In this document: in pieces, positions 1 through 64,000 of the stretch | Position numbering within the stretch: position 1 is the first letter of the stretch | Layout: each line of letters starts with the position of its first letter | The notes under the pieces: model-generated | What the model was told of the DNA's origin: nothing | The model's database searches: none | What the model saw: only the letters and a program-made list of their open reading frames with translations | Source: an uncultured virus (IMG/VR IMGVR_UViG_3300044730_000954) | Taxonomy: Duplodnaviria > Heunggongvirae > Uroviricota > Caudoviricetes | Length of the DNA stretch: 64,000 nucleotides | Virus record (IMG/VR): IMGVR_UViG_3300044730_000954 | Reading direction: 5' to 3' (one strand) | Program-made: the position numbers and the translations under genes

Positions 1-349
1 CTGAAACCCAGTCCATAGAGTATAAAGAAATAGATGGGGTATTTGGATAAGTCCAATATGTATTATCTGGATTACCAAATGTAATTACTGAATTAGTAGT
101 TGCATAAACATTAGAATATTGAACACCATCAAATGTAATTGTTGTTGCTATTGGTATTTGATAAGAAGTGTCATCTCCACCGCATGTATCCATTGTATGT
201 ACTGTTGGAGTTGCATCACCTTCGTATGCTGCTGCAATTGCTTGTGATTGGACATAGTTTACACAAGTAGCATATGCATTGTTTGGAAATCCAAACATTG
301 CTGAAAATACAATTCCCACCACTGCAATTATGCGTAGGAATTTATTTAT
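1..349 (-). CDS. Secreted protein with nidogen/NIDO-like motif; partial, runs off the left edge; not in the ORF track
   Basis: Hand translation: (I)NKFLRIIAVVGIVFSAMFGFPNNAYA|TCVNY...GGDDTSYQIPIATTITFDGVQYSNVYATTNSVITFG. Sec signal peptide, AGGAG at 356-360, open to base 1. Confidence 0.7.
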   Translation of the reverse strand, partial: MNKFLRIIAVVGIVFSAMFGFPNNAYATCVNYVQSQAIAAAYEGDATPTVHTMDTCGGDDTSYQIPIATTITFDGVQYSNVYATTNSVITFGNPDNTYWTYPNTPSISLYSMDWVS

Positions 350-382
350 TTTATGCTCCTATTTAATTATATAGATAATCAT

Positions 383-391
383 ATTATATCA
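383..391 (-). promoter_or_regulatory. Extended -10 promoter TGATATAAT
   Basis: Exact TGnTATAAT just past a terminator and upstream of an SD; motif recurs across the window. Confidence 0.7.
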
Positions 392-393
392 TT

Positions 394-425
394 AAAAAAG
401 AAAAAGGCGCAGATTGCTCTGCGCC
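394..425 (-). terminator. Rho-independent terminator
   Basis: GGCGCAGA-GCAA-TCTGCGCC then TTTTTCTTTTTT, 20 nt after the stop at 445. Confidence 0.9.
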
Positions 426-444
426 CTAATCTTTAATTTGTTAA

Positions 445-1599
445 TTACTTAACAAGTGTGACCTTTGCTTTTGGATTCTTTGCATTCCACTTCTTTGCAA
501 GTGAATTGAAAGCAGCCTTCATGTCAGCAATTGCTTTAGCATTTTCTGCCTTGACTGCATCTAGTTCTGCCTTAGCAGCAGCCTGTGCATCTGAAAGAGC
601 CTTATCTGCAGCAACCTTAGCAGTTACAGCATTAGCCTTTAGAGTTACAACTTCTGCCTTTAGAGCAAGAATTTCTGCATCTGAAGCAGCCTTTGCATCA
701 GCAAGTGCCTTAGCGCCAGCAGCTTTTTCTGCAGCAAGTGCAGCATCGGCAGCAGCCTTAGCGGTTGCAGCAGCAGCAGTAGCAGCAGCCTTTTCTGCAG
801 CAAGTGCAGCGTTAGCAGCAGCAAGTGCGCCAGCAAGATCTGAAACAGTTACGATAGCAGTCTGTGATGTAACTGCAGTTGCAAGGGTTGGAACTGCAGT
901 AGGCGCTGTAATAGAAGCACCAACAGCAACAGTTCCAGCAGTTGCAGGAAGTGTTAGATCGGCAGAATACTTACCTGTTACAAGAGCATCGGCGGTAACT
1001 GAACCAGCAGTTACTCCACCAAGTGCCGTAACAGTAATTGTTTCACCACTCTTTGGATTTCCAAAAATATCTGATACTTCAAAAGTAGCAGTTACCTTTG
1101 ATGCAATTCCACCATTGGCAGGAACTGTCATCTTAAGATTGTAGGCAGGACCTACGGCTCCCTTAAGATATACGGTTGTTGCTGCTCCAGTTACGGATGC
1201 AGTAAGAGCAGATGCAGATGTGCTAGTTGTAAATACATAAACTGTAGCAGTTGTGCTTGCTGGCGTTACTGTAAGACTTGTAACTCCAGATGCTGATGTT
1301 ACTGTAGCACCAAGAGCGCTTACAATTTTAGCATTTCCAGTTGTAGTAAATGTTACTGGTGTTCCAGCAACTACTGTAGCAACAACAGTTAGTGCCTCTT
1401 CGGAACCAACAGTTGAAGTATCAGAAACAACATTATCAAACGGAACCTTAATTACATAAGGCGCTGCAGCAGTACCAGAACCAGAGTTAGCAGTTGTTAC
1501 TGCTAGAGATACTGTGTTGGCACTTGCAGGTGTTGCAACAATTGTGCCCAAAGTCATGGCTGCAACCAGACCAAGAGCGATCTTCTTAAATGAATTCAT
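445..1599 (-). CDS. Secreted Ala/Thr/Val-rich surface protein (Ig-like beta domains, Ala-rich coiled coil, basic C-terminus)
   Basis: Signal peptide MNSFKKIALGLVAAMTLGTIVATPASA; SD GAGGAG at 1604-1609 supports ATG 1599. Confidence 0.75.
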   Translation of the reverse strand: MNSFKKIALGLVAAMTLGTIVATPASANTVSLAVTTANSGSGTAAAPYVIKVPFDNVVSDTSTVGSEEALTVVATVVAGTPVTFTTTGNAKIVSALGATVTSASGVTSLTVTPASTTATVYVFTTSTSASALTASVTGAATTVYLKGAVGPAYNLKMTVPANGGIASKVTATFEVSDIFGNPKSGETITVTALGGVTAGSVTADALVTGKYSADLTLPATAGTVAVGASITAPTAVPTLATAVTSQTAIVTVSDLAGALAAANAALAAEKAAATAAAATAKAAADAALAAEKAAGAKALADAKAASDAEILALKAEVVTLKANAVTAKVAADKALSDAQAAAKAELDAVKAENAKAIADMKAAFNSLAKKWNAKNPKAKVTLVK

Positions 1600-1626
1600 T
1601 TTTCTCCTCGTATAATTCATTGTATT

Positions 1627-3408
1627 TTATATTAGTTTGTATTGATTAAGGTAATCCTCAACATCGTCGGGAATTTCCTTAGTATCTAATTCTACCATAG
1701 CCCTTTGCTTTTCTGCAAGTCGGCTAGCAGAACTCCAAGTATGAACTTCAATTTCAAGATTAGAATCCCTACTTGTATGAGAAATTGCCCCAAATACCGC
1801 CCCACAAACGGCATCTGCCAAGTCCTTAGATTTCTTTCTTGGGTGATCTATACGATTATTTTTCATAATCTTAAGCTCACTCATTTCATCAAGAAGTAAA
1901 GGAATATATGGCATAGCAATTCTTTCTTCATATATCATCATAGCAAGGTCTTCATAGTGTTTCTTAGCAACAGAAACTGTATCAGTTCTCATTCCTACCG
2001 CCTTTAGTTCCTGTTGAATATCAAAGGACTGCCAACGATCAAATGTAACCATACCTATATTAAAACCTTCTCTACGAAGATTCATTATCCATTTTTTAAC
2101 CTCAGATAAGTCAACTGGACCTTCTACCTTCGGTTCCCACCATGCAACAGCATCAACGATAACAATGGGAGCAACCTGTTCATAGTCTTTAATTACCTGA
2201 ACATTTACCCATCGCTCAACATGTGCAATTGCTACAGCACATTTATCGTGTTTTTGTGCAAGATCGGCATGAACATAATAAATTTTATCAGGGTCTGGTT
2301 TAAAAGTCAAATCAAATCTTCTATAATTATCCACAGGATTTCTGAGTGTCATACATTTTTCTAATTTATCTTTTTGTTTGAAGAATGCATCAGATGAATA
2401 TGTAGGGGTACATAAAAATCTCATCATTGCATCTCCTAAATCTGTTAAAAATGCAATCTTAAAATCATCAATCTTTCTAGTAGGATTTACTTCCCATGTA
2501 GGTCTTTTTAATGCAAACATTCGTGGGTATTTATAAGATTGAATATGATCTTCTTCCCATACTATTTCAAATTCATTATCTGGTCCTTCTGGTAATTCTT
2601 CATTAATAATAAATTTATGTCGTCTTTCTATTGTTTCTTTTTCCATAATTACATCTTCGTACCGTTTTGAAATAAAATCACCGTTATAACGAGGAAATGA
2701 AAGAAGAACTACTTTACCAAGATCTGGAAAACGAGAATCTACTGTACCTCTAAAAGCTTTATATATATTATCTGCTGTTTTACCCTGCTCATTTCCTGTT
2801 CCTACCTCAGTAGCAAAGCCTGATATTTCATCAAGCACCGCCATAAATAAGTTAAGACCCTCATGAGATTCACGTTCAGAGTGTCCAGAATAAACAGTTA
2901 TAGATTTATTAAAATCAATTGAATTTACTTTTGCTTCATATTTACCAGCAAACCAAGGTGACTTTTCAATTTTATTTTTAAAACCTTTAAAGAAAACATT
3001 TTTAGCTTGTTCTGCGTTAATAGCAACGTTAATAATATCTATTGCATCTCCACTTGGCTTTCCGAAATATCTGGCAGGGTCTTTAAGACAAAGTAACTTA
3101 TAAACAACGTAAGCACAAGCCACAGTAGAAACAAAGTCTTTACCACTACCTTTACCGAGCTGAAGAATGATTTCGTTTTTGGTATATTTGTCATAATGCG
3201 ATCCTCCTTCTGCAGTACCCATTAAGTCCTGCAAATCTTCCTTCCTATAAATTTGACTCATTGCTTCAACAATGTCATATTGAATTTTTGACAGCGGTGG
3301 CTGTGCAAGATATTCTGGAGACTCAACAAATGTTTTTACATCTACTGGTGTCTCTTCAAAATGATTATCTTTAAGTACCTCAAGAAAATCATTGAACATT
3401 GTGGACAA
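1627..3408 (-). CDS. terL: Terminase large subunit
   Basis: Walker A QLGKGSGKD, Walker B AVLDE, nuclease motifs HADLA, TFDRWQS and DHP..KSKDLADA. Confidence 0.92.
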   Translation of the reverse strand: MSTMFNDFLEVLKDNHFEETPVDVKTFVESPEYLAQPPLSKIQYDIVEAMSQIYRKEDLQDLMGTAEGGSHYDKYTKNEIILQLGKGSGKDFVSTVACAYVVYKLLCLKDPARYFGKPSGDAIDIINVAINAEQAKNVFFKGFKNKIEKSPWFAGKYEAKVNSIDFNKSITVYSGHSERESHEGLNLFMAVLDEISGFATEVGTGNEQGKTADNIYKAFRGTVDSRFPDLGKVVLLSFPRYNGDFISKRYEDVIMEKETIERRHKFIINEELPEGPDNEFEIVWEEDHIQSYKYPRMFALKRPTWEVNPTRKIDDFKIAFLTDLGDAMMRFLCTPTYSSDAFFKQKDKLEKCMTLRNPVDNYRRFDLTFKPDPDKIYYVHADLAQKHDKCAVAIAHVERWVNVQVIKDYEQVAPIVIVDAVAWWEPKVEGPVDLSEVKKWIMNLRREGFNIGMVTFDRWQSFDIQQELKAVGMRTDTVSVAKKHYEDLAMMIYEERIAMPYIPLLLDEMSELKIMKNNRIDHPRKKSKDLADAVCGAVFGAISHTSRDSNLEIEVHTWSSASRLAEKQRAMVELDTKEIPDDVEDYLNQYKLI

Positions 3409-3928
3409 CTGTTATAACCTCTCCCTCTTTAGCAATAGCAGATAGCCTTTGCATAATTAAGTCACGCACTTCTGGATGCTCTGATGCAATATCACGAAGA
3501 ATGCCAACAAGAACTTCTTGTCTACGTTCAATTTCAACCATCTCTTCTGCAAGTTCTTTATTCTCTAACAAACCTGCTTTTTGTAGCATATCAATACGAC
3601 GTGCCTCAATATCCATAACAAGTTTAATTGCTGCAGTCTTGGCACTTAAATTAGCAGTAGTGCTAGCATCATCAATAACTTCATATGCCTGCTGAATTAG
3701 TTTAGTATAGTGTGCATCTGCACCAACAAGTGCATCTTTTGCACGTGCACGAATAGCATCGTTAGCAGATGCCATAGCCTTCCACTCATTAAGATGTGCA
3801 ACAACACGAGTACGAGGAAGGTCTAGAGTTTTAGAAATTCTCGTAGGGTCATTACCCTTAAGATATTCTTCAACTACCTTGTTTACCTCATCAAGGTGTT
3901 TTACGATTTCTATTTCTGCGTTTGTCAT
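3389..3928 (-). CDS. Probable terminase small subunit
   Basis: N-terminal HTH-like segment, helical body, overlaps the terL start. Confidence 0.6.
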   Translation of the reverse strand: MTNAEIEIVKHLDEVNKVVEEYLKGNDPTRISKTLDLPRTRVVAHLNEWKAMASANDAIRARAKDALVGADAHYTKLIQQAYEVIDDASTTANLSAKTAAIKLVMDIEARRIDMLQKAGLLENKELAEEMVEIERRQEVLVGILRDIASEHPEVRDLIMQRLSAIAKEGEVITVVHNVQ

Positions 3929-4166
3929 ATTTGCCTTCTAGTCTATTGATTTCATCTTGAATATAAAAGATAGCCTTTTTCAAATCTTCAATATGCTTAG
4001 ATTCATCTTTAATACCAGCCCTCCAGAGATACTTTATTGCGTTACCAATATTAAAGTTTCTGTGTCTAGTAATTTCAATTGCCTCTACTCCACTTGGATC
4101 TGTAGTGTAGTGGTATGGATGGTTAACTTGGTCAACCTTGATAATAAATTTTTCTTTATCACTCAT
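3891..4166 (-). CDS. DUF3310 (SaV-like) phage protein
   Basis: VNHPYHY...EAIEI...FNIGNAIKYLWRAGIK...EDLKKAIFY signature. Confidence 0.85.
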   Translation of the reverse strand: MSDKEKFIIKVDQVNHPYHYTTDPSGVEAIEITRHRNFNIGNAIKYLWRAGIKDESKHIEDLKKAIFYIQDEINRLEGKYDKRRNRNRKTP

Positions 4167-4318
4167 CGTTTTGATTTCCTTAGTCCAAATTTAGCAAGGT
4201 AAACATAGATTGTTTCTACGCTTGCCCCACATTCTTTGGCAATATCTTGTGGAGACTTTTTATCCATAACATATCTTTTACGAAGCCAAGTCTCGTTTGT
4301 ATATAGTTTACCAGTCAT
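4163..4318 (-). CDS. 51-aa HTH protein (below the ORF track cutoff)
   Basis: MTGKLYTNETWLRKRYVMDKKSPQDIAKECGASVETIYVYLAKFGLRKSKR; fills the gap, ATGA overlap with the next gene. Confidence 0.8.
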   Translation of the reverse strand: MTGKLYTNETWLRKRYVMDKKSPQDIAKECGASVETIYVYLAKFGLRKSKR

Positions 4319-4320
4319 AT

Positions 4321-4899
4321 CTAGTCCTTGTCAAATTTCACAGCCTTTTCCCAGTTATTTATAGCCCAATGCCCAATACCTGCTGCATCTGCCACATCAT
4401 AATCATCAATCTTTTTATCATATGCTATCTCTAATAGCTTTATTGTTCTTTTCTTTCTAAAATCACGTTCATATGATTTATACCAAGATAAAGACTTACC
4501 AGGATTTACTGCCCTTACCTGTAGTTGTTCTTCTTTACTTAGTTTCTTATTACCTAAATAACTTTGCCATGTTATTGGCGATACCCTGCCAATTAAAGAT
4601 ATGCCAGATAATCCAGCACCTCCAAGAATCGCACCTTGAACCAAAGCAAGGTCTGCTGCAGTTTTCGGGGAATTCATAAAAACAGTATGCTCAATAACAA
4701 TAGTCTTAATCATATTATAATGATCAAATAATGCTTTAGTTTTAGCAGTAGCATCTATTACTTTTTCATATATATTATTACCCTCAAAGTTTATTTTTCC
4801 ATATCCTGTCAAAGTTTTATGGGTATAAAAAGCAAATGCAAGACTATTAGTGCTAGCATCAATAGCACAAATATGTGTTGGTTGATTAATCTTGCTCAT
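4321..4899 (-). CDS. RuvC-like Holliday junction resolvase
   Basis: CAIDAST, IVIE and DVADA acidic motifs of the RNase H fold; start could be 4905. Confidence 0.8.
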   Translation of the reverse strand: MSKINQPTHICAIDASTNSLAFAFYTHKTLTGYGKINFEGNNIYEKVIDATAKTKALFDHYNMIKTIVIEHTVFMNSPKTAADLALVQGAILGGAGLSGISLIGRVSPITWQSYLGNKKLSKEEQLQVRAVNPGKSLSWYKSYERDFRKKRTIKLLEIAYDKKIDDYDVADAAGIGHWAINNWEKAVKFDKD

Positions 4900-5176
4900 A
4901 ATCAAAATATCCTTTAATTTCTTTTAACATTTTATCTACTGCCTTTTTGCTAATATTACAGTTTGAACAAAATCCAGAATCGTTATAAATTGAAAGCTGT
5001 TGTCCACATCCACCCAAACATTTACGAGATTTGCCTATTCTCTTCTGACGACGAGTTAATTGATATCTTTCTGCTATTTTTTCTCTAGTTGAGATATCTC
5101 TACACTCTTCGCTACAGTAAATTTGATAACTTACTTTGGGTTTAAATTTTGTGTCACATCTTTCACACGACTTCAC
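4886..5176 (-). CDS. Cys-rich zinc-binding protein
   Basis: CxxC..YCSEEC..CLGGC..FCSNC. Confidence 0.7.
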   Translation of the reverse strand: MKSCERCDTKFKPKVSYQIYCSEECRDISTREKIAERYQLTRRQKRIGKSRKCLGGCGQQLSIYNDSGFCSNCNISKKAVDKMLKEIKGYFDYEQD

Positions 5177-5996
5177 TCAATCCCTCCATAGATTTTATTT
5201 TTATTAATCCTGGTTCAGCTTTGTCACAGGCTGCCTTTACTGGGCACTCTTTACAAATTTTTGAGTTAGATCTATAGTTTTTTTGTGGAAGATTTCTATC
5301 TTTCCAAGCTTTGTAGACTTCACGCATCCAGTCAAAAGTATTATTTACCCAAGTTATATAAGTTTCATTTACCTCTATTGGAAAAACTAATAGTTCGTGA
5401 TTATTTTTATTTTCATAAATAAGTGCACCTTTTTGTTTTCCTAGCACTCGCATATAAATAATCAACTGCATCAGATGATATTTTGCTGGCTCCCCTCTGA
5501 GTTTATGTCGCTCAAAAGCCTCATCCTTCATTGTTTTTATTTCACCAACAACCTCTTCGTCTCCCAGAAGAAGCATTGCATCTCCCCAACCAGAAATTGG
5601 CGGATCATTACATTCTATCTTAAACTCTGTAGTATCTTTCTCTTCTTTATATTTATCAAAATGCTTTTGGTCTAGAAACTTTTTTGCTACCCCTGAATCC
5701 ATCATTGCATCTTGAATTCTGTCATGAGACATTGTTCCAGCAGTCATATTAGCAATATCATATGGATCATTGTAACTCTCAAATATGTTTCCCTCAAATG
5801 CTAAGTACCAGTATCTTGGGCATTCGCCATGTCCATAAACAAGTCCAGACGGAGCGAAAGTTTTCTTTTTAGTAAACTTTGGTACTTGCTTTGCAATATA
5901 CCCACTATTAATCTTTTCTATAAGAGCAGCAGAGTCAAGTATATGATTTTTATCGTCAGACTTTTTCATCATTTGCTTTATCAAATTTTTAGTCAT
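5163..5996 (-). CDS. Cas4-like PD-(D/E)XK exonuclease
   Basis: CPRYWY, GT..HD, GWGD..GEIKT, QLIIY and C-terminal CxxC.....C. Confidence 0.85.
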   Translation of the reverse strand: MTKNLIKQMMKKSDDKNHILDSAALIEKINSGYIAKQVPKFTKKKTFAPSGLVYGHGECPRYWYLAFEGNIFESYNDPYDIANMTAGTMSHDRIQDAMMDSGVAKKFLDQKHFDKYKEEKDTTEFKIECNDPPISGWGDAMLLLGDEEVVGEIKTMKDEAFERHKLRGEPAKYHLMQLIIYMRVLGKQKGALIYENKNNHELLVFPIEVNETYITWVNNTFDWMREVYKAWKDRNLPQKNYRSNSKICKECPVKAACDKAEPGLIKIKSMEGLSEVV

Positions 5997-6023
5997 TATA
6001 ATCCTTTTTATCTATTATATCAT

Positions 6024-6341
6024 TTAACGAATTATGTACTTAAGAGCAGAGACTAAATTATTGATTGCTTCTGCTGCGGTATAGTATATATTTTTCTTGC
6101 TTCTGTCTGACTTATCCACATTAGTCAACCATGTTGCCTTTAATGACATTTTTGCTGCAATAGCCTGTAGCCTTACTATTTCTACAGTTGCTACATTGAG
6201 CGGTATATCTGGTTTGATAATAACTTTAGCAATAAATGTAAGAGCAGTAGTTAACTCTTCATCTTTCATATAATCTGCTATTTCTGATAGTCCATTTACC
6301 ATATCAAGCGTTGTTTGTTGTGGCTGTGCCTGTTCCGCCAT
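6024..6341 (-). CDS. Hypothetical helical protein
   Basis: Coupled ORF in the operon with GGAGG SD. Confidence 0.7.
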   Translation of the reverse strand: MAEQAQPQQTTLDMVNGLSEIADYMKDEELTTALTFIAKVIIKPDIPLNVATVEIVRLQAIAAKMSLKATWLTNVDKSDRSKKNIYYTAAEAINNLVSALKYIIR

Positions 6342-6633
6342 TTTGTGCCTCCCATGTTAATTGATCTAATAAGTCAAATTCTATAATTGCAAGACGAGTT
6401 TTTTTGTTACCCTCTCCTAGTATTACTACTATGGCTGGAGATTTATCTGTACCCGCTTTAATAGCATCTGTAGCTGCTTTAGCCCAAACATCTTGGTTTA
6501 GGGTAAAAGACTTTGAGGACTCTTTAAAGTCAACAACAAAATCCCTCCATGTCGCATCTCCCTTTTTAGTATTGCGACCAGAGTTCTTGTGCTGTTTAGC
6601 ACCTATCCTTTTACTCTCTGTTCTTTCGCTCAT
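6304..6633 (-). CDS. Hjc-like PD-(D/E)XK resolvase/endonuclease
   Basis: E..NSG..KGD..VVDFK motif. Confidence 0.65.
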   Translation of the reverse strand: MSERTESKRIGAKQHKNSGRNTKKGDATWRDFVVDFKESSKSFTLNQDVWAKAATDAIKAGTDKSPAIVVILGEGNKKTRLAIIEFDLLDQLTWEAQNGGTGTATTNNA

Positions 6634-6796
6634 AATCCTTCTTTGTCATTTTTATTTGTGACTTTGATAAATGCTTTTTGCTACACATCCAAGTCAGCTC
6701 TAATGATTCTTTCCATAATCTCAAAGAGTCCACTTCTTCTTTGCATGTATGACATGGAAATTTTCCAACATATACAGAAAATTTTTGATTAGACAT
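6611..6796 (-). CDS. Small zinc-ribbon protein
   Basis: CHTC...CSKKH; overlaps both neighbours. Confidence 0.65.
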   Translation of the reverse strand: MSNQKFSVYVGKFPCHTCKEEVDSLRLWKESLELTWMCSKKHLSKSQIKMTKKDYERKNRE

Positions 6797-7805
6797 TTGA
6801 TAACTTGGTCTTAAATGATTCTTGCAAGTCCAAATCCTCTCGCACTCTGTTAATTAATCCGTCTCTTCCTTGTACCTTTGTACCATCTTCTAATTGATAC
6901 CAAGCACCAGTTCTATTTATATGCCCAGCCAATTCAGCGGTATCAACAAGATCGCCAATAGTATCAACGCCAAGATTATCACCTCTAAAATAGAAATCAT
7001 ATTCACCACTTTGGAAGGCAGGCGAAGTTTTAGAGAATTGTAATTCCCAACGAACTTTGCGACCAATCTTTTCCTCAATAAGTTTATCTCCAACATGTAT
7101 CTTCCCCTTTATCGCTTGGTTGTCTGATTCAGATGAGAATAGTTTAATTACTGTAGATGAGTAGAACTTTGTAGCCTGCCCACCTGTTGGCTGTTGACTT
7201 GTATACATTGCATTAATATTATTGCGTGATTGACTAATCAAAACAAATAATGTTGGCTTTACCTTATTATTAGCATAGTTAATCATTTTCCAAGCATTGC
7301 TAAAGTCACGAGATTCAGCGCCGATCTGCTTAGTATTTTCTAATTGCTTAAGTTCATCTGAATCTTTTTCAAAATAAATTGCAGGTAGAAGAGAAGTAAT
7401 ACTGTCTACTACAATAAGATCTACTCCAGCCTCCATTAAATTAATTCCAATATCAACCATCTCATTAATTGTTCTTGCTTGTGAGACAATTAATTTAGAT
7501 GTATCTACCCCAAGTTTTTCTGCCCAATCTTTATCGTATGACATTTCTGCATCAATCCATGCACATACTTTTCCCTCTTTTTGTGCAATACCAATCATCT
7601 GTAAACATAAAGATGACTTAGCACTTGACTTACTTCCCCAGATAAGAACCTGCCTTCCATATGGTAGTCCACCATTTAAAGCACGGTTTAGTCCAAAGCT
7701 AGGTGTTGCTGCATATTCAGTTTTCGGTACAGCATCTCCAACCAATATACTTTTTCTTAATTTAGGATTTAATTGCGCCAATACTTCTTCAACTGTAATT
7801 GTCAT
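6789..7805 (-). CDS. recA: RecA/UvsX-like recombinase
   Basis: GGLPYGR, variant Walker A GSKSSAKS, WIDAE, IVVDS, PTGGQATKFYSS, GAWY. Confidence 0.93.
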   Translation of the reverse strand: MTITVEEVLAQLNPKLRKSILVGDAVPKTEYAATPSFGLNRALNGGLPYGRQVLIWGSKSSAKSSLCLQMIGIAQKEGKVCAWIDAEMSYDKDWAEKLGVDTSKLIVSQARTINEMVDIGINLMEAGVDLIVVDSITSLLPAIYFEKDSDELKQLENTKQIGAESRDFSNAWKMINYANNKVKPTLFVLISQSRNNINAMYTSQQPTGGQATKFYSSTVIKLFSSESDNQAIKGKIHVGDKLIEEKIGRKVRWELQFSKTSPAFQSGEYDFYFRGDNLGVDTIGDLVDTAELAGHINRTGAWYQLEDGTKVQGRDGLINRVREDLDLQESFKTKLSNV

Positions 7806-8122
7806 TAGAAACGTACCCCATGCTTCTTTGGTCTGCCTGTATTCTTTTCCATCTTCTCTTTTATAGCATAGTCAAGAGATTTTGTCATATATCCTGCTTC
7901 AACCATTCCAGCATACAAATCAAGGGTACGAATAATAATATCTGCAAACTCATCTGACATTTGATCTGGATCCATTTCCTTACGAAGAGCTTCCATTGCC
8001 TCCACTACTTCTGAAACAATCATCATCATTTGCTTGGCTACAAAAATAGGATCTACTGTTCTATCCCAAAATCCTTTATCAACTGCATTCTTATGTATCT
8101 GTTCTGCTAATTCATCAAACAT
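7805..8122 (-). CDS. MazG-like NTP pyrophosphohydrolase
   Basis: SEVVEAMEA...DEFADIIIR..D, KMEKN..RP..HG. Confidence 0.85.
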   Translation of the reverse strand: MFDELAEQIHKNAVDKGFWDRTVDPIFVAKQMMMIVSEVVEAMEALRKEMDPDQMSDEFADIIIRTLDLYAGMVEAGYMTKSLDYAIKEKMEKNTGRPKKHGVRF

Positions 8123-11100
8123 TTGTTACATCCTCCATTATCACTGTTCCATCTTTGGTTTTACCAAATTTAAATTTATATACATTGCCAGACTCTACGC
8201 TCATATATGCTTTTGGAAATGCTGTTGGAAATACTGTTACTGCATGTAATTCACGACCAGCATCCGCAAGTGTAAGAGAAGCCATCTTCTTGCCAGCCTT
8301 AGTTACTCTTGGCTTGAACGAAACAACAAACATCTCATCATCTTTATATGGCAACATCTTATAATTTAAAAACTTTACAAGAGCATCTTTAGATTCTTTT
8401 ATTTCATCCACAGGGACTGCAGAAACAATCCTATTATCATTTGCAAGAATAATATAAGTACGACCACCCTCAATAGTGGTGTTTTCATCATCAAATATAC
8501 CGACAGACCCAGTTTTGTCCAAAACTTCAATTCTTGACCATCCTTTTGATCTTTTAATTGATTTTACCATACCCATCAAAATGAATGCGCCTTTTTCTTC
8601 ATATTCTTCAATATCATTAATATATGCATAATAATGTTGTGGAACTGTTATATTAAACTCAGGAAGGTTAAGATACTCATATAAGTTTTCCTTAACCTTC
8701 TCTGCATTGGCTGGGTTGTCTGGAAATGTAAGTGCGCCAATAGAATTCATTGCCTGTAATGCTCTAGAGTTTACTCCATTACCTTTTGTAAATGTGAACT
8801 CTTCAACTTCTGCAAAAGACTTAAAAGGTCGTGCCGATAAATATCGTTCTGCAATTTTATCAGAGATAAACTTAATTGCTGATAATCCGAAACGTATACC
8901 TTTACCCTCAATTTTAAAATCAATATCCGAATCATTAATATGAGGTAGTTTAATGCTAATCCCCATTCTTTTCGCTTCAATAAGATATTCAGTTCGTGCA
9001 TCTTTATCCTTTTCATTTTTAAGAAGTGCAAACATAAACTCAATTGGATAGTGATACTTTAACCACGCCGTCCAATACGAGAGCGTAGAATAAGCAACCG
9101 CATGACTCTTGTTGAACGAATATCCCGCATGTGCTTCAAAGTCACGCCACAAATCAAGAGCATCGTTAGGAGCAATATACTTAGAAGCACCTTTAATAAA
9201 TTTATCTTTGAAAACATCAAACTCTCTTGCATCCTTCTTTTTACCAATAATCTTACGGACTTTATCAGCTTCTGCCATTGTCATGCCACCAAGCTGAACA
9301 CAAGCCTGCATTACCTGTTCCTGATATAGGATACACCCATATGTTTCTTCAGTGAATGGCTTTAATATTTGATGCATATAATCAATATTTTGACGACCAT
9401 GTTTACGAGCAATATAGTCTTTACCAATAGTATTCATAGCTCCTGGACGAACAAGAGCATTAGAGGCAGCAAGTTCAGCAAGACTCTTTACCCCCATCTT
9501 TACCAATAGATTTGTATACGGTGTAGCTTCGCACTGAAAAACACCTTTTGTATATCCATCAGAAAGCATTTGATAAACATTTTTATCATTCATATCAATT
9601 TTTAGCAAATCTATTTTTTTGTCATATCTTTCTTCAATAATATCAAGTGTATCTTTAAGAACACTAAGAGTTTTTAAACCAAGAGCATCAATCTTAATTA
9701 AACCAATGCGTTCTGCTTCTTCCATGTCTACTGCCACAACTGGTATGCGCTCATCTGCTCCAGTTACATTACGAGTTTCCATAGGGGCATATTTAAAGAT
9801 TGGCTCCTTGCTAGTTACAACACCTGCAGCATGAATACCAGTTCCACGAATACGACCACGAAGCTGTTCTCCATACATGACTACCTCTGGATATTTATCA
9901 CGGAACCAAGAAGAATTTTTAGATGTACAAAAGTCATCCCACGTATCTACAGTTTTTAATACTTTATTTACATCTGGCAACGGTATGTTCAAAGCACGAG
10001 AAACATCTCGCACAACACCTTTATCTTTAAACTCTAGAAATGTAGCAATAGATGCAACATGCCTATATTGTCTAACTAGATAATCTTTTACTTCATCACG
10101 ACGTGAGTCTTGAATATCTGAATCAATATCAGGGAAGTCATTACGCTCAGGATTAATGAAACGGAAGAACAAAAGACCATGTTCAATTGGATCAATATCT
10201 GTAATACCAATAGAATAACAAAGAAGAGAGCCAGCAGAAGATCCACGACCTGGACCAACCATAATTCCTTCTTTCTTTGCCCAGTTAAGCATATTGCGAA
10301 CAACCAAAAAATATGGAGCAAAATTCTTTTGATTAATAATTTCTAGTTCTTCATCAAGACGATCTAGATATTCTTTGTTTGTATCAAGACCACGCTCTTT
10401 TAACCCCTCAAGAGCAAGCTTATATAACTCTTCTCCTGGCTGTCTATATTGTACTGGTAACAAGTTGAGTCCAGACTGAATATCATATTCTTCAACCTTG
10501 TCACAAATCTCAATTGTAGATGTAAACATTTCTTCATTATCAATACCATGCTTTAGCATTGCATCTTTCATTTCTTGATAGGACAAAAGATGAATATCAA
10601 ATGATTGAAATGACATTTGGCGGTCTGCGCCATAAAGATAGTTAAGCCTCTCCATCATATCTTTGTGCTTCTTAGACTTATCGTATGTAACATCTTTCTG
10701 TAATTTTGCGTGGGTATTCAGGATAAGCATAAGTTCCTGAATCTCCTTTTGGCTAGTATCAGAATGATGACAATCAGGAGTAACTACTAGTTTTACCCCC
10801 ATAGATTTTGCTAACTCTACTAATCCTTTATTTACCTTTTCAGAGTTATGAGGCATTACCTCAATATAATAATCATCTCCAAAGGTTTCTTTAAACCATT
10901 TAATATGTTTTTTTGCAACTGCTAGTTCATCTAGTTCTACCGCTTTTGCTACCCAGCCACTTAGGCAAGCAGAGGTTACAATAATTCCTTCTTTGTATTT
11001 TTCTAATGTTTCAAAATCAAATCTTGGCTTACTAAAAAATCCTTCGGTCCAAGCAATTTCATTAATCTTATTTAGATTTTCTAAACCCTGTTGGTTCTTA

Positions 11101-11390
11101 GCGAGAAGAACAATATGGTGATAATTCTGATCAAGAGGGTCAGTGCGGTCTGCCTTGGCCCTCTTGTCAGACATGTTGGTTGTCATGTAGCCTTCAATAC
11201 CCAATATGGGTTTTATGCCTGCTTCTTTTGCAAGACGGTACATCTCACGGTGTCCAGACAATGTTCCGTGATCTGTTATAGCAATTCCTGGCATACCCAG
11301 TTCAACTGCTCTGTTTACATATTCTTGCGGAGTAGCCACACCATCCATTAGAGAATAATGGGTGTGGACATGAAGCCCAACGTAGTTCAT
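8115..11390 (-). CDS. dnaE: DNA polymerase III alpha subunit (family C)
   Basis: PHP domain HVHTHYSLMDG/AITDHG, GPGRGSSAGS, PDIDSD, HAAGVV, YSFNKSHA; no intein seen. Confidence 0.97.
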   Translation of the reverse strand: MNYVGLHVHTHYSLMDGVATPQEYVNRAVELGMPGIAITDHGTLSGHREMYRLAKEAGIKPILGIEGYMTTNMSDKRAKADRTDPLDQNYHHIVLLAKNQQGLENLNKINEIAWTEGFFSKPRFDFETLEKYKEGIIVTSACLSGWVAKAVELDELAVAKKHIKWFKETFGDDYYIEVMPHNSEKVNKGLVELAKSMGVKLVVTPDCHHSDTSQKEIQELMLILNTHAKLQKDVTYDKSKKHKDMMERLNYLYGADRQMSFQSFDIHLLSYQEMKDAMLKHGIDNEEMFTSTIEICDKVEEYDIQSGLNLLPVQYRQPGEELYKLALEGLKERGLDTNKEYLDRLDEELEIINQKNFAPYFLVVRNMLNWAKKEGIMVGPGRGSSAGSLLCYSIGITDIDPIEHGLLFFRFINPERNDFPDIDSDIQDSRRDEVKDYLVRQYRHVASIATFLEFKDKGVVRDVSRALNIPLPDVNKVLKTVDTWDDFCTSKNSSWFRDKYPEVVMYGEQLRGRIRGTGIHAAGVVTSKEPIFKYAPMETRNVTGADERIPVVAVDMEEAERIGLIKIDALGLKTLSVLKDTLDIIEERYDKKIDLLKIDMNDKNVYQMLSDGYTKGVFQCEATPYTNLLVKMGVKSLAELAASNALVRPGAMNTIGKDYIARKHGRQNIDYMHQILKPFTEETYGCILYQEQVMQACVQLGGMTMAEADKVRKIIGKKKDAREFDVFKDKFIKGASKYIAPNDALDLWRDFEAHAGYSFNKSHAVAYSTLSYWTAWLKYHYPIEFMFALLKNEKDKDARTEYLIEAKRMGISIKLPHINDSDIDFKIEGKGIRFGLSAIKFISDKIAERYLSARPFKSFAEVEEFTFTKGNGVNSRALQAMNSIGALTFPDNPANAEKVKENLYEYLNLPEFNITVPQHYYAYINDIEEYEEKGAFILMGMVKSIKRSKGWSRIEVLDKTGSVGIFDDENTTIEGGRTYIILANDNRIVSAVPVDEIKESKDALVKFLNYKMLPYKDDEMFVVSFKPRVTKAGKKMASLTLADAGRELHAVTVFPTAFPKAYMSVESGNVYKFKFGKTKDGTVIMEDVTNV

Positions 11391-11393
11391 TAA

Positions 11394-12047
11394 TTACCAA
11401 TCAATGTTTGTAGCAGTTGTTGATGGAGTATCAAATCCAAAGTAAAATGCCTCTTGCTCTGGATATGGAACTTCACGAACTACCTTTTCAAGATTGAAGT
11501 ATTCATGACCTTCCCATTTAAATGGTTCAGTGTCAGGTGTTGATGGAATAAGTGTGTAATTAGTCTCAGTACCCTGGCCATTACGCTTTAGCTTCCACAT
11601 TAAGTTTGAGATACTGCCTGTTTCAAGTGCATACTCACGAATTGTATTAAATGCAGATTGCTTGCTGATACCCTGCGACCATACTGCAATATATGGATCT
11701 TCTGTTCCATCATCTACAAGTACGTTTGTGTAGAAACGAAGACGTGCTCTCCAGCCACTCTTTGGCTCTTTACGTGCCATTTCGCAACCAAAGCAACGAC
11801 CCTCAGATTCCTGAGTACATGCAGCCTTGCGCTTATAGTCTTTTGGATTTGTGTGCTCTGATACTACAACAGCAAGACCACGATCTTCGTTATAGTTTGC
11901 AGAGTCTGAGTCAAGTTCGTTTACAAAACGAATCTTTGCTGCCTGTCCGTCAATTAGTTTTACCCAACGGACCTTTGTTCCTGTGCTTTCATATTTTGGC
12001 TTTTCAACTAATGCGTTGATGTTTTTAAGCCCTTTTACTATAGTCAT
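11394..12047 (-). CDS. Single-stranded DNA-binding protein (gp32-like)
   Basis: IRF..H..C..CFGC metal motif, KRNGQGTETNY, acidic/aromatic tail; next to polymerase. Confidence 0.7.
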   Translation of the reverse strand: MTIVKGLKNINALVEKPKYESTGTKVRWVKLIDGQAAKIRFVNELDSDSANYNEDRGLAVVVSEHTNPKDYKRKAACTQESEGRCFGCEMARKEPKSGWRARLRFYTNVLVDDGTEDPYIAVWSQGISKQSAFNTIREYALETGSISNLMWKLKRNGQGTETNYTLIPSTPDTEPFKWEGHEYFNLEKVVREVPYPEQEAFYFGFDTPSTTATNIDW

Positions 12048-12069
12048 GTTTCTCCTTATATAAGTTTTT

Positions 12070-12993
12070 CTATTTTAACATAGCAATGATAGAGTTGTCA
12101 AATGAATATTCAAGTTTTCTAATAGCATCATCATCCATATCGCCTATATCTTTATATTGTTTATCTAGTTTGATTACTGTTATTAGTGACCCTAGTTTCT
12201 CAGTTAGGCGGTCAGCCATAATTGAGCCTGCTTCATCATTGTCTGCTACAAGTACAACATTATTGAAGTACTTTTCTAATAGCTTCATCTGGCTTGATGA
12301 AACATTAGCCCCCAGCGTAGCAACTGCGGGAAAACCAACTTGATCTAATCTAATTGCATCAAAGGATGATTCTACAATATAAACAAACTTTGATGACTTT
12401 ACTCTGTGTAAATTAAATAATATTTTGCTCTTTGGAAGTCCTGGAGTATTTTTAAAATCCTTACCCTCAATAGTTCTAGCAACAAATCCAAGAGTCATTC
12501 CATCTGGAGATTGCATGGGAATAATAACAGAATCTTGTTTCTCAGAAAATCCTAAATCAAATTTAATAACTGATTGTTCTGTAATTCTACGACCATTAAA
12601 ATATGACATAGCCCTAGGTGATTCTAATGCCTGTTTATTTAGTCTTTTGATTAGTAGTTCATCATATTGAACAAAGTCTGGTGCAGCATATAATGCTTTG
12701 TTAACTACCGCCTCAAGATCAGTTTCTACTTCTTTGCTTTTTATATATCTAACAGCCTCAAAATATGATCTTCCAGTCATATGCATAATAAACTCTGTTA
12801 AATTCTTTGTAGTCTGACAGCCAAAGCAGAAGAATAGTCCAGACTCTTTAGATATCTCGCCAGCAGGAGTACGATTATTGTTATGATATGGGCAGAATAT
12901 AATATAGTCAGTGCCGTATTCAGCCTCTATATCTATACCTGCGCCAGTTAGTACTCTGTGTATCTGTTGTGTTGTATATATATCTTTAAGCAT
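12070..12993 (-). CDS. dnaG: DNA primase (CHC2 zinc finger + Toprim)
   Basis: CPYH..CFGC, VESSFDA, ADNDEAG, KDIGD; start moved to the ATG overlapping the helicase stop. Confidence 0.9.
   Translation of the reverse strand: MLKDIYTTQQIHRVLTGAGIDIEAEYGTDYIIFCPYHNNNRTPAGEISKESGLFFCFGCQTTKNLTEFIMHMTGRSYFEAVRYIKSKEVETDLEAVVNKALYAAPDFVQYDELLIKRLNKQALESPRAMSYFNGRRITEQSVIKFDLGFSEKQDSVIIPMQSPDGMTLGFVARTIEGKDFKNTPGLPKSKILFNLHRVKSSKFVYIVESSFDAIRLDQVGFPAVATLGANVSSSQMKLLEKYFNNVVLVADNDEAGSIMADRLTEKLGSLITVIKLDKQYKDIGDMDDDAIRKLEYSFDNSIIAMLK
12072..12080 (-). promoter_or_regulatory. Extended -10 promoter TGTTAAAAT for SSB-dnaE
   Basis: Variant motif in the last primase codons, upstream of AAGGAG. Confidence 0.5.
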
Positions 12994-14212
12994 TCTTATC
13001 TTCGTAATCTTTATATCTGTAATATCCCTTGTCAAAATCTACTTGTATTAAAAAGTCTCCCATAAATCCGTTACGATTTTTTCTAAACGCACATTCAATT
13101 ATATCACTGTTAGTTGCCCTACCAAGTGCAAGTACCCAGTCGGCATCGTAAGCAATTTGTCTTGACCAAGCAGTTTGACCTAAAGTTGGAACTGTACTCA
13201 TATTTGTAACATCATCTGGCGTTGCAGAAGAAATTGCAATAATAGGAACTTCCTCACTAATAGACATAAGCTTTAATTCACGAGAAAGATTCTTCATGCG
13301 TACCGTTTCGTTATCAGACTTTTGGTTTGGTGCCATTAGTTGTAGATAGTCTACAATTACAAAGTCTGGGCGGTATTGATCAATCTTTCCACGAATAACT
13401 GATGGATTAATTTCTCCACCACTATCATTAGAAATAATATGAAAAGGTGGCTTATCTGCAATTCTACTTTCATGCCATTTCTTTAACATATCAATTTCAA
13501 TATCACCATTAGAAATCTTACGATGTGACCACAGACCCTCACCCATAATCGCATATACACGATTACGAACTTCTGTTTCCGACATCTCAAGACTTATGAT
13601 CATTGGAGTCTTGCCCTGTTTCCATGCCTGTACAGCAAAGTAAAGAGCAAGCCAAGATTTGCCAATGCCTGGATATGCCAGGAAGATCCCCAGTTGACCT
13701 GGCATAATTCCTGAAGGTAGGTAATTGTCAAATCCTGGCAAGCCTGTCTTAATTCCTATTTTGCCAAGTTCTTGTTGTTTTTTTACATTTTCAAAATATA
13801 CAATTGCAGATTCAATATCTGTTGCATCAATATCACGAATAGCAGAAGTATTCTTTTTTAACTCTGAAGTCTTTGTAATTAGTTGTTCTAATGCTTTTAC
13901 TCCCTGTCCACCCTGAACATCAGTTGCAGCATTGCGAATAATATCTTTTAAACTATCATTCAAATAATCTGCTTGTAATTCTTCCAAATGATGCTTTGTT
14001 GTACCTACCCCGCTAACTGGAGCAAAGTCTCTAAACTTTTCAACTACTAAAGATGATGGAGGTACTGTACCATTACTTTCTGCATACCTCTTAATAAAAT
14101 TCCATACATCATTATGTGTTCTAAGAAGTCCGTCTATATTGGCTTGAAGTAAAACATGTATTTGTTTATCTTCTAATACTGCACTAATTACTTTTGCTTC
14201 TGAATTACTCAC
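12986..14212 (-). CDS. dnaB: Replicative DnaB-like helicase
   Basis: TGLPGFD, AYPGIGKS, SLEM, IVDYLQLM, DAD, KNRNG. Confidence 0.93.
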   Translation of the reverse strand: MSNSEAKVISAVLEDKQIHVLLQANIDGLLRTHNDVWNFIKRYAESNGTVPPSSLVVEKFRDFAPVSGVGTTKHHLEELQADYLNDSLKDIIRNAATDVQGGQGVKALEQLITKTSELKKNTSAIRDIDATDIESAIVYFENVKKQQELGKIGIKTGLPGFDNYLPSGIMPGQLGIFLAYPGIGKSWLALYFAVQAWKQGKTPMIISLEMSETEVRNRVYAIMGEGLWSHRKISNGDIEIDMLKKWHESRIADKPPFHIISNDSGGEINPSVIRGKIDQYRPDFVIVDYLQLMAPNQKSDNETVRMKNLSRELKLMSISEEVPIIAISSATPDDVTNMSTVPTLGQTAWSRQIAYDADWVLALGRATNSDIIECAFRKNRNGFMGDFLIQVDFDKGYYRYKDYEDKNA

Positions 14213-14513
14213 TTAACCACTTCCTAGCTAATTTTCTACGCTCTTCACGATCTTTTAAATCTTGTTCTGTATTTATTCTACCATTAAGAATTTCTTGTGC
14301 ATTATATGCAAAAAAATTCCAGTTAGGATTTTGTGCAACTGTAAAGTAATAATCTAAAATATCATAGCAATCCTTAAGTCCATATGACTCAACAAGGGCA
14401 TCAGCAGCCCATTGTTCAACATTTAGATTGAGATTAGACTTTTGCTCATATCTCTGCAAGTGTAATTTGTTGTAGCGACTGAGCAAAGCCATGCGGTCTT
14501 TGCGGTCTGCCAT
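14205..14513 (-). CDS. Hypothetical protein in replication operon
   Basis: Coupled ORF upstream of the helicase. Confidence 0.7.
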   Translation of the reverse strand: MADRKDRMALLSRYNKLHLQRYEQKSNLNLNVEQWAADALVESYGLKDCYDILDYYFTVAQNPNWNFFAYNAQEILNGRINTEQDLKDREERRKLARKWLSE

Positions 14514-14514
14514 A

Positions 14515-14742
14515 TTATTCTTCGGCTAAAGCTGACTTAGCTTCTTGAACCTTTTCTACAACCTTTGTCTCAACAAAACCATATACACGGTCCATTGCTT
14601 CATTGGTATTTTCACCTTCACGAACATGGTCAACAACACCAAGATCAACTCGTAAAGATTGGAAATTGCCCAGATTAAGTGTGTATCCAAGTGTTACAGA
14701 TACCTTTGTTTCGTTTCTTTCGTCCACCACTGCCTCCTTCAA
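14515..14742 (-). CDS. Conserved small phage protein (start probably GTG near 14730)
   Basis: TLNLGNFQSLRVD motif; AAGGAGG SD inside the called 5' end. Confidence 0.7.
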   Translation of the reverse strand: MKEAVVDERNETKVSVTLGYTLNLGNFQSLRVDLGVVDHVREGENTNEAMDRVYGFVETKVVEKVQEAKSALAEE

Positions 14743-14745
14743 AGG

Positions 14746-15291
14746 CTAATTAATGCTCTCTGTCCAAACTGGTATAAATCTACCGTCTGCTGTCTTTGTA
14801 TAAACCAGTATACCATCACCAGTTCTGCGTGTCAACTCCTGACTTGTAGGAGTCATATTGTTTGTTATTAAGTTATCTTTTCTTGGTCTACCAAAATGTA
14901 TACTTGCTAGTATATCACGGATCTCTTTTACTTGCGATTCAGAATAATATGCTCTAACTTGCCAGTGTCTAGTTCCATTAACTTGTGCACCCATTGGTGG
15001 TGGAATAACTCCTCGTTTAATTAATGATGGAATATACTTTCTATGTCTATTGACAAGTCGTGCAGTTTCTGATACAGTATATGCCTTTTCTCTATTTTTT
15101 CTAAAATCCGTTCTTAAACAAGTTTCTAATCTATCTTTAGTAATATTGTAAACAGTTACCATCCCAGTTGATCTTGAACTATGATAAAGCCTAACAAGAT
15201 CACCGTTAAGAAAGTAAATTGTTTTATTACCTGGAATTACAGGCTCGTTATTGTAGTTTTTGCTCTCAAGCTTTCTAGGTTTAAAAGCCAT
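14746..15291 (-). CDS. MerR/Xis-like winged HTH DNA-binding protein
   Basis: YTVSETARLVNRH..LIKRGVIPPP...RAYYSESQV. Confidence 0.65.
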   Translation of the reverse strand: MAFKPRKLESKNYNNEPVIPGNKTIYFLNGDLVRLYHSSRSTGMVTVYNITKDRLETCLRTDFRKNREKAYTVSETARLVNRHRKYIPSLIKRGVIPPPMGAQVNGTRHWQVRAYYSESQVKEIRDILASIHFGRPRKDNLITNNMTPTSQELTRRTGDGILVYTKTADGRFIPVWTESIN

Positions 15292-15425
15292 AAGCCCTCC
15301 CTGCTTTCTGAAGGGGGATGATAAAATTTTCTAGCCCCACAAGAAATACAATAAGTCTCAATATGCATTTGACTAGAATATTGTCTATCAATAAACATTC
15401 TACCATTACATTTTCTACAATGCAT
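15237..15425 (-). CDS. Zinc-ribbon protein
   Basis: MHCRKCNGRM...YCISCG. Confidence 0.7.
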   Translation of the reverse strand: MHCRKCNGRMFIDRQYSSQMHIETYCISCGARKFYHPPSESREGLWLLNLESLRAKTTITSL

Positions 15426-15435
15426 TATTATATAC

Positions 15436-15879
15436 CTAGTTAGGAATTCCAACAATAATTAAATTTATAGCAAGTGAAAGATCTCCAGACGAATTGAATC
15501 TAACAACACCCTCAACTCTAGAAGTTGTTACAGTTTTTAAAATAACTGATACATTTTGACCTGCTGGAGTATTTCCAGTATTTACTGCAGTAGCGGTTGC
15601 AATTGGAGCATATTTAAAATCTGATGGAAAATCATACGAAAATGTTTTTTCATTGCCAGCGTTAACTGTAGAGTTATTTGCTACTACAACATATCCACCA
15701 ATTATTCTTGCTTGAGATGTTTTAATATTTTGTTTTCCAGCACTTACTGTATCTATAGTAGTATAGTTAAAAGTGGCAGATGAAACTTGATTTGATAGAT
15801 CATTTATTGTATCTGCTAACTGATAAATATAAGTTACATCAAGAGGTTGCCCTCGTTCTGGTAGTGGTACTTTTGCCAT
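15436..15879 (-). CDS. Tail-tip/fibre-associated protein with small beta-sandwich C-terminus
   Basis: FSYDFPSDFKYAPIATAT...IIVG pattern; last gene of the tail module. Confidence 0.5.
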   Translation of the reverse strand: MAKVPLPERGQPLDVTYIYQLADTINDLSNQVSSATFNYTTIDTVSAGKQNIKTSQARIIGGYVVVANNSTVNAGNEKTFSYDFPSDFKYAPIATATAVNTGNTPAGQNVSVILKTVTTSRVEGVVRFNSSGDLSLAINLIIVGIPN

Positions 15880-15888
15880 TATATCTCC

Positions 15889-15897
15889 ATTATATCA
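15889..15897 (-). promoter_or_regulatory. Extended -10 promoter TGATATAAT
   Basis: Abuts the upstream stop; 9 nt before ATG 15879. Confidence 0.65.
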
Positions 15898-16428
15898 TTA
15901 GACTGTTTCATTTAAAAGCCTATAAACTTTTAAAAATGGTGTTCCAGCTGGACCATCTGATCTTACTATTGGTGTTCCTTTTAAATATATCTCAACACTC
16001 ATTTTATTTGGATTTGTACCCTGAACTACACCGTCTATTGTCCAAGTATTGGGTATTGGCATAGATAAAGAAGTTGTATCTATTCTTTCTTTGTACAGCC
16101 AGTCTCCGTTTCCACCACCACGATCCCATCTTACCCAAATATCATACTCATGAGATTTTGTAATTGAATATGTAGTTCCATCATAAATTTTTGTAATTTC
16201 AATAGAGTCCCATACTATTGTAGCAATACTACCAGCCTTATTAAAAACAATACTTCCAGGAACTAAAGTATAATCTGGTTGTATTAAATAAACAGGAGAC
16301 CAATGTGATAGTCTGTTTCTATCGGATGACACTATCCTATATCTTACGTAATAACCTTCATTTTCAGAATTTATTGCTGGCAATTCAGAGTATGGTATTT
16401 TTAATTTTTTTATTGTTTCATTTGCCAT
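15898..16428 (-). CDS. Minor tail protein
   Basis: Beta-rich FN3-like pattern YYVRYRIVS..SHWSP; in tail module. Confidence 0.55.
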   Translation of the reverse strand: MANETIKKLKIPYSELPAINSENEGYYVRYRIVSSDRNRLSHWSPVYLIQPDYTLVPGSIVFNKAGSIATIVWDSIEITKIYDGTTYSITKSHEYDIWVRWDRGGGNGDWLYKERIDTTSLSMPIPNTWTIDGVVQGTNPNKMSVEIYLKGTPIVRSDGPAGTPFLKVYRLLNETV

Positions 16429-17576
16429 TATGTCACACCTACTGAAAATCTAAACTCTAAATAATTACTTGTATTTGGAGATTTTATAATTGTCTCAGCA
16501 TCTGTGTTTTTTACTATAGAATATCCAGTTAATCCATATAGTGGATTTATTGTCTGTGTATTTTCTAATCTTAAAGCATCAAGCGCAATATAGTAGTCAT
16601 CTGAAGGATTATCTGATACTAGTACACATGCATATATTTTTACAACAGTTACAGCGTTCCATGTAAAACCAGAACTTTGATATAACTCTTCTAGTCTTTT
16701 TGTTATTACAAAATATCTGTTATTTTCAAAATCATATGTTCCACCTGTACCGCTTCCATTTTCTAATTCAGCTTCAAAACTAGCAAATTCTCCAGAATTT
16801 TCTGTGTCTGTTTCTGAAAATGTTACTAATATTCTAACTGTATCTGGAACGGCAGATGAGTTTCCATTTTTACTTATTAAAGAAAATGCCAACCTTAATT
16901 CGTCTTTAATTGAATTTCTTGTAAAATTAACATCAGCTCCAGTTAAGTGGATATGATTAGATCCAGTTTCAACAACAAAATGCCCTGCTGAATTTCCTGT
17001 TGATGAATCTATTGTTAAATCAGAGTCGTCACCTCTAATCATAATAATATTATTTAAAAATCTGCAACGCTCATATCTTTCTGGCCTAGGAGATTTAAAA
17101 AATATTGAGTTATCTGCATTTGTTTGAAAAACTTTATCTGTTGTAGAAATTATATTGTCATCATCCTCATCAAGAGGTGATGTAATTGTTGGAATAGGAA
17201 GTGCCGCACTTGAGGTATGATATTGCCAGTTTTCTCCTTGCGTAAATGCAAAAACTGTTTTACTATCAAATGCTCCAGCAGATGGGTTTGATCCTGCAGA
17301 ATACACTCCTATTTCTGTAATTTCGTATCTTTCTTCTGTTGGTAACTCTGCTGTAAGTACTAATTTTTCTGAACTACCGTCATTAATAAAACCTCTAGAA
17401 GATATAGGAACACGAATCATTTCAAAATCTAAATTTTCTTTTGTAGAATAATCTCCATATGGATCCCCAGTTGCCAATGGTTGGGCACCACACCCAATTG
17501 CAATATATGATGCATAGGCAGGTGCCTGCCCCAATAGATATTTTCCTATTATTTCTTTTCCTTTATCTGTTATCAT
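16428..17576 (-). CDS. Minor tail/baseplate protein
   Basis: MITDKG..YIAIGCG..ITEIGVYS pattern typical of baseplate attachment domains. Confidence 0.6.
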   Translation of the reverse strand: MITDKGKEIIGKYLLGQAPAYASYIAIGCGAQPLATGDPYGDYSTKENLDFEMIRVPISSRGFINDGSSEKLVLTAELPTEERYEITEIGVYSAGSNPSAGAFDSKTVFAFTQGENWQYHTSSAALPIPTITSPLDEDDDNIISTTDKVFQTNADNSIFFKSPRPERYERCRFLNNIIMIRGDDSDLTIDSSTGNSAGHFVVETGSNHIHLTGADVNFTRNSIKDELRLAFSLISKNGNSSAVPDTVRILVTFSETDTENSGEFASFEAELENGSGTGGTYDFENNRYFVITKRLEELYQSSGFTWNAVTVVKIYACVLVSDNPSDDYYIALDALRLENTQTINPLYGLTGYSIVKNTDAETIIKSPNTSNYLEFRFSVGVT

Positions 17577-18571
17577 AATTGCACCTCATATATTGTACCA
17601 CCTGTAACTATTTGAACCTCTATTTGTTCATCTTCTTGAATATTTATGGCTTCTACTATTAAACTACCAGTTTGTGGGTCAATATATACATGTTCTAAAT
17701 CTGGACCAGTTCCTACTTCTGGAACTTTTGAATCAAAATTTATTGGAAAATTTTGAAAATATTTATTTGATATACCTTCTATGCTAACAATATTATTTGA
17801 ATTATATTCCTGTTCAATATTAAATAAATTTTTAATTGGTTGGTATATAATGTTTTGTCCATTTATAATATCACTTCTGGATATACTTACTAATTCTTGT
17901 CCCGCCAAATTTTCAAATATTAAATCTGCCATTATTTCAACAGGAAGTAAATCATCATTTATTAACACTGTATCAATTGGTGCAGTTTTTACTGGCGGAG
18001 GAGGTGGCAATTGGGTAGTAGGGCTTATGTTTGATGGTATAGCAGAAACTGTTGATGGTGTTGATGGAGTTGGATTTGGGCTTGGATTAGGTTTAGGGTC
18101 AGGTTTAGGGCCAGGTCCAGGGCCAGGTCCAGGGCCAGGTCCAGGGCCAGGTCCAGGCGCAGGTTCTGAAGTTTTACCTATATTGGCTATTCTTTCTTTT
18201 ATTGCTTTAACTCTTTCTCTTGATTCTTCTAGCCTTGCTCTTATTTCATTAATTCTTGCATATCTATCAGAACTTTCTTCAGCCCTTTGTTGTCTTTTAG
18301 CTATCTCTTCTTCAGATGGCTCAGAATTTTTTATGGCATTGCTTACAGCAGTTGTTAGTCTATCTTTTAATCCTTGCTCTGACCAATCTATATCACCTCT
18401 TGCAACTGCAGCATCACGAGCCATTCTACCCTTATGAGCATCATCTGGATCTATTCTTCCAGCAACTTGATCTTTTTTTACTTCCTCTGCTATTTTTTCT
18501 GGTAAAGCTCCTACTGAATCTTCAAAAACACCGTCACCATCAATAAGCATTCCTCCATCAAAAAATGGCAT
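17573..18571 (-). CDS. Minor tail protein with coiled coil and Pro-Gly/Pro-X linker
   Basis: (PG)8 PKPDPKPNPSPNPTP...PPPPP; coupled within the tail operon. Confidence 0.65.
   Translation of the reverse strand: MPFFDGGMLIDGDGVFEDSVGALPEKIAEEVKKDQVAGRIDPDDAHKGRMARDAAVARGDIDWSEQGLKDRLTTAVSNAIKNSEPSEEEIAKRQQRAEESSDRYARINEIRARLEESRERVKAIKERIANIGKTSEPAPGPGPGPGPGPGPGPGPKPDPKPNPSPNPTPSTPSTVSAIPSNISPTTQLPPPPPVKTAPIDTVLINDDLLPVEIMADLIFENLAGQELVSISRSDIINGQNIIYQPIKNLFNIEQEYNSNNIVSIEGISNKYFQNFPINFDSKVPEVGTGPDLEHVYIDPQTGSLIVEAINIQEDEQIEVQIVTGGTIYEVQL
18108..18155. repeat. 12-nt tandem repeat GGGCCAGGTCCA x4 encoding (PG)n
   Basis: Four perfect copies read directly. Confidence 0.95.
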
Positions 18572-18572
18572 T

Positions 18573-21500
18573 TTATACCTCGCTTAAGTAAACAGTCATA
18601 GATGGGCCATTACTTCCTCTAGAATATTCTATATTATATACTACAAATCTATCTGATTCTTTTGCAACTAAATTAACATCATCACTACTTTTATAATCTA
18701 TTTTTACAATATCTCCAAGCTGTAACGTTGGAATAGTAAATATATTTACTCCTATAGACTTTTTTGGAACCATAACTTTATTTATAATCCAGCCCATTAA
18801 GGCTTCAGCATCGTCTTGGGTTTGAATATATGGAGTATTCAAACTAAAATCATTCTTACCATAAAGCATTCTGCTTATCTTAATAGAATCATATTTTTCT
18901 TTATTAATAAGTGGAGAGTATAGCAAAGAACTACCTTGCAGTGGTGGATCTGATAAATTGCCAACTTTGTTAAAATAATCATCTACGCTTAAATTATATG
19001 TTGTATCTTGTGTAAATGCTATTCCTTGAATTCTTAAATAGTTACCACTTGTAGAATCTAAATTTAGCGCAGTATCTGTTGCATTAAATATTAAAAATTC
19101 TGCACCATATGAATCTGCTTGAAAACCAGATATTGTATAGCCTTTCATTCTATTAAATGTAGGAGAAATTTGTGCATATAGAGCAGGGTATGCACGATCA
19201 TATCTAATATCAAAATATGCACATTCACGCATTATTGTTCCAAATTCATCAAAATACATTTTATACTGTGGTGGTTGAATTGATCCTATACCAGACAAGT
19301 ATGTGTTTTGTACTATACCGCTCATTGCATATTTTCTAAATGATTCATTTGCATCAATTTGTTTGTCTCCAAAGGCAGAAGATAAAGTTTCAGAAACTGC
19401 AAATACGCTATTTTGTGAATAATTTTCTGACAAAGCATATACATTTTCAAACATGCATTTTGAAGATCCACGAACAAATACCGCCATATTATTATAAATT
19501 GGTAATGGATCATTGTCATCTACAACTTTTATTAATTTATTATTAATATATAAATAAAATCTTCTAGTTTTTCCTATATCCTGATATTCAACAGATAAAT
19601 CATATACCGTTGGATTTTCTTCTCCAGCCATCCTATACTGTCCAACAAACTTTCCATCATCAACAATTATGCTAGTAATTCCTCCCCAAAGCTTAATAGG
19701 AATGGCATTATTATTAGATGCGTCTTTTTTTATTTTATAAAAAACAATATTATTTATATTTACTGCTGCCTCTCCATCATTATCAAGTTTTAAATATGAA
19801 TCTATATTTGTTTCTGTAAGAGCAACAATTTCAAAGTAGTATCCATTATTTGTTTCTGGATTAATTAATACACCAATACCGCCAGAACCTCCGCCGATAT
19901 TTACATTTTGATCAGGTTTTACACCATTTACTTGAAAATATGATGTTGATCCAATAGGTGTTTGAACTCTGGTTTCATTATTTTCAATTTTTCCAACAAT
20001 CCTCATTCTTGTTCCAAAATGTTTGTAAGCACCGTCTAAGTTTTTATATACATACGATATAAAATTTAGTGGGGTTTCTGTAGTTTTAAATGATGGTCCA
20101 GTCATAACTAAAGCAGAAGACTGCACCGTTCCAGATTGTGTTGATTTAATTTTACTAATGGATGTTTCACTTAAATAGCTAGTAGCCATAAAGTTTTTAA
20201 TTATACCGTTTCTACTTGATTGTTCTGCTAATGAATTATTAACTCCTGCTGGCCCAGATGTTGTTGCTGGAACAGAGACATCTTCATCAAGTGTTGTAGT
20301 AAACAGGTACTGGGTTTCCATATTACAACCACGAACATGGGAATTGTTATACCAGTATGCATTAATTCCAGCGGTGTGTGAAACTACTGGGGTACCAAAA
20401 CTACCACGCCCATGCTCATATACTGGCCCCTGCTGCAATCTAGTAATCCCTTCAACAGTTTCGTAATATGGCTGAGAGTATATTCTTACTAATCCCGTTG
20501 GATATATTTTTCCATTGAATGGAAGCATGCTAAAATATTTTTGATATTCTTGATTATTAGAAATCCAAACATTGCTTCCTCCATCCCTGTGCGTACTTAG
20601 CCAATTCAAAGTTAATGATTCTTTTTCAATAACAGCTTGGCTAGATGTTATTTGACCAGATTTTATCTTATTACTTATTTCTATATCAAATTGATTCTCT
20701 ACTTCTGTTGGTATAGATTTCCCTGGCAAAATTATTTGAGGATAGGATGTATCAATTAAACCATTGTCTAAAATTGGATACCAAACTCCAAGACCAACAT
20801 TAAATTGAACAGCATCATACTTAATAATTTCACCATTAGAATATAAATACCCTTGATATCTAGTTGAAAAATATACGCTTTCTCCAAGATCAATTGTATT
20901 ATTTATTACAATACCGTTTGATACAGTTGGTAGTTGATTTGATAAATCAGAATTTAATGGCATAGCCCCAAGAACATAAGATCCTTGTTTTGATGGTATT
21001 TCATTAATGGTCTTATTCTGTTCATCTCCAGAAACCTCCCATAGCAATGATGGTTCATAAACCCAAACCTTTTCACGATCTACCAGATTTTGTTCTCTAA
21101 TTGATCCATAAGATCTTTTTATATATCTGCTAGTATATGAAATTTGTCCATCGTTATATACCCGTTTATCTTGAGACGATATTGAAATAATATTTGGCAA
21201 GTTTCCAGATGTAGCATTTTGTATAATTCCAGAATCCGTTTGATTATTAGATCCAGAAAGAGTAAAATCTAGTTCTCTATCGCCCTCTTCTGGCATTATA
21301 TAATTTTTACTCATAACAATAAAATTATTATATTCATCAAAAAACATCGCAGACTGTGTAGATATTGCTAACTGATTTAACACCTCAGCAACATTTTGAT
21401 CTGGCGCTATAAAGAAAAATGGAATTATAGGATCACTTTCTCCAGATATTCTTTTAAAGGTATAGTTTGTAAATCCAATAAAGTCTAACAATGTTGATAC

Positions 21501-23093
21501 TGCAACACTTAGTGATGTCTGTGTTAGCAAAAGTTGTGGAGCTGGCATTGATTCTAAAAAGAAATAAAAATCTCTAAGATTTATTGATATAGTGCCTGCA
21601 GTAATATCAGCCTGCGGCATCCCCTCTGAATATAGTGTTTTAATAGGTATAAAATAATCTGCATCATTAACATTTAATATTTTTTCATAAAAAGAAAATT
21701 TAATATTTTTTTGTAAATATGGAGCAACTATACTAAGCGGATTATTATAATTAAAATATTGTTGTTCATCAAAAATGCTTATGGATCCAGTTGAGGCTAA
21801 AAGTTGTCCTACAGGTAATGATGTTATACCTATATCAGACAATATTTTATTAACTCTATACTCTATTACTCTATCAGATATATCAGAAACAAGTCTTGGA
21901 GACATTTCAATTAAATCAAAAGTGCTATCAAATTTATTCATTATTTCAACAATAACTCTGATACCCTGTATAAATTGCATCTCTCTATATTCTGTATCTC
22001 CAGTTAATGGATTAATATATGTATTTAAATAACTAAAATCTGTAACAAAATTACTTTTATTAGAAATCTCTTCTGATCCAAGGCTCCATCCATATGTTGG
22101 TATAAATGTTTGATACCCCGATTGAGTATAAATATAAAATGTACCAATTGAGTTTTCATCTTCAATAACTAAATAAGAATCTCCTATGTTGGCGTTTAAT
22201 GGTAATAATGTTGAAGAAGATAAAGTTTCTTTAAAAGAAAAAATAGATTTATAATCATTTGGAACTACTAGACCATACTGTATTTCAACATATCCATCAG
22301 ATTTTATAATTGGCGATCCATATTCTCTTGTACTATTTTCATTAAATGCTATTGCATCTATCCAATTATTATTAACCAAATATTGAATTTTCCATCTAGA
22401 TGGAGTTGATTTATTTTGTTCTCCAAATAATGGATCATCAATTTGTCCAGTTTGTGTTATGTATGGACCAAGGTTTACTGTTCCAACGTTTGTTTGCATT
22501 TTTATAATAATTCTATTGGATGGCACTGGATTTTTATAAACTACAAACGGTACAGCGTCATCAATATAATTTAGTCCATTTAATATATTATTAGCTATTC
22601 CATATTCAATATTATTCTCAGTTCTATATGATGTCCAATATTTGAATTGATCATATCTTGATGCCATATAGTATCTTGGCCTTTCAGCCATAGCAGAACC
22701 TGAATTAGCCAAATAGCGATTATTTAAATATAGTAGTTTATTAATTCCAGAACGTGGCCTAAATGGTTTTAAACAATCTTCTAGGGAATAAATCATTTTC
22801 ATTTTGTCTTTTTTATATGTAAATTGCTGTGGTACATCATTATCTGTAAACCCGTTATCAACAACAACATCTGCATCTGTAGCTCCAGTATAATAATTCC
22901 CTGAGTCTAAATTGTCAAAGCTATTTGGAACAGTATGATAAATTGAAGAAGAATCATCTGGTCTGTATCTATAATTTCCAACTAAAAAAATATTATCTGG
23001 CATATTCATATTCCATTCAGCCAGAACTAAGGAGTTTAAACTTATTGTAGGAGAAGTTTCCAAATACTGTTGTAATTCATCATTTACAAACAT
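18573..23093 (-). CDS. Large tail tip/baseplate hub protein
   Basis: 1506 aa after Dit; VAEVLNQLAIST..MFFDEY and PTLQLGDIVKI hub-like motifs. Confidence 0.7.
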   Translation of the reverse strand: MFVNDELQQYLETSPTISLNSLVLAEWNMNMPDNIFLVGNYRYRPDDSSSIYHTVPNSFDNLDSGNYYTGATDADVVVDNGFTDNDVPQQFTYKKDKMKMIYSLEDCLKPFRPRSGINKLLYLNNRYLANSGSAMAERPRYYMASRYDQFKYWTSYRTENNIEYGIANNILNGLNYIDDAVPFVVYKNPVPSNRIIIKMQTNVGTVNLGPYITQTGQIDDPLFGEQNKSTPSRWKIQYLVNNNWIDAIAFNENSTREYGSPIIKSDGYVEIQYGLVVPNDYKSIFSFKETLSSSTLLPLNANIGDSYLVIEDENSIGTFYIYTQSGYQTFIPTYGWSLGSEEISNKSNFVTDFSYLNTYINPLTGDTEYREMQFIQGIRVIVEIMNKFDSTFDLIEMSPRLVSDISDRVIEYRVNKILSDIGITSLPVGQLLASTGSISIFDEQQYFNYNNPLSIVAPYLQKNIKFSFYEKILNVNDADYFIPIKTLYSEGMPQADITAGTISINLRDFYFFLESMPAPQLLLTQTSLSVAVSTLLDFIGFTNYTFKRISGESDPIIPFFFIAPDQNVAEVLNQLAISTQSAMFFDEYNNFIVMSKNYIMPEEGDRELDFTLSGSNNQTDSGIIQNATSGNLPNIISISSQDKRVYNDGQISYTSRYIKRSYGSIREQNLVDREKVWVYEPSLLWEVSGDEQNKTINEIPSKQGSYVLGAMPLNSDLSNQLPTVSNGIVINNTIDLGESVYFSTRYQGYLYSNGEIIKYDAVQFNVGLGVWYPILDNGLIDTSYPQIILPGKSIPTEVENQFDIEISNKIKSGQITSSQAVIEKESLTLNWLSTHRDGGSNVWISNNQEYQKYFSMLPFNGKIYPTGLVRIYSQPYYETVEGITRLQQGPVYEHGRGSFGTPVVSHTAGINAYWYNNSHVRGCNMETQYLFTTTLDEDVSVPATTSGPAGVNNSLAEQSSRNGIIKNFMATSYLSETSISKIKSTQSGTVQSSALVMTGPSFKTTETPLNFISYVYKNLDGAYKHFGTRMRIVGKIENNETRVQTPIGSTSYFQVNGVKPDQNVNIGGGSGGIGVLINPETNNGYYFEIVALTETNIDSYLKLDNDGEAAVNINNIVFYKIKKDASNNNAIPIKLWGGITSIIVDDGKFVGQYRMAGEENPTVYDLSVEYQDIGKTRRFYLYINNKLIKVVDDNDPLPIYNNMAVFVRGSSKCMFENVYALSENYSQNSVFAVSETLSSAFGDKQIDANESFRKYAMSGIVQNTYLSGIGSIQPPQYKMYFDEFGTIMRECAYFDIRYDRAYPALYAQISPTFNRMKGYTISGFQADSYGAEFLIFNATDTALNLDSTSGNYLRIQGIAFTQDTTYNLSVDDYFNKVGNLSDPPLQGSSLLYSPLINKEKYDSIKISRMLYGKNDFSLNTPYIQTQDDAEALMGWIINKVMVPKKSIGVNIFTIPTLQLGDIVKIDYKSSDDVNLVAKESDRFVVYNIEYSRGSNGPSMTVYLSEV

Positions 23094-23732
23094 TTAAACT
23101 TCTTCCAGTGTTACCGATATATTCCACATGTCAAAATTATTTCCACCACGTTTTACTACCGAATATTTAAAGTCTGAAAAATATACCTGTATTACTTCAT
23201 TATACTGATTCAAATGTGTGAACGCTTCATTATCATCACCAAAATTAGAATAGTTGTCATATGCTAAAAACATCCAAAATGGTCCAGGATGTGAGTTGTA
23301 CCAGTCTAGTATTTCTACTCCTCCAGCGCCTCCATCAGCAGTATATTCTTGATCATTATTTTGATATGGTGAAATACCAGTATTAATATTGAATTCGGCA
23401 TTTTGAAAAAATCCTCTTGAAGGTAATAAATTCCAGGATAAACCTATTTGCATTTTATCTGCTATATGATAAGATCTCATTCTTCCATTTATAGTTCTTT
23501 GTCTTTGCTCAATTCTTTGTACACCAAAACTAATTTCATTTCTATTATGATCAGATAAGATAATGAATTGATCTATTAAATCTGGGTCAGTACCGCCTGG
23601 AACATCAGATCCAACTTCGTATCCATCTGGTAAATAAATTCCTCCAGTAAGAGTTCCAGGATTGTTAGACCATAAAACTGCTTGTGGTCTTTGGTATTTT
23701 CTTCTTCCTGTTAAATATCCTGCGGTAGCCAT
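23094..23732 (-). CDS. Distal tail protein (Dit-like)
   Basis: Directly after tape measure; RTINGRMR, ends WNISVTLEEV. Confidence 0.7.
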   Translation of the reverse strand: MATAGYLTGRRKYQRPQAVLWSNNPGTLTGGIYLPDGYEVGSDVPGGTDPDLIDQFIILSDHNRNEISFGVQRIEQRQRTINGRMRSYHIADKMQIGLSWNLLPSRGFFQNAEFNINTGISPYQNNDQEYTADGGAGGVEILDWYNSHPGPFWMFLAYDNYSNFGDDNEAFTHLNQYNEVIQVYFSDFKYSVVKRGGNNFDMWNISVTLEEV

Positions 23733-26700
23733 TATGCTCTTTGACCTCTAATTCTTTGTAAATCAATATATCTAATTTCATCTATAACAGCTTTGGCAAT
23801 ACTATCTGCACTTGCATTTGTACTACCTACATTAATATCAACACTATAATTATACACTGTATTGGAATTATCACTTACAGAACTTATTGCATTTTGAACA
23901 GGCATTGAAAAAGCGGTTGGTCTAGAAACAGCATATGTAGGTTGTTGATAAGACTGGGTAATAACATTTCCAAGATTTGAGCTAGATTTAAGTTTTCTTG
24001 CAATCATTGATGGATACTTAGATTCATTAATAGCATTTAATAAAGGACCAAAAGATTTTGCGGCTGATTTATTCATTACAAACTCTCCTGGAGTTAAAAG
24101 AGCTGGAACAGAATCAGAGCCTACCCTACCACCAAATGCCATTGGCTTAATTTTTCCACCATACATTTTTGCCTGAATGCCCGTTATTGCTGTTCTTCCA
24201 TCAACTGTCTTAGTTGATGTCACTGTTCCTTTTGATACAAGCCCAGACGATTGAGATGAATTTGCTGCTGCAATATTTGCTGCTGCTTTTCTTGCTGCTT
24301 CTGCAACGGCATCCCATCCTTTTGCAATGTCTCCAACTAAATTTTTTCCAGCATCAAGAACTTTGTTATATTTATCAGCTTCTATTTCAGCAGCTTTCAA
24401 TGCAAGAGCAGAAAGTTCCCATTTAGCTTTTTCAAGATCAATAGCATCTAGTCTACTTTTTAGTTCATCTTTAACTTTATCAAGTGCAGCCTGTTTATCT
24501 GATAACTCTTTTTCACGAAGGGGAAGTAAGTCATTTTGTAATTTATATAAGGCATCTTCATTTATACGAATATTTGCTACTGCTGTTTCTCTACCTCTTT
24601 CAAGAACATATATTTCGTCTTCTTTAGATCTTATTTGCTCTAGTAAAACAGGTCTTGCTAATTCAATATTATAAATTTGGTCTTGTTTTGCAAGAATTTC
24701 TGCTTGAACAAGATCACGTTTTTCTTCAAGAGCAAATATCTGTTGTCCAATTTGGAACTGCTGCTGTTCAATTTGAGCACGAGTTAATCCACTAACTGGT
24801 CCACGAAGACCACCAATTTCAGTCTCTCGTGCTGCCTGAAGAGTTCCTGTAGCACGTTGTGCTGCTGCTGCTGCTGCCTGCGCTCTTGATTCTTGTATTG
24901 CTTGAGCAGCAGCAGAAATATCTCCACGTGTTAAAGCATCCGCAACAGAAAGCCTTTGTTTATCTTGATTAATAATTTCTTGATTAACATCTGCAATTTG
25001 TTGTAATGCTTTTTCTTGTGCATCATATTTTGCATTTATTCCTTCAGCAGCTTTATCAATTAATGTTAGATCATTTGCAAGATCTGAAGATTGTTCTTGA
25101 AGAGCAGCAATTGGTCTATCAAACTGTATTTCAATATTACGTTGTAGCTTAGATATCTGTTTATTTAACTCTTCTATTGGCCTATCAATCTGAGTTTCAA
25201 TTTGTCTTTGTAGTCTTTGTATATCTTTTTGCAAAACCTCAATTGGTCTTGTAAAGTTCATTTCTACATCTCTTTGATCTGCCTGTATCTTTCTTTGTAG
25301 ATCTGATATTTGTTTTTGTACATCATTTACAGCATCTTGTGCAGCCTTTACTTCTTTTTCTGCATCAATAATTTTAGGTTTATATTCTGCTTCTGCCATT
25401 TTAGATTGAATATCAAAAACTTCCATGGCTTTACTAAATGCTTCATCAAATTGATCCTGTACAGATTTAGTATTTAATAAAATATCAATTTGTTTTAATT
25501 CTGGAATTTGTTCAATATATTTTTTTAATTTTTGAGAATCTACCTGGCCATCTTTAAGATCTTCAATAAATTTTTCTGCTAATATTGGATTAGATAATAT
25601 TTCTCTTATATCTTCTCCCTCAAGTCCAAGTTTTTGTAGTATAGGAATAATATTTGCAAATTTTTGTTGAAATTCAACTTCAGCATTTCTTGTTTCAAAG
25701 AATTTCTTTAGTTCTCCCTTTGCAAGTTCTATGTTTACATTTTTTATTAAATAAATAAGCTCTTCCCATTTTTTTGTTCCAACTTTTGTAGTAGCCAGTG
25801 CAGCAGCAAGAATTGGATCAGATGCAATCTCAAATGCCTTACCTGTTTCAATTCCAGCTCTTTTCAACCGATTATATGCTTTATTTGTATATGCTAACTC
25901 TAACTGCTGCTGTTTAAGTTGTTCAATTGCTTTCTGAAATGCAGATTTTTCTCCATCTTTGCCGCCAGTTTTAGTTCCAAGTAATTTTTTAATTTCTTCT
26001 TCTGTTACCTTAGCAGCATCAAGAATCATTTTTTTATATCGTTCAAGATTTAGTTGTGCCTGAACAAGCGCTGTTGCATCTCCAGTATATCCAGCATTTA
26101 CTTGTTTAATTGCTGAGGCAAGTCCAGGAAGTATAGCTGTAAGACCTAAAGCTTGTGCTCTTAGCATTAACATTGCATCTGCGTTATTTGTAATTCCTAC
26201 AAATAGTTTTTGTGTTTCTGGTTCTAATAGTTTAATTGCTGCATTAAGAGCTAACATAGAAGATCCAGGATTTGCGGCTTCTAGGGCTTTCATTTGTGCC
26301 TCTAGTTGATTAAATCCTTGATTAAATTCTTTAGCCCCTATAGCACCAGATTTTAAACCGCCAGCAAGTCCAGTCATCATATTAAATAGATTTTGACCAG
26401 CTGCAGCTGATGCTCTTTGTAGTGCTATTGTAGGCTTAAGCTCTTTTGTATAATAGCTGTACATAGCGCCGTTTTCATAAATTCCTTGTTTTAATACTTC
26501 AACTTCTTTATATCCAGTTTTTGCTGCTACAGCCAATTCATTTGTTATATCAGAGGCAAGTTTAGCAAATCCAGACTGGCCCTCTTCTGTTTTAAGATCT
26601 AAAGACTTAAGATCAATTTTTACATCGGTTTTTCCTGCTTCTTCACGCAAAGCATCAATTACATCAGAAATCATTTCTTTGCCAAAGCCTTGTCCAGCAA

Positions 26701-29700
26701 GAGATAAGGCTATAGTTCTAAATGTAATTTCTGCTTCTTTAGCAGTTGCCTTTCTTAGTTCTGCTATATCATCTGCAAAATCTTTTTGGAAAGACTCTGT
26801 TGCTTTTAATTCATCAACCCTTCCTCGTCTTTCAGCAGTCATTCTGATCTGTGGAACACCTTGAGTCATAGGATTTTGTGTGGGCTTTATTCCAAAAAAA
26901 TCACCAAGAGTTTTTAATTTTTGAGATGTTATATTTGCAGCATCCGCAAGCCCCATTATTGCACGACGTTCTTTTTCTCTTTGGTTATTAATAAATTTAA
27001 ACGCTGCAATAGATAGACTAACTACTCCAACAAGAGCACCTACTACTCCAGCAAATCTTAGTAAAAATTTTCCTGCAGTTAATAGTTTAGACCCAAATCC
27101 AGCAGTATTTGCAAATAATCCTTTAAAGCTTGTTGCACCCATAGCGGTAGCAATTTTATTTGCTCTTGCAGCAACTACATTTGCAAACATTTCTTGTGTA
27201 AGTAGTTGTACTACTGACATTAAACCAAACATTAGTCCTGATATTTTAAATACCGCTTCGGATAGTCCTTGGAATCTACCGCCGAATGCTGATGCGACAC
27301 CGCTAACACTTGTAAGAGCAAAAGAAACACCCATAAGTGCACTATTAAATTTAGCTAGATTTTTGGTTGATCCACCAAATCCACCAGCACCACCATCTCC
27401 TCCAGCAGCGCCTCCTAAACCTCTTCCAGCATTTCTTGCTCCACCTCCACCGCCAGTTCCTTGATTAACGCCATCAATTGCAGCGTCTCCTAGATTTTGA
27501 CCAGCTAGTGTTACGTCATCCATTCCTTCAAACATGCCTTGTTCAAGACCGCCAACTACATTGTCACCTTCTTTTATTGCTCTTCTTGAATTAGATTGAG
27601 ACTGTGTGCCTTGTGCTATTCCTCTTATTGCTGCATCTCCGAGCTGAACACCAGCAATTCCTGCTTCTTGTGCTTCTTGAAATAAGGCTTGTGTAAAAGC
27701 TCCAGCATCGTCTTTGAGTTCTAGTAGTCTTGCTTTTGCTTCAACACTTAGCTGATTCCACATATTTTGTAAAGATTGAACATTTAGTCCTGATATTTGT
27801 GCTATTTCATCACCAATATTAAATGCTTTTGTAATTTCTTCTCTAAAGTTTAATACTTTTCTTTCAACTTGCTCAAGTGCTCTAAGATCTTTTTCAGGAT
27901 TATATGCTCTTTGCTCTTTAGTTTCGTAAAAATCTCCCTGCAATCTTACATCCGTTACAGCAGCAGCTGCTCTGCTTTGATATGCTAAAGATACATCTTT
28001 TGATTCTGCTCCACGCTTTGCAACTTGACCGAGTACAGATGCACCAGCTCTAGTTGTTGGATGAATTCCTTCTTGTAATTGTTTTAATTCGGCCTCAAAT
28101 TGATCAATAGACATATTTAATTTTTGTGCCATTTCCGCAATGTCTGTTTGTGATAATGAATCAGTTACTTTATGAATGCTATTTAAATAATTATTTATTC
28201 CGCCAAGATCTGCAATAAGATTATCAGCATTCCATAGTTTGGCATCAACTATCTCACCAGCAACCTCTATTTGTTGAACCTGTTCAGAAATATGAGATGC
28301 TTGTTTTCTTTGTAAAGCACCTATCTTTCTATTTATTTCTTCAGCACCAAAACCAAGTTGTTCAAGATATGAACGAACGGATTCATCAATTGCCTGTAAT
28401 TCTGCATCAAGTGTTGACCAGTTAATTTTACTAGTTTGTCCTTTAATTGCAGATGGTGCTTTATATAATGCTACTTTATCCATGCTCTTTATATCTGAAG
28501 CTGTTTTAGTAAATGTTCCCGATGCTGATCCAGTTCTTCCTATTCTATATCCTGGAATATTTCCTGCAATCATTCCCTGTATTAGTGGTGCATATTTCTT
28601 TGCCATGTCTGCTGGAATAACTGCTTCTCCTGGAGTAAGCATTGCTGGAACTGTATCCTGATTACCACTTCCAGGAACGGATATAATTCCAGTATTAAAT
28701 CCTGGTAAGAATGGTTGACGCATCATTCCAGGATTTATTTTTGAAAAGTTTGCTCCAGCAACTATTGCTCTTTCATATGACTGTGCAAGTTTTTGTACTG
28801 CGCCAGATTCCACATTGAATGTTTGTATTAATCTAGCATGTGACTGATCAAGAGAGTGTGCAACAGCTAAAGCATTTTGTTGCTCAACTGTTAAATATTG
28901 TGTTTGTTCTCCAAGCACTTGTGACTGTCCAGTTAATCTTAAATATCCATTACGAAGAAGAGCTAATGATTTTATACCATTTGCAATAAAATTAGCAATC
29001 AAACCAAATGTCATAAGTGCTACTGGAGCAATCCCTCCAAGCGTTACTGTAATTACTGTTATTGCTTTTTTAACACCAGATGATAAGTTATTAAATTTTT
29101 CAGCGATACTTCCTACAAAATCAAGAATTGGTGTTACTGATTCTAAAAATACTTGTCCAATTGGAACTAATGTTAATCTTAAGTCTTCTACTGCCTTACG
29201 AAATTTATTCATAGACGATTCGGCAGTCATTCCTAATTCTGACTCAGCAGTTGCTGCTAAATCCTCAGCAGAATATCCAGCAAGTTCAAGAACACGTGCA
29301 GCCTGTGTTCCGCTAGAAGTTACATTTTCAAAAAGTGTTGATAAACGAGCAAATTGAAATTTTCCAAATAATTGCTCAATAGCCCGAGCACGTGTTAATG
29401 GATCTAATGTATCTAATGCCTTTGCAAACTCAACAACTGTAGCTCTTAAATTTCCCTGATTACCCTCAACTATTTGCTTTATATTAATTCCCATATTAGC
29501 AAGCATTGCAGATGCTTTTTCAGTTGGATTGATTAATGCTGCAAGACCAGACTTTAATGCGTTAGCACCTTCTGATGCATTTACACCACCCTGTTTCATA
29601 GCAGTCATAAAAAATGCTAAATCTTTTACATCTCCACCCAGTTGCATGATAACTGGTGCTACTTTAGGAATTGCAGTAGTAATATCATCAAGAGAAACAA

Positions 29701-30691
29701 CTGTTTGGTTTTCAACAGCATTTAAAAAGTTAATAGAGTCTGATAAATCTTCATTTGATAATTTAAAAGCATTTTGCAGAGATATAGTTGTCTCTAGTGC
29801 TTTTTGCTGATCAATTTGACCAAGAACTTGTAGTCTTGTTGCTTCAGTTACCTGTCTTTGTAAGTCTATACCCTGAAAACCAGCGGCAGCAGCATCTGCA
29901 GCTAAACCAACTGTGCTAGCAACTGAAATTCCATATTGTGTAAATGATTGTCCAAGTGCCTGAACATCTGCAAGAGCCTGATCTCTTTCTTCTGTTGGAG
30001 TAAATAAATCTCCATATACTTTTCTAAACTTAAGGGCAGCACTTTCCATATCCATGAATGTTTTTGAAGCAGCAGATCCTAAAGCTATTAATGGAAGTGT
30101 AAAACCAACCATAAGCTGACGGCCAGCCCATTGTGTATTTTTACCAAAATTTAATAAATTAGTTGACCCTTGTTTTATAAGTTGATTAAAAATTGCCTGT
30201 CTTTGTGCTGCCATCTGAAGCTGAGTTGATATATTAGACATGTCAAGCTGATTTGGAATAATAGCAATAGACCGCATTGCTCCAGAGGCATCTCTGCCCA
30301 TTTTAATATATTGTGTTTGTAACCTTTTAACACTTTCTTCGGCTACCTTATTTACTGTATCAAATTCAGATTTAAATAAACGACCAAAAGTTTTTGTTGC
30401 TCCACCAGCAAAACGAAAATATTCTCGCATTGAGAATTTGTTTTTTTCAAGTGAGTCTGTAAAAGATTCAGCAGTAGTTCTTACTGTTCGCAATTCTGCA
30501 GAAAAATTTCCAATAGAATTAACACTATTGATAAAATTTCTCTGCAGATCACGTTGTGCAAGTGCAGCAGCTTCGCTGCTTTTTGATATTGAAGTGTGAA
30601 ATTGTGATATCTGACGCTGTAAAGCTTTTAATTGTGATAATGCATTTGACGTATCTATATTTACGCCAATATTAGCATTAACGTCAGCCAC
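23732..30691 (-). CDS. Tape measure protein
   Basis: 2319 aa helical; GVNASEGANALK TMP motif, hydrophobic segments, two PA(M/L)LTPGE motifs; GTG start with GAGGTG SD. Confidence 0.93.
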   Translation of the reverse strand: MADVNANIGVNIDTSNALSQLKALQRQISQFHTSISKSSEAAALAQRDLQRNFINSVNSIGNFSAELRTVRTTAESFTDSLEKNKFSMREYFRFAGGATKTFGRLFKSEFDTVNKVAEESVKRLQTQYIKMGRDASGAMRSIAIIPNQLDMSNISTQLQMAAQRQAIFNQLIKQGSTNLLNFGKNTQWAGRQLMVGFTLPLIALGSAASKTFMDMESAALKFRKVYGDLFTPTEERDQALADVQALGQSFTQYGISVASTVGLAADAAAAGFQGIDLQRQVTEATRLQVLGQIDQQKALETTISLQNAFKLSNEDLSDSINFLNAVENQTVVSLDDITTAIPKVAPVIMQLGGDVKDLAFFMTAMKQGGVNASEGANALKSGLAALINPTEKASAMLANMGINIKQIVEGNQGNLRATVVEFAKALDTLDPLTRARAIEQLFGKFQFARLSTLFENVTSSGTQAARVLELAGYSAEDLAATAESELGMTAESSMNKFRKAVEDLRLTLVPIGQVFLESVTPILDFVGSIAEKFNNLSSGVKKAITVITVTLGGIAPVALMTFGLIANFIANGIKSLALLRNGYLRLTGQSQVLGEQTQYLTVEQQNALAVAHSLDQSHARLIQTFNVESGAVQKLAQSYERAIVAGANFSKINPGMMRQPFLPGFNTGIISVPGSGNQDTVPAMLTPGEAVIPADMAKKYAPLIQGMIAGNIPGYRIGRTGSASGTFTKTASDIKSMDKVALYKAPSAIKGQTSKINWSTLDAELQAIDESVRSYLEQLGFGAEEINRKIGALQRKQASHISEQVQQIEVAGEIVDAKLWNADNLIADLGGINNYLNSIHKVTDSLSQTDIAEMAQKLNMSIDQFEAELKQLQEGIHPTTRAGASVLGQVAKRGAESKDVSLAYQSRAAAAVTDVRLQGDFYETKEQRAYNPEKDLRALEQVERKVLNFREEITKAFNIGDEIAQISGLNVQSLQNMWNQLSVEAKARLLELKDDAGAFTQALFQEAQEAGIAGVQLGDAAIRGIAQGTQSQSNSRRAIKEGDNVVGGLEQGMFEGMDDVTLAGQNLGDAAIDGVNQGTGGGGGARNAGRGLGGAAGGDGGAGGFGGSTKNLAKFNSALMGVSFALTSVSGVASAFGGRFQGLSEAVFKISGLMFGLMSVVQLLTQEMFANVVAARANKIATAMGATSFKGLFANTAGFGSKLLTAGKFLLRFAGVVGALVGVVSLSIAAFKFINNQREKERRAIMGLADAANITSQKLKTLGDFFGIKPTQNPMTQGVPQIRMTAERRGRVDELKATESFQKDFADDIAELRKATAKEAEITFRTIALSLAGQGFGKEMISDVIDALREEAGKTDVKIDLKSLDLKTEEGQSGFAKLASDITNELAVAAKTGYKEVEVLKQGIYENGAMYSYYTKELKPTIALQRASAAAGQNLFNMMTGLAGGLKSGAIGAKEFNQGFNQLEAQMKALEAANPGSSMLALNAAIKLLEPETQKLFVGITNNADAMLMLRAQALGLTAILPGLASAIKQVNAGYTGDATALVQAQLNLERYKKMILDAAKVTEEEIKKLLGTKTGGKDGEKSAFQKAIEQLKQQQLELAYTNKAYNRLKRAGIETGKAFEIASDPILAAALATTKVGTKKWEELIYLIKNVNIELAKGELKKFFETRNAEVEFQQKFANIIPILQKLGLEGEDIREILSNPILAEKFIEDLKDGQVDSQKLKKYIEQIPELKQIDILLNTKSVQDQFDEAFSKAMEVFDIQSKMAEAEYKPKIIDAEKEVKAAQDAVNDVQKQISDLQRKIQADQRDVEMNFTRPIEVLQKDIQRLQRQIETQIDRPIEELNKQISKLQRNIEIQFDRPIAALQEQSSDLANDLTLIDKAAEGINAKYDAQEKALQQIADVNQEIINQDKQRLSVADALTRGDISAAAQAIQESRAQAAAAAAQRATGTLQAARETEIGGLRGPVSGLTRAQIEQQQFQIGQQIFALEEKRDLVQAEILAKQDQIYNIELARPVLLEQIRSKEDEIYVLERGRETAVANIRINEDALYKLQNDLLPLREKELSDKQAALDKVKDELKSRLDAIDLEKAKWELSALALKAAEIEADKYNKVLDAGKNLVGDIAKGWDAVAEAARKAAANIAAANSSQSSGLVSKGTVTSTKTVDGRTAITGIQAKMYGGKIKPMAFGGRVGSDSVPALLTPGEFVMNKSAAKSFGPLLNAINESKYPSMIARKLKSSSNLGNVITQSYQQPTYAVSRPTAFSMPVQNAISSVSDNSNTVYNYSVDINVGSTNASADSIAKAVIDEIRYIDLQRIRGQRA

Positions 30692-30716
30692 TTAATTCAC
30701 CTCTTTTTAAGTTGTT

Positions 30717-31034
30717 TTACATTTGATTAAGATTATCGGAAGCAGCAAGTTTTGCACCTGAAGCAGCCTCTACAATCTTATAGACAGTTGGCAAATCTAA
30801 AACTTCTTCAAGTTTCTCAATGTTCTCAGCCAATTCAGGCTTATATTGCTTCATAGCAATTTGAACACATTCAACAAGAAGAGTCATTGACTTTTCATTA
30901 TCATCCGCCACTGCCGCAACTCCCTCAAACTTCTTCATAAAAGGACGAAGAAGTGATATTTTGAGAGGACGAACAGAAATCTCTGTTCCGTCAATAAGCG
31001 TGAGTTGTTCTGTCTCATACTTAGTTGTAGCCAT
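30717..31034 (-). CDS. Tail assembly chaperone, short (gpG-like)
   Basis: Between tail tube and TMP; paralogous to the N-terminus of the upstream gene; strong AGGAGG SD. Confidence 0.75.
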   Translation of the reverse strand: MATTKYETEQLTLIDGTEISVRPLKISLLRPFMKKFEGVAAVADDNEKSMTLLVECVQIAMKQYKPELAENIEKLEEVLDLPTVYKIVEAASGAKLAASDNLNQM

Positions 31035-31060
31035 TATTTCCTCCTATATAGGTTATATCA

Positions 31061-31069
31061 ATTATAGCA
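31061..31069 (-). promoter_or_regulatory. Extended -10 promoter TGCTATAAT
   Basis: Intergenic, upstream of the SD of the short chaperone. Confidence 0.7.
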
Positions 31070-31090
31070 TAAAGCGCTATTTTTTTTAAA

Positions 31091-31810
31091 TTAAGATTTC
31101 ATTAAAGATGGGTCTCTCATATCATCATAATCTAGACCCATTCCAATACCAAATCCAGCTTTTTTAGCAGTTGGTCCTTGTAAAGCTAAAACATCATTTC
31201 CATCTGCTGTTTTACCCTTACTAAAAACCCTAGCCTTTAAATCTTCCCATTCTTGTTGACCCCTACGTTTTCCATCGCTAGATTCATTATCTAAATTAAC
31301 TCCCTGTATTGCTGCTAAAAATTTTTTTTCTTCATAATCTATATGTCTTTTACTTGATAAAGTAGCAGTTAATTCTGGCATAGATAATGATATCTCTAAA
31401 TCTTCATAGTCTTTCCATATACCTAACAAAAAAGCTTCAGACTCTAACTTAACTAAGTCTAATTCATTCCAACTTAATCCACTAGTTGTCGCCTGATCTT
31501 TTACCGTATCTTCTGACTTTTTATCAATTTTAATTCCAGCAGCAATATCTATTACTTTATATATTGTTGGCAAATCTATACTATTTTCAAACTCATCTAT
31601 ATTTTTTGATAAAGATGGATAATACTGTTTCATACATATAAATGAACATTCTAGTAAAATTTGAATTGCTTCATCATCGTCTTTTGCTTTTGAAATTTTT
31701 TCAAAACTGTGCATAAATTCTCTTAAATATTTTATTTTTAATGGCACAATTTCTATCTCTATGCCATCTATTAAAAATATTTTATCTTTTTTATAAATTT
31801 CTGTAGCCAT
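31091..31810 (-). CDS. Tail assembly chaperone, long (gpGT-like)
   Basis: gpG-like N-terminal domain plus an in-frame extra C-terminal domain; position after tail tube. Confidence 0.7.
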   Translation of the reverse strand: MATEIYKKDKIFLIDGIEIEIVPLKIKYLREFMHSFEKISKAKDDDEAIQILLECSFICMKQYYPSLSKNIDEFENSIDLPTIYKVIDIAAGIKIDKKSEDTVKDQATTSGLSWNELDLVKLESEAFLLGIWKDYEDLEISLSMPELTATLSSKRHIDYEEKKFLAAIQGVNLDNESSDGKRRGQQEWEDLKARVFSKGKTADGNDVLALQGPTAKKAGFGIGMGLDYDDMRDPSLMKS

Positions 31811-31817
31811 TTTATAT

Positions 31818-31826
31818 ATTCTATCA
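31818..31826 (-). promoter_or_regulatory. Extended -10 promoter TGATAGAAT, leaderless spacing
   Basis: 7 nt before ATG 31810, no SD. Confidence 0.65.
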
Positions 31827-31827
31827 T

Positions 31828-31856
31828 AACAACAAAGCCCATCACTATGGATGGGC
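31828..31856 (-). terminator. Terminator after tail tube gene
   Basis: GCCCATC-CATAGT-GATGGGC followed by TTTGTTGTT. Confidence 0.75.
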
Positions 31857-31881
31857 CTGTCGTTAATCTAAAATTAGATTA

Positions 31882-32517
31882 TTAGGTTGCTGGGGTCCAA
31901 GTACGATCTATGATCTTACCATAGGAAGCCGATGTATCTTCAGGAAGAAGACGGAAAGAAACCTCAAACATAGAAGGTTCGTCACGCTTTGCAGACACAG
32001 TTACGTTCTCAATTGAGAGCGCACGGTAAGCAGCGTAAACACGCTCTACATATGCTGAATCTTCGCAATCTCCAGTTCCAGGTCCAACAGCAACAATTCC
32101 ACGCTCAACTGGACATTCTCCAATGTCACCAGCTGAAAGGTTAAGAGTTTGTCCTGTTGAAGTGGACTTTGTTCCTGATAGTTCATCAGAGCTATAAGCA
32201 AGAGCCAAAAGAAGGTTCTCAAGGGTAGCCTCAGCAAAAGCAGTAGCAAGATTTACTTGCATGCCTTGCTTGTACAACTTAGCAACGTCAAGAATTTGAT
32301 CAACCTGTACTTCACCGAAGTCTGGTTGGAACTGTAATTCAAGACCGTTCATGGTATAGCCCACATTTGTAAAATCTAATTCGTCAGCAAGAGTCTCTTT
32401 ATAAGACTCGCTTGAAGTAAATGCGGGTAGCGATGTTGAAGTCAGAGTAGTATCTGCTACAAAAAGCGCTGCAGCACCAACAATAATGTTGGTTGACGTA
32501 CCACGAGTATATGCCAT
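31882..32517 (-). CDS. Major tail (tube) protein
   Basis: VGYTMNGLEL..PD..EV.VDQ..AEATLENL; strong SD, own terminator. Confidence 0.85.
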   Translation of the reverse strand: MAYTRGTSTNIIVGAAALFVADTTLTSTSLPAFTSSESYKETLADELDFTNVGYTMNGLELQFQPDFGEVQVDQILDVAKLYKQGMQVNLATAFAEATLENLLLALAYSSDELSGTKSTSTGQTLNLSAGDIGECPVERGIVAVGPGTGDCEDSAYVERVYAAYRALSIENVTVSAKRDEPSMFEVSFRLLPEDTSASYGKIIDRTWTPAT

Positions 32518-32576
32518 TTTTTCACCTCTACTTTCAATAGAATATATATGAAGTTTTGGCGGGTTTCCTCCCCATA

Positions 32577-32585
32577 ATTATAACA
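32577..32585 (-). promoter_or_regulatory. Extended -10 promoter TGTTATAAT
   Basis: Intergenic, about 60 nt upstream of the tail tube ATG. Confidence 0.7.
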
Positions 32586-32592
32586 GTATTTT

Positions 32593-33150
32593 TTAGGTAT
32601 ATGGATAGTTTATAGGATCTTTGGTATGGTAGTCATACTCTATAATTAGTTTATTTGCAAATACCGTTCGGGCAGAGGCTAGCTCAAGAATATCCCTAGT
32701 TTCATCAGCTTGATATACTCTTATATTATGAAAATATACATTAAATGGCAATTCTGAGGTAGAAGCATCTGCACAAAATGCATTCATATCTTGGGCCGCT
32801 GAGTCTTCACGGTCAAGAGCATCTGTAATAATTCTATGAGCATCCATTATTTTTGAAAGATCTGTACAATATAAATAATAGACAATTTGTTCTCTTTTAC
32901 GACGATAGAATGGTGTGGGACGAAATCTAATTAATCTTTCATATTGTATTAATAATGGATCATCAATTCCAGGAGCACCTATATAGTTTTTAAAAACTTC
33001 TTCTATGTTAGTGGGCGATGTAGGAAATACTGGAGTCATTTGTTCTGTCCCAGCTAAAATACCAAATAACTGAAGTTGACCAACTACATATTGATTAACA
33101 AAAAATGGTGGAAATGCTGTATCACGAACATTTGGGGTATATGAACTCAT
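32593..33150 (-). CDS. Probable tail terminator/neck protein
   Basis: Position immediately before the tail tube gene. Confidence 0.55.
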   Translation of the reverse strand: MSSYTPNVRDTAFPPFFVNQYVVGQLQLFGILAGTEQMTPVFPTSPTNIEEVFKNYIGAPGIDDPLLIQYERLIRFRPTPFYRRKREQIVYYLYCTDLSKIMDAHRIITDALDREDSAAQDMNAFCADASTSELPFNVYFHNIRVYQADETRDILELASARTVFANKLIIEYDYHTKDPINYPYT

Positions 33151-33154
33151 ATGC

Positions 33155-33832
33155 CTATTCTACCTCAATCTTAGCGTTTGCTATCCATTTAAAACCAGTA
33201 GATAGACCTTTTGATCTACCCTGTTTTGCACCAGCAGAAATATTTTTCTTATATGCAACTGGTTTATTTATATAATCAAAAATTCCGCTTGACTTTAAAA
33301 ATGCTTGAGTAAAATATTTTTGCATAAACTCATCAAATATTCTTTCAAAACCACCTTGCACTTGTTCTCCTCCAGGATTTCTAACAGTAATTGGTTTTTT
33401 TACAAACACTGTATTTCCACCTTCATAAAATCTTAATGGCCTATTTCCTTTTGGCTTTATTACAACTGGTATACCCTTTTCCATAATTCTTGCTTTATCG
33501 TAAAATGGTTTTGATGAGTCTGCTTTAACAGTAGTAGATTGTTTAAAGGTTGCATTTACTGATAAACCAATATTGCTAACGGTATACTGTAAATCAAATA
33601 ATCTTGATTCTGGACTTCCAGTTCTATACCATTCATATACATGGTGTAGTGCTAATGAGTTTGACTTTGCTTCAACATCTATGTATTGACCTAAAACATA
33701 TATTAAACCATTGCCAAGATTATCTAAAAAAATCTTTTTCCCACGCTGAACTCCATCTAAAAAACCAAATGAATAGTTAACAACATTTATTAATGTTTTT
33801 TCTAAACTATTTGTAGTAAGTGATACACGCAT
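33155..33832 (-). CDS. Neck/tail completion protein
   Basis: Position; KARIMEKG..VIKPK..LRF..VFVKK motif. Confidence 0.55.
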   Translation of the reverse strand: MRVSLTTNSLEKTLINVVNYSFGFLDGVQRGKKIFLDNLGNGLIYVLGQYIDVEAKSNSLALHHVYEWYRTGSPESRLFDLQYTVSNIGLSVNATFKQSTTVKADSSKPFYDKARIMEKGIPVVIKPKGNRPLRFYEGGNTVFVKKPITVRNPGGEQVQGGFERIFDEFMQKYFTQAFLKSSGIFDYINKPVAYKKNISAGAKQGRSKGLSTGFKWIANAKIEVE

Positions 33833-34278
33833 TAGTCGCCTACTGCTTGATTTTCAGTTCTTCTCAAAAGAATTTTAAAATATTCAATAGACCCAAACGG
33901 ACCAATAAATGGTTCAACGGTAGCAACTTCATATATCGTACCTTTGTTATTTCTTGGCCCTGCTGTTTCTTTATATATTAAAATATTATCTGTAGATCTT
34001 ATATTCGTTATTAAAATGTTTGTTAATGCATTATTTTCATTATTAGAAGAAATTCTAATATCAGATTTAGATCTTGATATTAATTTATTTTCATATTGTA
34101 AAAACTCTGCAGGCTTAATATCCTCTGTGCCAGCTCCTCCAGCTGGGGTTGCATTAATAGAAACTGTTCTATCAAATACCCAATTCTTATTGGGTTGTCC
34201 ATATTGATTTTGTGTGATTATTGGATAATATATATCAGCTTTCATGGGAAAAATAAAATCAACATCACAAGAGTTCAT
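33832..34278 (-). CDS. Head closure/stopper-like protein
   Basis: Position and beta-rich pattern. Confidence 0.55.
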   Translation of the reverse strand: MNSCDVDFIFPMKADIYYPIITQNQYGQPNKNWVFDRTVSINATPAGGAGTEDIKPAEFLQYENKLISRSKSDIRISSNNENNALTNILITNIRSTDNILIYKETAGPRNNKGTIYEVATVEPFIGPFGSIEYFKILLRRTENQAVGD

Positions 34279-35246
34279 TATAAAACTCCTGGTGTGCCAA
34301 AATTTGTAATATATTTCTGTAGTATCTTATCTACCAAGATGTTTCCTGTTCCATCTAAAGCAGACTTATCAATTTGAATCTTGTACTGATCTGTATTATA
34401 TGATGTTATATATCTTTTGTGATATTCCATTTTGCCACATTTAATATCATTAATTAACATTAATGCTGCATCTTTAATATCATATGGAACTACTTTATAC
34501 CCAGTTTCCAGAGAGAATAAATAATTCCATCCTGTTGGAAAAGTTACTCCTGGAGCAACTGCAAATGTAACAGTGCTATCTTCTGTATCATACAAATAAT
34601 AAGAATCTGATTCTGAAAGAGGTACACCTTTAGGAGTTCCTACTTGACGAATGTATGAGTCTTCTTGCTGCACCCAATCTTTTATAATTGCTGTTTTATC
34701 TTTTGTAAGTAAATAATTCCATTGCCCCTGTGCTTGCGGACTATCATTATAGTCCCAGGCAAGTTCATTATTTTCATATGCCTTTAATATTTTATAAGTG
34801 CGATCCCAAACTGGCATAAAATCAGTTCCATTTCCAGACGTTTCATACCATGATCTTTCATAATAAAATCCGCCAGGTACAATTGAATCTATAATTGCTC
34901 TAGCAAGACCTTCGTGTGCAGTGTACTCTGCTATTTCTGTAGCGGTAGTTCCAAGAGTTTTTGGATCCACATATGGTCTCATAACCTCAAGATTATCTTC
35001 TACAATAATTTCTGCTTGTTCGCCTTCATCAGATTCATAAATTGCTAAATAGTATGATTCATCATAAGTGCTAAAAAGAGATGGAAGCGTATACTCTAGT
35101 TTAGAATCTGCAGTTGATGCTATTGTTTCTTCTACCTCTACCACATTTCTTGAGCTGTCTTGAATAACTAAAATATAATCTGTTTCCGCTAGTGGAACAT
35201 CATATGATATAGAGAGCGGATATGGTGGTAAGCGTAGTAGTTGCAT
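34278..35246 (-). CDS. Head-tail adaptor
   Basis: ARAIIDS..GYKVVPYDIKDAALMLI..VDKILQKY. Confidence 0.7.
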   Translation of the reverse strand: MQLLRLPPYPLSISYDVPLAETDYILVIQDSSRNVVEVEETIASTADSKLEYTLPSLFSTYDESYYLAIYESDEGEQAEIIVEDNLEVMRPYVDPKTLGTTATEIAEYTAHEGLARAIIDSIVPGGFYYERSWYETSGNGTDFMPVWDRTYKILKAYENNELAWDYNDSPQAQGQWNYLLTKDKTAIIKDWVQQEDSYIRQVGTPKGVPLSESDSYYLYDTEDSTVTFAVAPGVTFPTGWNYLFSLETGYKVVPYDIKDAALMLINDIKCGKMEYHKRYITSYNTDQYKIQIDKSALDGTGNILVDKILQKYITNFGTPGVL

Positions 35247-35602
35247 TAGATTTTACCGTAATACTTGGCCACTTCTTCTGGTGTTGCTTGACGAACACTC
35301 TTGTGAGTTAGCCATTTAACGGATGCCTCCTTTGTAATTATATTATAGCCCTTTTCAAGAGCCCCCACCCCATTCCAATGAATATTGCGATTTGAATAAA
35401 CAGCAACTTTTTCTTTTGGATTTTCTACTTTCTTAGATTCTTTTTTTTCATCTTCTCTAGGAACAAAAGGCAATATGGCCTCTAATATTTCTATCTTTGT
35501 ATTTGCACCAACTAAATCTATTTTATTTTTTTTTGCATATGACTTTAATTGTGGCATTGTCATTTTACTAAATTTATCTACTACTTCTTTTGTTGTTGAC
35601 AT
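35246..35602 (-). CDS. Small basic protein with Rho-N/HeH-like N-terminal domain
   Basis: KMTMPQLKSYAKKNKIDL..TKIEILEAI. Confidence 0.6.
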   Translation of the reverse strand: MSTTKEVVDKFSKMTMPQLKSYAKKNKIDLVGANTKIEILEAILPFVPREDEKKESKKVENPKEKVAVYSNRNIHWNGVGALEKGYNIITKEASVKWLTHKSVRQATPEEVAKYYGKI

Positions 35603-35617
35603 AAATCCTCCACTGCT

Positions 35618-35626
35618 ATTATATCA
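35618..35626 (-). promoter_or_regulatory. Extended -10 promoter TGATATAAT
   Basis: Intergenic, upstream of GGAGG. Confidence 0.7.
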
Positions 35627-35632
35627 GAGTTA

Positions 35633-35845
35633 CTATCTTCTAAATGTTTGTGGTTTTCTTATACCAGCAGGAGTTCCACTCATTATTATATTTTCTCCAA
35701 AGTTTGCTGTAGGGATACACCCCATTGCAAATCTTTCTGTAATAATTCCATTGGGTCCACTAATAACTGTTCCTATGCCACCAGCAGCTATTGCTCCATC
35801 ACCACTGTGTTGATGATTTATAGTTGGATTTCCTGGATATGACAT
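35633..35845 (-). CDS. 70-aa paralog of the major capsid N-terminal arm
   Basis: AGGAG SD; aligns by eye to capsid residues ~10-82. Confidence 0.75.
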   Translation of the reverse strand: MSYPGNPTINHQHSGDGAIAAGGIGTVISGPNGIITERFAMGCIPTANFGENIIMSGTPAGIRKPQTFRR

Positions 35846-35864
35846 TTGTTCTCCTAATGATTAA

Positions 35865-35888
35865 GGAGGGCAACTTACGCTGCCCTCC
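35865..35888 (-). terminator. Hairpin after major capsid gene (probably leaky terminator)
   Basis: GGAGGGCAGC-GTAA-GTTGCCCTCC followed by only TTAATCATT. Confidence 0.7.
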
Positions 35889-35910
35889 CTAAACTTTTAG
35901 TTTTTACAAA

Positions 35911-37056
35911 CTATGCGGTTGGGTCAACTGCTGCATCCGCATAAGCGACTGCATCAAGCTCTTCCCATTGCAAACCAAAGCGGACGAATACTGTGTATTC
36001 AATTGTATCCTTCTTTGGCTTGTATTCACGATTTACCGTGATATCACGCTGGAAGCCCCATACACGGTTGGCAGGGAATGTTAGGTCAACATATCCGCCT
36101 GGGTAATAAGGAACTTCTTGAACGTCAATTCCGAGAACACGGGTTGTACGTGCTCCACCGAATGTTTGTGCAGCACCATCAAGATATGCTTGACGGTTGC
36201 GCTCTGTACCACCAGTGCGTGGAGCAAAAGCTTCAGCAATAGCGTCAGCAAGTGTACCGTTGTTCTTTACGATACCCTGGAATGCGTCAGTACCAGCATA
36301 GAACTTAAGATTAGTCTTAAGTGCACGATACTTACGTGGCATTGCAAGAATAATATCCTGCATTACCTCTGTAGTCCAGGCATCGTCAGAAACAGTAACA
36401 ACTGCTTCATGAGCATCTGAACCATCTACAACTTTTGGAACGAAACCTTCCATAATAGAGAGGAATGCTCCATCTCCACCATTTCCAGTACCGTTAATTG
36501 CTAGATCTTCAATATCATTAGCAAATGCATTGGTCATCAAGCGAACTAGATGATCTTCCAACGCACCTCCTTCAATATTGTCTTCAAGCGCTTCAGTAGA
36601 TACTTCCCAATCAAGACGAATCTTTTTGGTTGTTAGCTCTACCTTTGTGAATGTAGCACCAGCGTTTGTATAATCGTTGCTTGCTTGTGCAGCAGCACGA
36701 ATAACACGCTCACCAACGTTAACTTTTTCAAGTTCCATGGTGTTTGCTCGCATTGTAACTCTACGACCATCTTTGGCGAGAACTGTTGCATCCCACACAT
36801 AGTCAATGAAGCGGCGAGCCTGCTCTGGAAGGAGAATACCACCTGGAGTACCAGTAGGATTTACTGCGTTTGCTCCAGTCGTAGCACCCCATTCAGGTGT
36901 AGCGATATTACCTAGGTTAGCACCAATATCAGATGTGCTTGGGCTTGTAGCCGTTGCACCTCCAATATCACCTGATGCAAAAGCACCATCACCACCATGT
37001 TGATGGGATATGGTTGGAGCACCTGGATAATTCTTTACGATTTCTTGTTCCGACAT
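35911..37056 (-). CDS. Major capsid protein (HK97 fold)
   Basis: GGILLPEQARRFID, EALEDNIEG..FANDIEDLAING; AGGAGG SD supports ATG 37056. Confidence 0.92.
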   Translation of the reverse strand: MSEQEIVKNYPGAPTISHQHGGDGAFASGDIGGATATSPSTSDIGANLGNIATPEWGATTGANAVNPTGTPGGILLPEQARRFIDYVWDATVLAKDGRRVTMRANTMELEKVNVGERVIRAAAQASNDYTNAGATFTKVELTTKKIRLDWEVSTEALEDNIEGGALEDHLVRLMTNAFANDIEDLAINGTGNGGDGAFLSIMEGFVPKVVDGSDAHEAVVTVSDDAWTTEVMQDIILAMPRKYRALKTNLKFYAGTDAFQGIVKNNGTLADAIAEAFAPRTGGTERNRQAYLDGAAQTFGGARTTRVLGIDVQEVPYYPGGYVDLTFPANRVWGFQRDITVNREYKPKKDTIEYTVFVRFGLQWEELDAVAYADAAVDPTA

Positions 37057-37083
37057 ATTGTTCACCTCCTAGTGAATTTACCT

Positions 37084-38388
37084 TTAGTTAAATAGGTCGG
37101 CATTTGTGAGGAAACGACCGCCCCATAGGGATTTTTGAACCTGTTTTACAACAGGCTCCTGTACGATCTCGCCTAGATCGCCAGACTTGCGGAAAGCCGT
37201 ATCTTTTTCAACAAGATCTACTCGCTTTCCAAACTCATTAAAAGTTCCCTTTACTTGGCTTACCTCACTTGCTACAGACTTTACTTCGCCTGTAACTGTT
37301 TCAAGGGACTTTGTTATTGCATCAACATTTGCTTGCATAGCTTTTACTGTTTCTGCAAGATTGCTCAAGGCATTAGTTACAGAGGTATTAATTTCTGAAA
37401 CAGACTTTGCAATTTCAGCAGCTGTATCAACAACTGCATCAACTGCTTTTTCTGCTATATCATCAATAGCAGGAGCATCCACTGCAGCTACTGCTTCCTC
37501 TGCCACTGGCTCTGCTGCTGGAACATCTGCAGAAACTTCTGCTGGTGCTTCTTCTGCTGGAGCCTCTGGAGCAACCTCAACATTTGGAACAACTGACTCA
37601 CCCTCAGCAAGCAATGCTGGAGCTGTCTCTTTTGTTTCTTCTGTCATAGGATTTTCCTCCTTTGTTATCTTAATTGTCTTAATGCCTTTTGCACTATCAA
37701 CTAAGAACTTTAGTGTTTCTGTATCATTTTGATCTTCAACAAATCCAATATTTTTCATTGTGTCATTGCAAGATGGACAATTTTCGTCAGACTCTTTTGA
37801 TAGTCTAACTATGTCATCTGAACCGCACCAGTAAACTGTATCTACAACAGCTTTTGCAAGAAAACCACCAAGCTGTCCTTTTTCAATAGAAATTACATTG
37901 GCAAACTGGTTTGCTGGATTATCTACTAGAGACAATTCATGCAGATCATATTCTTTAATTATACGCACTGATTTATCAATTTTTTCATCATACATGTCAT
38001 CAGACTTTGTAATATTTCCACCAATTGAAAATCCAGTTAAAGTACCGTCAAGAACTTTCTCCCAAGTATCTTGGGCTCCTTTTGAAACATATGCGGAAAC
38101 ATATACTCCACTATAAAACTTTTTTTCTCTAGGATCAAAATAACGATCTTCTTTAAATGAAACAACCTTTCCTACAGCACTAGGCTGATGCATTTCACGA
38201 AGGTTGCCACGGAATTTCTTAAATGCGTCTATACTTGCTTCAGTTGTGACAATATCGCCCTGCTTGTCTACATTGTCCAATGTAGCAAAGCCAGAAACGA
38301 TACGACGCTCTTGGTCTACTTTGCCAATAGGCATAGAGAAGCGAACATTGTCGCCATCTGTAGTCCATTGTGCTTTATTTATAATCAT
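37084..38388 (-). CDS. Prohead protease fused to scaffold-like region
   Basis: VSGFA..DKQGDIV..EMH..GFSIGG..ELSLVDNPAN; acidic Ala/Pro linker and coiled coil. Confidence 0.9.
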   Translation of the reverse strand: MIINKAQWTTDGDNVRFSMPIGKVDQERRIVSGFATLDNVDKQGDIVTTEASIDAFKKFRGNLREMHQPSAVGKVVSFKEDRYFDPREKKFYSGVYVSAYVSKGAQDTWEKVLDGTLTGFSIGGNITKSDDMYDEKIDKSVRIIKEYDLHELSLVDNPANQFANVISIEKGQLGGFLAKAVVDTVYWCGSDDIVRLSKESDENCPSCNDTMKNIGFVEDQNDTETLKFLVDSAKGIKTIKITKEENPMTEETKETAPALLAEGESVVPNVEVAPEAPAEEAPAEVSADVPAAEPVAEEAVAAVDAPAIDDIAEKAVDAVVDTAAEIAKSVSEINTSVTNALSNLAETVKAMQANVDAITKSLETVTGEVKSVASEVSQVKGTFNEFGKRVDLVEKDTAFRKSGDLGEIVQEPVVKQVQKSLWGGRFLTNADLFN

Positions 38389-38397
38389 GGCAGGTTA

Positions 38398-38406
38398 ATT
38401 ATATCA
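38398..38406 (-). promoter_or_regulatory. Extended -10 promoter TGATATAAT
   Basis: 9 nt before ATG 38388, no SD. Confidence 0.7.
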
Positions 38407-38428
38407 TTACTTTATAATAGTTTCTCAA

Positions 38429-40081
38429 CTATTGAGATGATCTTCCCTCTCCTTGTGGATTTCTTCCAGATATTGTAGTTGGGGAATCTGAGTTATTATT
38501 TGTTCTTTCTGCATCTCTTTCTCTGTTACCCGCCAAGTCTGCCCTAGCATCTGTAGCCTGTCTTGGAGACATAATAAACGGATCATCTCCGTCAGGTCTT
38601 TGTGACATATTTAGCATTTCACGAGCCTCATTAGGAGTAATAACTTGAGTTTTAACATATCGCTCAATAATCTGAGATTGTGCTATTTCATCTGTTAGTG
38701 TAAGTTCATTAAACTTTAACTGTAAAATATCAGTTTTCTCACGAATAATTTTATTTATTACCTTTTCAATATTTCTTTGTTCTGGTCTAGCTACCTGCTC
38801 TTTAAAGGTACGGTCTTGGGACATAGCAGCAGCAATAGCAGCAGAGTCAGATCCGCCCAACTTAGAGATAGGTACTTGATGAGCAATTAATATTTCATCA
38901 CGATTTTGCTTACGATACTTTTCAAATGAACCTTCTTGAACACCGCTTTCAATTGGCTGCATACTAAACTCAACCTTGTTATTATCTGTATCTCCAGGAA
39001 GTGGGATATAGAGTGTTCTGTGGTTTTGTCCTTTAAGTCCAGTCTGCATAAATCTAAACATTTTATCTTCAGCATCTGCAGAAAGCTTTGCACCTTTAAC
39101 CGTAATAATATATCTTGGAACTGCTTTGTTTTGAAAGTAGTCAATATTGTATTGAGATGCAAGTGAATCTCCAACTACCGCCTGAATTGCGGAAAGAATA
39201 TCTGGAACTCCATAAAACGTATTTAATGGAGAATAAGATTTATAATGAATAATTTCATTTGGCCTTGGATCAGATGTAATTGGGTTTTGATTTTTTGCTC
39301 CAAAATTACGGAAATAAACTAGCTTTTGACCAATAATCTGAACAAAACCATCACGAAGACGACGAACACGAACGGTAGTTGCTGGAATATGACCAATATA
39401 TCCAATATCTCCACTTACTGTTCTTCCTACTTCAAGGAATCCATTTCCAGTTGCTTGGACATCTGTATAAAATTTGACCATAGTTTGTTCAAAACTATCA
39501 TCATCATTTAAAGATTCTAACCAGTCACGTACTTCTAACTTTAATCTTTCAATACGACGACGTGCTCTTTCAACCTGACCATCGTCATCATTCATTTCAA
39601 AACGAAGCATTGTACGGTCTGTAATTTCAAAATCATATCCCAAGCCAACAACATTTTCTACCTTTGCATCAATAGCAGCATGATTAGCAAAAGAATTATC
39701 ATAATAGCTTGCTAGTTCATACATGTTGTATGGTGGTGTAATTACATCAAATAATCCGTATCCATTTCTATATACCGTTCCAGGATTGATCTGTTTAGAG
39801 TATGTTCCGTCTTTTCCTGCAGGCACAGAATTTGCTGCTGCAAGATATGCTGGAGTAGGATTTACTGCTGGATATCTTGGATCATATCCATTTGTACTAG
39901 AACTTGGACTAACATATTTAGAAACGCTTCTTGTTGTTCTGCGTTTAAAATTAATATCAATTCCAGCTAAATCTTTTAATTCATCCCATGACTTTGAAAA
40001 TGGATCACTATTTAAAAATGGACTTTCTTCATCTGTTTGAGTATGTAGACTTGCTTGTATATGATCAAAATCTTTATTCAT
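38429..40081 (-). CDS. Portal protein
   Basis: TGNGFLEV, EIIH..FYGVP, YFQNKAVP, AHQVP, ITPNEAREML. Confidence 0.93.
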   Translation of the reverse strand: MNKDFDHIQASLHTQTDEESPFLNSDPFSKSWDELKDLAGIDINFKRRTTRSVSKYVSPSSSTNGYDPRYPAVNPTPAYLAAANSVPAGKDGTYSKQINPGTVYRNGYGLFDVITPPYNMYELASYYDNSFANHAAIDAKVENVVGLGYDFEITDRTMLRFEMNDDDGQVERARRRIERLKLEVRDWLESLNDDDSFEQTMVKFYTDVQATGNGFLEVGRTVSGDIGYIGHIPATTVRVRRLRDGFVQIIGQKLVYFRNFGAKNQNPITSDPRPNEIIHYKSYSPLNTFYGVPDILSAIQAVVGDSLASQYNIDYFQNKAVPRYIITVKGAKLSADAEDKMFRFMQTGLKGQNHRTLYIPLPGDTDNNKVEFSMQPIESGVQEGSFEKYRKQNRDEILIAHQVPISKLGGSDSAAIAAAMSQDRTFKEQVARPEQRNIEKVINKIIREKTDILQLKFNELTLTDEIAQSQIIERYVKTQVITPNEAREMLNMSQRPDGDDPFIMSPRQATDARADLAGNRERDAERTNNNSDSPTTISGRNPQGEGRSSQ

Positions 40082-40472
40082 TTTCGTAAGCATCTCTTCC
40101 GTGAGTATTTAATGTATCCTGTGCTGCCTTCCATGCGCCAAGATCGTTCATTGATGGGATTAAACCATTTTTCATTCTATCAACCTGCTCAGTATATTCA
40201 TCATCGCTAATTCTTGTAAGTCCAGGAACAAATACTGCCTTGCCATCACCTGGATCACCATAATGCATGGCAGCCTGCTTAAGCTTTGTTATTTGAGAAA
40301 TATCACCCTTCATAGAGGGAATATTCAATACATTGCCATCATTATCTGTAAACCATTTTCCATTAGATTTTTTATAAACATATAGTCCCCAGTCATATGA
40401 CTTATCTATGACCTTTCTACGTACATTTTGAACAATTGGTTTACCAGTTTTTTGACTAATCAAAGGATTCAT
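40074..40472 (-). CDS. Hypothetical protein upstream of portal
   Basis: Coupled to portal; leaderless promoter upstream. Confidence 0.7.
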   Translation of the reverse strand: MNPLISQKTGKPIVQNVRRKVIDKSYDWGLYVYKKSNGKWFTDNDGNVLNIPSMKGDISQITKLKQAAMHYGDPGDGKAVFVPGLTRISDDEYTEQVDRMKNGLIPSMNDLGAWKAAQDTLNTHGRDAYENE

Positions 40473-40479
40473 ATACTAA

Positions 40480-40488
40480 AGTATACCA
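40480..40488 (-). promoter_or_regulatory. Extended -10 promoter TGGTATACT, leaderless spacing
   Basis: 7 nt before ATG 40472, no SD. Confidence 0.65.
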
Positions 40489-40490
40489 GA

Positions 40491-43400
40491 TTATACTGGT
40501 GTTCCGACTCTAATGGTCCATATTGTGTCATTATATATCTTAAGGTTTTCAGCATCAAATATCATACCCTCTTCATCATCAAATATAATTTTATTAGTTC
40601 CTATATATGTATCATATACCTTAGAGGGGTCCACTCCATATAAGTCTGCAGACGACACAACCAATACTTCTTGCCAAGTATAGCTTTCCTTCCAATAAGA
40701 CCAATCGCCTTCTGAATTAACACGTGCCCATGGTCTTAAAATATTACTCTGAACCTGCTGTAAATTATTTGCTTGATAAAAAGCAATATTATTAAATACT
40801 AATGGCCCAGTTAAATTAATTGCTCCAAGAAACGCATCAAATATTAAGTTAGAAGCAAACTTAAGACCAATAACGCTCCACTCTCCAACAGTCAATACTG
40901 GAGAGTCTACATAATATCCATTTTGATAGTATGAAATATTTGTTATTTCTTGCCCAGTTGATACACTTTTAGCAAATATTTTTGCTCTAGTTCCAGACTC
41001 GTTTGTAGCAACACTGTAAAATTTAAAAGTATCATCTTTGTGCACTATTTCAAAAATTTCTACTGGTACTCCAGAAAATCTTTCTAGATCATATCTCATC
41101 CATATTTGTGAAGCACTTACTCTATATTCACTTGCAATTGTTGAATTAACTGGAATTGCTATACCACGGCTAACCTGACTATCAAAATCTCCACGAAGTT
41201 CTATTCCAGATTTTCTATTTAAATATAAATATGGAGTGCTTCCTTTATATATACTATATGGGTTTGCTGTTTTATAATCAAAATATAGTCCAGCCTTAGT
41301 AAATGGAAAAACATTAATTCCAAATCTAGTTCCTACTGGATTAAATGAATTATCGTTGAATGCTTGTGATGCTACTTCTAGTTTTTTAAGTTTTATGGGT
41401 TTTGTTAGTATACCCCGACTATTAAACTCTACTCTATTAACAATAGCTAATTTATTAAAGTTTACAGTTTTTGTTGGATATATTAGTGTATTATCTATTG
41501 TTTCAAATTTTGTGGTAAGCCAATTTGGATAATCATCTAGAGAAATAATAGATCCTTCTCTAGCTGGCTCGGTATTTGTAAAATAACTCTGTGGTTTATT
41601 TGATCCATCTTTTACATATTGAAATGTCACATATGTTCTAATTACCGAATCTGATGTATCATATTCATAATATTTCTCAGTCTTTTGATTCATATCTTCA
41701 TAATTATTCCAGCCAGTAAATAGAAAATTATCTAATTGATAATATGTTTTTTGAGAGGGATGAGCATATGATTCTTTTAATTGATCATATGTCCATGATC
41801 CTACTGTTTCATATTCTGCCAATTTTGTAGGTGATGGACTTGCTATATTAAATTGTAAAAAGTCTAAATCATAATATTTATTGCCGACATCATTGGTTAC
41901 AAACTGTGCAAAATATGATAGTGGTAGATAGTCTTCCCAAAATCCAGATACGCCTATATCTAGGTAATATGTCTCGTATGCTTCAGATGGAAGAATTGTA
42001 TAACTGGCCGTGTGTGCTAATAATTCATTTGCATTTTCAGATTCTTCTGACCCAGTAGCTAAATAACTATCAAGTATTGCCGTACCATTTTCTTCAAAGT
42101 TATTAATAATTTCATCTGCATTATACTGTGTTGATATTCCTATAGAATATATTTTTCCAGTAAATTGATAAAGATTTGTATCGTCTCCAGCAACATACAT
42201 TTGCAAATTACTTTGATTTCCAAAAAATGAAATTACGTTACTTCCAAAATAATTTATTAACTCTTCTATTTGTATACCTACAGCATATTTTTCATCTTCA
42301 ACGATTATTCCAGTTGTGTGAAGAATTTGCTCTGTTCCATTAAAATTCAATAAGTATACAATTTCATCAAGATCTTTTTTAATAGCAAAATAATTTAAAG
42401 TATTTGGATTATAAATTTTAAACAATATTTCTTCTGTTGTTAGATCGTCAGAACTGAATACTCCATAAATTGCACCTATGGATGAATTAATAACATTGAG
42501 TTTTGGAAAGTTAAAATAACACTGGGTAGTGTCCCATCCATTATTAGGTCTAAATGTTATAAACTTGTCTCCCGAAGACTGAATGTCTTGGTTATCATCG
42601 TATAATTCTTGTATTGTTTTATCTTGTAAAAATATATCTGGTAAAGAATACTGCGGTGTTTCTAAAGAAAAACTAGTTGTAGTTAAATTGTCAAAACTTC
42701 CTTGCTCCCATCTAGCAAAGTCTGGATAGTTATAGTTTGCAGTATAGTCAGCAAAAGTGTAATCTATAAAAGCTTGAGTACCACCATATGCTGAATTTAT
42801 TGCCTCTGGAGATACAACTCCCTGTCCATAAACATATCTTCTTTTTGCAACATTAACCGAAACGGCATATGAATAAATTGCAATACAATCAATTTCAATA
42901 GGGCTAACATCTTCATAGCAATAAAAGCCAAGCCAGTCTTGGTTTTTATCATTTATATCATATTCATCGGGTAATGACAAGGATGCAAAGTCTACTGAAA
43001 AAGATATTACTTCTTCTCCATTTATTAAGACACTAGCATTATTACGAATTAGCTTAATATGAATAAGCATTGGTCTAAACCATTCACCAACAAAATATGA
43101 TGCAAATTTATTTCCAATAACTAAAGTTAAAAATCCAGATTCTACATATAAACCATCTGTAGATGCTACTGGACCAAAAATTCTTTTAGGGGTATATGCA
43201 TTAGAGTTCACACGCATCCAAAATTCAACAGTATAATCTTTATATTGACCTATCTTATTTAAAAATCCATATCCAGGAACTATCATTGATGGATCTTCGT
43301 CTGGATTTGGGAAAAGTTTAGTTACTGCATTTGATCCGTATACCATCGGAACACTACTATTCTTTGCTAATAAAGAATTATCTTTTACTAAATAATATCC

Positions 43401-44096
43401 TACATCACCTGCTAGACCATATGGATCTGCTTCTATACAATTTGTTGCCAATGGAGTTATTGATACTGGAAATGTTATTGGTGATACACCTAAAGATGTC
43501 GCATTAAATTCTTCTGACCACTGACCAGCGGTTATTCCATTTACATAAAAATCATAATTAACGCTAGATGTTGTAGAATTGTTAACATTAAATTTTAAAA
43601 CTACTCTGAAATCTGTATTTTCTTGAGGAATACTAAAAGTTCCAGATATGAAGGTCCATTGTTGAAAATTATCTATGGACATAGTTTCTAGCTCTTGAAC
43701 AATTTGAGAAGTACTTGTATCTGTATACTCGTATCCAATTGATACAGATTCTAAAAATACGCTATTAGAATAAAAGTATGTGCCTATTGAAATATTTTCA
43801 AGATCATAGTTTAGTGTTGAAAAGTTTGCTAAATCTGGACTAACACATGTTAGTATTTCTGATGTACTTCCTGCTACTGTTCCTTCTAAAAGACTTAACT
43901 CACTATCTAAAAATGGCTGTCCAATTGAAGATGTTGATGCAGTAGCAGTTCCATTGGTAACTGTCCATCCATCAGATATATCTCTTTGACCTTCTGTTAT
44001 TAATGATACATAGTTTGCATTATCATCTAAAGCCCATAATATAATCGGATGTTCCGAGTATATTTTTTCTGCATACAAATTAGATGGGGTAGTCAT
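40491..44096 (-). CDS. Large virion protein with LamG/concanavalin-like domains
   Basis: SEHPIILWALDD, DYTVEFW..LINGEEV..IDCIAIYSY; acidic and beta-rich. Confidence 0.6.
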   Translation of the reverse strand: MTTPSNLYAEKIYSEHPIILWALDDNANYVSLITEGQRDISDGWTVTNGTATASTSSIGQPFLDSELSLLEGTVAGSTSEILTCVSPDLANFSTLNYDLENISIGTYFYSNSVFLESVSIGYEYTDTSTSQIVQELETMSIDNFQQWTFISGTFSIPQENTDFRVVLKFNVNNSTTSSVNYDFYVNGITAGQWSEEFNATSLGVSPITFPVSITPLATNCIEADPYGLAGDVGYYLVKDNSLLAKNSSVPMVYGSNAVTKLFPNPDEDPSMIVPGYGFLNKIGQYKDYTVEFWMRVNSNAYTPKRIFGPVASTDGLYVESGFLTLVIGNKFASYFVGEWFRPMLIHIKLIRNNASVLINGEEVISFSVDFASLSLPDEYDINDKNQDWLGFYCYEDVSPIEIDCIAIYSYAVSVNVAKRRYVYGQGVVSPEAINSAYGGTQAFIDYTFADYTANYNYPDFARWEQGSFDNLTTTSFSLETPQYSLPDIFLQDKTIQELYDDNQDIQSSGDKFITFRPNNGWDTTQCYFNFPKLNVINSSIGAIYGVFSSDDLTTEEILFKIYNPNTLNYFAIKKDLDEIVYLLNFNGTEQILHTTGIIVEDEKYAVGIQIEELINYFGSNVISFFGNQSNLQMYVAGDDTNLYQFTGKIYSIGISTQYNADEIINNFEENGTAILDSYLATGSEESENANELLAHTASYTILPSEAYETYYLDIGVSGFWEDYLPLSYFAQFVTNDVGNKYYDLDFLQFNIASPSPTKLAEYETVGSWTYDQLKESYAHPSQKTYYQLDNFLFTGWNNYEDMNQKTEKYYEYDTSDSVIRTYVTFQYVKDGSNKPQSYFTNTEPAREGSIISLDDYPNWLTTKFETIDNTLIYPTKTVNFNKLAIVNRVEFNSRGILTKPIKLKKLEVASQAFNDNSFNPVGTRFGINVFPFTKAGLYFDYKTANPYSIYKGSTPYLYLNRKSGIELRGDFDSQVSRGIAIPVNSTIASEYRVSASQIWMRYDLERFSGVPVEIFEIVHKDDTFKFYSVATNESGTRAKIFAKSVSTGQEITNISYYQNGYYVDSPVLTVGEWSVIGLKFASNLIFDAFLGAINLTGPLVFNNIAFYQANNLQQVQSNILRPWARVNSEGDWSYWKESYTWQEVLVVSSADLYGVDPSKVYDTYIGTNKIIFDDEEGMIFDAENLKIYNDTIWTIRVGTPV

Positions 44097-44113
44097 TAAT
44101 TTCTCCTACCCCA

Positions 44114-44122
44114 ATTATAGCA
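44114..44122 (-). promoter_or_regulatory. Extended -10 promoter TGCTATAAT
   Basis: Directly after the nrdJ stop, before AGGAG. Confidence 0.7.
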
Positions 44123-44123
44123 G

Positions 44124-46154
44124 TTAAGATATTTTAATCATGCATGTATCTGTAGTACAGTATGCTTCGCCTTCAGCTTCTAGATTATCTACCCCGTCAT
44201 AAATAGCAGACCAATTAATCTTCTTAATCTGTCCAATATATTCGTTATATTCATCTTTTGTAATCTGAGTATATGGCTGTTGTGGATATGTCTTATTACC
44301 CATTGGCAAGAAGGATACCGCTTTTAACTGACCTTCATACATATGAAGTGCTGGAGCAACATGTTTTGTTTCTGTTTCCTTATCAAATGAAAGGGTAACT
44401 GAAACTCCATTATCTGACCAATATTTTTGAGTTGTTGCAGCAAGTGCAATTTTCTCAAATAATGTTACATCTTTTTCAGAACGTGGATGTCCCGAGTGTA
44501 CTGGGAAATATACAACTGTTGTATTGGCAGATACTAGATCTGATTCCATTTTATACCCTGCTGCTTTAAACAAGCTAATCATTGGATCTTGATTGCCAAA
44601 GCGAATTGCACGAAGAAAGAAGTTTCCTCCTGGACCCCAATGAACTCCTGGAGTTGCACCAGATAGCAATGATACTGAACCAGAAGGCTTAACTGTTGTT
44701 ACACGAATTGACTCACGAACGCATAACCACTCAGAATACGAATGATCATATTTACGTATTGTCTTGTATCCTTCATCCATCCATTCACGAACTGCTGGCA
44801 AACCTTTTTGGTCTGCAAAAGATGCAATACCAGTAAGAGATGTTCCAATACGACGGTTGCGCTGCATAATACCATTTGTAATCTGCCAATGTGTTGGAAC
44901 AAGAGTGACTGTTTTACCATACAAATATGCAAACTTTAAAGTACGCAAGAAATCTTCTTTAGATTCATGACGATTTAGGTGTACTTCAACAAGTGTGCAA
45001 AGTTCATAAGATTCTAAGGGTTGCTCTGCACAAGGATTAAAGCCCATTACACGATAATCTTTTCCATCTGCAGGATCTGCAAGACGACCAAAGTTACGAG
45101 CAACATCAAGCCAAATAAATCCTGGCTCTCCATTATCTGCAATTAAATCTACATAATCTTCATATTTAGTTCCTACAGCAGCAGCAATAGAATTATTGCT
45201 CATCCATGCCCATCCAGGATTTTCTGGGTCAAATGAATTTCTATCAGGAAATACTTCTGCATTTTTTAAATTAATAAAGTCTTTATCTTCTGGAGAACCA
45301 AGTGCTAGCGTGGCAGAACGACGAACATTTCCAGCAACTACACATGTTCCGATAAGATTAACAATATCTACAATTGCACGAGAGTCAAGAGTTTCTCCTG
45401 GTCTGTCGCCAATAACAATACGTAAAGTATCGTGTAGCTTAATTAATGGGGCTGGTCCAGAGGCGGTACCGCCGAAACCTTTAATAGGAGCACCCAATGG
45501 TCTAATCAAAGAATAGTCAAAATTGATTTTAGCCTGACCTTGTTTTAAATATGAATTGAGTAGTAATCTTACAGACTCTACCCATCCTTCTCTTGTATCA
45601 GGAATTACATATGTTATTTCTTCTTTGGTATTGGCATATATTTCCATACCCTTTTCTTGTCCAAGGGTGTCAAATCCTACCCCTACCCCAAGCATCAAGG
45701 CATCCATAACCCAGCCAAAAAGGGCGCCAGGATCGTTTCTATCAATGTCCCTAGTAGATACCATGGCACAGTTCTGCAAGGCTGCTGAATTGCGTCTCTC
45801 CATCGTCATAGGGGTACCAAAAGCCCATAGCCCACGTCCTGGAGGAGTCCACTTCAAGTTAAACATACGGTCATAGGCTTCTTGAGCAGACTTTTGAGCT
45901 TTGTTGTCATTCCATGGCAAACGATTTTCTTTTGCATGGTTTTTTTGTACTGAATACATACCTTCAATTACACGCTTACAAACCTCATGCCAGCGTTCTT
46001 TTGTACCGTCTTCTTTGACTCGTGAGTATGTGCGGATAAAAGTAATCTCTCCTAAAGAGTTGCCGCCAGCGTCGGTAAAACCAAAAGGAGCCTCAATATC
46101 TTTATATTTATTTACAAATTCATCCAACAATCTAAAAGAAAATACATCTGACAT
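44124..46154 (-). CDS. nrdJ: Class II adenosylcobalamin-dependent ribonucleoside-triphosphate reductase
   Basis: RTYSR, PPGRGLW, QNC, GNVRRSA, NPCAEQ..ELC, TTVKPSG, C-terminal CTTDTC. Confidence 0.93.
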   Translation of the reverse strand: MSDVFSFRLLDEFVNKYKDIEAPFGFTDAGGNSLGEITFIRTYSRVKEDGTKERWHEVCKRVIEGMYSVQKNHAKENRLPWNDNKAQKSAQEAYDRMFNLKWTPPGRGLWAFGTPMTMERRNSAALQNCAMVSTRDIDRNDPGALFGWVMDALMLGVGVGFDTLGQEKGMEIYANTKEEITYVIPDTREGWVESVRLLLNSYLKQGQAKINFDYSLIRPLGAPIKGFGGTASGPAPLIKLHDTLRIVIGDRPGETLDSRAIVDIVNLIGTCVVAGNVRRSATLALGSPEDKDFINLKNAEVFPDRNSFDPENPGWAWMSNNSIAAAVGTKYEDYVDLIADNGEPGFIWLDVARNFGRLADPADGKDYRVMGFNPCAEQPLESYELCTLVEVHLNRHESKEDFLRTLKFAYLYGKTVTLVPTHWQITNGIMQRNRRIGTSLTGIASFADQKGLPAVREWMDEGYKTIRKYDHSYSEWLCVRESIRVTTVKPSGSVSLLSGATPGVHWGPGGNFFLRAIRFGNQDPMISLFKAAGYKMESDLVSANTTVVYFPVHSGHPRSEKDVTLFEKIALAATTQKYWSDNGVSVTLSFDKETETKHVAPALHMYEGQLKAVSFLPMGNKTYPQQPYTQITKDEYNEYIGQIKKINWSAIYDGVDNLEAEGEAYCTTDTCMIKIS

Positions 46155-46215
46155 TTAAAATTAAAACCTCTCACTAAAAATATTAATAGAACTTTACAAA
46201 ATGCAAAGTACTCTA

Positions 46216-46224
46216 AGTATATCA
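46216..46224 (-). promoter_or_regulatory. Extended -10 promoter TGATATACT for nrdJ
   Basis: Intergenic, about 60 nt upstream of the start. Confidence 0.6.
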
Positions 46225-46315
46225 GAAAATTTTACTAATTAGAAACTTGTTTTATAACGTTTATATAAAGTTTAAACATTAAGTTTAGGTTAAGTACTAT
46301 TAATAAAAATAAGTA

Positions 46316-46903
46316 CTATTCGGAAAGATCCCCTACTGCTACCCACGTATTAGCAGCTCTTTTTATGATGGTAACAGCAGACCATTGAGATCTTAGTTTA
46401 AGGCCAGGTGTTCCATTTACAGTTGTTGTTCCTGGAGTTACTGCTGCAATTGTTATCTGTCCAGAGCCTGTTTGAAGAATATTTAATTGAGTGCCTATTG
46501 GAAAATTTGTAGTTGCATCCGTTGGTATTTGAAATGTTCCAGCAGTTGCGCCATTGCTTAACTCAAGCCATTTATCTTTATCTGTCAGTACTGCCGTATA
46601 AGCATTTGTAGTAAATGAGGGTGTAGAAATTATTAAATTAGATGATGAAAATTCTACCGCATTTGTTCCGTCGCCAACAATGATTTTATCATTAGTAGCA
46701 TCAAAGGCTATTCTTCCTGATGTTGTTGATGAAGTTGATGATAGCGTAAGTGTTGGAGTTGTGACGGTAGGAGAAGATAATGTTTTATTAGTTAGTGTTT
46801 GTGTAGCACTTTCAGTGACAACATTTTGATTATTTACGGTTGCGGTTGATCCCTCAACGACTAATCCGTTTTTTATACGAAAGTCTCTATTAGTAGTTGC
46901 CAC
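46316..46903 (-). CDS. Fibre/adaptor protein
   Basis: N-terminal FRIKNGLVVEG, TLTNKTL shaft motif, C-terminal FPIGTQ..WVAVGDL domain. Confidence 0.65.
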   Translation of the reverse strand: MATTNRDFRIKNGLVVEGSTATVNNQNVVTESATQTLTNKTLSSPTVTTPTLTLSSTSSTTSGRIAFDATNDKIIVGDGTNAVEFSSSNLIISTPSFTTNAYTAVLTDKDKWLELSNGATAGTFQIPTDATTNFPIGTQLNILQTGSGQITIAAVTPGTTTVNGTPGLKLRSQWSAVTIIKRAANTWVAVGDLSE

Positions 46904-46932
46904 TGAAGTTCACTATCCCCTCGTGGTTCACT

Positions 46933-49065
46933 TTACGCCTCTATTAGCGTTTTGTGTACCTTTACTGTTGTTGTTCCAGTTGCTGTTACTTTCAAACGAA
47001 CATTTCCGCTATCATAATCAGCATCTGTTGTACCAATTTGTGCATTACTTTGAATATCTGCATATTCAGTTAAATATACATTGTTATTTCCATCAATAGT
47101 CACTAGAACTTCTAGAACTTCAATATCATTACCATCCCGCATTTGCACAATATATTTTGCACTCTTATAGTTTGTTGCTGACCAAGAATCTACCACAGTA
47201 GCGCTTGTACCTGATAAGCTTGTGGTAGCAGTTCCTATTAAAGCATCTGTTAATATAATTGAACCTGCTGTTAACGATCCACTGCCAACTGATAAGCCAG
47301 CAAAAGTTGGGCTAGATGTTGACGCAATACTTTGTGGAAGTGACAGTGTTACTGATCCAGTAGATGTATTTGCTGAAACTTGATCAGCAGTTCCAGCAAT
47401 ACTTGTTACACCAGTATTTCCAATTGTAAGGATATTGCTTGTTGATGCATATGAAACACTAATTCCTGTAGTAGATGTTACTGCATTACCAAATCCATCT
47501 ATAGCAGTTTCAATATCTGATGTAAATGCAACGGTACCTGTAGCATCTTTAAATGTAATTGTATTATCCTGTGTTGGATCTGTAAATGTTAAAGTTGTTT
47601 CGTGAGTATCGTTAGTTCCTTCAATTACAATATTATTATCAAGAACCAATAACCCAGAAATAGAAGGTGTTGTTAAAACTGGACTTGTTAATGTTTTATT
47701 ACTTAAAGATTGAACACTATTTAGATCAGCAGTAATGCTTGTATCTATAGTAAAAATGTTGCCAGTAAGAGTAAGTCCATTACCAGCTAAATATGTTCCA
47801 GCTCCTGAAAATTGTTGCCAAACAATAGCATCTGTTCCAATTGTTACACCAGTAGATGTTTGAACCCATCCAGTATTATCATTAACTGTACCGCCAGTTA
47901 CAAATGTAAAATCTCCACCATCAACTTCTGCGGATTGATCCATATCAGTAGCACGAGTAAGAACCCAATTAGTTGAAACTGAACCAATATCTGTTACTGT
48001 ATAAATACCATTTTGTAATTGAGATGTTTGATTTTTAACAAGAACTCTATCATTTGTATTTAAGGTAATTCCATCAATAACTAGTGCAGCCTGAGTTCCA
48101 CTATTAGTTAATGTAGCTCCAACACCAGATGTTCCATTAGAATATGTTGCAGTAAGATTAGATGTTGTTGCTGTTATGCTTGAAGGGTGTATATGAAGAC
48201 CTTGTGCAACATCATCAACATATTGCTTTGTAGCAGCTTGTAAAGGTTGTGATGGATCTGCATTAAGTGTAACAGTTCCTGGAAATGTAACTGAATTTGG
48301 AAGAGAAAGAGTTACTGCTCCAGTTGAAGTGCTTGCTGTAATTTGATTTGCAGTTCCAGAAACACTTGAAACTCCTCCAGAAGCATTAAATGAAAATGTT
48401 CCAGCAGTATCGTCATAGGTTATACTAATATTTGTTTGCGTACCACCAGCAATTGCTGTTGCAATAGTATCCTGTGCTGCTTCATTAAAATCCGTTACAT
48501 TTCCAGATGTGACTGAAATTGTATTACTTGTAGAGCTAATTGTTTTGTTTGTGAGAGTCTGTGATCCCGATGTTGTTGCAACTGTAGAATCAATTGCTAT
48601 TGTTACTGCAGAAGATCCATTATAAGAAGTTCCTGAAAGACCAGTTCCAATTGTTAGTGCATTTGGAGCAGCAGCAGTTATCGTTGTAGAACCTCCAAGA
48701 GAAACAGAGTTTCCATTTATAGTTACTGAAGAATTTGTTAATTTATCATTTGCAATAGATCCTGCAAGCATTGTATTTGTAACAGTTCCAGTATCTCCAT
48801 TTGTTATTACTGTTCCAGTAATGTTTGGTAAAGTAATTGTTCTATCTGCTGTTGGATCTGTAACTGTTAAAGTTGTTTCATAAGAATCTGGTGTGGTTCC
48901 TTCAAATATAATTCCATCTCCATCAATTATTGGAGATGTTAGTGTTTTATTAGTAACTGTGCTTGTGCTTGCTTCTGTAAGAACATTTGATCCATTTACA
49001 GTAGCAGATGAGCCTTCTACTACGAGGCCATTTTTAATTCTGAAGGCTTTGTCTACTGTTGCCAT
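46933..49065 (-). CDS. Thr/Ser-rich fibre protein
   Basis: TNKTL repeats, AATKQYVD, DRVLVKNQT..QNGIY..LTRATD fibre motifs. Confidence 0.75.
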   Translation of the reverse strand: MATVDKAFRIKNGLVVEGSSATVNGSNVLTEASTSTVTNKTLTSPIIDGDGIIFEGTTPDSYETTLTVTDPTADRTITLPNITGTVITNGDTGTVTNTMLAGSIANDKLTNSSVTINGNSVSLGGSTTITAAAPNALTIGTGLSGTSYNGSSAVTIAIDSTVATTSGSQTLTNKTISSTSNTISVTSGNVTDFNEAAQDTIATAIAGGTQTNISITYDDTAGTFSFNASGGVSSVSGTANQITASTSTGAVTLSLPNSVTFPGTVTLNADPSQPLQAATKQYVDDVAQGLHIHPSSITATTSNLTATYSNGTSGVGATLTNSGTQAALVIDGITLNTNDRVLVKNQTSQLQNGIYTVTDIGSVSTNWVLTRATDMDQSAEVDGGDFTFVTGGTVNDNTGWVQTSTGVTIGTDAIVWQQFSGAGTYLAGNGLTLTGNIFTIDTSITADLNSVQSLSNKTLTSPVLTTPSISGLLVLDNNIVIEGTNDTHETTLTFTDPTQDNTITFKDATGTVAFTSDIETAIDGFGNAVTSTTGISVSYASTSNILTIGNTGVTSIAGTADQVSANTSTGSVTLSLPQSIASTSSPTFAGLSVGSGSLTAGSIILTDALIGTATTSLSGTSATVVDSWSATNYKSAKYIVQMRDGNDIEVLEVLVTIDGNNNVYLTEYADIQSNAQIGTTDADYDSGNVRLKVTATGTTTVKVHKTLIEA

Positions 49066-49085
49066 TCTTTTCTCCTTATAAGGGT

Positions 49086-49523
49086 TTAAGCCTTCAAACC
49101 AGTTCGGTAAAACCTAATGGTTATAGGGCTAAGTGTTGGTGTCACCATCATGCTAATTGTACCAGAATTTAAACTGGCAGAAATACTTCCAACATCGCTA
49201 CCCCCGCTAGCGACAGAAGCAAACTCTGTTATATTTTGATTGGTACCATCAAAAACTATATTAATTTCACTACTCCTATATGAAAAACTAGCAGAATGGG
49301 ATAATTGAACCATATATTTAATAGTTCTCCAGGTAGATGTGTCTATTGTGTCAAATACTGTAGCCGACTCTATACCGTTGATTATTACGGAGTTGTTTCC
49401 ATCTGCTCCCAAAGCGTCAGCTCTAAAAGAGGTGGTATCAATTAGGTCAGCGTAGTCTTGGCCATTTGGTTTATCGCCAGTTTCAAATTTTGATTTTAGT
49501 TGATTAATTGGAATTATGGCCAT
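49086..49523 (-). CDS. Fibre anchor/adaptor protein
   Basis: LKSKFETGDKPNGQDYADLID; C-terminal domain shared with the 710-aa fibre. Confidence 0.6.
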   Translation of the reverse strand: MAIIPINQLKSKFETGDKPNGQDYADLIDTTSFRADALGADGNNSVIINGIESATVFDTIDTSTWRTIKYMVQLSHSASFSYRSSEINIVFDGTNQNITEFASVASGGSDVGSISASLNSGTISMMVTPTLSPITIRFYRTGLKA

Positions 49524-49529
49524 ATTAAG

Positions 49530-49538
49530 ATTATATCA
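49530..49538 (-). promoter_or_regulatory. Extended -10 promoter TGATATAAT, leaderless spacing
   Basis: Its TGA is the upstream stop codon; 6 nt before ATG 49523. Confidence 0.7.
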
Positions 49539-49763
49539 TAAAATATAGTTATTAAACCCTATAATTGCAATGCCAATTGGTGGTGGGTTATTAGGGCTAT
49601 AGCCAGGAACTGTAATATTTGTTACACGAATTTTGAAAGGAATATCATAAATAACAGACACTGTATATGGATCATTATAAATAATTTGTGAAAAACGTTT
49701 TGTGCAGTCTTCTATTATTTCTGAATATCTTTTGTTTTTTTGAAGAATTGTTGCTGTAGCCAT
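49536..49763 (-). CDS. Small putative virion protein
   Basis: Coupled (TAATG); PPPIGIAIIG C-terminus. Confidence 0.6.
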   Translation of the reverse strand: MATATILQKNKRYSEIIEDCTKRFSQIIYNDPYTVSVIYDIPFKIRVTNITVPGYSPNNPPPIGIAIIGFNNYIL

Positions 49764-50140
49764 TAATCTGTAAAGTCTTCAATTATTTTTACTGTGCCCT
49801 GTAAAACTGTCCATACTATAGCATTTCCTGCTGAAGCAAGTTGAATATCAAACTCATCACTTGTTTCCAAAATTTCTGTTTCATCATGTGCAAGAAATAT
49901 AGTGAATTCACCTGGGCCATCGTCTGGATCAGATTCTGGGGTTACTTGAAGAACTATTGTTTCTGTTGATGGCCTATAAAAGTCCATGCCAATAGTCCAA
50001 TCTTCAATTACTAAAGGATTACCAGCGTCGTCTTGTACATACATCTTAAAAGATGCAGTATCTCCACGAACAATTGTCCATAATGATTGTGGTGGCTCTG
50101 AACCTATTGAAACATTTCCTTGATTTCTATATTGTGCCAT
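49763..50140 (-). CDS. BppU-like Ig-fold virion protein
   Basis: IVRGDT..FDIQL..TVLQG; start moved to the TAATG overlap at 50140. Confidence 0.55.
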   Translation of the reverse strand: MAQYRNQGNVSIGSEPPQSLWTIVRGDTASFKMYVQDDAGNPLVIEDWTIGMDFYRPSTETIVLQVTPESDPDDGPGEFTIFLAHDETEILETSDEFDIQLASAGNAIVWTVLQGTVKIIEDFTD

Positions 50141-50682
50141 TATGCTAAACCTGCCTTCAAAGATCCCCATGTGCCGTTGCCTTTAAATGCTCCAACTATT
50201 ATAATGCCATTTGCATTAGATTTTGCTACTATGCCAATAACTCCAGAATTTGTTATTTCTGTTATTGGCTGTGTAGTTGTTAAGCCTCCAGATGATCCAA
50301 CATATAGTCTACTACCAACTGAATAAGAAACTGTATTTACACCAGTGAATATTCCAGATATAACAACAATACCATCCGAAGAATTTGCCATTGCTGCTTG
50401 TGCTAACCCCAATATTGGAAATGTTGCCAAATTTGATGCTTGAGATTTTGTTATTTCTGGTTTTCCAGAAACAGAGTCAAATCCAGAAATATAAACTGGA
50501 TCTGCTTTATTTATTGTTACACCACTATTATTTGTTACTTCTATTGTATGATAAGGTAGCCCTATTGTAGGCAGTACAGACTCTAATCTTTCAGCTAAAG
50601 ACTGTATATCTGATGCAACATCTACTGGATCCGACAATACTGGATAAGGTAGATCGTATACTGGTGTTTCGCCTGATGCCAT
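50140..50682 (-). CDS. Putative virion fibre/cement-like protein
   Basis: LPYP..SD..DV..DIQSLAE N-terminus; beta-clip-like C-terminus (GSRLYVGSSGGLT). Confidence 0.55.
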   Translation of the reverse strand: MASGETPVYDLPYPVLSDPVDVASDIQSLAERLESVLPTIGLPYHTIEVTNNSGVTINKADPVYISGFDSVSGKPEITKSQASNLATFPILGLAQAAMANSSDGIVVISGIFTGVNTVSYSVGSRLYVGSSGGLTTTQPITEITNSGVIGIVAKSNANGIIIVGAFKGNGTWGSLKAGLA

Positions 50683-50691
50683 GATTCCTCT

Positions 50692-50722
50692 ATTATATCA
50701 TTAAAAGAAAGTTTGGTATAAT
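50692..50722. promoter_or_regulatory. Back-to-back extended -10 promoters (TGATATAAT minus 50692-50700; TGGTATAAT plus 50714-50722)
   Basis: Exact motifs between divergent genes. Confidence 0.75.
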
Positions 50723-50751
50723 AGAATATACCTATAAATGGAGGAATAAAT

Positions 50752-51408
50752 ATGAATAATGTTTGGATAGTAGTTCCAATCATTTCTAATAATGTAGATT
50801 TATCTGGTTTTGTAGAAAAATTTGCTGGTGGCTATACCGCCCCAGAATTCTATGAATCCGAGGTATTCAATCAAGAAACTAGAGAGATAGAAAAAAAGAG
50901 TATACCCCATCCTCATTTTGGAAAGTCTGGCCTTGATTTTTCAAATAAGATTATTTTTGTAAACACAAAGCCTAGTTATACAGAATATAACAATGTTGTA
51001 CATTTAGAAGATTTTGATGATATCAGCATATATCGTGCCTGGAATTTAGGAATTGATCATGCTGTATCCAATGGGGCAGAGTATGTTGTTTTGTTAAATG
51101 GAGTAATTGACTTTGATCCATTTGTAATTTTTGATTCATATAATGCCATAATTGAACAAGAAAAAGAACTAGTGAATATATTTGATGGTGCTGTTATGAT
51201 TTTATCTGCATCATCTTCATTAAGACCAGATAATCAGTTCCAGATTTGGTTTGGAGATAACGATTTATATCGTAGATCTGAATCAGTTTTGGGATATAGT
51301 AGATCTGACTATTTTAGATTAGATTACTTAATTGAACATAACAATGATGAAACATTTAATTCAATTGTTAAATCTGATGAATCTAAATATAATGCTAAGT
51401 GGAGCTAA
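50752..51408 (+). CDS. GT2-like glycosyltransferase (divergent)
   Basis: WIVVP, RAWNLGI..YVVLLN, WFGDNDLY; GGAGG SD. Confidence 0.65.
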   Translation: MNNVWIVVPIISNNVDLSGFVEKFAGGYTAPEFYESEVFNQETREIEKKSIPHPHFGKSGLDFSNKIIFVNTKPSYTEYNNVVHLEDFDDISIYRAWNLGIDHAVSNGAEYVVLLNGVIDFDPFVIFDSYNAIIEQEKELVNIFDGAVMILSASSSLRPDNQFQIWFGDNDLYRRSESVLGYSRSDYFRLDYLIEHNNDETFNSIVKSDESKYNAKWS

Positions 51409-52363
51409 TTTTTTCAAATAGTTCGTTCCACTCTTTTGCTCTTAATTCCCAAGAGTAGTTTTCATTATAAAAATCAGATTGTTTTTGTAGTTTATTCTGT
51501 GTTGATATAGACCAATAATTATCTATTTCTTCATTAAGTACCTTCGCATATGCTGGAATAAAAGTCTCTGGAACTGCCTGCATTGGCATTAGCCTTGCAT
51601 ATTCTGATCCAGTTTCATATAGCGCTCCTAAATTTGTAGTAACCATACGACAGCCAGCAGCTCCTGCTTCAACCATAGCCAAGCAGCATGTTTCTTCAAA
51701 TGTACTTGGATATGCAAATATATGTGCTTCTTGTAAAGCCTTTTTAATGATATCATTTGTTGCATATCCCATATAATTAACATTTTTCATGTTACGAGCT
51801 ATTTCAAAATGTTCTTCATATACCCCGTTGGTATGAGCCTCATATCCTGTTCCATACATTTTTGCAGAAGAATATATATCCAATTCAACATCATCTCTAT
51901 TTAACATTTCAAATGCTGGAAGAAGCATATCTAGTCCACGAAATGGAGCTGATGTATAAATAAGTTTTAATTTTCCATCTTTAGTTTTTGGTTTAAATTC
52001 AATTGGCTCTATTGCATTTTTTATTACATAAGCATTTTCAAGTGGAATCCTAAATACCCAACGATACTTTTCATGTTGCCAATTTGATACATATACAAAT
52101 GAATTAATAGCATTCATAAAAGATGGGTCTGTATACCCTGGCCTTAATGACTCATCACTGTGTGCCAAATGCTGCCATAATAAATTCTTTTTTGTATATT
52201 TAATGTTTTTAAAGTATGGATTAGACAATACTATATTTATATCTTCATGTTCTTTTATATTTGTATATTTATATAGGCCATGTTTTAATATTTCTGTACC
52301 ACCCATTGGTGGCATAACATCATCCTTATTTATAGAGTCTGATGTTTTTTGTAACCAATCCAT
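51395..52363 (-). CDS. GT4 (GT-B) glycosyltransferase
   Basis: GGTE, VYVSNW, IYTSAPFRGL, YPSTFEETCCLAMVEA (EX7E). Confidence 0.88.
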   Translation of the reverse strand: MDWLQKTSDSINKDDVMPPMGGTEILKHGLYKYTNIKEHEDINIVLSNPYFKNIKYTKKNLLWQHLAHSDESLRPGYTDPSFMNAINSFVYVSNWQHEKYRWVFRIPLENAYVIKNAIEPIEFKPKTKDGKLKLIYTSAPFRGLDMLLPAFEMLNRDDVELDIYSSAKMYGTGYEAHTNGVYEEHFEIARNMKNVNYMGYATNDIIKKALQEAHIFAYPSTFEETCCLAMVEAGAAGCRMVTTNLGALYETGSEYARLMPMQAVPETFIPAYAKVLNEEIDNYWSISTQNKLQKQSDFYNENYSWELRAKEWNELFEKISST

Positions 52364-52371
52364 ATTAACCC

Positions 52372-53094
52372 CTAGTTGTATGTTTTTTTCTGCCAAAACT
52401 GTTGTTTATAAGAACGAACAATTTTTGATTTTAATAAAAAACCATTTTTAAGATTTTCATTTTCATTAAACTCTACTTTTTCACTTTTCCAGTCTTCTCT
52501 TTTAAAAGGAATAACTTGACATATTGGTGTTCCTTTTTCAAGAATAAAAATATCTTTATCAATTACAGAATCAAGCAACTGAAATGGAAGTTCTACTCCA
52601 AGCTTATACATATCAGTATCAACTACTCCAGAGAATGTTCTGAATGGTAGATCGTGTCTGTTTAATGGATGAGTAAACAAAGTACTATATCCTTTTGGAG
52701 TAATAATTCTCCAGCCTGGTCTCCATTTAAGAAGACTTGGTGATCCACCAAATGGTGCTGGAATACCTGGAGCCTGATCTGGTCCATGTTGCCCTATAAA
52801 ATTAACATTTGTAGCCCAACGAACATTGATCATTCCATTATTATTTTTTCTAAACTCCATATCAAAAGGCAGTTCAAAAATATATCCAGAACTTAATGCA
52901 TCAAGAAATGGAGAACACCCCTTTAATGTAAGATTGCTAACTGCAACACCATCTTTTGATAAGCCATCAATTTTTTCATTGTCCATTCTTGTTGGCATAT
53001 CTTTATACCACTCAGGAATTACTTGAACTGCTGGTTTTGGAATTTCAAATAAAAGTTCTGATTCTTTATCAAATGGTTCAAATTGAATTTTCAT
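52372..53094 (-). CDS. dUTPase-fold-like (DUF6065-type) protein
   Basis: PEWYK..KGCSPFLDALSSGY..SGVVDTD..KGTPICQVIP. Confidence 0.55.
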   Translation of the reverse strand: MKIQFEPFDKESELLFEIPKPAVQVIPEWYKDMPTRMDNEKIDGLSKDGVAVSNLTLKGCSPFLDALSSGYIFELPFDMEFRKNNNGMINVRWATNVNFIGQHGPDQAPGIPAPFGGSPSLLKWRPGWRIITPKGYSTLFTHPLNRHDLPFRTFSGVVDTDMYKLGVELPFQLLDSVIDKDIFILEKGTPICQVIPFKREDWKSEKVEFNENENLKNGFLLKSKIVRSYKQQFWQKKTYN

Positions 53095-53798
53095 TGACTA
53101 CCCATTTCTGGATACCTTTTTTGTAATATGTCCAACCAGTATAACTTAAAAGTTTTTTGATGCGTTACCCTAATTTTAGGATCTACCCAAATATCAAAAC
53201 CACAATTAATTGCTTTTGTACACCAAGAAAGATCTTCACCTATTAATATAAATTCAGGATTTGTTTCTTTATTTTCATCAGTATTTGGAATAGGTACTGG
53301 ACCAAACCATGGTCGTGGCATCTTTTCAAATACCCCCTGTTTAACTGCTAAAAATCCAAAACCAGCACCAGCAACTTTAAAAGGTTCTTTCTTTTCAAGA
53401 AGCATTTTTTCTGGCATCATTCCACCTCGTGGTTGATTATAGATAGGAACATGACGATCTTCCATTAAATAACAGCCAGAGATAATATCTTTTTCAGAAT
53501 TATATAATCCAAAAAAATCTGCTGGTTCCCATTCTATATCAGAGTCAATCCAAATAATTTTATCGTATGTCCATTCACCACTACATGGTTCTGTCATTTT
53601 TACATTATTTGTATCCCAACCACCAATTGTAGATTCTCTTGCCATTGCAACTAGTGAGCCACCCTGATTCAAAAAGTTCCATGTAAGACCTTCTTGATTC
53701 AAAATATAGGTTGTTTTTAAAATACTTCTCATATATCCAGGAGTAAAGCTGTTTCCTGGAGTAGCTATTACTACATTAAAGTGTGGTTTATTACTCAT
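53091..53798 (-). CDS. GT-A fold glycosyltransferase
   Basis: VIATP, WIDSDI (DxD), GFGF, GEDLSWC, H near C-terminus. Confidence 0.8.
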   Translation of the reverse strand: MSNKPHFNVVIATPGNSFTPGYMRSILKTTYILNQEGLTWNFLNQGGSLVAMARESTIGGWDTNNVKMTEPCSGEWTYDKIIWIDSDIEWEPADFFGLYNSEKDIISGCYLMEDRHVPIYNQPRGGMMPEKMLLEKKEPFKVAGAGFGFLAVKQGVFEKMPRPWFGPVPIPNTDENKETNPEFILIGEDLSWCTKAINCGFDIWVDPKIRVTHQKTFKLYWLDILQKRYPEMGSQ

Positions 53799-54471
53799 AT
53801 TTTTCTAGCTTTACCCTAACTTTTTTATAATGTGAAAGTCTAATTGTTGGATCTAAATATATCTTAAATCCTGACTGCGTTGCTTTTTTGCACCAAGAAA
53901 AATCTTCTCCATACGGAATAAAAATTTCTTTTTCATTATTTTCTGATGCCATTCTTTCAAATAAAGATTCAAACCATGGTCTTTTCATATTTTCAAATAC
54001 GCCAGACTTCATTGCAATAAAACCAAATCCAGCAGCAAATATTTCTTCTTCATTATTGCTTTTAAGAATTCTGTCAATTTCTTTTGCTGCATCATTAGAT
54101 GCAACAGAAAACATAGGCGTCATTTTTTCATTAAAATATAGCCCAGATACTATATCTTTTTCTGACTTATATAATTTTATAAAATCTTCAACTTCCCAGC
54201 CAATATCGGAATCAATCCAAATAATTTTATCGTATGTTACTGCACCACGAGCGGGTACATTATTAAATGGATCTAAATATGTATCTCCCATGGCAGTTGC
54301 TTCTCTAGCAGAACTAACCATTGATGAATATTGATTTAAAAACATGTATGTAATATTATTATCATGCAGGTATGAAATAGTATTTATTAGGCTTTTTACA
54401 TACTCTGCTTCCATATTTCTACCTGGTGTAGCTATTAGTATATTAATATGTTGTTTCAATTTTTCCCCCAT
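53791..54471 (-). CDS. GT-A fold glycosyltransferase, paralog of the downstream gene
   Basis: LIATP, WIDSDI, GFGF, GEDFSWC; start moved to leaderless ATG 54471. Confidence 0.8.
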   Translation of the reverse strand: MGEKLKQHINILIATPGRNMEAEYVKSLINTISYLHDNNITYMFLNQYSSMVSSAREATAMGDTYLDPFNNVPARGAVTYDKIIWIDSDIGWEVEDFIKLYKSEKDIVSGLYFNEKMTPMFSVASNDAAKEIDRILKSNNEEEIFAAGFGFIAMKSGVFENMKRPWFESLFERMASENNEKEIFIPYGEDFSWCKKATQSGFKIYLDPTIRLSHYKKVRVKLEKYE

Positions 54472-54477
54472 ATATCT

Positions 54478-54486
54478 ATTATAGCA
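54478..54486 (-). promoter_or_regulatory. Extended -10 promoter TGCTATAAT, leaderless spacing
   Basis: 6 nt before ATG 54471. Confidence 0.7.
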
Positions 54487-54506
54487 AAGATATTTTTTTT
54501 GTAAAG

Positions 54507-57500
54507 TTATATAACTTTTACATCTTTTATAGTATCTGTTGATATTGGTAGTGATAAAGTAGTCCAAGAAGTTCCATTTGTAGATACATAAGCACCGTAT
54601 TCTGTATTTACACTTGAATATCCAGTTTGTCCTTGTATACCGCCAAATACCCAAAGATTATTTCCATATACTATTGAATTAATTGTTGATCTATAATTAG
54701 AAATACGGGTAGTCCATGAAACATTATCAGTTGATACACGTATTTGACCTAAATCTCCTACCGCTGTATAAAAACTATTTCCATAAGATACTGCTAAAAT
54801 ATTTGTAGTTGCAAAATTAGAAGTTTGAGTATTCCATGTTATAGCATCCGTTGAAGTTCTAATTTGACCTGCATCTCCTACTGCAATCCATATATTATTT
54901 ATATAAGAAACTGAGTCTATATTAGTATTTCCAAAGTTGGAGGTTTGGGTAGTCCATGTAATAGTATCTGTGGAAGTTCTAATTGGCTCATTTTGCCCAT
55001 ATGACAACCAAAGTCCACTACCATACGAAATATAATATGGTTTTGTACTTGTAAAATTAACTTGTGGGGTTGTCCATGTTATAGCATCTGTTGAACTTAT
55101 AATACTAAATTTATTAGTTGATGATTGAATTTTTCCTTCAAAACCTCCTGTTACTAACGTGTTATTTCCATACACTACTGTATTTATTTGAGAATAATTA
55201 AAGTTATTGTTTACAGTAGTCCATGTAATAGCATCTGTTGAGGTGCGAATTTGGCCTGTTGCTCCACCTGCTACCCAAAGGCTATTGCCATAGGCTATTG
55301 AGTTGATAAGTGTAGTTCCAAAGTTTGAGGTTCGGGTAGTCCATGTAATAGCGTCTGTTGAGGTGCGGAGTTGGCCTGTATCGCCAACTGCTACCCATAG
55401 ATTATTTCCGTAGGCTATTGAGTTAATTTGTGTATTTCCAAAGTTTGAGGTTCGGGTAGTCCATGTAATAGCATCTGTTGAGGTGCGGAGTTGGCCTGTA
55501 GTACCACCTGCTACCCATAGGCTGTTGTCATAGGCTATTGAGTTAATTTGTGTATTTCCAAAGTTGGAGGTTCGGGTGGTCCATGTAGTAGCATCTGTTG
55601 AGGTGCGGAGTTGGCCTGTAGTACCACCTGCTACCCATAGATTATTGCCGTAGGCTATTGAGTTAATCGCTGTAGTTCCAAAGTTGGAGGTTCGGGTGGT
55701 CCATGTAGTAGCATCTGTTGAGGTGCGGATTTGGCCTGATTGTCCACCTGCTACCCATAGGCTATTGCCGTAGGCTATTGACTGAATTGTTGTATTTCCA
55801 AAGTTGGAGGTTTGAGTGGTCCATGTAATAGTATCTGTTGAGGTGCGGATTTGGCCTGTATTGCCACCTGCTACCCATAGGCTATTGCCGTAGGCTATTG
55901 AAAATATAGTTGTATTTCCAAAGTTAGAGGTTGGCTCGTTCCATGTAGATAAATATTCTTGAGATCCAGAAGCTACCCATAAACTATTGCCATAATCTAT
56001 TGATAATATTGAATCTATTACATAATTGGATGTTCTGGTAGTCCAAGATATAGCATCTGTTGAAGTACGCAATGCACCGTTGCTTCCTCCTGCTACCCAC
56101 AAATTATTTTTATATATAGTTGATAACATATTTGAACCTACAAAATTACTTTGTCTACTTGTCCATGTTATTAAGTCTGTTGAAGTTTTTAAATTGAAAT
56201 TATTAAATGATGATCTTAGTTGTCCTATTGTATTGCCCAATATAAAGATATTATTAGCATATGCTACTGACAAAATTGATGATGAATCTAAGTTTGGTAT
56301 TCCAGTAATCCATGTAGTAGCATCTGTTGAGGTGCGGAGTTGGCCCAGTGCTCCACCTGCTACCCATAGGCTATTGCCATAGGCTATTGAGTTGATTTGT
56401 GTATTTCCAAAGTTGGAGGTTTGAGTGGTCCATGTAATAGCATCTGTTGAGGTGCGGAGTTGGCCTGTCAAGCCACCTGCTACCCATAGGCTATTGCCGT
56501 AGGCTATTGAGTTAATCGCTGTAGTTCCAAAGTTGGAGGTTCGGGTGGTCCATGTAGTAGCATCTGTTGAGGTGCGGAGTTGGCCTGAATTGCCACCTGC
56601 TACCCAAAGGCTATTGTCATAGGCTATTGAGTTGATTTGTGTAGTTCCAAAGTTGGAGGTTCGGGTGGTCCATGTAGTAGCATCTGTTGAGGTGCGGATT
56701 TGGCCTGTATTGCCACCTGCTACCCATAGGCTGTTGCCGTAGGCTATTGAGTTAATTATTGTAGTTCCAAAGTTGGAGGTTACAGTGGTCCATGTAGTAC
56801 CGTCTGTTGAGGTGCGGAGTTGGCCTAAACTACCACCTACTACAAATAAACTATTACCGTAGGCTATTGATAAAATTGCTCCAGATGTAAAGTTGGAAGT
56901 TCGGGTGATCCATGTAATAGTATCTGTTGAGGTGCGGATTTGTTGTCCAGATCCAGCTGCTACCCATAGATTATTGCCGTAGGTTATTGAGTAAATTATT
57001 GAAGTTCCAAAGTTGGAGGTTCGGGTGGTCCATGTAACGCCAGTAGATAATTCTGGGCCACTTGAAGCAAGAAAAAGTCCATTTCCATATTTTATTACAA
57101 CTGGATCTGTAGTACCAAATCCAGTACTAAAAGTAGTCCATGTAAGTGGATCTCTTTTATCTACAATCATTGCATAAGAATTGTTGTTGTATGATATATT
57201 TTTTATATTTCCTATTTGTCCAGTATTATAATATAAATTAACATCTAAGGTGGGATCATATCTATATATATACCCGTTATTTGTTGCTACAACATTATTA
57301 TCTAAAGATGTAGTAAAAGATTTTTCATTACCAGGAATATAAATAAAAGCTCCACTAGTGGATAAGTCTCTTGCTATTACAAATATTCCATTTCCATAAG
57401 CAACTGATTGATTAATTATAGAGTTATTATTTTCACGACTATACGTTGGGACTGTAATCCATGTAATACCATCTGTTGTGTATGCAATTAAATTTTTACC

Positions 57501-60500
57501 ACCTACAGCAAAAAATAAACCATTTGCATAAGTAATTGATGTTATATCTCCATATTCAATAAGTTGATTTGGTGAATTCCCTGATACTGTTGTAGTCCAT
57601 GTAACGAGGTCTGTTGATTTTCTAATTTTTGGGTCAGTTCCTGAATACTGACTTGCTAACCAAAAATCATTACCATAAGATATTGCATCTATAGATATAC
57701 TTGTTTGGGTAGTCCATGTAATAGCGTCTGTTGAGGTGCGGAGTGGGCCAGAAGGTGCATTACTGATTGCTACCCATAGGCTATTGCCGTAGGCTATTGA
57801 GCTGATTTGTGTATTTCCAAAGTTGGAGGTTTGAGTGGTCCATGTAATAGTATCTGTTGATGTGCGGAGTTGGCCTGAATTGCCACCTGCTACCCATAGA
57901 CTATTGCCGTAGGCTATTGACTGAATTGTTGTATTTCCAAAGTTGGAGGTTTGGGTAGTCCATGTAATAGCATCTGTTGAGGTGCGGAGTTGGCCTGAAT
58001 TGCCACCTGCTACCCATAGATTATTGCCGTAGGCTATTGAGTTAATTGTTGTATTTCCAAAGTTGGAGGTTCGGGTAGTCCATGTAATAGCGTCTGTTGA
58101 AGTATATATTATAGATTGATTATCTGAACCTATCACCCATAGACCATTTCCGTATGCCACACACAAACCACTTACTACTTTATCAATTGATATAGTATTA
58201 ATATATTGTTGATCAATAAATCCATTATTTTCATAACTATAGTATGAAAAACTACCATCTATAAAGTTAATTTTATTATCTCTACCTTTACTAGCACTAA
58301 GAATAGATTCAAATGGTTTAGAAATCTGTGATTTTAATATTAAATCTGATGCACCAACATATATATATCCATTAGCATAGCAAATAGCACTTAAGGTACA
58401 TTCTCTATATCCAGCATCTGTTTTAGATGTTTGTGTTACCCAAGTCATCAGATCAGTTGAAGTTTTTAAACCAAAATATATACTATTATCTATTGAATAA
58501 TAAATGTTATTTGCATAGTAAAGTTTTGAAGACCTATTGTTTATTTTTGTTGTCCAGGTAATTGCGTCTGTTGAGGTGCGGATTTGGCCTAGAGTTCCAG
58601 TAGTAGCACCTGCTACCCATAAGTTGTTAACATATATTATTGAGTTAATCTGATGACCTCCACTAAAGTTTGAGGTTTGGGTGGTCCATGTAGTAGCGTC
58701 TGTTGAGGTGCGGAGTTGGCCTATGTTGCCACCTGCTACCCATAGGCTGTTGCCATAGGCTATTGAGTTGATAGGTGTAGTTCCAAAGTTGGAGGTTACA
58801 GTGGTCCATGTAGTACCGTCTGTTGAGGTGCGGAGTTGGCCTGACTCACCACCTGCTACCCATAGGCTGTTGCCATAGGCTATTGAGTTGATAGGTGTAG
58901 TTCCAAAGTTGGAGGTTCGGGTGGTCCATGTAGTACCGTCTGTTGAGGTGCGGAGTTGGCCTGAATTGCCACCTGCTACCCATAGATTATTTCCGTAGGC
59001 TATTGAGTTAATTGTATTTCCAAAGTTGGAGGTTCGGGTGGTCCAAGTTATGCCGTCTGTTGAAGTAGATAAAAATCCACCGCCCCCTGAAGCTATAAAT
59101 AAACCATTTTCATAGATTATTGAACTAACTTGATACTTAATAGCTGATGACCAACTAAGACTTGTTGTTGTCCAAATATAGTTACCGTATACAGCATTAA
59201 AATTACCTACACTATTAATTCTATTATATGATTCTGCCACAAATCCATTGTTTCCAGATATTAATGTAAGTCCATTCTGACTTGTAATATTTTTTGTACT
59301 GTCCTGAGTTGCAGTAGATAATGAAGTAAAAGCACCGTGATTAATAGATGCTGTTGTCCATGTGTCTAAATTTGTAGAATATTTTGTTAAGTCTCCAGTT
59401 GATGATGAAATAAAAGAAAAATTATCAGATGCCATTTCGGCGAATTGAATTCCAGAATTATTACTAGAGTCAACTGATACAATTTTATTATTTCCATAAA
59501 CTAATGTACCGCCAGTGCTAATTAATTGTTTAGTTGTTTCGGTAGTCCATGTAATACCGTCTGTTGAACTTTGCAAAAGAGTATTACTTGCAAAAACATC
59601 AAGTGCCAATACCCATAAATTATTAGCATAAAGTATCTTGTCAACTGAACCTGTGTTGCCTAATGGGGTTACAGTAGTCCATGTAATACCGTCTGTTGAC
59701 CTTCTTAACATAGGTGTTATACTTGAAAGACCACCACCTGCTAACCATAAACTGTTACCGTAGGCTACTGACAATATAGTTGAAGTTCCAAAGTTTGAGG
59801 TTCGGGTAGTCCATGTAATAGTATCTGTTGAGGTGCGGAGTTGGCCTGAATTGCCACCTGCTACCCATAGATTATTTCCGTAGGCTATTGAGTTAATTGT
59901 ATTTCCAAAGTTGGAGGTTCGGGTGGTCCATGTAATAGCGTCTGTTGATGTGCGGATTTGGCCATTATCGCCAACTGCTACCCAAAGGCTATTGCCGTAG
60001 GCTATTGAGTTGATTTGTGTATTTCCAAAGTTGGAGGTTTGAGTGGTCCATGTAATGGTATCTGTTGAGGTGCGGAGTTGGCCTGTATTGCCACCTGCTA
60101 CCCATAGGCTGTTGCCGTAGGCTATTGAGTTGATAAGTGTAGTTCCAAAACCAAAATTTGTAGTAGTGGCAGTGTTCCATATAATTCCATCTGTTGAAGT
60201 AACAGAAGTGCCAACGCTAGATGTTTGTCTAGCTTGAGCTATAAAAAATCCATTTCCATAAGCAGCTGTGGATTCAAATCCAATTAATCCAAAGTCATTT
60301 TGTGAGCCAAGTTGCCAAGTTAAAGGATTTAAATAATTATTTACTTGATAAACAGCATTTATATTTGAAGATCCAAATCCTGAATCTATAGTTGTCCATG
60401 TAGTTTGGTTGGTAGATAAATAAAATAAATTATTATTACCCCCGACTAATGTAAGAGATCCTGATGGTATTGTTCCATATGTTGATGAAGTTACTGCTTG

Positions 60501-60677
60501 ATCTAATGTACCGTCAAAAATATTATTTAATGAATAACCTGCTGAAATATTAGTAGTAAATGTTGATAGATCTCCTGTTGTAGATCTTAATGTACCGTCG
60601 CTATTTGCAAAAAATATTTTCTTAAGGAAGCCCGATGCTGTGCTTATTGCGCTTGCAATAATTCCTAATATTGGCAT
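54507..60677 (-). CDS. 2056-aa multi-beta-propeller (BNR/Asp-box) protein, probable adhesin/receptor-binding appendage
   Basis: ~40-aa blades ending STDxxTW; N-terminal MPILGIIAS peptide. Confidence 0.8.
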   Translation of the reverse strand: MPILGIIASAISTASGFLKKIFFANSDGTLRSTTGDLSTFTTNISAGYSLNNIFDGTLDQAVTSSTYGTIPSGSLTLVGGNNNLFYLSTNQTTWTTIDSGFGSSNINAVYQVNNYLNPLTWQLGSQNDFGLIGFESTAAYGNGFFIAQARQTSSVGTSVTSTDGIIWNTATTTNFGFGTTLINSIAYGNSLWVAGGNTGQLRTSTDTITWTTQTSNFGNTQINSIAYGNSLWVAVGDNGQIRTSTDAITWTTRTSNFGNTINSIAYGNNLWVAGGNSGQLRTSTDTITWTTRTSNFGTSTILSVAYGNSLWLAGGGLSSITPMLRRSTDGITWTTVTPLGNTGSVDKILYANNLWVLALDVFASNTLLQSSTDGITWTTETTKQLISTGGTLVYGNNKIVSVDSSNNSGIQFAEMASDNFSFISSSTGDLTKYSTNLDTWTTASINHGAFTSLSTATQDSTKNITSQNGLTLISGNNGFVAESYNRINSVGNFNAVYGNYIWTTTSLSWSSAIKYQVSSIIYENGLFIASGGGGFLSTSTDGITWTTRTSNFGNTINSIAYGNNLWVAGGNSGQLRTSTDGTTWTTRTSNFGTTPINSIAYGNSLWVAGGESGQLRTSTDGTTWTTVTSNFGTTPINSIAYGNSLWVAGGNIGQLRTSTDATTWTTQTSNFSGGHQINSIIYVNNLWVAGATTGTLGQIRTSTDAITWTTKINNRSSKLYYANNIYYSIDNSIYFGLKTSTDLMTWVTQTSKTDAGYRECTLSAICYANGYIYVGASDLILKSQISKPFESILSASKGRDNKINFIDGSFSYYSYENNGFIDQQYINTISIDKVVSGLCVAYGNGLWVIGSDNQSIIYTSTDAITWTTRTSNFGNTTINSIAYGNNLWVAGGNSGQLRTSTDAITWTTQTSNFGNTTIQSIAYGNSLWVAGGNSGQLRTSTDTITWTTQTSNFGNTQISSIAYGNSLWVAISNAPSGPLRTSTDAITWTTQTSISIDAISYGNDFWLASQYSGTDPKIRKSTDLVTWTTTVSGNSPNQLIEYGDITSITYANGLFFAVGGKNLIAYTTDGITWITVPTYSRENNNSIINQSVAYGNGIFVIARDLSTSGAFIYIPGNEKSFTTSLDNNVVATNNGYIYRYDPTLDVNLYYNTGQIGNIKNISYNNNSYAMIVDKRDPLTWTTFSTGFGTTDPVVIKYGNGLFLASSGPELSTGVTWTTRTSNFGTSIIYSITYGNNLWVAAGSGQQIRTSTDTITWITRTSNFTSGAILSIAYGNSLFVVGGSLGQLRTSTDGTTWTTVTSNFGTTIINSIAYGNSLWVAGGNTGQIRTSTDATTWTTRTSNFGTTQINSIAYDNSLWVAGGNSGQLRTSTDATTWTTRTSNFGTTAINSIAYGNSLWVAGGLTGQLRTSTDAITWTTQTSNFGNTQINSIAYGNSLWVAGGALGQLRTSTDATTWITGIPNLDSSSILSVAYANNIFILGNTIGQLRSSFNNFNLKTSTDLITWTSRQSNFVGSNMLSTIYKNNLWVAGGSNGALRTSTDAISWTTRTSNYVIDSILSIDYGNSLWVASGSQEYLSTWNEPTSNFGNTTIFSIAYGNSLWVAGGNTGQIRTSTDTITWTTQTSNFGNTTIQSIAYGNSLWVAGGQSGQIRTSTDATTWTTRTSNFGTTAINSIAYGNNLWVAGGTTGQLRTSTDATTWTTRTSNFGNTQINSIAYDNSLWVAGGTTGQLRTSTDAITWTTRTSNFGNTQINSIAYGNNLWVAVGDTGQLRTSTDAITWTTRTSNFGTTLINSIAYGNSLWVAGGATGQIRTSTDAITWTTVNNNFNYSQINTVVYGNNTLVTGGFEGKIQSSTNKFSIISSTDAITWTTPQVNFTSTKPYYISYGSGLWLSYGQNEPIRTSTDTITWTTQTSNFGNTNIDSVSYINNIWIAVGDAGQIRTSTDAITWNTQTSNFATTNILAVSYGNSFYTAVGDLGQIRVSTDNVSWTTRISNYRSTINSIVYGNNLWVFGGIQGQTGYSSVNTEYGAYVSTNGTSWTTLSLPISTDTIKDVKVI
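55215..60150. repeat. Coding 120-nt repeats, about 23 near-canonical units in five blocks
   Basis: Recurrent + strand core tctgttgaggtgcggagttggcc...ccacctgctacccatag...taggctattgag...ttccaaagttggagg. Confidence 0.95.
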
Positions 60678-60751
60678 GTTTTTTTATTCCTTAGATAAGT
60701 TATATAAAGATAATCAATATTCAATATTTGGATATGGGTCATAGCCATTAT

Positions 60752-60760
60752 ATTATATCA
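60752..60760 (-). promoter_or_regulatory. Extended -10 promoter TGATATAAT for the propeller gene
   Basis: Exact motif in a divergent intergenic region. Confidence 0.7.
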
Positions 60761-60770
60761 TCTTAAAAAC

Positions 60771-60800
60771 TTGCACAATAAACCATATTTGTGTTATACT
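60771..60800 (+). promoter_or_regulatory. Full sigma70-type promoter
   Basis: TTGCAC-N18-TATACT with extended TG. Confidence 0.75.
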
Positions 60801-60849
60801 AGGTGTATGACACCGTTTATGGTGTCATATGCATTTTAGGAGGAAAAAC

Positions 60850-61401
60850 TTGAAAAACAATAAAATGCTTGTAGGGATAATCAGTAGTGCGATTTTATTT
60901 ACTCATCTTTTTGGGGCTATACCGTCGCATGCCACTGATAATGGTTTGTCTAAACAGGGGCTTGTAGTGATTGCCACCCCCGAGGTGGCTTTTCTGCTTT
61001 CTGAAGACAAAAATAAAAAAATACTGAGCAAGTATGAAAATGCGACAAGTTTGACTGACAGCCAGTTGGTTGAATTACTTAAGGCGGTAGGGTTCAAAGG
61101 AAAAGCTTTAAAGACTGCTTGGGCAGTTGCCAAGGCTGAATCCAATGGTCGTCCATTTGCTTTTAATGGAAACACCAATACTGGAGATTCCTCTTACGGT
61201 ATCTTTCAGATTAATATGTTAGGAACTTTAGGTCCAGACAGACGAGACAGGTTTGAGATTGATCTAAATGCTGAATTGTTTAGTCCAGTAACTAACGCAG
61301 AAATTGTCTATCATATGACAAAAGGCGGGGTAGACTGGAGTTCATGGTCATCTTTCAACAAAGGTGCTCATTATAAATGGCTAAATAAGTTTCCTAATTA
61401 A
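60850..61401 (+). CDS. Secreted lysozyme-like lytic transglycosylase
   Basis: Signal peptide ending PSHA; AWAVAKAESNG..GDSSYGIFQIN..WSSW; TTG start 6 nt after AGGAGG. Confidence 0.85.
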   Translation: MKNNKMLVGIISSAILFTHLFGAIPSHATDNGLSKQGLVVIATPEVAFLLSEDKNKKILSKYENATSLTDSQLVELLKAVGFKGKALKTAWAVAKAESNGRPFAFNGNTNTGDSSYGIFQINMLGTLGPDRRDRFEIDLNAELFSPVTNAEIVYHMTKGGVDWSSWSSFNKGAHYKWLNKFPN

Positions 61402-61406
61402 ATAAT

Positions 61407-61434
61407 ATAGCCCTATATTAATTTATAGGGCTAT
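61407..61434. terminator. Bidirectional hairpin between convergent genes
   Basis: ATAGCCCTATA-TTAATT-TATAGGGCTAT, perfect 11-bp stem. Confidence 0.75.
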
Positions 61435-62393
61435 TCTTTAATATTATTATCTTTTAAATATTTATAATAATTATTTTTAATAAAATAAAAATCTAATCCA
61501 AGTTCTATACAAAAGTCTTTAAAAGTTCTTTGTACATCATGTATATAAAATCTTGTATTTTTGGAATTAAATAAAAATTTATAAAAATCTGGCTTAAAAA
61601 TTATGTGGTCTTTATCCTTTTCTGATAGAACTTTAAATGTTTTATCACTAAAGTTTTTTGATCCATATACAAGTTCGTTATATTCTTCATTGTTATGAGA
61701 TAAATAGTTATACCCTAAAATTGCATAAGTATCATAACCCCTTATATAAGAAAAAATACTATCAACATACTCTTCTGTAAAAAAATCAGAATACGAATCA
61801 AAAGAACCATCTGTTATAAATGTATTATCTGAAAAAATAAATTGACCAGTTATATATTGAGTTTTAGCAAAATCACCAATAATTTCAATATTTTTAAATT
61901 TTGATATTTCTCTTTGCTCACTGCCTATTCCTAAAAAATTATACCCCGAATTATTGTTTATGTAAAATGAAGTAACACTGTTTTTTTCTTCTTCATTTTC
62001 TTTCCCAATATGTCTTGTTAAAAATTTAGAAATAATAACCTTATCTTTACCAGTTATTTGTTTTAACTCATTAAATTTTTTAATTAAATTAATATCACAG
62101 TTTTTTTCAAAAAACATATGAGAGTCTATTTGCAAAAAATAATCTTGATTACGCATTAATTTTCTTAATATGTACCTAATACGAACAACGCCAGGTCTGT
62201 TTTTAGCATTTAAATTTAATAATGATAAATTTTCTGTTTTAATAAAAGAAAAATCTGGAATTTTTATTTTTTCATTTTGAACTGCTATTCCAAAATATAA
62301 ATTTTCAGGATACAGAGCATTATCTATAGCAGATTTAACTGTTCTTTCTAAAAAAGGGTCTTCGTATGATGCAATAGATACATATATGGACAC
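61431..62393 (-). CDS. GT60-like (Skp1-hydroxyproline GlcNAc-transferase-type) glycosyltransferase
   Basis: IYVSIASYEDP..TV..A..PENLYFGI..Q, YFLQIDSHMFF, FFTEE..S....RGYD. Confidence 0.75.
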   Translation of the reverse strand: MSIYVSIASYEDPFLERTVKSAIDNALYPENLYFGIAVQNEKIKIPDFSFIKTENLSLLNLNAKNRPGVVRIRYILRKLMRNQDYFLQIDSHMFFEKNCDINLIKKFNELKQITGKDKVIISKFLTRHIGKENEEEKNSVTSFYINNNSGYNFLGIGSEQREISKFKNIEIIGDFAKTQYITGQFIFSDNTFITDGSFDSYSDFFTEEYVDSIFSYIRGYDTYAILGYNYLSHNNEEYNELVYGSKNFSDKTFKVLSEKDKDHIIFKPDFYKFLFNSKNTRFYIHDVQRTFKDFCIELGLDFYFIKNNYYKYLKDNNIKE

Positions 62394-62394
62394 A

Positions 62395-63018
62395 TTACTC
62401 CGTTCCGTCTGACATTAACATATCATGTCTATTGTGAAACCAAGCTGGTATTGAGTATCTAGTTCCAGAAACGATATCCGATATTGTATGAACATACAAA
62501 AAGTTTGATGGGAATAAGACAACGCTTCCAGCTTTTGGTTTTATTGTTATATTTGAAATTGGAAAAGATATTTCTCCACCTTCATAATCGTCATTTAAAT
62601 ATATTAACACACTTAAGGCTCTTGTACTTACTCCATGATCTTGATGGGGAGGTAAAAATCCACCTTTAACATATTTTAATATATTTGGCCTTTCTCGCCC
62701 CTTTAAATTAGCTCTAGCAAATGTATACTCACTAAAGTACTCTTCTAGTGCTTTGTCTGCAATTAAGTTAATTTCATTTATTAAAAATAATTCTTCTTCA
62801 TAGTATTTATGATTTGTAAAAAGCTCTTCCTTGTTTTGTAGTCTTTTTTGATAACAAAATACACTGTTTTGTCCATCCACCCATGGATTCCAAATTGTTC
62901 CATTATTTTCTTGTTCACTTTTACTATTATAGTTTTCTAAGAATTCAATTATTTGATTTCCATTATTAAAAACATCCTCAACCATAATTAAACCAAGATC
63001 TAATTTTTTAGTTATCAT
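62395..63018 (-). CDS. Prolyl-4-hydroxylase-like 2OG-Fe(II) oxygenase
   Basis: HQD..IYLNDDYEGGE..FPS..H..GTRY; GGAGG SD supports ATG 63018. Confidence 0.88.
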   Translation of the reverse strand: MITKKLDLGLIMVEDVFNNGNQIIEFLENYNSKSEQENNGTIWNPWVDGQNSVFCYQKRLQNKEELFTNHKYYEEELFLINEINLIADKALEEYFSEYTFARANLKGRERPNILKYVKGGFLPPHQDHGVSTRALSVLIYLNDDYEGGEISFPISNITIKPKAGSVVLFPSNFLYVHTISDIVSGTRYSIPAWFHNRHDMLMSDGTE

Positions 63019-63574
63019 TTTTAGCCTCCAATATATCTGGATCTGCAAAAGCAATATCCGAGCAGTGATGAAATAAAAGTGTATATCTATGTCCGCTTGT
63101 TACCTTAGTAATTCCATGAATATAGGAAGAATTTTTTTGTGGAAATAAGACAGCGGAATATTTTACTGGAACATATTTAAAGTTTTTTTGTGGAAAATAT
63201 ATTACTCCACCTTCAAATTCTGGTGGCTCATTTAGATATATTACAGTACTCCACTGAATAAATGGTTCTTTTTCAATATCGTCAAGATGTGGCGGTCCTT
63301 CATTATCTGTTTCCCAATGCGAAGAATACCCTTTTGTTGCATAAATATTTTCATCTAAATTAAATAATTCTTGAATTTTTTTATTTGCTTTTTCTCCATA
63401 TTTTTTTAACATTGACACAGTAATTTTATTATATGGCAAAGCCGTTCCACCATTTCTATTATTATAAAACTCTGGATATGGGTTAAATTCAGAAGGATGA
63501 TTTATTTCATTTATAATGATTTGTGCATCTTCAGGTTCAATAAAATTTTCAATAATAAATATTTGATTGCTCAT
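63008..63574 (-). CDS. Prolyl-4-hydroxylase-like 2OG-Fe(II) oxygenase
   Basis: HLD..IYLN..FEGG..H..SGHRY. Confidence 0.88.
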   Translation of the reverse strand: MSNQIFIIENFIEPEDAQIIINEINHPSEFNPYPEFYNNRNGGTALPYNKITVSMLKKYGEKANKKIQELFNLDENIYATKGYSSHWETDNEGPPHLDDIEKEPFIQWSTVIYLNEPPEFEGGVIYFPQKNFKYVPVKYSAVLFPQKNSSYIHGITKVTSGHRYTLLFHHCSDIAFADPDILEAKNDN

Positions 63575-64000
63575 ATTCTACTCCCGTGGGTATAAAATCT
63601 ATCACGCTGTAATTCTCCTATTTGATGCCTTAAATATTCCACATCATTTAATTGATGATAATTTTTTTTAATAGGATTAATTAACGCATACTCTTTGAAA
63701 TTTCTTTGTAATCCAATAAGATTTATAAACTTATTGCTACCAGTATCATATAAGCTTTGAACTTGATCATAGTTATGAGTTTTAGAAAAAGGAATATAGT
63801 CGTGCTCTTTTTTATCTAAAATATTTATAATTTCTAGTAGACTATCTTCAAAATCATACCCATTGCAAAATGCCCTAATTGATAAATCTTCTTCTTCACC
63901 CATTAATCTAAGATAGTGAGGATATCCAAAAATATCAAGATCTTGTTTTTTAATAAAAGTACCATCTACTGAAAAACTATTTTTTATGCTTTTTATTTTG
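63571..64000 (-). CDS. 3' part of a second GT60/GT-A-like glycosyltransferase (starts beyond the window)
   Basis: Frame is open from 63999; YPHYLRLMGEEEDLSIRAFCNGYD matches the EE..S...GYD motif of the 61431 gene. Confidence 0.6.
   Translation of the reverse strand, partial: KIKSIKNSFSVDGTFIKKQDLDIFGYPHYLRLMGEEEDLSIRAFCNGYDFEDSLLEIINILDKKEHDYIPFSKTHNYDQVQSLYDTGSNKFINLIGLQRNFKEYALINPIKKNYHQLNDVEYLRHQIGELQRDRFYTHGSRI

Follow-up and report, generated by a model that had tools for sequence, protein, structure and literature searches.

A free-standing paralogue of the major capsid protein N-terminal extension in the head module of a tailed phage

A small gene in the head module of a tailed phage, referred to here as S, encodes what is, by its sequence, a true free-standing paralogue of the N-terminus of the major capsid protein. 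S appears to be a real gene under purifying selection rather than a decaying remnant, and comparison of closely related phages indicates that it is dispensable for making the capsid beside which it is encoded. The role that we propose, tentatively and by analogy with better known heads, is that of an optional copy of the capsid extension that acts in trans, is bound in the head where the extension itself binds, and is made in amounts below those of the capsid protein.

The window, that is, the whole stretch of 64,000 nucleotides that was analysed (IMG/VR record IMGVR_UViG_3300044730_000954), carries S within a head module that is read from the minus strand, as are all of the features described here. 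The portal protein is encoded at 38429..40093 (PF04860, E 8.3e-29; phrog_12, E 6.4e-53), followed at 37084..38388 by a prohead protease with a scaffold-like acidic coiled-coil C-terminal half, an XkdF/gpO-like architecture that is assigned from both Pfam and PHROG (Peptidase_S78, E 4e-7; Peptidase_S78_2/XkdF, E 4.7e-6; phrog_9427, E 1.1e-119). The major capsid gene, which encodes a protein of 381 aa with an HK97 fold, occupies 35911..37056. Its start is taken as the ATG at 37056, 8 nt past an AGGAGG; the GTG at 37065 chosen by the ORF finder adds 3 extra codons. The source phage is uncultured and comes from a lake, and S sits right behind its major capsid gene. S itself lies at 35633..35845, ends with a TAG stop codon, and encodes 70 aa that are related to the capsid N-terminal extension and finish in a basic C-terminal tail. 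In the spacer between the capsid stop codon and S, a G+C-rich stem-loop (about 35863..35890) precedes a Shine-Dalgarno (SD) sequence, AGGAG, at 35851..35855, as read from the sequence. The next gene (35246..35602) encodes 118 aa with a SAP/Rho_N-like N-terminus (Rho_N, E 0.0017, which is below the Pfam cut-off), and a TGnTATAAT-like motif, also read from the sequence, lies upstream of it at 35618..35626. A TATAAT with a preceding TG, either adjacent or one base upstream, is found 5' of this gene in 9 of 9 aligned relatives with and without S. In relatives without S, the 118-aa gene adjoins the capsid gene directly, and it has a likely counterpart behind the capsid gene of Streptomyces phage Belfort, by a weak match (E 0.004) that covers the last 16 residues and by the same position.

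The original prediction that S aligns with the capsid N-terminus over the full length of S is borne out. Residues 2-70 of S align with capsid residues 12-85 as numbered from the GTG, or 9-82 from the ATG, with 29 of 74 positions identical (39%) and a BLASTP E value of 2e-11, which is far beyond chance. The aligned residues 9-82 fall in the part of the capsid gene, 36811..37056, that encodes residues 1-82, comprising the extension and the start of the N-arm. An HMM made from S sequences only (alignment A7, with 38 S homologues) was run over six frames of the whole window, where it matches S itself with an E value of 5.9e-35 and the capsid N-terminus with an E value of 1.9e-17. The next match in the six frames has an E value of 0.94, and therefore there is no third copy in the window. 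Comparison of S with the capsid N-part of its own genome gives 35-47% identity in every one of the 45 unique pairs.

The alignment suggests that S keeps two stretches that are conserved in the capsid extension, YPG...HxH...GxGA and LGxI...G...GTPxGI, the second of which leads into the N-arm. S also has conserved features of its own: it begins with MSYPG, makes a GPxG turn halfway along, and finishes in the basic tail, in which the last 8 residues carry a net charge of +2 to +6 in 68 of 68 unique homologues. The middle of S is more hydrophobic than its counterpart in the capsid protein, with a mean hydropathy of 0.60 vs 0.02. The capsid part that aligns with S ends exactly at the start of the Pfam and PHROG capsid models (residues 71-75). 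The end of S corresponds to the residues aligned with ...ARR, just short of a capsid helix at 77-90, such that the N-arm helix is absent from S. With 70 aa that align only ahead of the fold, S is without the HK97 fold, unlike full-length capsid paralogues.

The capsid protein is identified by a match to PF05065 over residues 75-249, with 28.2 bits against a Pfam gathering score of 24.2, and by a match to phrog_1623 (E 5.4e-70); its profile has 0 matches among PDB sequences. Its structure was modelled with AF2 from an alignment of 62 rows (A5), a shallower alignment of 21 sequences (A3) having given a mean pLDDT of 31.9. The predicted body is HK97-type, with a core pLDDT of 70-85 and a first helix at 77-90, and residues 1-73 are predicted as neither helix nor strand (pLDDT 33-39). 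The best Foldseek match of the body is gpN of P2/P4 (7jw1_B, E 3.7e-15, probability 1.00), and further matches are to the capsids of T5, DT57C and HK97 (probability 1.00), and also to a gene transfer agent. The helical segment before the body that would mark a scaffold or delta domain is not seen in the extension, which is weak evidence at so low a pLDDT (33-39).

The nearest annotated phages are large Streptomyces siphoviruses (Stanwilliamsviridae), the capsids of which align only from about residue 75, at 41-45% identity. The capsid of Streptomyces phage Belfort has about 30 residues ahead of the FIDYxWD motif, and the capsid in the window has 82. An N-terminus of 30-37 residues was found in 35 of the 36 Streptomyces-type capsids parsed from 80 related viral contigs. 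Since the extension is missing from these capsids, S copies a lineage-specific extension of about 55 residues together with the first residues of the N-arm, and not simply the N-arm. The original description of S as a copy of the N-arm thus holds in that S is a free-standing paralogue of the capsid N-terminus, but the aligned part is the lineage-specific extension plus only the N-arm start. The lineage is large, and over 3000 clusters of its capsid are found at E <= 1e-10.

Homologues of S were found in 46 protein clusters, of 42-89 aa, in a collection of 5.8 billion proteins. A set of 81 S loci was assembled from 80 viral contigs retrieved with S and the window, after two duplicate loci of one record were dropped. 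S is complete with its frame intact in 80 of the 81 loci. The capsid ORF lies directly upstream of S in 78 of 80 loci, the other 2 being cut by the contig end, and the gap between the capsid gene and S is 63-71 nt across the set. All 64 full-length capsids at S loci have a homologous N-part. Selection was estimated by pairwise Nei-Gojobori comparison of pairs with dS of 0.05-1.5, as the original prediction had proposed along with an assessment of conservation. The dN/dS is 0.26 for S (815 pairs; maximum 0.63), 0.17 for the capsid N-part (788 pairs) and 0.12 for the capsid body (975 pairs), such that S evolves faster than the capsid. The frame and SD of S are kept across lineages that have diverged to 44% identity. 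These sequence comparisons indicate a real gene under purifying selection. In a tree that combines 68 S sequences with 157 capsid N-parts, all of the former fall into one clade (support 0.968), which points to a single origin of S in what was probably an old duplication of the 5' part of the major capsid gene.

Retrieval with S is biased towards its presence, as only 2 of about 116 loci so retrieved are without it, and retrieval by the capsid was used instead to sample relatives. Among 71 usable loci sampled around the capsid of the window, S is present in 26 and absent in 45. The original prediction had regarded absence or decay in relatives, together with a lack of expression, as the signature of a duplication remnant; absence is indeed frequent among these capsid-sampled relatives, but the dN/dS of S gives no sign of decay. 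A sister clade, in which the capsid body is about 80% identical, has the capsid extension, with QPG in place of YPG and no HxH, and has S in 0 of 75 loci; therefore, the extension is older than S.

Placed on the capsid tree, the distribution of S requires at least 9 gains or losses, and 500 shuffles of the labels give a mean of 21.2 and a minimum of 14. Alignment of loci with and without S reveals a clean cassette difference, in which the phages without S keep the hairpin and lose the SD and ORF up to the TG/TATAAT promoter-like motif of the next gene. Some relatives without S have capsids that differ by 0-2 amino acids (identical or 99.5% identical) from those of phages with S, and have the same portal module; for instance, the capsids at loci L339 and L340, which lack S, differ by 2 residues from the capsid at L341, which has it. 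Because near-identical capsids occur without it, S seems to be dispensable for making this capsid, and any structural contribution that it makes would be non-essential. The HxH motif is found in the capsid at 16 of the 45 loci without S.

Co-variation of S with the capsid extension was assessed as identity over three segments of the alignment in 14 representatives, with 5000 permutations and with kinship between genomes not removed. In segment 1, from YPG to GxGAF, identity is 0.62 within a genome and 0.50 across genomes, a difference reached by 0 of 5000 permutations. Segment 2, the middle, has an identity of 0.18 within and 0.20 across (4383 of 5000 permutations reach it), and segment 3, which leads into the N-arm, 0.50 within and 0.48 across (352 of 5000). 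Recent gene conversion was considered as the source of the co-variation and rejected, given that synonymous codon identity is alike within and across genomes: among identical residues of S and the capsid, the fraction of identical codons is 0.58 within and 0.55 across. Because codon identity is the same in both comparisons, the co-variation of segment 1 argues for a shared constraint, or co-adaptation, at the level of the protein. The HxH motif behaves accordingly as a pair: of 72 unique pairs, 68 have it in both S and capsid, 4 have it in neither, and 0 have it in one of the two alone. The four pairs without it belong to a single clade and represent one evolutionary event. Given that the middle thirds of the two proteins are only 18% identical, S is not a simple stand-in for the capsid extension.

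The signals ahead of S are consistent with expression at a reduced level. In the original prediction, S has an SD of its own and is preceded by a hairpin with a weak U-tract; SD and hairpin are both present and conserved. In the window, 5 nt separate the AGGAG from the ATG. A purine-rich motif that resembles an SD is found 4-8 nt ahead of the S start codon in 35 of 35 unique intergenic sequences, as AGGAG in most and as GGGAG or AGGA in several. All 35 sequences also contain the stem-loop, which folds at about -22 to -30 kcal/mol and in which pairing survives changes on both sides of the stem (GGGCAG/CTGCCC, GGGTAG/CTACCC and GGACAG/CTGTCC); the stem-loop is kept in relatives without S. A consensus scan does not list an intrinsic terminator before S, given that the tail has 4 T in 8 and the rule calls for at least 5 T in 8. 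The hairpin could be either a leaky terminator or a stabiliser of the mRNA 3' end. Because no promoter-like site was found between the hairpin and S, S can presumably be transcribed only by read-through from the capsid unit, and it is therefore plausible that S is less abundant than the capsid protein. Four lake metatranscriptome runs, each from a different study, gave RNA contigs that span the capsid gene and a portion of the protease gene, but none that was placed on S or the 118-aa gene. The contigs come from related phages, many of which are only 88-95% alike, and divergence is faster in S, so that this gap has no bearing on whether S is expressed.

The role that we favour, though as a possibility that falls somewhat short of an even chance, is that of an optional copy of the capsid extension, acting in trans. 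We infer the binding of S to the head, its site and its amounts. In the assembling head, S would attach to whichever site or partner the extension of the capsid protein itself binds. P2 gpN and the 80alpha capsid protein (CP) suggest, by analogy, that this site may be the inner face of the procapsid, an interface between capsomers, or the protease-scaffold. In P2, the N-terminus of gpN is found on the inside of the procapsid, where capsomers meet, and gpO cleaves off the first 31 residues (PMC7552001); the same source describes N-terminal segments of the HK97 fold as making inter-subunit contacts. For 80alpha, the N-arm helix is described as lying inside the procapsid, where it binds the scaffold (PMC5744158). 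Read-through of the hairpin would yield less S than capsid protein, and S would serve to fine-tune the head or to reinforce it, without being needed for its construction.

A related but rather unlikely explanation makes S an internal head peptide, or propeptide mimic: the XkdF/gpO-like protease would cut off the capsid extension, and S would be recruited by the same contacts. It would then either be cleaved too or stay inside the head with its basic tail against the packaged DNA. This reading overlaps the one that we favour and differs from it only in the fate of S. T5 pb8 is reportedly processed, and the capsid extension is placed like its cleaved N-terminal segment. The extension is likewise placed like the 31 residues that gpO cleaves from P2 gpN (PMC7552001). 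The predicted disorder of the extension, the protease-scaffold fusion encoded just upstream of the capsid gene, and the uniformly positive tail of S also agree with such a role. However, no cleavage motif was identified, and the entry of S into the head is an assumption of the reading. Because Streptomyces-type relatives with the same protease have only an N-arm of normal length, cleavage of the capsid protein is not established in the family.

S could instead be a non-structural mimic of the capsid N-terminus, which would blind or soak up a host sensor of the capsid, or disrupt head assembly by co-infecting relatives; we consider this unlikely. Accessory and counter-defence genes are typically patchy and cassette-like, and S is distributed in just this way: it is cleanly inserted or deleted in the stretch from the hairpin to the promoter-like motif of the next gene, and it has been gained or lost repeatedly. 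Its faster evolution than that of the capsid is consistent with such a function, and S follows segment 1 of the capsid at the protein level without gene conversion, as a mimic must. Bacterial sensors of major capsid proteins do exist, Avs7 and Dsr1 being described in PMC13581612. Against this, S lies inside the late head operon and depends on transcription of the capsid gene, a timing that better suits a structural partner than an early counter-defence function. S has no homology to described anti-defence proteins and belongs to no Pfam or PHROG family, and we know of no defence system that senses a disordered capsid N-terminal extension. A more specific form, to which we give a lower probability still, is that S acts off the virion as a decoy of an exposed capsid extension and titrates a host immune sensor or the assembly machinery of a rival phage. 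This would explain the tracking of segment 1, the cassette that is gained and lost, and the ability of identical capsids to do without S.

The original prediction had proposed that S supplies N-arm contacts where a capsid subunit is missing, for example around the portal vertex. This is a special case of the optional trans-acting copy. S does retain the segment that leads into the N-arm (segment 3, 50% identity to the capsid) and, given the hairpin, its level is probably below that of the capsid protein; N-terminal segments of the HK97 fold form inter-subunit contacts (PMC7552001). The model is weakened by phages that have the same capsid but no S: some with identical or 99.5% identical capsids and the same portal module lack it, as does the sister clade that shares the extension (0 of 75). 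S also ends before helix 77-90 and so is without the N-arm helix. Filling a gap at the portal is thus less likely as an essential role of S, and we consider the model as a whole very unlikely. That S is a functionless remnant of the duplication, merely carried along, would fit its frequent loss from phages with an unchanged capsid and the truncated copy at one locus, L324, but is the least probable reading of all and highly improbable in view of its low dN/dS, its intact frame and SD in divergent lineages, and its own conserved start, turn and tail.

The features of S and the capsid overlap with those of several known systems, none of which, among the nearest, is a free-standing copy of an N-terminal extension alone. 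Dispensable decoration or cement proteins include lambda gpD, T4 Soc and Hoc, SPP1 gp12 and T5 pb10. Like S, such proteins are small, adjoin the capsid gene, are often non-essential, and are patchy among relatives. Unlike them, S matches no described decoration-protein family and derives from the N-terminus of the capsid protein itself. Because the N-terminus of the HK97 fold starts inside the procapsid, a site on the outer surface is not obvious for S.

Delta domains and scaffolds are helical, and the extension here has no predicted helix; a scaffold domain is, moreover, already present on the protease of this phage. The likeness to HK97-type delta domains or separate scaffolds is that the function of an add-on to the capsid N-terminus can in principle be supplied by a separate protein (background in bioRxiv 10.1101/2022.09.09.507160). 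The P2 gpN/gpO system (7jw1; PMC7552001) resembles this one in its capsid body, which is the best Foldseek match, and in the protease-scaffold fusion just upstream of the capsid gene. However, P2 is not known to have a free-standing copy of its N-terminal segment, and that segment is a short helix, whereas the extension here is Gly/Thr-rich, has about 73 residues and no predicted structure, and its cleavage is conjectural. In 80alpha, the capsid and scaffolding proteins share N-terminal sequence that provides for a common partner, the host protease Prp (PMC5744158). As presented there, the shared part has 13-14 residues and is found on two otherwise unrelated full-size proteins, whereas the whole of S is the copy, with no cleavage motif known.

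Duplication of capsid sequence has also given rise to second head components. T4 gp24 is said to be such a component, a paralogue of the capsid protein that co-assembles with it. SaPIbov5 Ccm is a further case, in which a duplicate of the capsid protein serves as a second constituent of the head or modifies its assembly (PMC8569155). Both of these are full-length HK97-fold proteins, whereas S is a 70-residue copy of the extension without the fold domain; Ccm is, in addition, encoded by a satellite and S by the phage itself.

Database searches place S with its own lineage. S matches 0 Pfam or PHROG families at E <= 0.01, has no tblastn match among 50,697 phage records, and has only unnamed clusters as Atlas look-alikes, with scores of 0.79-0.83. 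A profile of S and capsid N-termini searched against 1.84 billion representatives gives 20 matches, of which 18 are small proteins or N-terminal fragments of capsids, mostly of these same two kinds (14 were read). P0173 and P0176, which are giant or large proteins rich in Gly, Ala and Thr, were considered as carriers of the domain and rejected as compositional matches; P0176 has an hhalign probability of 19.7% and no relevant Pfam domain. The domain was not credibly found outside this phage lineage among the 1.84 billion representatives. A free-standing copy of a capsid N-terminus was not found described in the literature searched, with subscription journals and supplements outside the search.

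Capsids of the HK97 fold are the commonest protein shells on Earth, and the N-terminal arms and extensions of their subunits govern how the shell assembles, how the scaffold is released and how stable the particle is. S is not a one-off in this setting but widespread, given that the lineage is very abundant in lakes. If S is an optional head component, it would be a modest addition to the accessory head proteins; if the mimic or decoy reading is true, S would represent counter-defence of a new kind, derived from a structural gene. In either case, it raises the question of the binding partners of such extensions and of their capacity to act in trans, and the occurrence of the same capsid with and without S, together with hundreds of variants, provides a ready-made natural experiment.

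The cassette that holds S, the 70-aa gene for a free-standing paralogue of the capsid N-terminal extension (35633-35845, minus strand), is bordered on one side by the capsid hairpin (35863-35890) and on the other by an extended -10-like TG/TATAAT motif (35618-35626, minus strand), which closely precedes the gene that follows S. The motif is kept with or without S, in the window and at related viral loci (L331, L332, L339, L341, L314, L317, L145, L146 and L048). The gene after S (35246-35602 in the window), which directly follows the capsid gene in S-less relatives, has a two-part make-up. Its C-terminal part is conserved as ...YS.KN..W.GVG...GYNIV... in the window and at loci L228-L307, but its N-terminal half is exchanged from clade to clade. 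In the window's clade, as in Streptomyces phages, this half resembles SAP/Rho_N; the S-less sister clade has a long and acidic version, rich in Pro, Glu and Val.

The only broken copy of S seen is at a single viral contig locus, L324, where S has shrunk to 47 codons. There it overlaps a capsid ORF at that ORF's end, and the capsid match covers residues 1-348 only. The truncated S could represent an intermediate stage of a deletion, or it could stem from faulty assembly.

Contigs from three RNA-library runs (X15, X16 and X19) join 36825 or 36828 to 37022, and thereby skip 193-196 nt coding for the capsid extension; window positions 36825-37022 correspond to capsid codons about 12-77. The skipping contigs may come from relatives with an extension too divergent to align, or from capsids without the extension.

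Elsewhere, two very large minus-strand ORFs, one of 2056 aa (54507-60677) and one of 1201 aa (40491-44096) between the portal-side genes and a ribonucleotide reductase gene (44124-46154), lack a PHROG match at E <= 1e-5. The window yielded no tRNA genes. The large terminase gene (1627-3408) is separated from the portal gene (38429-40093) by about 35 kb, the tape measure gene (23732-30691) encodes a 2319-aa product, a DNA polymerase is present (8115-11390), and the G+C content of the window is 35%. Together these features mark the phage as a large siphovirus that belongs to the type of the Streptomyces phages (Stanwilliamsviridae) and is adapted to a lake host of low G+C.

Follow-up and report, generated by a model that had tools for sequence, protein, structure and literature searches.

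A likely nested arrangement of seven-blade Asp-box propeller units in a very large phage protein

Gene and genomic context

The window analysed is a 64,000-nucleotide stretch from an uncultured lake or freshwater phage with tail genes of the siphovirus type (tape measure). The interval under study is spanned from end to end by a single open reading frame of 2056 codons and a stop, the product of which is here called P0001 (Table 1). The motif AAGGA stands some 12 nt 5' of its ATG, and the gene that follows the stop codon and its promoter-like site probably starts at the ATG at position 54471. The P0001 gene is located outside the main tail module (16-31 kb of the window), at a distance of some 5 kb (window coordinates) from fibre-like genes, with glycosyltransferase genes on both sides. 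DUF6242 is the sole Pfam family reached by P0001 (33.7 bits, cut-off 29); in PHROG no match was obtained for P0001 (E 1e-5) nor for its relatives P0126 and P0003 (E 1e-3). Some sources name the relatives 'PSII stability/assembly factor-like'.

Table 1. Features at the P0001 locus, in window positions and P0001 residues
Feature	Position	Strand	Residues	Remarks
Whole gene P0001	54507..60677	-		start fixed by the N-terminus common to P0003, P0008 and P0126
N-terminal peptide MPILGIIAS..., putative docking peptide	60618..60677	-	1-20	same nonapeptide in 109 IMG/VR genes with unrelated distal domains
Scaffold piece 1	60333..60677	-	1-115	putative hub blades S1, S2 and S3 strand A; collinear with P0126 1-97
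Unit G1	59427..60332	-	116-417	302 aa; 7 blades, 5 Asp-boxes; six HMM blades, closing blade by eye; absent from P0126
Scaffold piece 2	59184..59426	-	418-498	rest of S3, and S4
Unit G2	58329..59183	-	499-783	285 aa; 6 Asp-boxes
Scaffold piece 3	58203..58328	-	784-825	weak alignment to P0126 446-479 (score 26)
Unit G3	57327..58202	-	826-1117	292 aa; 6 Asp-boxes; probably absent from P0126
Scaffold piece 4	57153..57326	-	1118-1175	S6 and S7 A-B (G4 entry); aligns with P0126 493-549 (score 63) and P0003 1100-1155
G4 parent piece a	57042..57152	-	1176-1212	opening strand D, blade 1 A-B, entry to G5; full blade here in P0003
Unit G5	56199..57041	-	1213-1493	281 aa; 6 Asp-boxes; within G4 blade 1; D strand, six full blades, closing A-B-C; absent from P0003
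G4 parent piece b	55962..56198	-	1494-1572	blade 1 C'-D, blade 2, blade 3 A-B
Unit G6	55110..55961	-	1573-1856	284 aa; 6 Asp-boxes; within G4 blade 3; absent from P0003
G4 parent piece c	54612..55109	-	1857-2022	blade 3 C'-D, blades 4-6, closing A-B-C; parent total over its three pieces 282 aa, 6 Asp-boxes
Scaffold piece 5	54510..54611	-	2023-2056	S7 C'-D and conserved C-terminal strand; aligns with the P0126 and P0003 C-termini
Promoter-like site right after the stop codon	54478..54505	-		TTTACA-16-TATAAT, 11/12 consensus positions, upstream TG; consensus match only

Blades and seven-blade units

The strict Asp-box pattern has 37 matches in P0001, and when S[TS][DN]..[TS]W was sought in the six frames of the window, 37 of the 38 matches fell in the frame of this gene, the remaining one containing a stop. 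The single chain appears to hold about 49 propeller blades, distributed over six groups of seven (281-302 aa each, G4 being counted without G5 and G6) and some 330 aa of leftover pieces. An earlier note on this DNA had placed the groups at residues 117-415, 500-784, 825-1116, 1176-2022, 1213-1490 and 1577-1853; an independent parse, with unit boundaries drawn from a PSSM and blade HMMs, gave the matching set of Table 1, in which G4 with everything that it encloses again covers 1176-2022. G5, G6 and the G4 parent each consist of six full blades and a closing blade that has no Asp-box. For G1 to G3 the HMM recognises six blades each, the closing blade being an A-B fragment in G3 and discernible by eye only in G1 and G2. 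The number of Asp-boxes is exactly six in every unit except G1. Once G5 and G6 are excised, the G4 parent has the length of a unit and aligns with both of them at 52-54% identity and with 9-10 gap columns, G5 and G6 being 74% identical to each other. Among 29 canonical blades the Asp-box is invariant, and the most variable positions are HMM positions 3, 5, 19 and 20, in the D-A and B-C turns.

Junctions and relatives

According to the earlier note, G5 and G6 interrupt G4 mid-blade and G4 itself interrupts a further blade; the blade HMM bears this out, since three entry blades and three exit blades were found. The entry blades lack four to six HMM positions of strand C (positions 20-25 in the blade at residues 1158-1188; 20, 24, 25 and 28 in that at 1194-1224; 25-30 in that at 1557-1587), and the exit blades carry an insertion of 9-11 aa after strand C, in effect a second strand C (9 aa at HMM position 24 in 1466-1512, 9 aa in 1829-1875 and 11 aa in 1997-2040). 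Written along the chain, the blades follow the order '((oooooo)o(oooooo)ooo)', with entries and exits balanced like brackets; among all arrangements of three entries, three exits and 16 plain blades, 51 of 1,492,260 are balanced with exactly six units per bracket (3.4e-5). Re-pairing the half-blades as nesting would have them paired raised the blade-HMM score in six cases out of six, for example to 42.9 bits (A-B at 1189-1208 joined to C'-D at 1494-1512) and 55.8 bits from 26.0 and 26.3 bits, with junction points chosen by hand and in a periodic array where many in-phase chimeras also give good blades.

The earlier note had also pointed to homologues as the place where inserts of about 280 aa should be precisely present or absent, and such cases exist. 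P0003 (1476 aa) is collinear with P0001 from end to end and exactly 580 aa shorter; G5 and G6 are missing, and its G4 is a plain unit flanked by the same conserved entry and exit. In P0126 (854 aa) the S3 blade is in one piece (26.7 bits) where P0001 carries G1, and at the G3 site 13 aa stand between aligned flanks that are separated by 301 aa in P0001, so that G3 is probably absent. Overall, relatives in the family carry two, four or six plug-in units. P0006, which differs at its ends, can be aligned over residues 273-1160 with P0001 1155-2045 (43.7% identity, 53 gap columns); all six of its junctions fall at the same places, and its parent measures 285 aa after excision. A strict junction signature was found among 229 parsed homologues only in P0001, P0006 and P0048; an automated junction test, which proved unreliable, flagged 8 of 62 homologues, six of which were inspected by eye, and of these six just two, P0006 and P0094, have retained the junctions. 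The P0001 units are 47-74% identical to one another, but their identity to the P0006 units in corresponding positions is no more than 37-47%; there is thus no positional orthology of units between the two proteins, which therefore reveal no stepwise history. The earlier note proposed growth by recursive insertion; since P0006 has the same triple module, however, G4, G5 and G6 may have been acquired together and not in two insertion events.

The nearest ESM Atlas clusters consist of viral DUF6242_C proteins of about 300 aa. Phage DSL-LC01 encodes a free-standing unit of 290 aa with strand D first and A-B-C last, directly 3' of two collagen-like fibre genes.

The bracket order, the unit-sized G4 parent, the re-pairing, the presence and absence of units in relatives and the P0006 junctions together support, at the level of sequence, that G5 and G6 are nested in G4, and that G4 and G1 lie within blade-like elements of a scaffold.

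Proposed architecture

We consider it likely that P0001 is a very large fibre-type binding protein built of seven-blade Asp-box units whose rings are nested. Every unit would have the '1+3 velcro' layout, with a strand D first, six full blades, and strands A-B-C last. In such a layout both ends of the unit would meet at one hairpin, so that a whole unit could be spliced into the blade hairpin of another. G5 and G6 would sit in the B-C hairpins of G4 blades 1 and 3, and G4 in the B-C hairpin of S7, a blade-like element of a scaffold of some 330 aa that is discontinuous, being made of the termini and the linkers; G1 would interrupt scaffold blade S3, and G2 and G3 would occupy two further scaffold sites. 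The strands are assumed to pair in the folded chain in the way that the sequence implies, and the scaffold may close as a seventh ring.

The resemblance of the leftover pieces to degenerate blades, proposed in the earlier note, could be upheld in part. By themselves, residues 77-102 reach 13.5 bits with the blade HMM, and S3 and S7 become recognisable once their halves are joined: S3 reaches 15.1 bits over HMM positions 1-40, an optimised value, being the best of 176 junction choices scanned, and S7 reaches 16.6 bits against 8.1 unjoined. S1 and S4-S6 gave no match to the blade HMM, and the stretch S5-S7 has no similarity to the blade profile (hhalign probability 0.2). These missed elements, together with the weakness of the alignment at the G3 site, are what speaks for a more restricted nesting, in which only G4 encloses other units, the termini and linkers are ordinary linkers or a small fold, and G1, G2, G3 and the triple module stand in series. 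This reading deserves to be taken seriously but seems unlikely: at the site where G1 separates two blade halves in P0001, P0126 has a whole blade, P0001 414-446 aligning with P0126 91-123 (score 73); the S7 halves around G4 are retained in both P0003 and P0126; the scaffold pieces add up to roughly the length of a unit, 330 aa in P0001 and, within boundaries that we set, about 311 aa in P0126; and the four full-length members of the family have conserved N- and C-terminal strands.

Attachment and function

The nonapeptide MPILGIIAS heads at least 109 IMG/VR genes, in which it is followed by Gly_rich_2, fn3, Laminin_G_3 or other propellers, and these genes lie in tail-fibre neighbourhoods at all six loci examined. 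Its occurrence at the head of so many fibre-region genes points to a tail-fibre adhesin, and it is from this context that we infer such a role for P0001. The protein would hang on the tail via its N-terminal peptide. In a propeller the D-A and B-C loops share one face of the ring, and these variable loops may bind host surface glycans multivalently; P0001 is probably a many-headed host-gripping device.

P0001 could instead be an enzyme or an auxiliary metabolic protein, such as a glycosidase of the sialidase or GH74 type or a 'photosystem II assembly factor', and not a virion adhesin. In the account of the fold given in PMC2716378, most characterised Asp-box propellers are glycosidases, and the endosialidase of phage K1F is an Asp-box propeller; the flanking glycosyltransferase genes, the names given to relatives and a weak match of P0126 to the F510_1955 glycosylhydrolase model (36 bits, cut-off 175) point the same way. 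Nevertheless, P0001 reached none of the enzyme families in Pfam, NCBIfam and PHROG and has no PSII_BNR match, and the closest annotated phages to the DnaE-type polymerase of its source phage are Streptomyces phages, not cyanophages. Near-identical blades with variation confined to two loop positions fit binding better than a single active site, and the N-terminal peptide is common to lectin-type and glycine-rich fibre proteins. An enzymatic or metabolic role is consequently regarded as improbable.

Precedents and alternatives

The triple WD40 clusters of the DDB1/CPSF160/SF3B3 type have a nested topology, as does Trm734. Nesting of propellers is therefore not new in itself, the arrangement having been solved for the WD40 rings of Trm734; in that report (PMC6847430), BPB begins with strand d, ends with strand c and sits between c7 and d7 of BPA, and the first strand of the chain belongs to the last propeller. 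P0001 resembles Trm734 in holding several seven-blade propellers nested in one chain and in the D...C layout of its units. It differs in its blades, which are of the Asp-box and not the WD40 kind, and in the places of insertion: only the closing (velcro) blade is used in Trm734, as described there, whereas in P0001 the B-C hairpins of the internal blades 1 and 3 and about four scaffold sites would be used. Seven units, if the scaffold is counted, three levels and branching would further set P0001 apart, as do relatives that differ in their number of plug-ins.

Asp-box propellers, as set out by Quistgaard and Thirup (2009; PMC2716378), carry an SxDxGxTW hairpin every ~40 aa, close in the 1+3 velcro manner and have at most n-1 Asp-boxes per n blades, a maximum that the P0001 units attain with six per seven. 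Of the types 1-4 distinguished there, type 2 is interrupted by a foreign domain inserted between blades, and in type 3 two seven-blade rings stand in tandem; none places a propeller inside a propeller, whereas in P0001 the inserted domain is of the same fold and the insertion would be recursive. The DUF6242/DUF6242_C and Ycf48-like phage propellers are single rings, with DUF6242 as the Pfam family common to P0001 and single phage propellers, and with the free unit of DSL-LC01 sharing the layout of the P0001 units; P0001 is multi-ring and has no photosynthetic context. At the business end of tail spikes and fibres, propellers are known from the K1F endosialidase (six blades, of the Asp-box kind; PMC2716378) and the phi11 receptor-binding protein (the phi11 host-recognition device is the subject of PMC4901313). 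Both have one propeller per chain, in trimeric spikes, whereas P0001 would have many per chain; no sequence similarity between P0001 and either protein was found. The earlier note knew of no described phage protein with this layout, which agrees with the literature searched.

Since tandems of Asp-box propellers are already known (PMC2716378), the units of P0001 might simply be consecutive propellers, as in the GH74 'type 3' tandems, the short and long blades being local indels. HMMER does read the entries as blades with a deletion and the exits as blades with an insertion, in most homologues the blades follow one another in long runs without interruption, and none of the 49 other rows of alignment A1 has residues under the two extra-strand segments. 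Counted linearly, however, the closing blades would be separated by 8, 9 and 4 blades and not by 7, 7 and 7, and three- and five-stranded blades exactly one unit apart would be left unexplained. The low chance expectation of the bracket order, the fact that P0006, at 44% identity, retains the junctions, and the shortening of P0003 by exactly two unit lengths also argue against consecutive propellers, an explanation to which we give slightly less credit than to the enzymatic one. That the layout arose through misassembly of a highly repetitive region is very improbable: Logan contigs do break at canonical repeats, and some joints inside the gene are covered by a single contig, but the full 6171 nt recur at 100% identity in an IMG/VR record, a pair of metagenome contigs covers nt 1-4345 (99.7% identity) and nt 4109-6171 (100%), long contig pieces from runs of three studies agree without any difference outside the repeats, and the reading frame stays open throughout. 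At least 61% of the words of the gene were present in 20 runs from 17 lake or freshwater studies.

Gene, blade repeat and family membership

The propeller protein of the window (P0001) is encoded by a single open reading frame of 2056 codons, according to the ORF list and its translation, and consists of one long run of Asp-box blades of ~40 aa with the consensus TTQINSIAYGNSLWVAGGNTGQLRTSTDAITWTTRTSNFG. In the blade reading, strand A (INSIAY) and strand B (LWVAGG) are followed by strand C (GQLRTS), the S-T-D-x-x-T-W hairpin and strand D (TWTT). The Asp-box motif occurs 37 times with a strict and 38 times with a looser pattern, at a period of 38-44 aa; across the six frames of the window 37 of 38 matches fall in the P0001 frame, and S, T, D and W are invariant in all 29 canonical blades.

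Coordinates of P0001, its seven-blade units (G1-G6) and related features in the window and in other phage loci (L numbers)
Feature	Location	Coordinates	Strand	Remark
Propeller gene	window	54507-60677	-	P0001
G1	P0001 residues	116-417		
G2	P0001 residues	499-783		
G3	P0001 residues	826-1117		
G4, whole span	P0001 residues	1176-2022		
G4 parent	P0001 residues	1176-1212, 1494-1572, 1857-2022		left once G5 and G6 are cut out
G5	P0001 residues	1213-1493		
G6	P0001 residues	1573-1856		
Leftover scaffold pieces	P0001 residues	1-115, 418-498, 784-825, 1118-1175, 2023-2056		330 aa in sum, about one unit
Short blades	P0001 residues	1158-1188, 1194-1224, 1557-1587		lack 4-6 strand-C positions
Long blades	P0001 residues	1466-1512, 1829-1875, 1997-2040		9-11-aa insertion right after strand C
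MPILGIIAS	window	60651-60677	-	first nine residues of P0001
Gene upstream of MPILGIIAS gene, with ~100-aa domain at its end	L003	5895-6998		
	L005	7029-7895		
	L010	6585-6998		
	L075	7029-7838		
	L031	7029-7754		
	L009	7029-9008		
ORF with the same ~100-aa domain	window	46319-46903	-	195-aa ORF beside 710-aa fibre-like gene and fibre-connector-like gene
MPILGIIAS protein with repeats	L037	1896-2897	-	334 aa
Free-standing unit, phage DSL-LC01	L116 (GenBank OQ999401)	8479-9351		290 aa
Flanks of propeller gene	window	51395-54470 and 61431-63999	-	two glycosyltransferases (GT1 family; GlcNAc-type), two phrog_1574 paralogues, phrog_7084 gene, 2OG-Fe(II) oxygenases
Lysozyme-like SLT_3 gene	window	60829-61401		opposite strand to propeller gene

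A motif of the SxDxGxTW type found about once per 40-aa blade places P0001, by its sequence, in the Asp-box superfamily. The available text of a published classification describes Asp-box propellers with a 1+3 velcro closure and at most n-1 Asp-boxes per n blades (PMC2716378), and the P0001 units follow both rules at the sequence level: G2, G3, G5, G6 and the G4 parent have six Asp-boxes each and G1 has five, with three more in the leftover pieces. DUF6242 is the sole Pfam family detected (33.7 bits, gathering cut-off 29, E 4.3e-08, over 12 stretches), and neither NCBIfam nor PHROGs gave a match. Other propeller families fit less well. No PSII_BNR match at E<=1 links P0001 to Ycf48/HCF136, the name photosystem II assembly factor given to relatives comes from source annotations only, and a photosynthetic host context was not found, the DnaE-type polymerase of the phage being closest to those of Streptomyces phages; tandems of the GH74 type (type 3) are disfavoured by the lack of a glycosidase family match and by junctions with missing and extra strands in place of an uninterrupted succession of blades; and no WD40 Pfam match was obtained, as clusters of the DDB1/Trm734 type would have. 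Sequence searches of the PDB returned weak matches to designed proteins (Ika8/Ika4) and otherwise nothing, the ESM Atlas has no model for the homologues P0126 and P0003, and cluster names were uninformative.

The gene is reproduced over all its 6171 nt at 100% identity in one IMG/VR record, and two metagenome contigs cover nt 1-4345 at 99.7% and nt 4109-6171 at 100%. Long contig pieces from three runs match its non-repeat parts exactly, and 20 runs from 17 lake/freshwater studies contain at least 61% of its sampled words; the phage is thus widespread and the device ecologically relevant. Logan contigs break at the canonical repeats of the gene, and such breaks therefore have no bearing on unit-number variants; likewise the seven joints listed inside the gene, each from one contig and flanked by 23-50 letters of repeat DNA per side, speak neither for nor against cassette variants. 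No reads of the raw-read run X21 mapped to it.

Proposed nesting of the seven-blade units

The earlier note had divided the chain into six groups of seven blades and proposed that two of them interrupt a third, which is itself inserted in a blade. An independent blade parse recovered the six groups within a few residues. When PSSMs for the A-B and the C-D half of the blade were run along P0001, the two kinds of match alternated save in a few places, such as A-B at 1556-1571 followed directly by A-B at 1590-1605. Two blade HMMs, one made from P0001 and one rebuilt from 263 distinct blades of P0001 and its homologues, gave the same picture, with three short and three long blades. With an opening bracket for a short blade, a closing bracket for a long one and o for a normal one, the string for the C-terminal 900 residues is ((oooooo)o(oooooo)ooo). 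Its brackets balance and, if a closed bracket is taken as a single unit, each of them contains exactly six; of the 1,492,260 possible orders of the 22 symbols only 51 follow this rule.

The strands themselves follow the same arrangement. Each unit begins with a lone D strand without a preceding S-x-D, continues with six complete blades and ends with A-B-C strands without an Asp-box after them; G1-G3 show six HMM blades each and a divergent closing blade. At an entry, the host blade would provide strands A-B and the chain would pass straight into the D strand of the guest, and at an exit the closing A-B-C of the guest would be followed by a second C strand with its Asp-box and a D strand, both belonging to the host blade. 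Once G5 and G6 are removed, the strands still present (D; A-B; C'-D; one whole blade; A-B; C'-D; three whole blades; A-B-C) add up to seven complete blades exactly. Were these strands to stay apart, four half-blades of two strands each would lack a partner, and a linear reading splits the C-terminal part into rings of 8, 9 and 4 blades and puts a three-stranded blade one unit away from a five-stranded one. The excised G4 parent (282 aa) is of the size of G5 (281 aa) and G6 (284 aa) and aligns with them at 52-54% identity with 9-10 gap columns. Re-pairing the half-blades in the nested way raised the blade-HMM score in six of six cases, with cut points chosen by the analyst and in an array whose periodicity lets other in-phase chimeras score well too. 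Nesting of G5 and G6 in G4 is well supported by independent arguments from sequence.

For the termini and linkers left outside the units, a likeness to degenerate blades, as proposed in the earlier note, was confirmed only in part. Residues 77-102 have a blade-like score unmodified; once the halves of S3 and S7, the putative scaffold blades split by G1 and G4, are joined, the blade HMM gives S7 16.6 bits and S3 15.1 bits, the latter being the highest score over 176 scanned junctions. The stretch matching S5-S7 has no profile similarity to the blade (hhalign probability 0.2). On these results G1 and G4 are held to interrupt blade-like elements of the scaffold, a nesting that is well supported, and the scaffold itself is likely to close as a seventh ring.

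Comparison with relatives

The closest homologues of P0001 have 31-40% identity, and few of them share its N-terminus, MPILGII.... Full-length members of this family are P0003 (1476 aa), P0008 (2019 aa) and P0126 (854 aa), all with the conserved C-terminal strand; P0155 (627 aa) has a C-terminus that looks cut, and P0220 and P0222 are fragments with the same start. Full lengths in the family amount to ~3, 5 and 7 times that of a unit. Global alignments of P0126, P0003 and P0008 to P0001 that allowed long gaps were scrambled by cross-similarity of the repeats, and local alignments of the scaffold pieces were used. P0003 is collinear with P0001 end to end and exactly 580 aa shorter: its G4 is a plain unit between the conserved entry and exit, in which a D strand leads into six full blades and these into an exit blade that carries 11 extra aa, and P0003 has a full blade where P0001 has the shortened blade 1. 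In P0126, residues 1-97 align with P0001 1-114 and residues 91-123 with P0001 414-446, so that a blade found in one piece in P0126 (26.7 bits) is in two halves in P0001, with the 302-aa G1 between them; for the flanks of G3 the alignment is weaker (scores 26 and 63), and they enclose 13 aa in P0126 and 301 aa in P0001.

The strongest comparison is that with P0006 (1806 aa), a homologue with other ends; aligned over P0006 273-1160 and P0001 1155-2045, the two proteins are 43.7% identical and have 53 gap columns. All six P0001 junctions are co-located in P0006, its grammar is ((oooooo)o(oooooo)oooN, and its excised parent measures 285 aa and its guests 279 and 284 aa; random indels would not persist at six same places at that distance. 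The homologue P0094 probably has the same layout with longer linkers. The strict nesting signature is rare in the 229 parsed homologues, which gave ten innermost brackets after refinement, five with six clean blades (two in P0001, two in P0006, one in P0048) and five with partial hits. An automated measure of junction conservation flagged 8 of 62 homologues; inspection of six of the eight by eye found the junctions kept in P0006 and P0094 and not kept in P0007, P0190, P0103 and P0079, and the measure was dropped as unreliable.

Blade-by-blade nucleotide identity between P0001 units gave no clear diagonal; the blades are homogenised, which makes unit-level orthology unreadable, and the P0001/P0006 unit identity matrix showed no positional orthology. 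Scans of IMG/VR with P0126 and P0003 yielded no further relatives, and a hub-specific protein search returned P0126 itself as the sole match. The nearest virus record available (G001) has no copy of the gene, and another (G002) is a 5-kb fragment.

Comparison with known propellers

Rings inserted in rings have a precedent in the WD40 protein Trm734. According to the available description of its crystal structure, the chain begins with strand d7 of BPC and builds BPA up to c7, passes to d1 of BPB, returns from c1 of BPB to d7 of BPA and then completes BPC (PMC6847430). As far as this description goes, the guest ring has the same d...c layout as the P0001 units, and at the sequence level G4, G5 and G6 each show the pattern of such a d...c ring within a blade of a host ring. 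The blades differ, being of the Asp-box type in P0001 and of the WD40 type in Trm734, and so do the insertion sites, which in P0001 are internal blades 1 and 3 and several scaffold sites and in Trm734 the closing blade only; unlike Trm734, P0001 branches over three levels and its relatives differ in unit number. The Asp-box classification lists, in its available text, single rings, rings with a foreign inserted domain, tandems and interrupted tandems, and no ring-in-ring (PMC2716378). Full-text literature searches found no nested or ring-in-ring propellers of relevance, and the accessible portion of a survey of highly repetitive propellers has 0 occurrences of the words 'nested', 'inserted' and 'phage' (PMC9218822).

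The N-terminal peptide and the proposed function of the protein

A degenerate DNA pattern for MPILGIIAS, the nonapeptide at the start of P0001, was run against IMG/VR and led to at least 109 phage genes (loci L003-L111). Since the pattern was our own choice, the shared start is there by construction, and the result lies in the diversity behind it. The parts that follow are unrelated from gene to gene and include Gly_rich_2, fn3 with Gly_rich_2, Laminin_G_3 (ConA-like lectin domains), a Reg_prop-like propeller, a 296-aa single Asp-box propeller, a sevenfold 'PWSAGFGTKYANP' repeat and a 184-aa domain ending in ...FALYGIK/R; a tblastn search of phage records with the 184-aa protein found unannotated records only. 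The protein with the 'PWSAGFGTKYANP' motif (locus L037) has about seven near-identical repeats of ~47 aa and no Pfam family, and is probably another recently amplified propeller type.

The 109 MPILGIIAS genes combine a conserved N-terminal, putative attachment part with a variable distal part, as fibre/RBP genes do, and in the six loci with annotation all sit among tail tip/tail-fibre genes. In these six loci their ATG lies 2-3 nt after the stop of an upstream gene whose last ~100 aa match phrog_21978, phrog_8780 or phrog_21510, and this domain, which also occurs in the window, is a candidate docking partner of MPILGIIAS. The peptide appears to be a universal docking element for exchangeable fibre tips. 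A membrane helix at the N-terminus was considered and rejected, the residues after MPILGIIAS being polar and variable in other such proteins.

Phage DSL-LC01 carries a free-standing unit (D strand, six blades and A-B-C) directly after two collagen-like fibre genes, with the same D...ABC layout as the P0001 units; given this position, the annotation 'photosynthesis system II assembly factor' is probably misleading. The available text of the DSL-LC01 paper makes no mention of the unit (PMC10611076). Among the 29 canonical blades of P0001 the most variable positions are HMM 3, 5, 19 and 20, which correspond to the D-A and B-C turns, and the Asp-box is invariant. In propellers in general, both kinds of turn are on the same face of the ring. 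From the MPILGIIAS loci, the DSL-LC01 unit and the loop variability together, we infer that P0001 is a tail-fibre-type adhesin presenting six or more binding faces. Its gene is not part of the main tail module: in window coordinates it is separated by ~5 kb from the fibre-like genes at 46319-49523, and it is flanked by glycosyltransferase and 2OG-Fe(II) oxygenase genes.

In the literature consulted, propeller evolution is described as blade amplification and tandem duplication, and a ring inserted in a ring is listed neither by the survey of highly repetitive propellers (PMC9218822) nor by the Asp-box classification (PMC2716378). A fold inserted into its own copy, with branching over three levels, would be an unusual route to a large protein. 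Tentatively, and with some doubt on our part, the seven-blade Asp-box rings may be heritable plug-in cassettes that give propeller trees on one hub and that, with docking through MPILGIIAS, amount to two-level modular re-tooling. In a velcro-closed ring the two chain ends meet at a single hairpin, which would let recombination carry whole rings from hairpin to hairpin, and pre-assembled ring-in-ring modules such as G4(G5,G6) could also be moved in and out of the hairpins of other rings. The outcome would be self-similar trees with 3, 5 or 7 rings that share a conserved hub. Together with a universal docking peptide, such cassettes would allow lake phages to re-tool host binding at two modular levels. 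If the model holds, P0001 would offer protein designers a natural example of closed repeat rings grafted via hairpins, and phage biologists one of a compact display of six or more binding faces on one chain, with whole faces gained or lost between relatives (854, 1476, and 2019 or 2056 aa). The MPILGIIAS start may also be of practical use in recognising fibre-tip genes of uncultured freshwater phages, and the protein is relevant to the study of repeat-protein evolution and phage host recognition.

Phage and gene neighbourhood

The phage of the window, which is uncultured, has tail genes of the siphovirus type, with a 2319-aa tape measure and minor tail proteins, together with genes for terminase, portal, protease, major head protein, helicase, ribonucleotide reductase and a DnaE-type polymerase that is closest to those of Streptomyces phages (54% identity); its GC content is ~35%. 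The portal and ribonucleotide reductase genes are separated by a 1201-aa ORF (40491-44096, minus strand) with no Pfam, PHROG or NCBIfam match. The propeller loops of P0001 are Thr/Ser-rich. An ORF listed at 53791-54654 (minus strand, TTG start) runs into the 3' end of the propeller gene. That its real start is 54471, with no overlap, is suggested by the ATG at this position, by a phrog_1574 match that begins at residue 67 of the listed ORF and by a promoter-like sequence, TTTACA-16-TATAAT, at 54505-54478.
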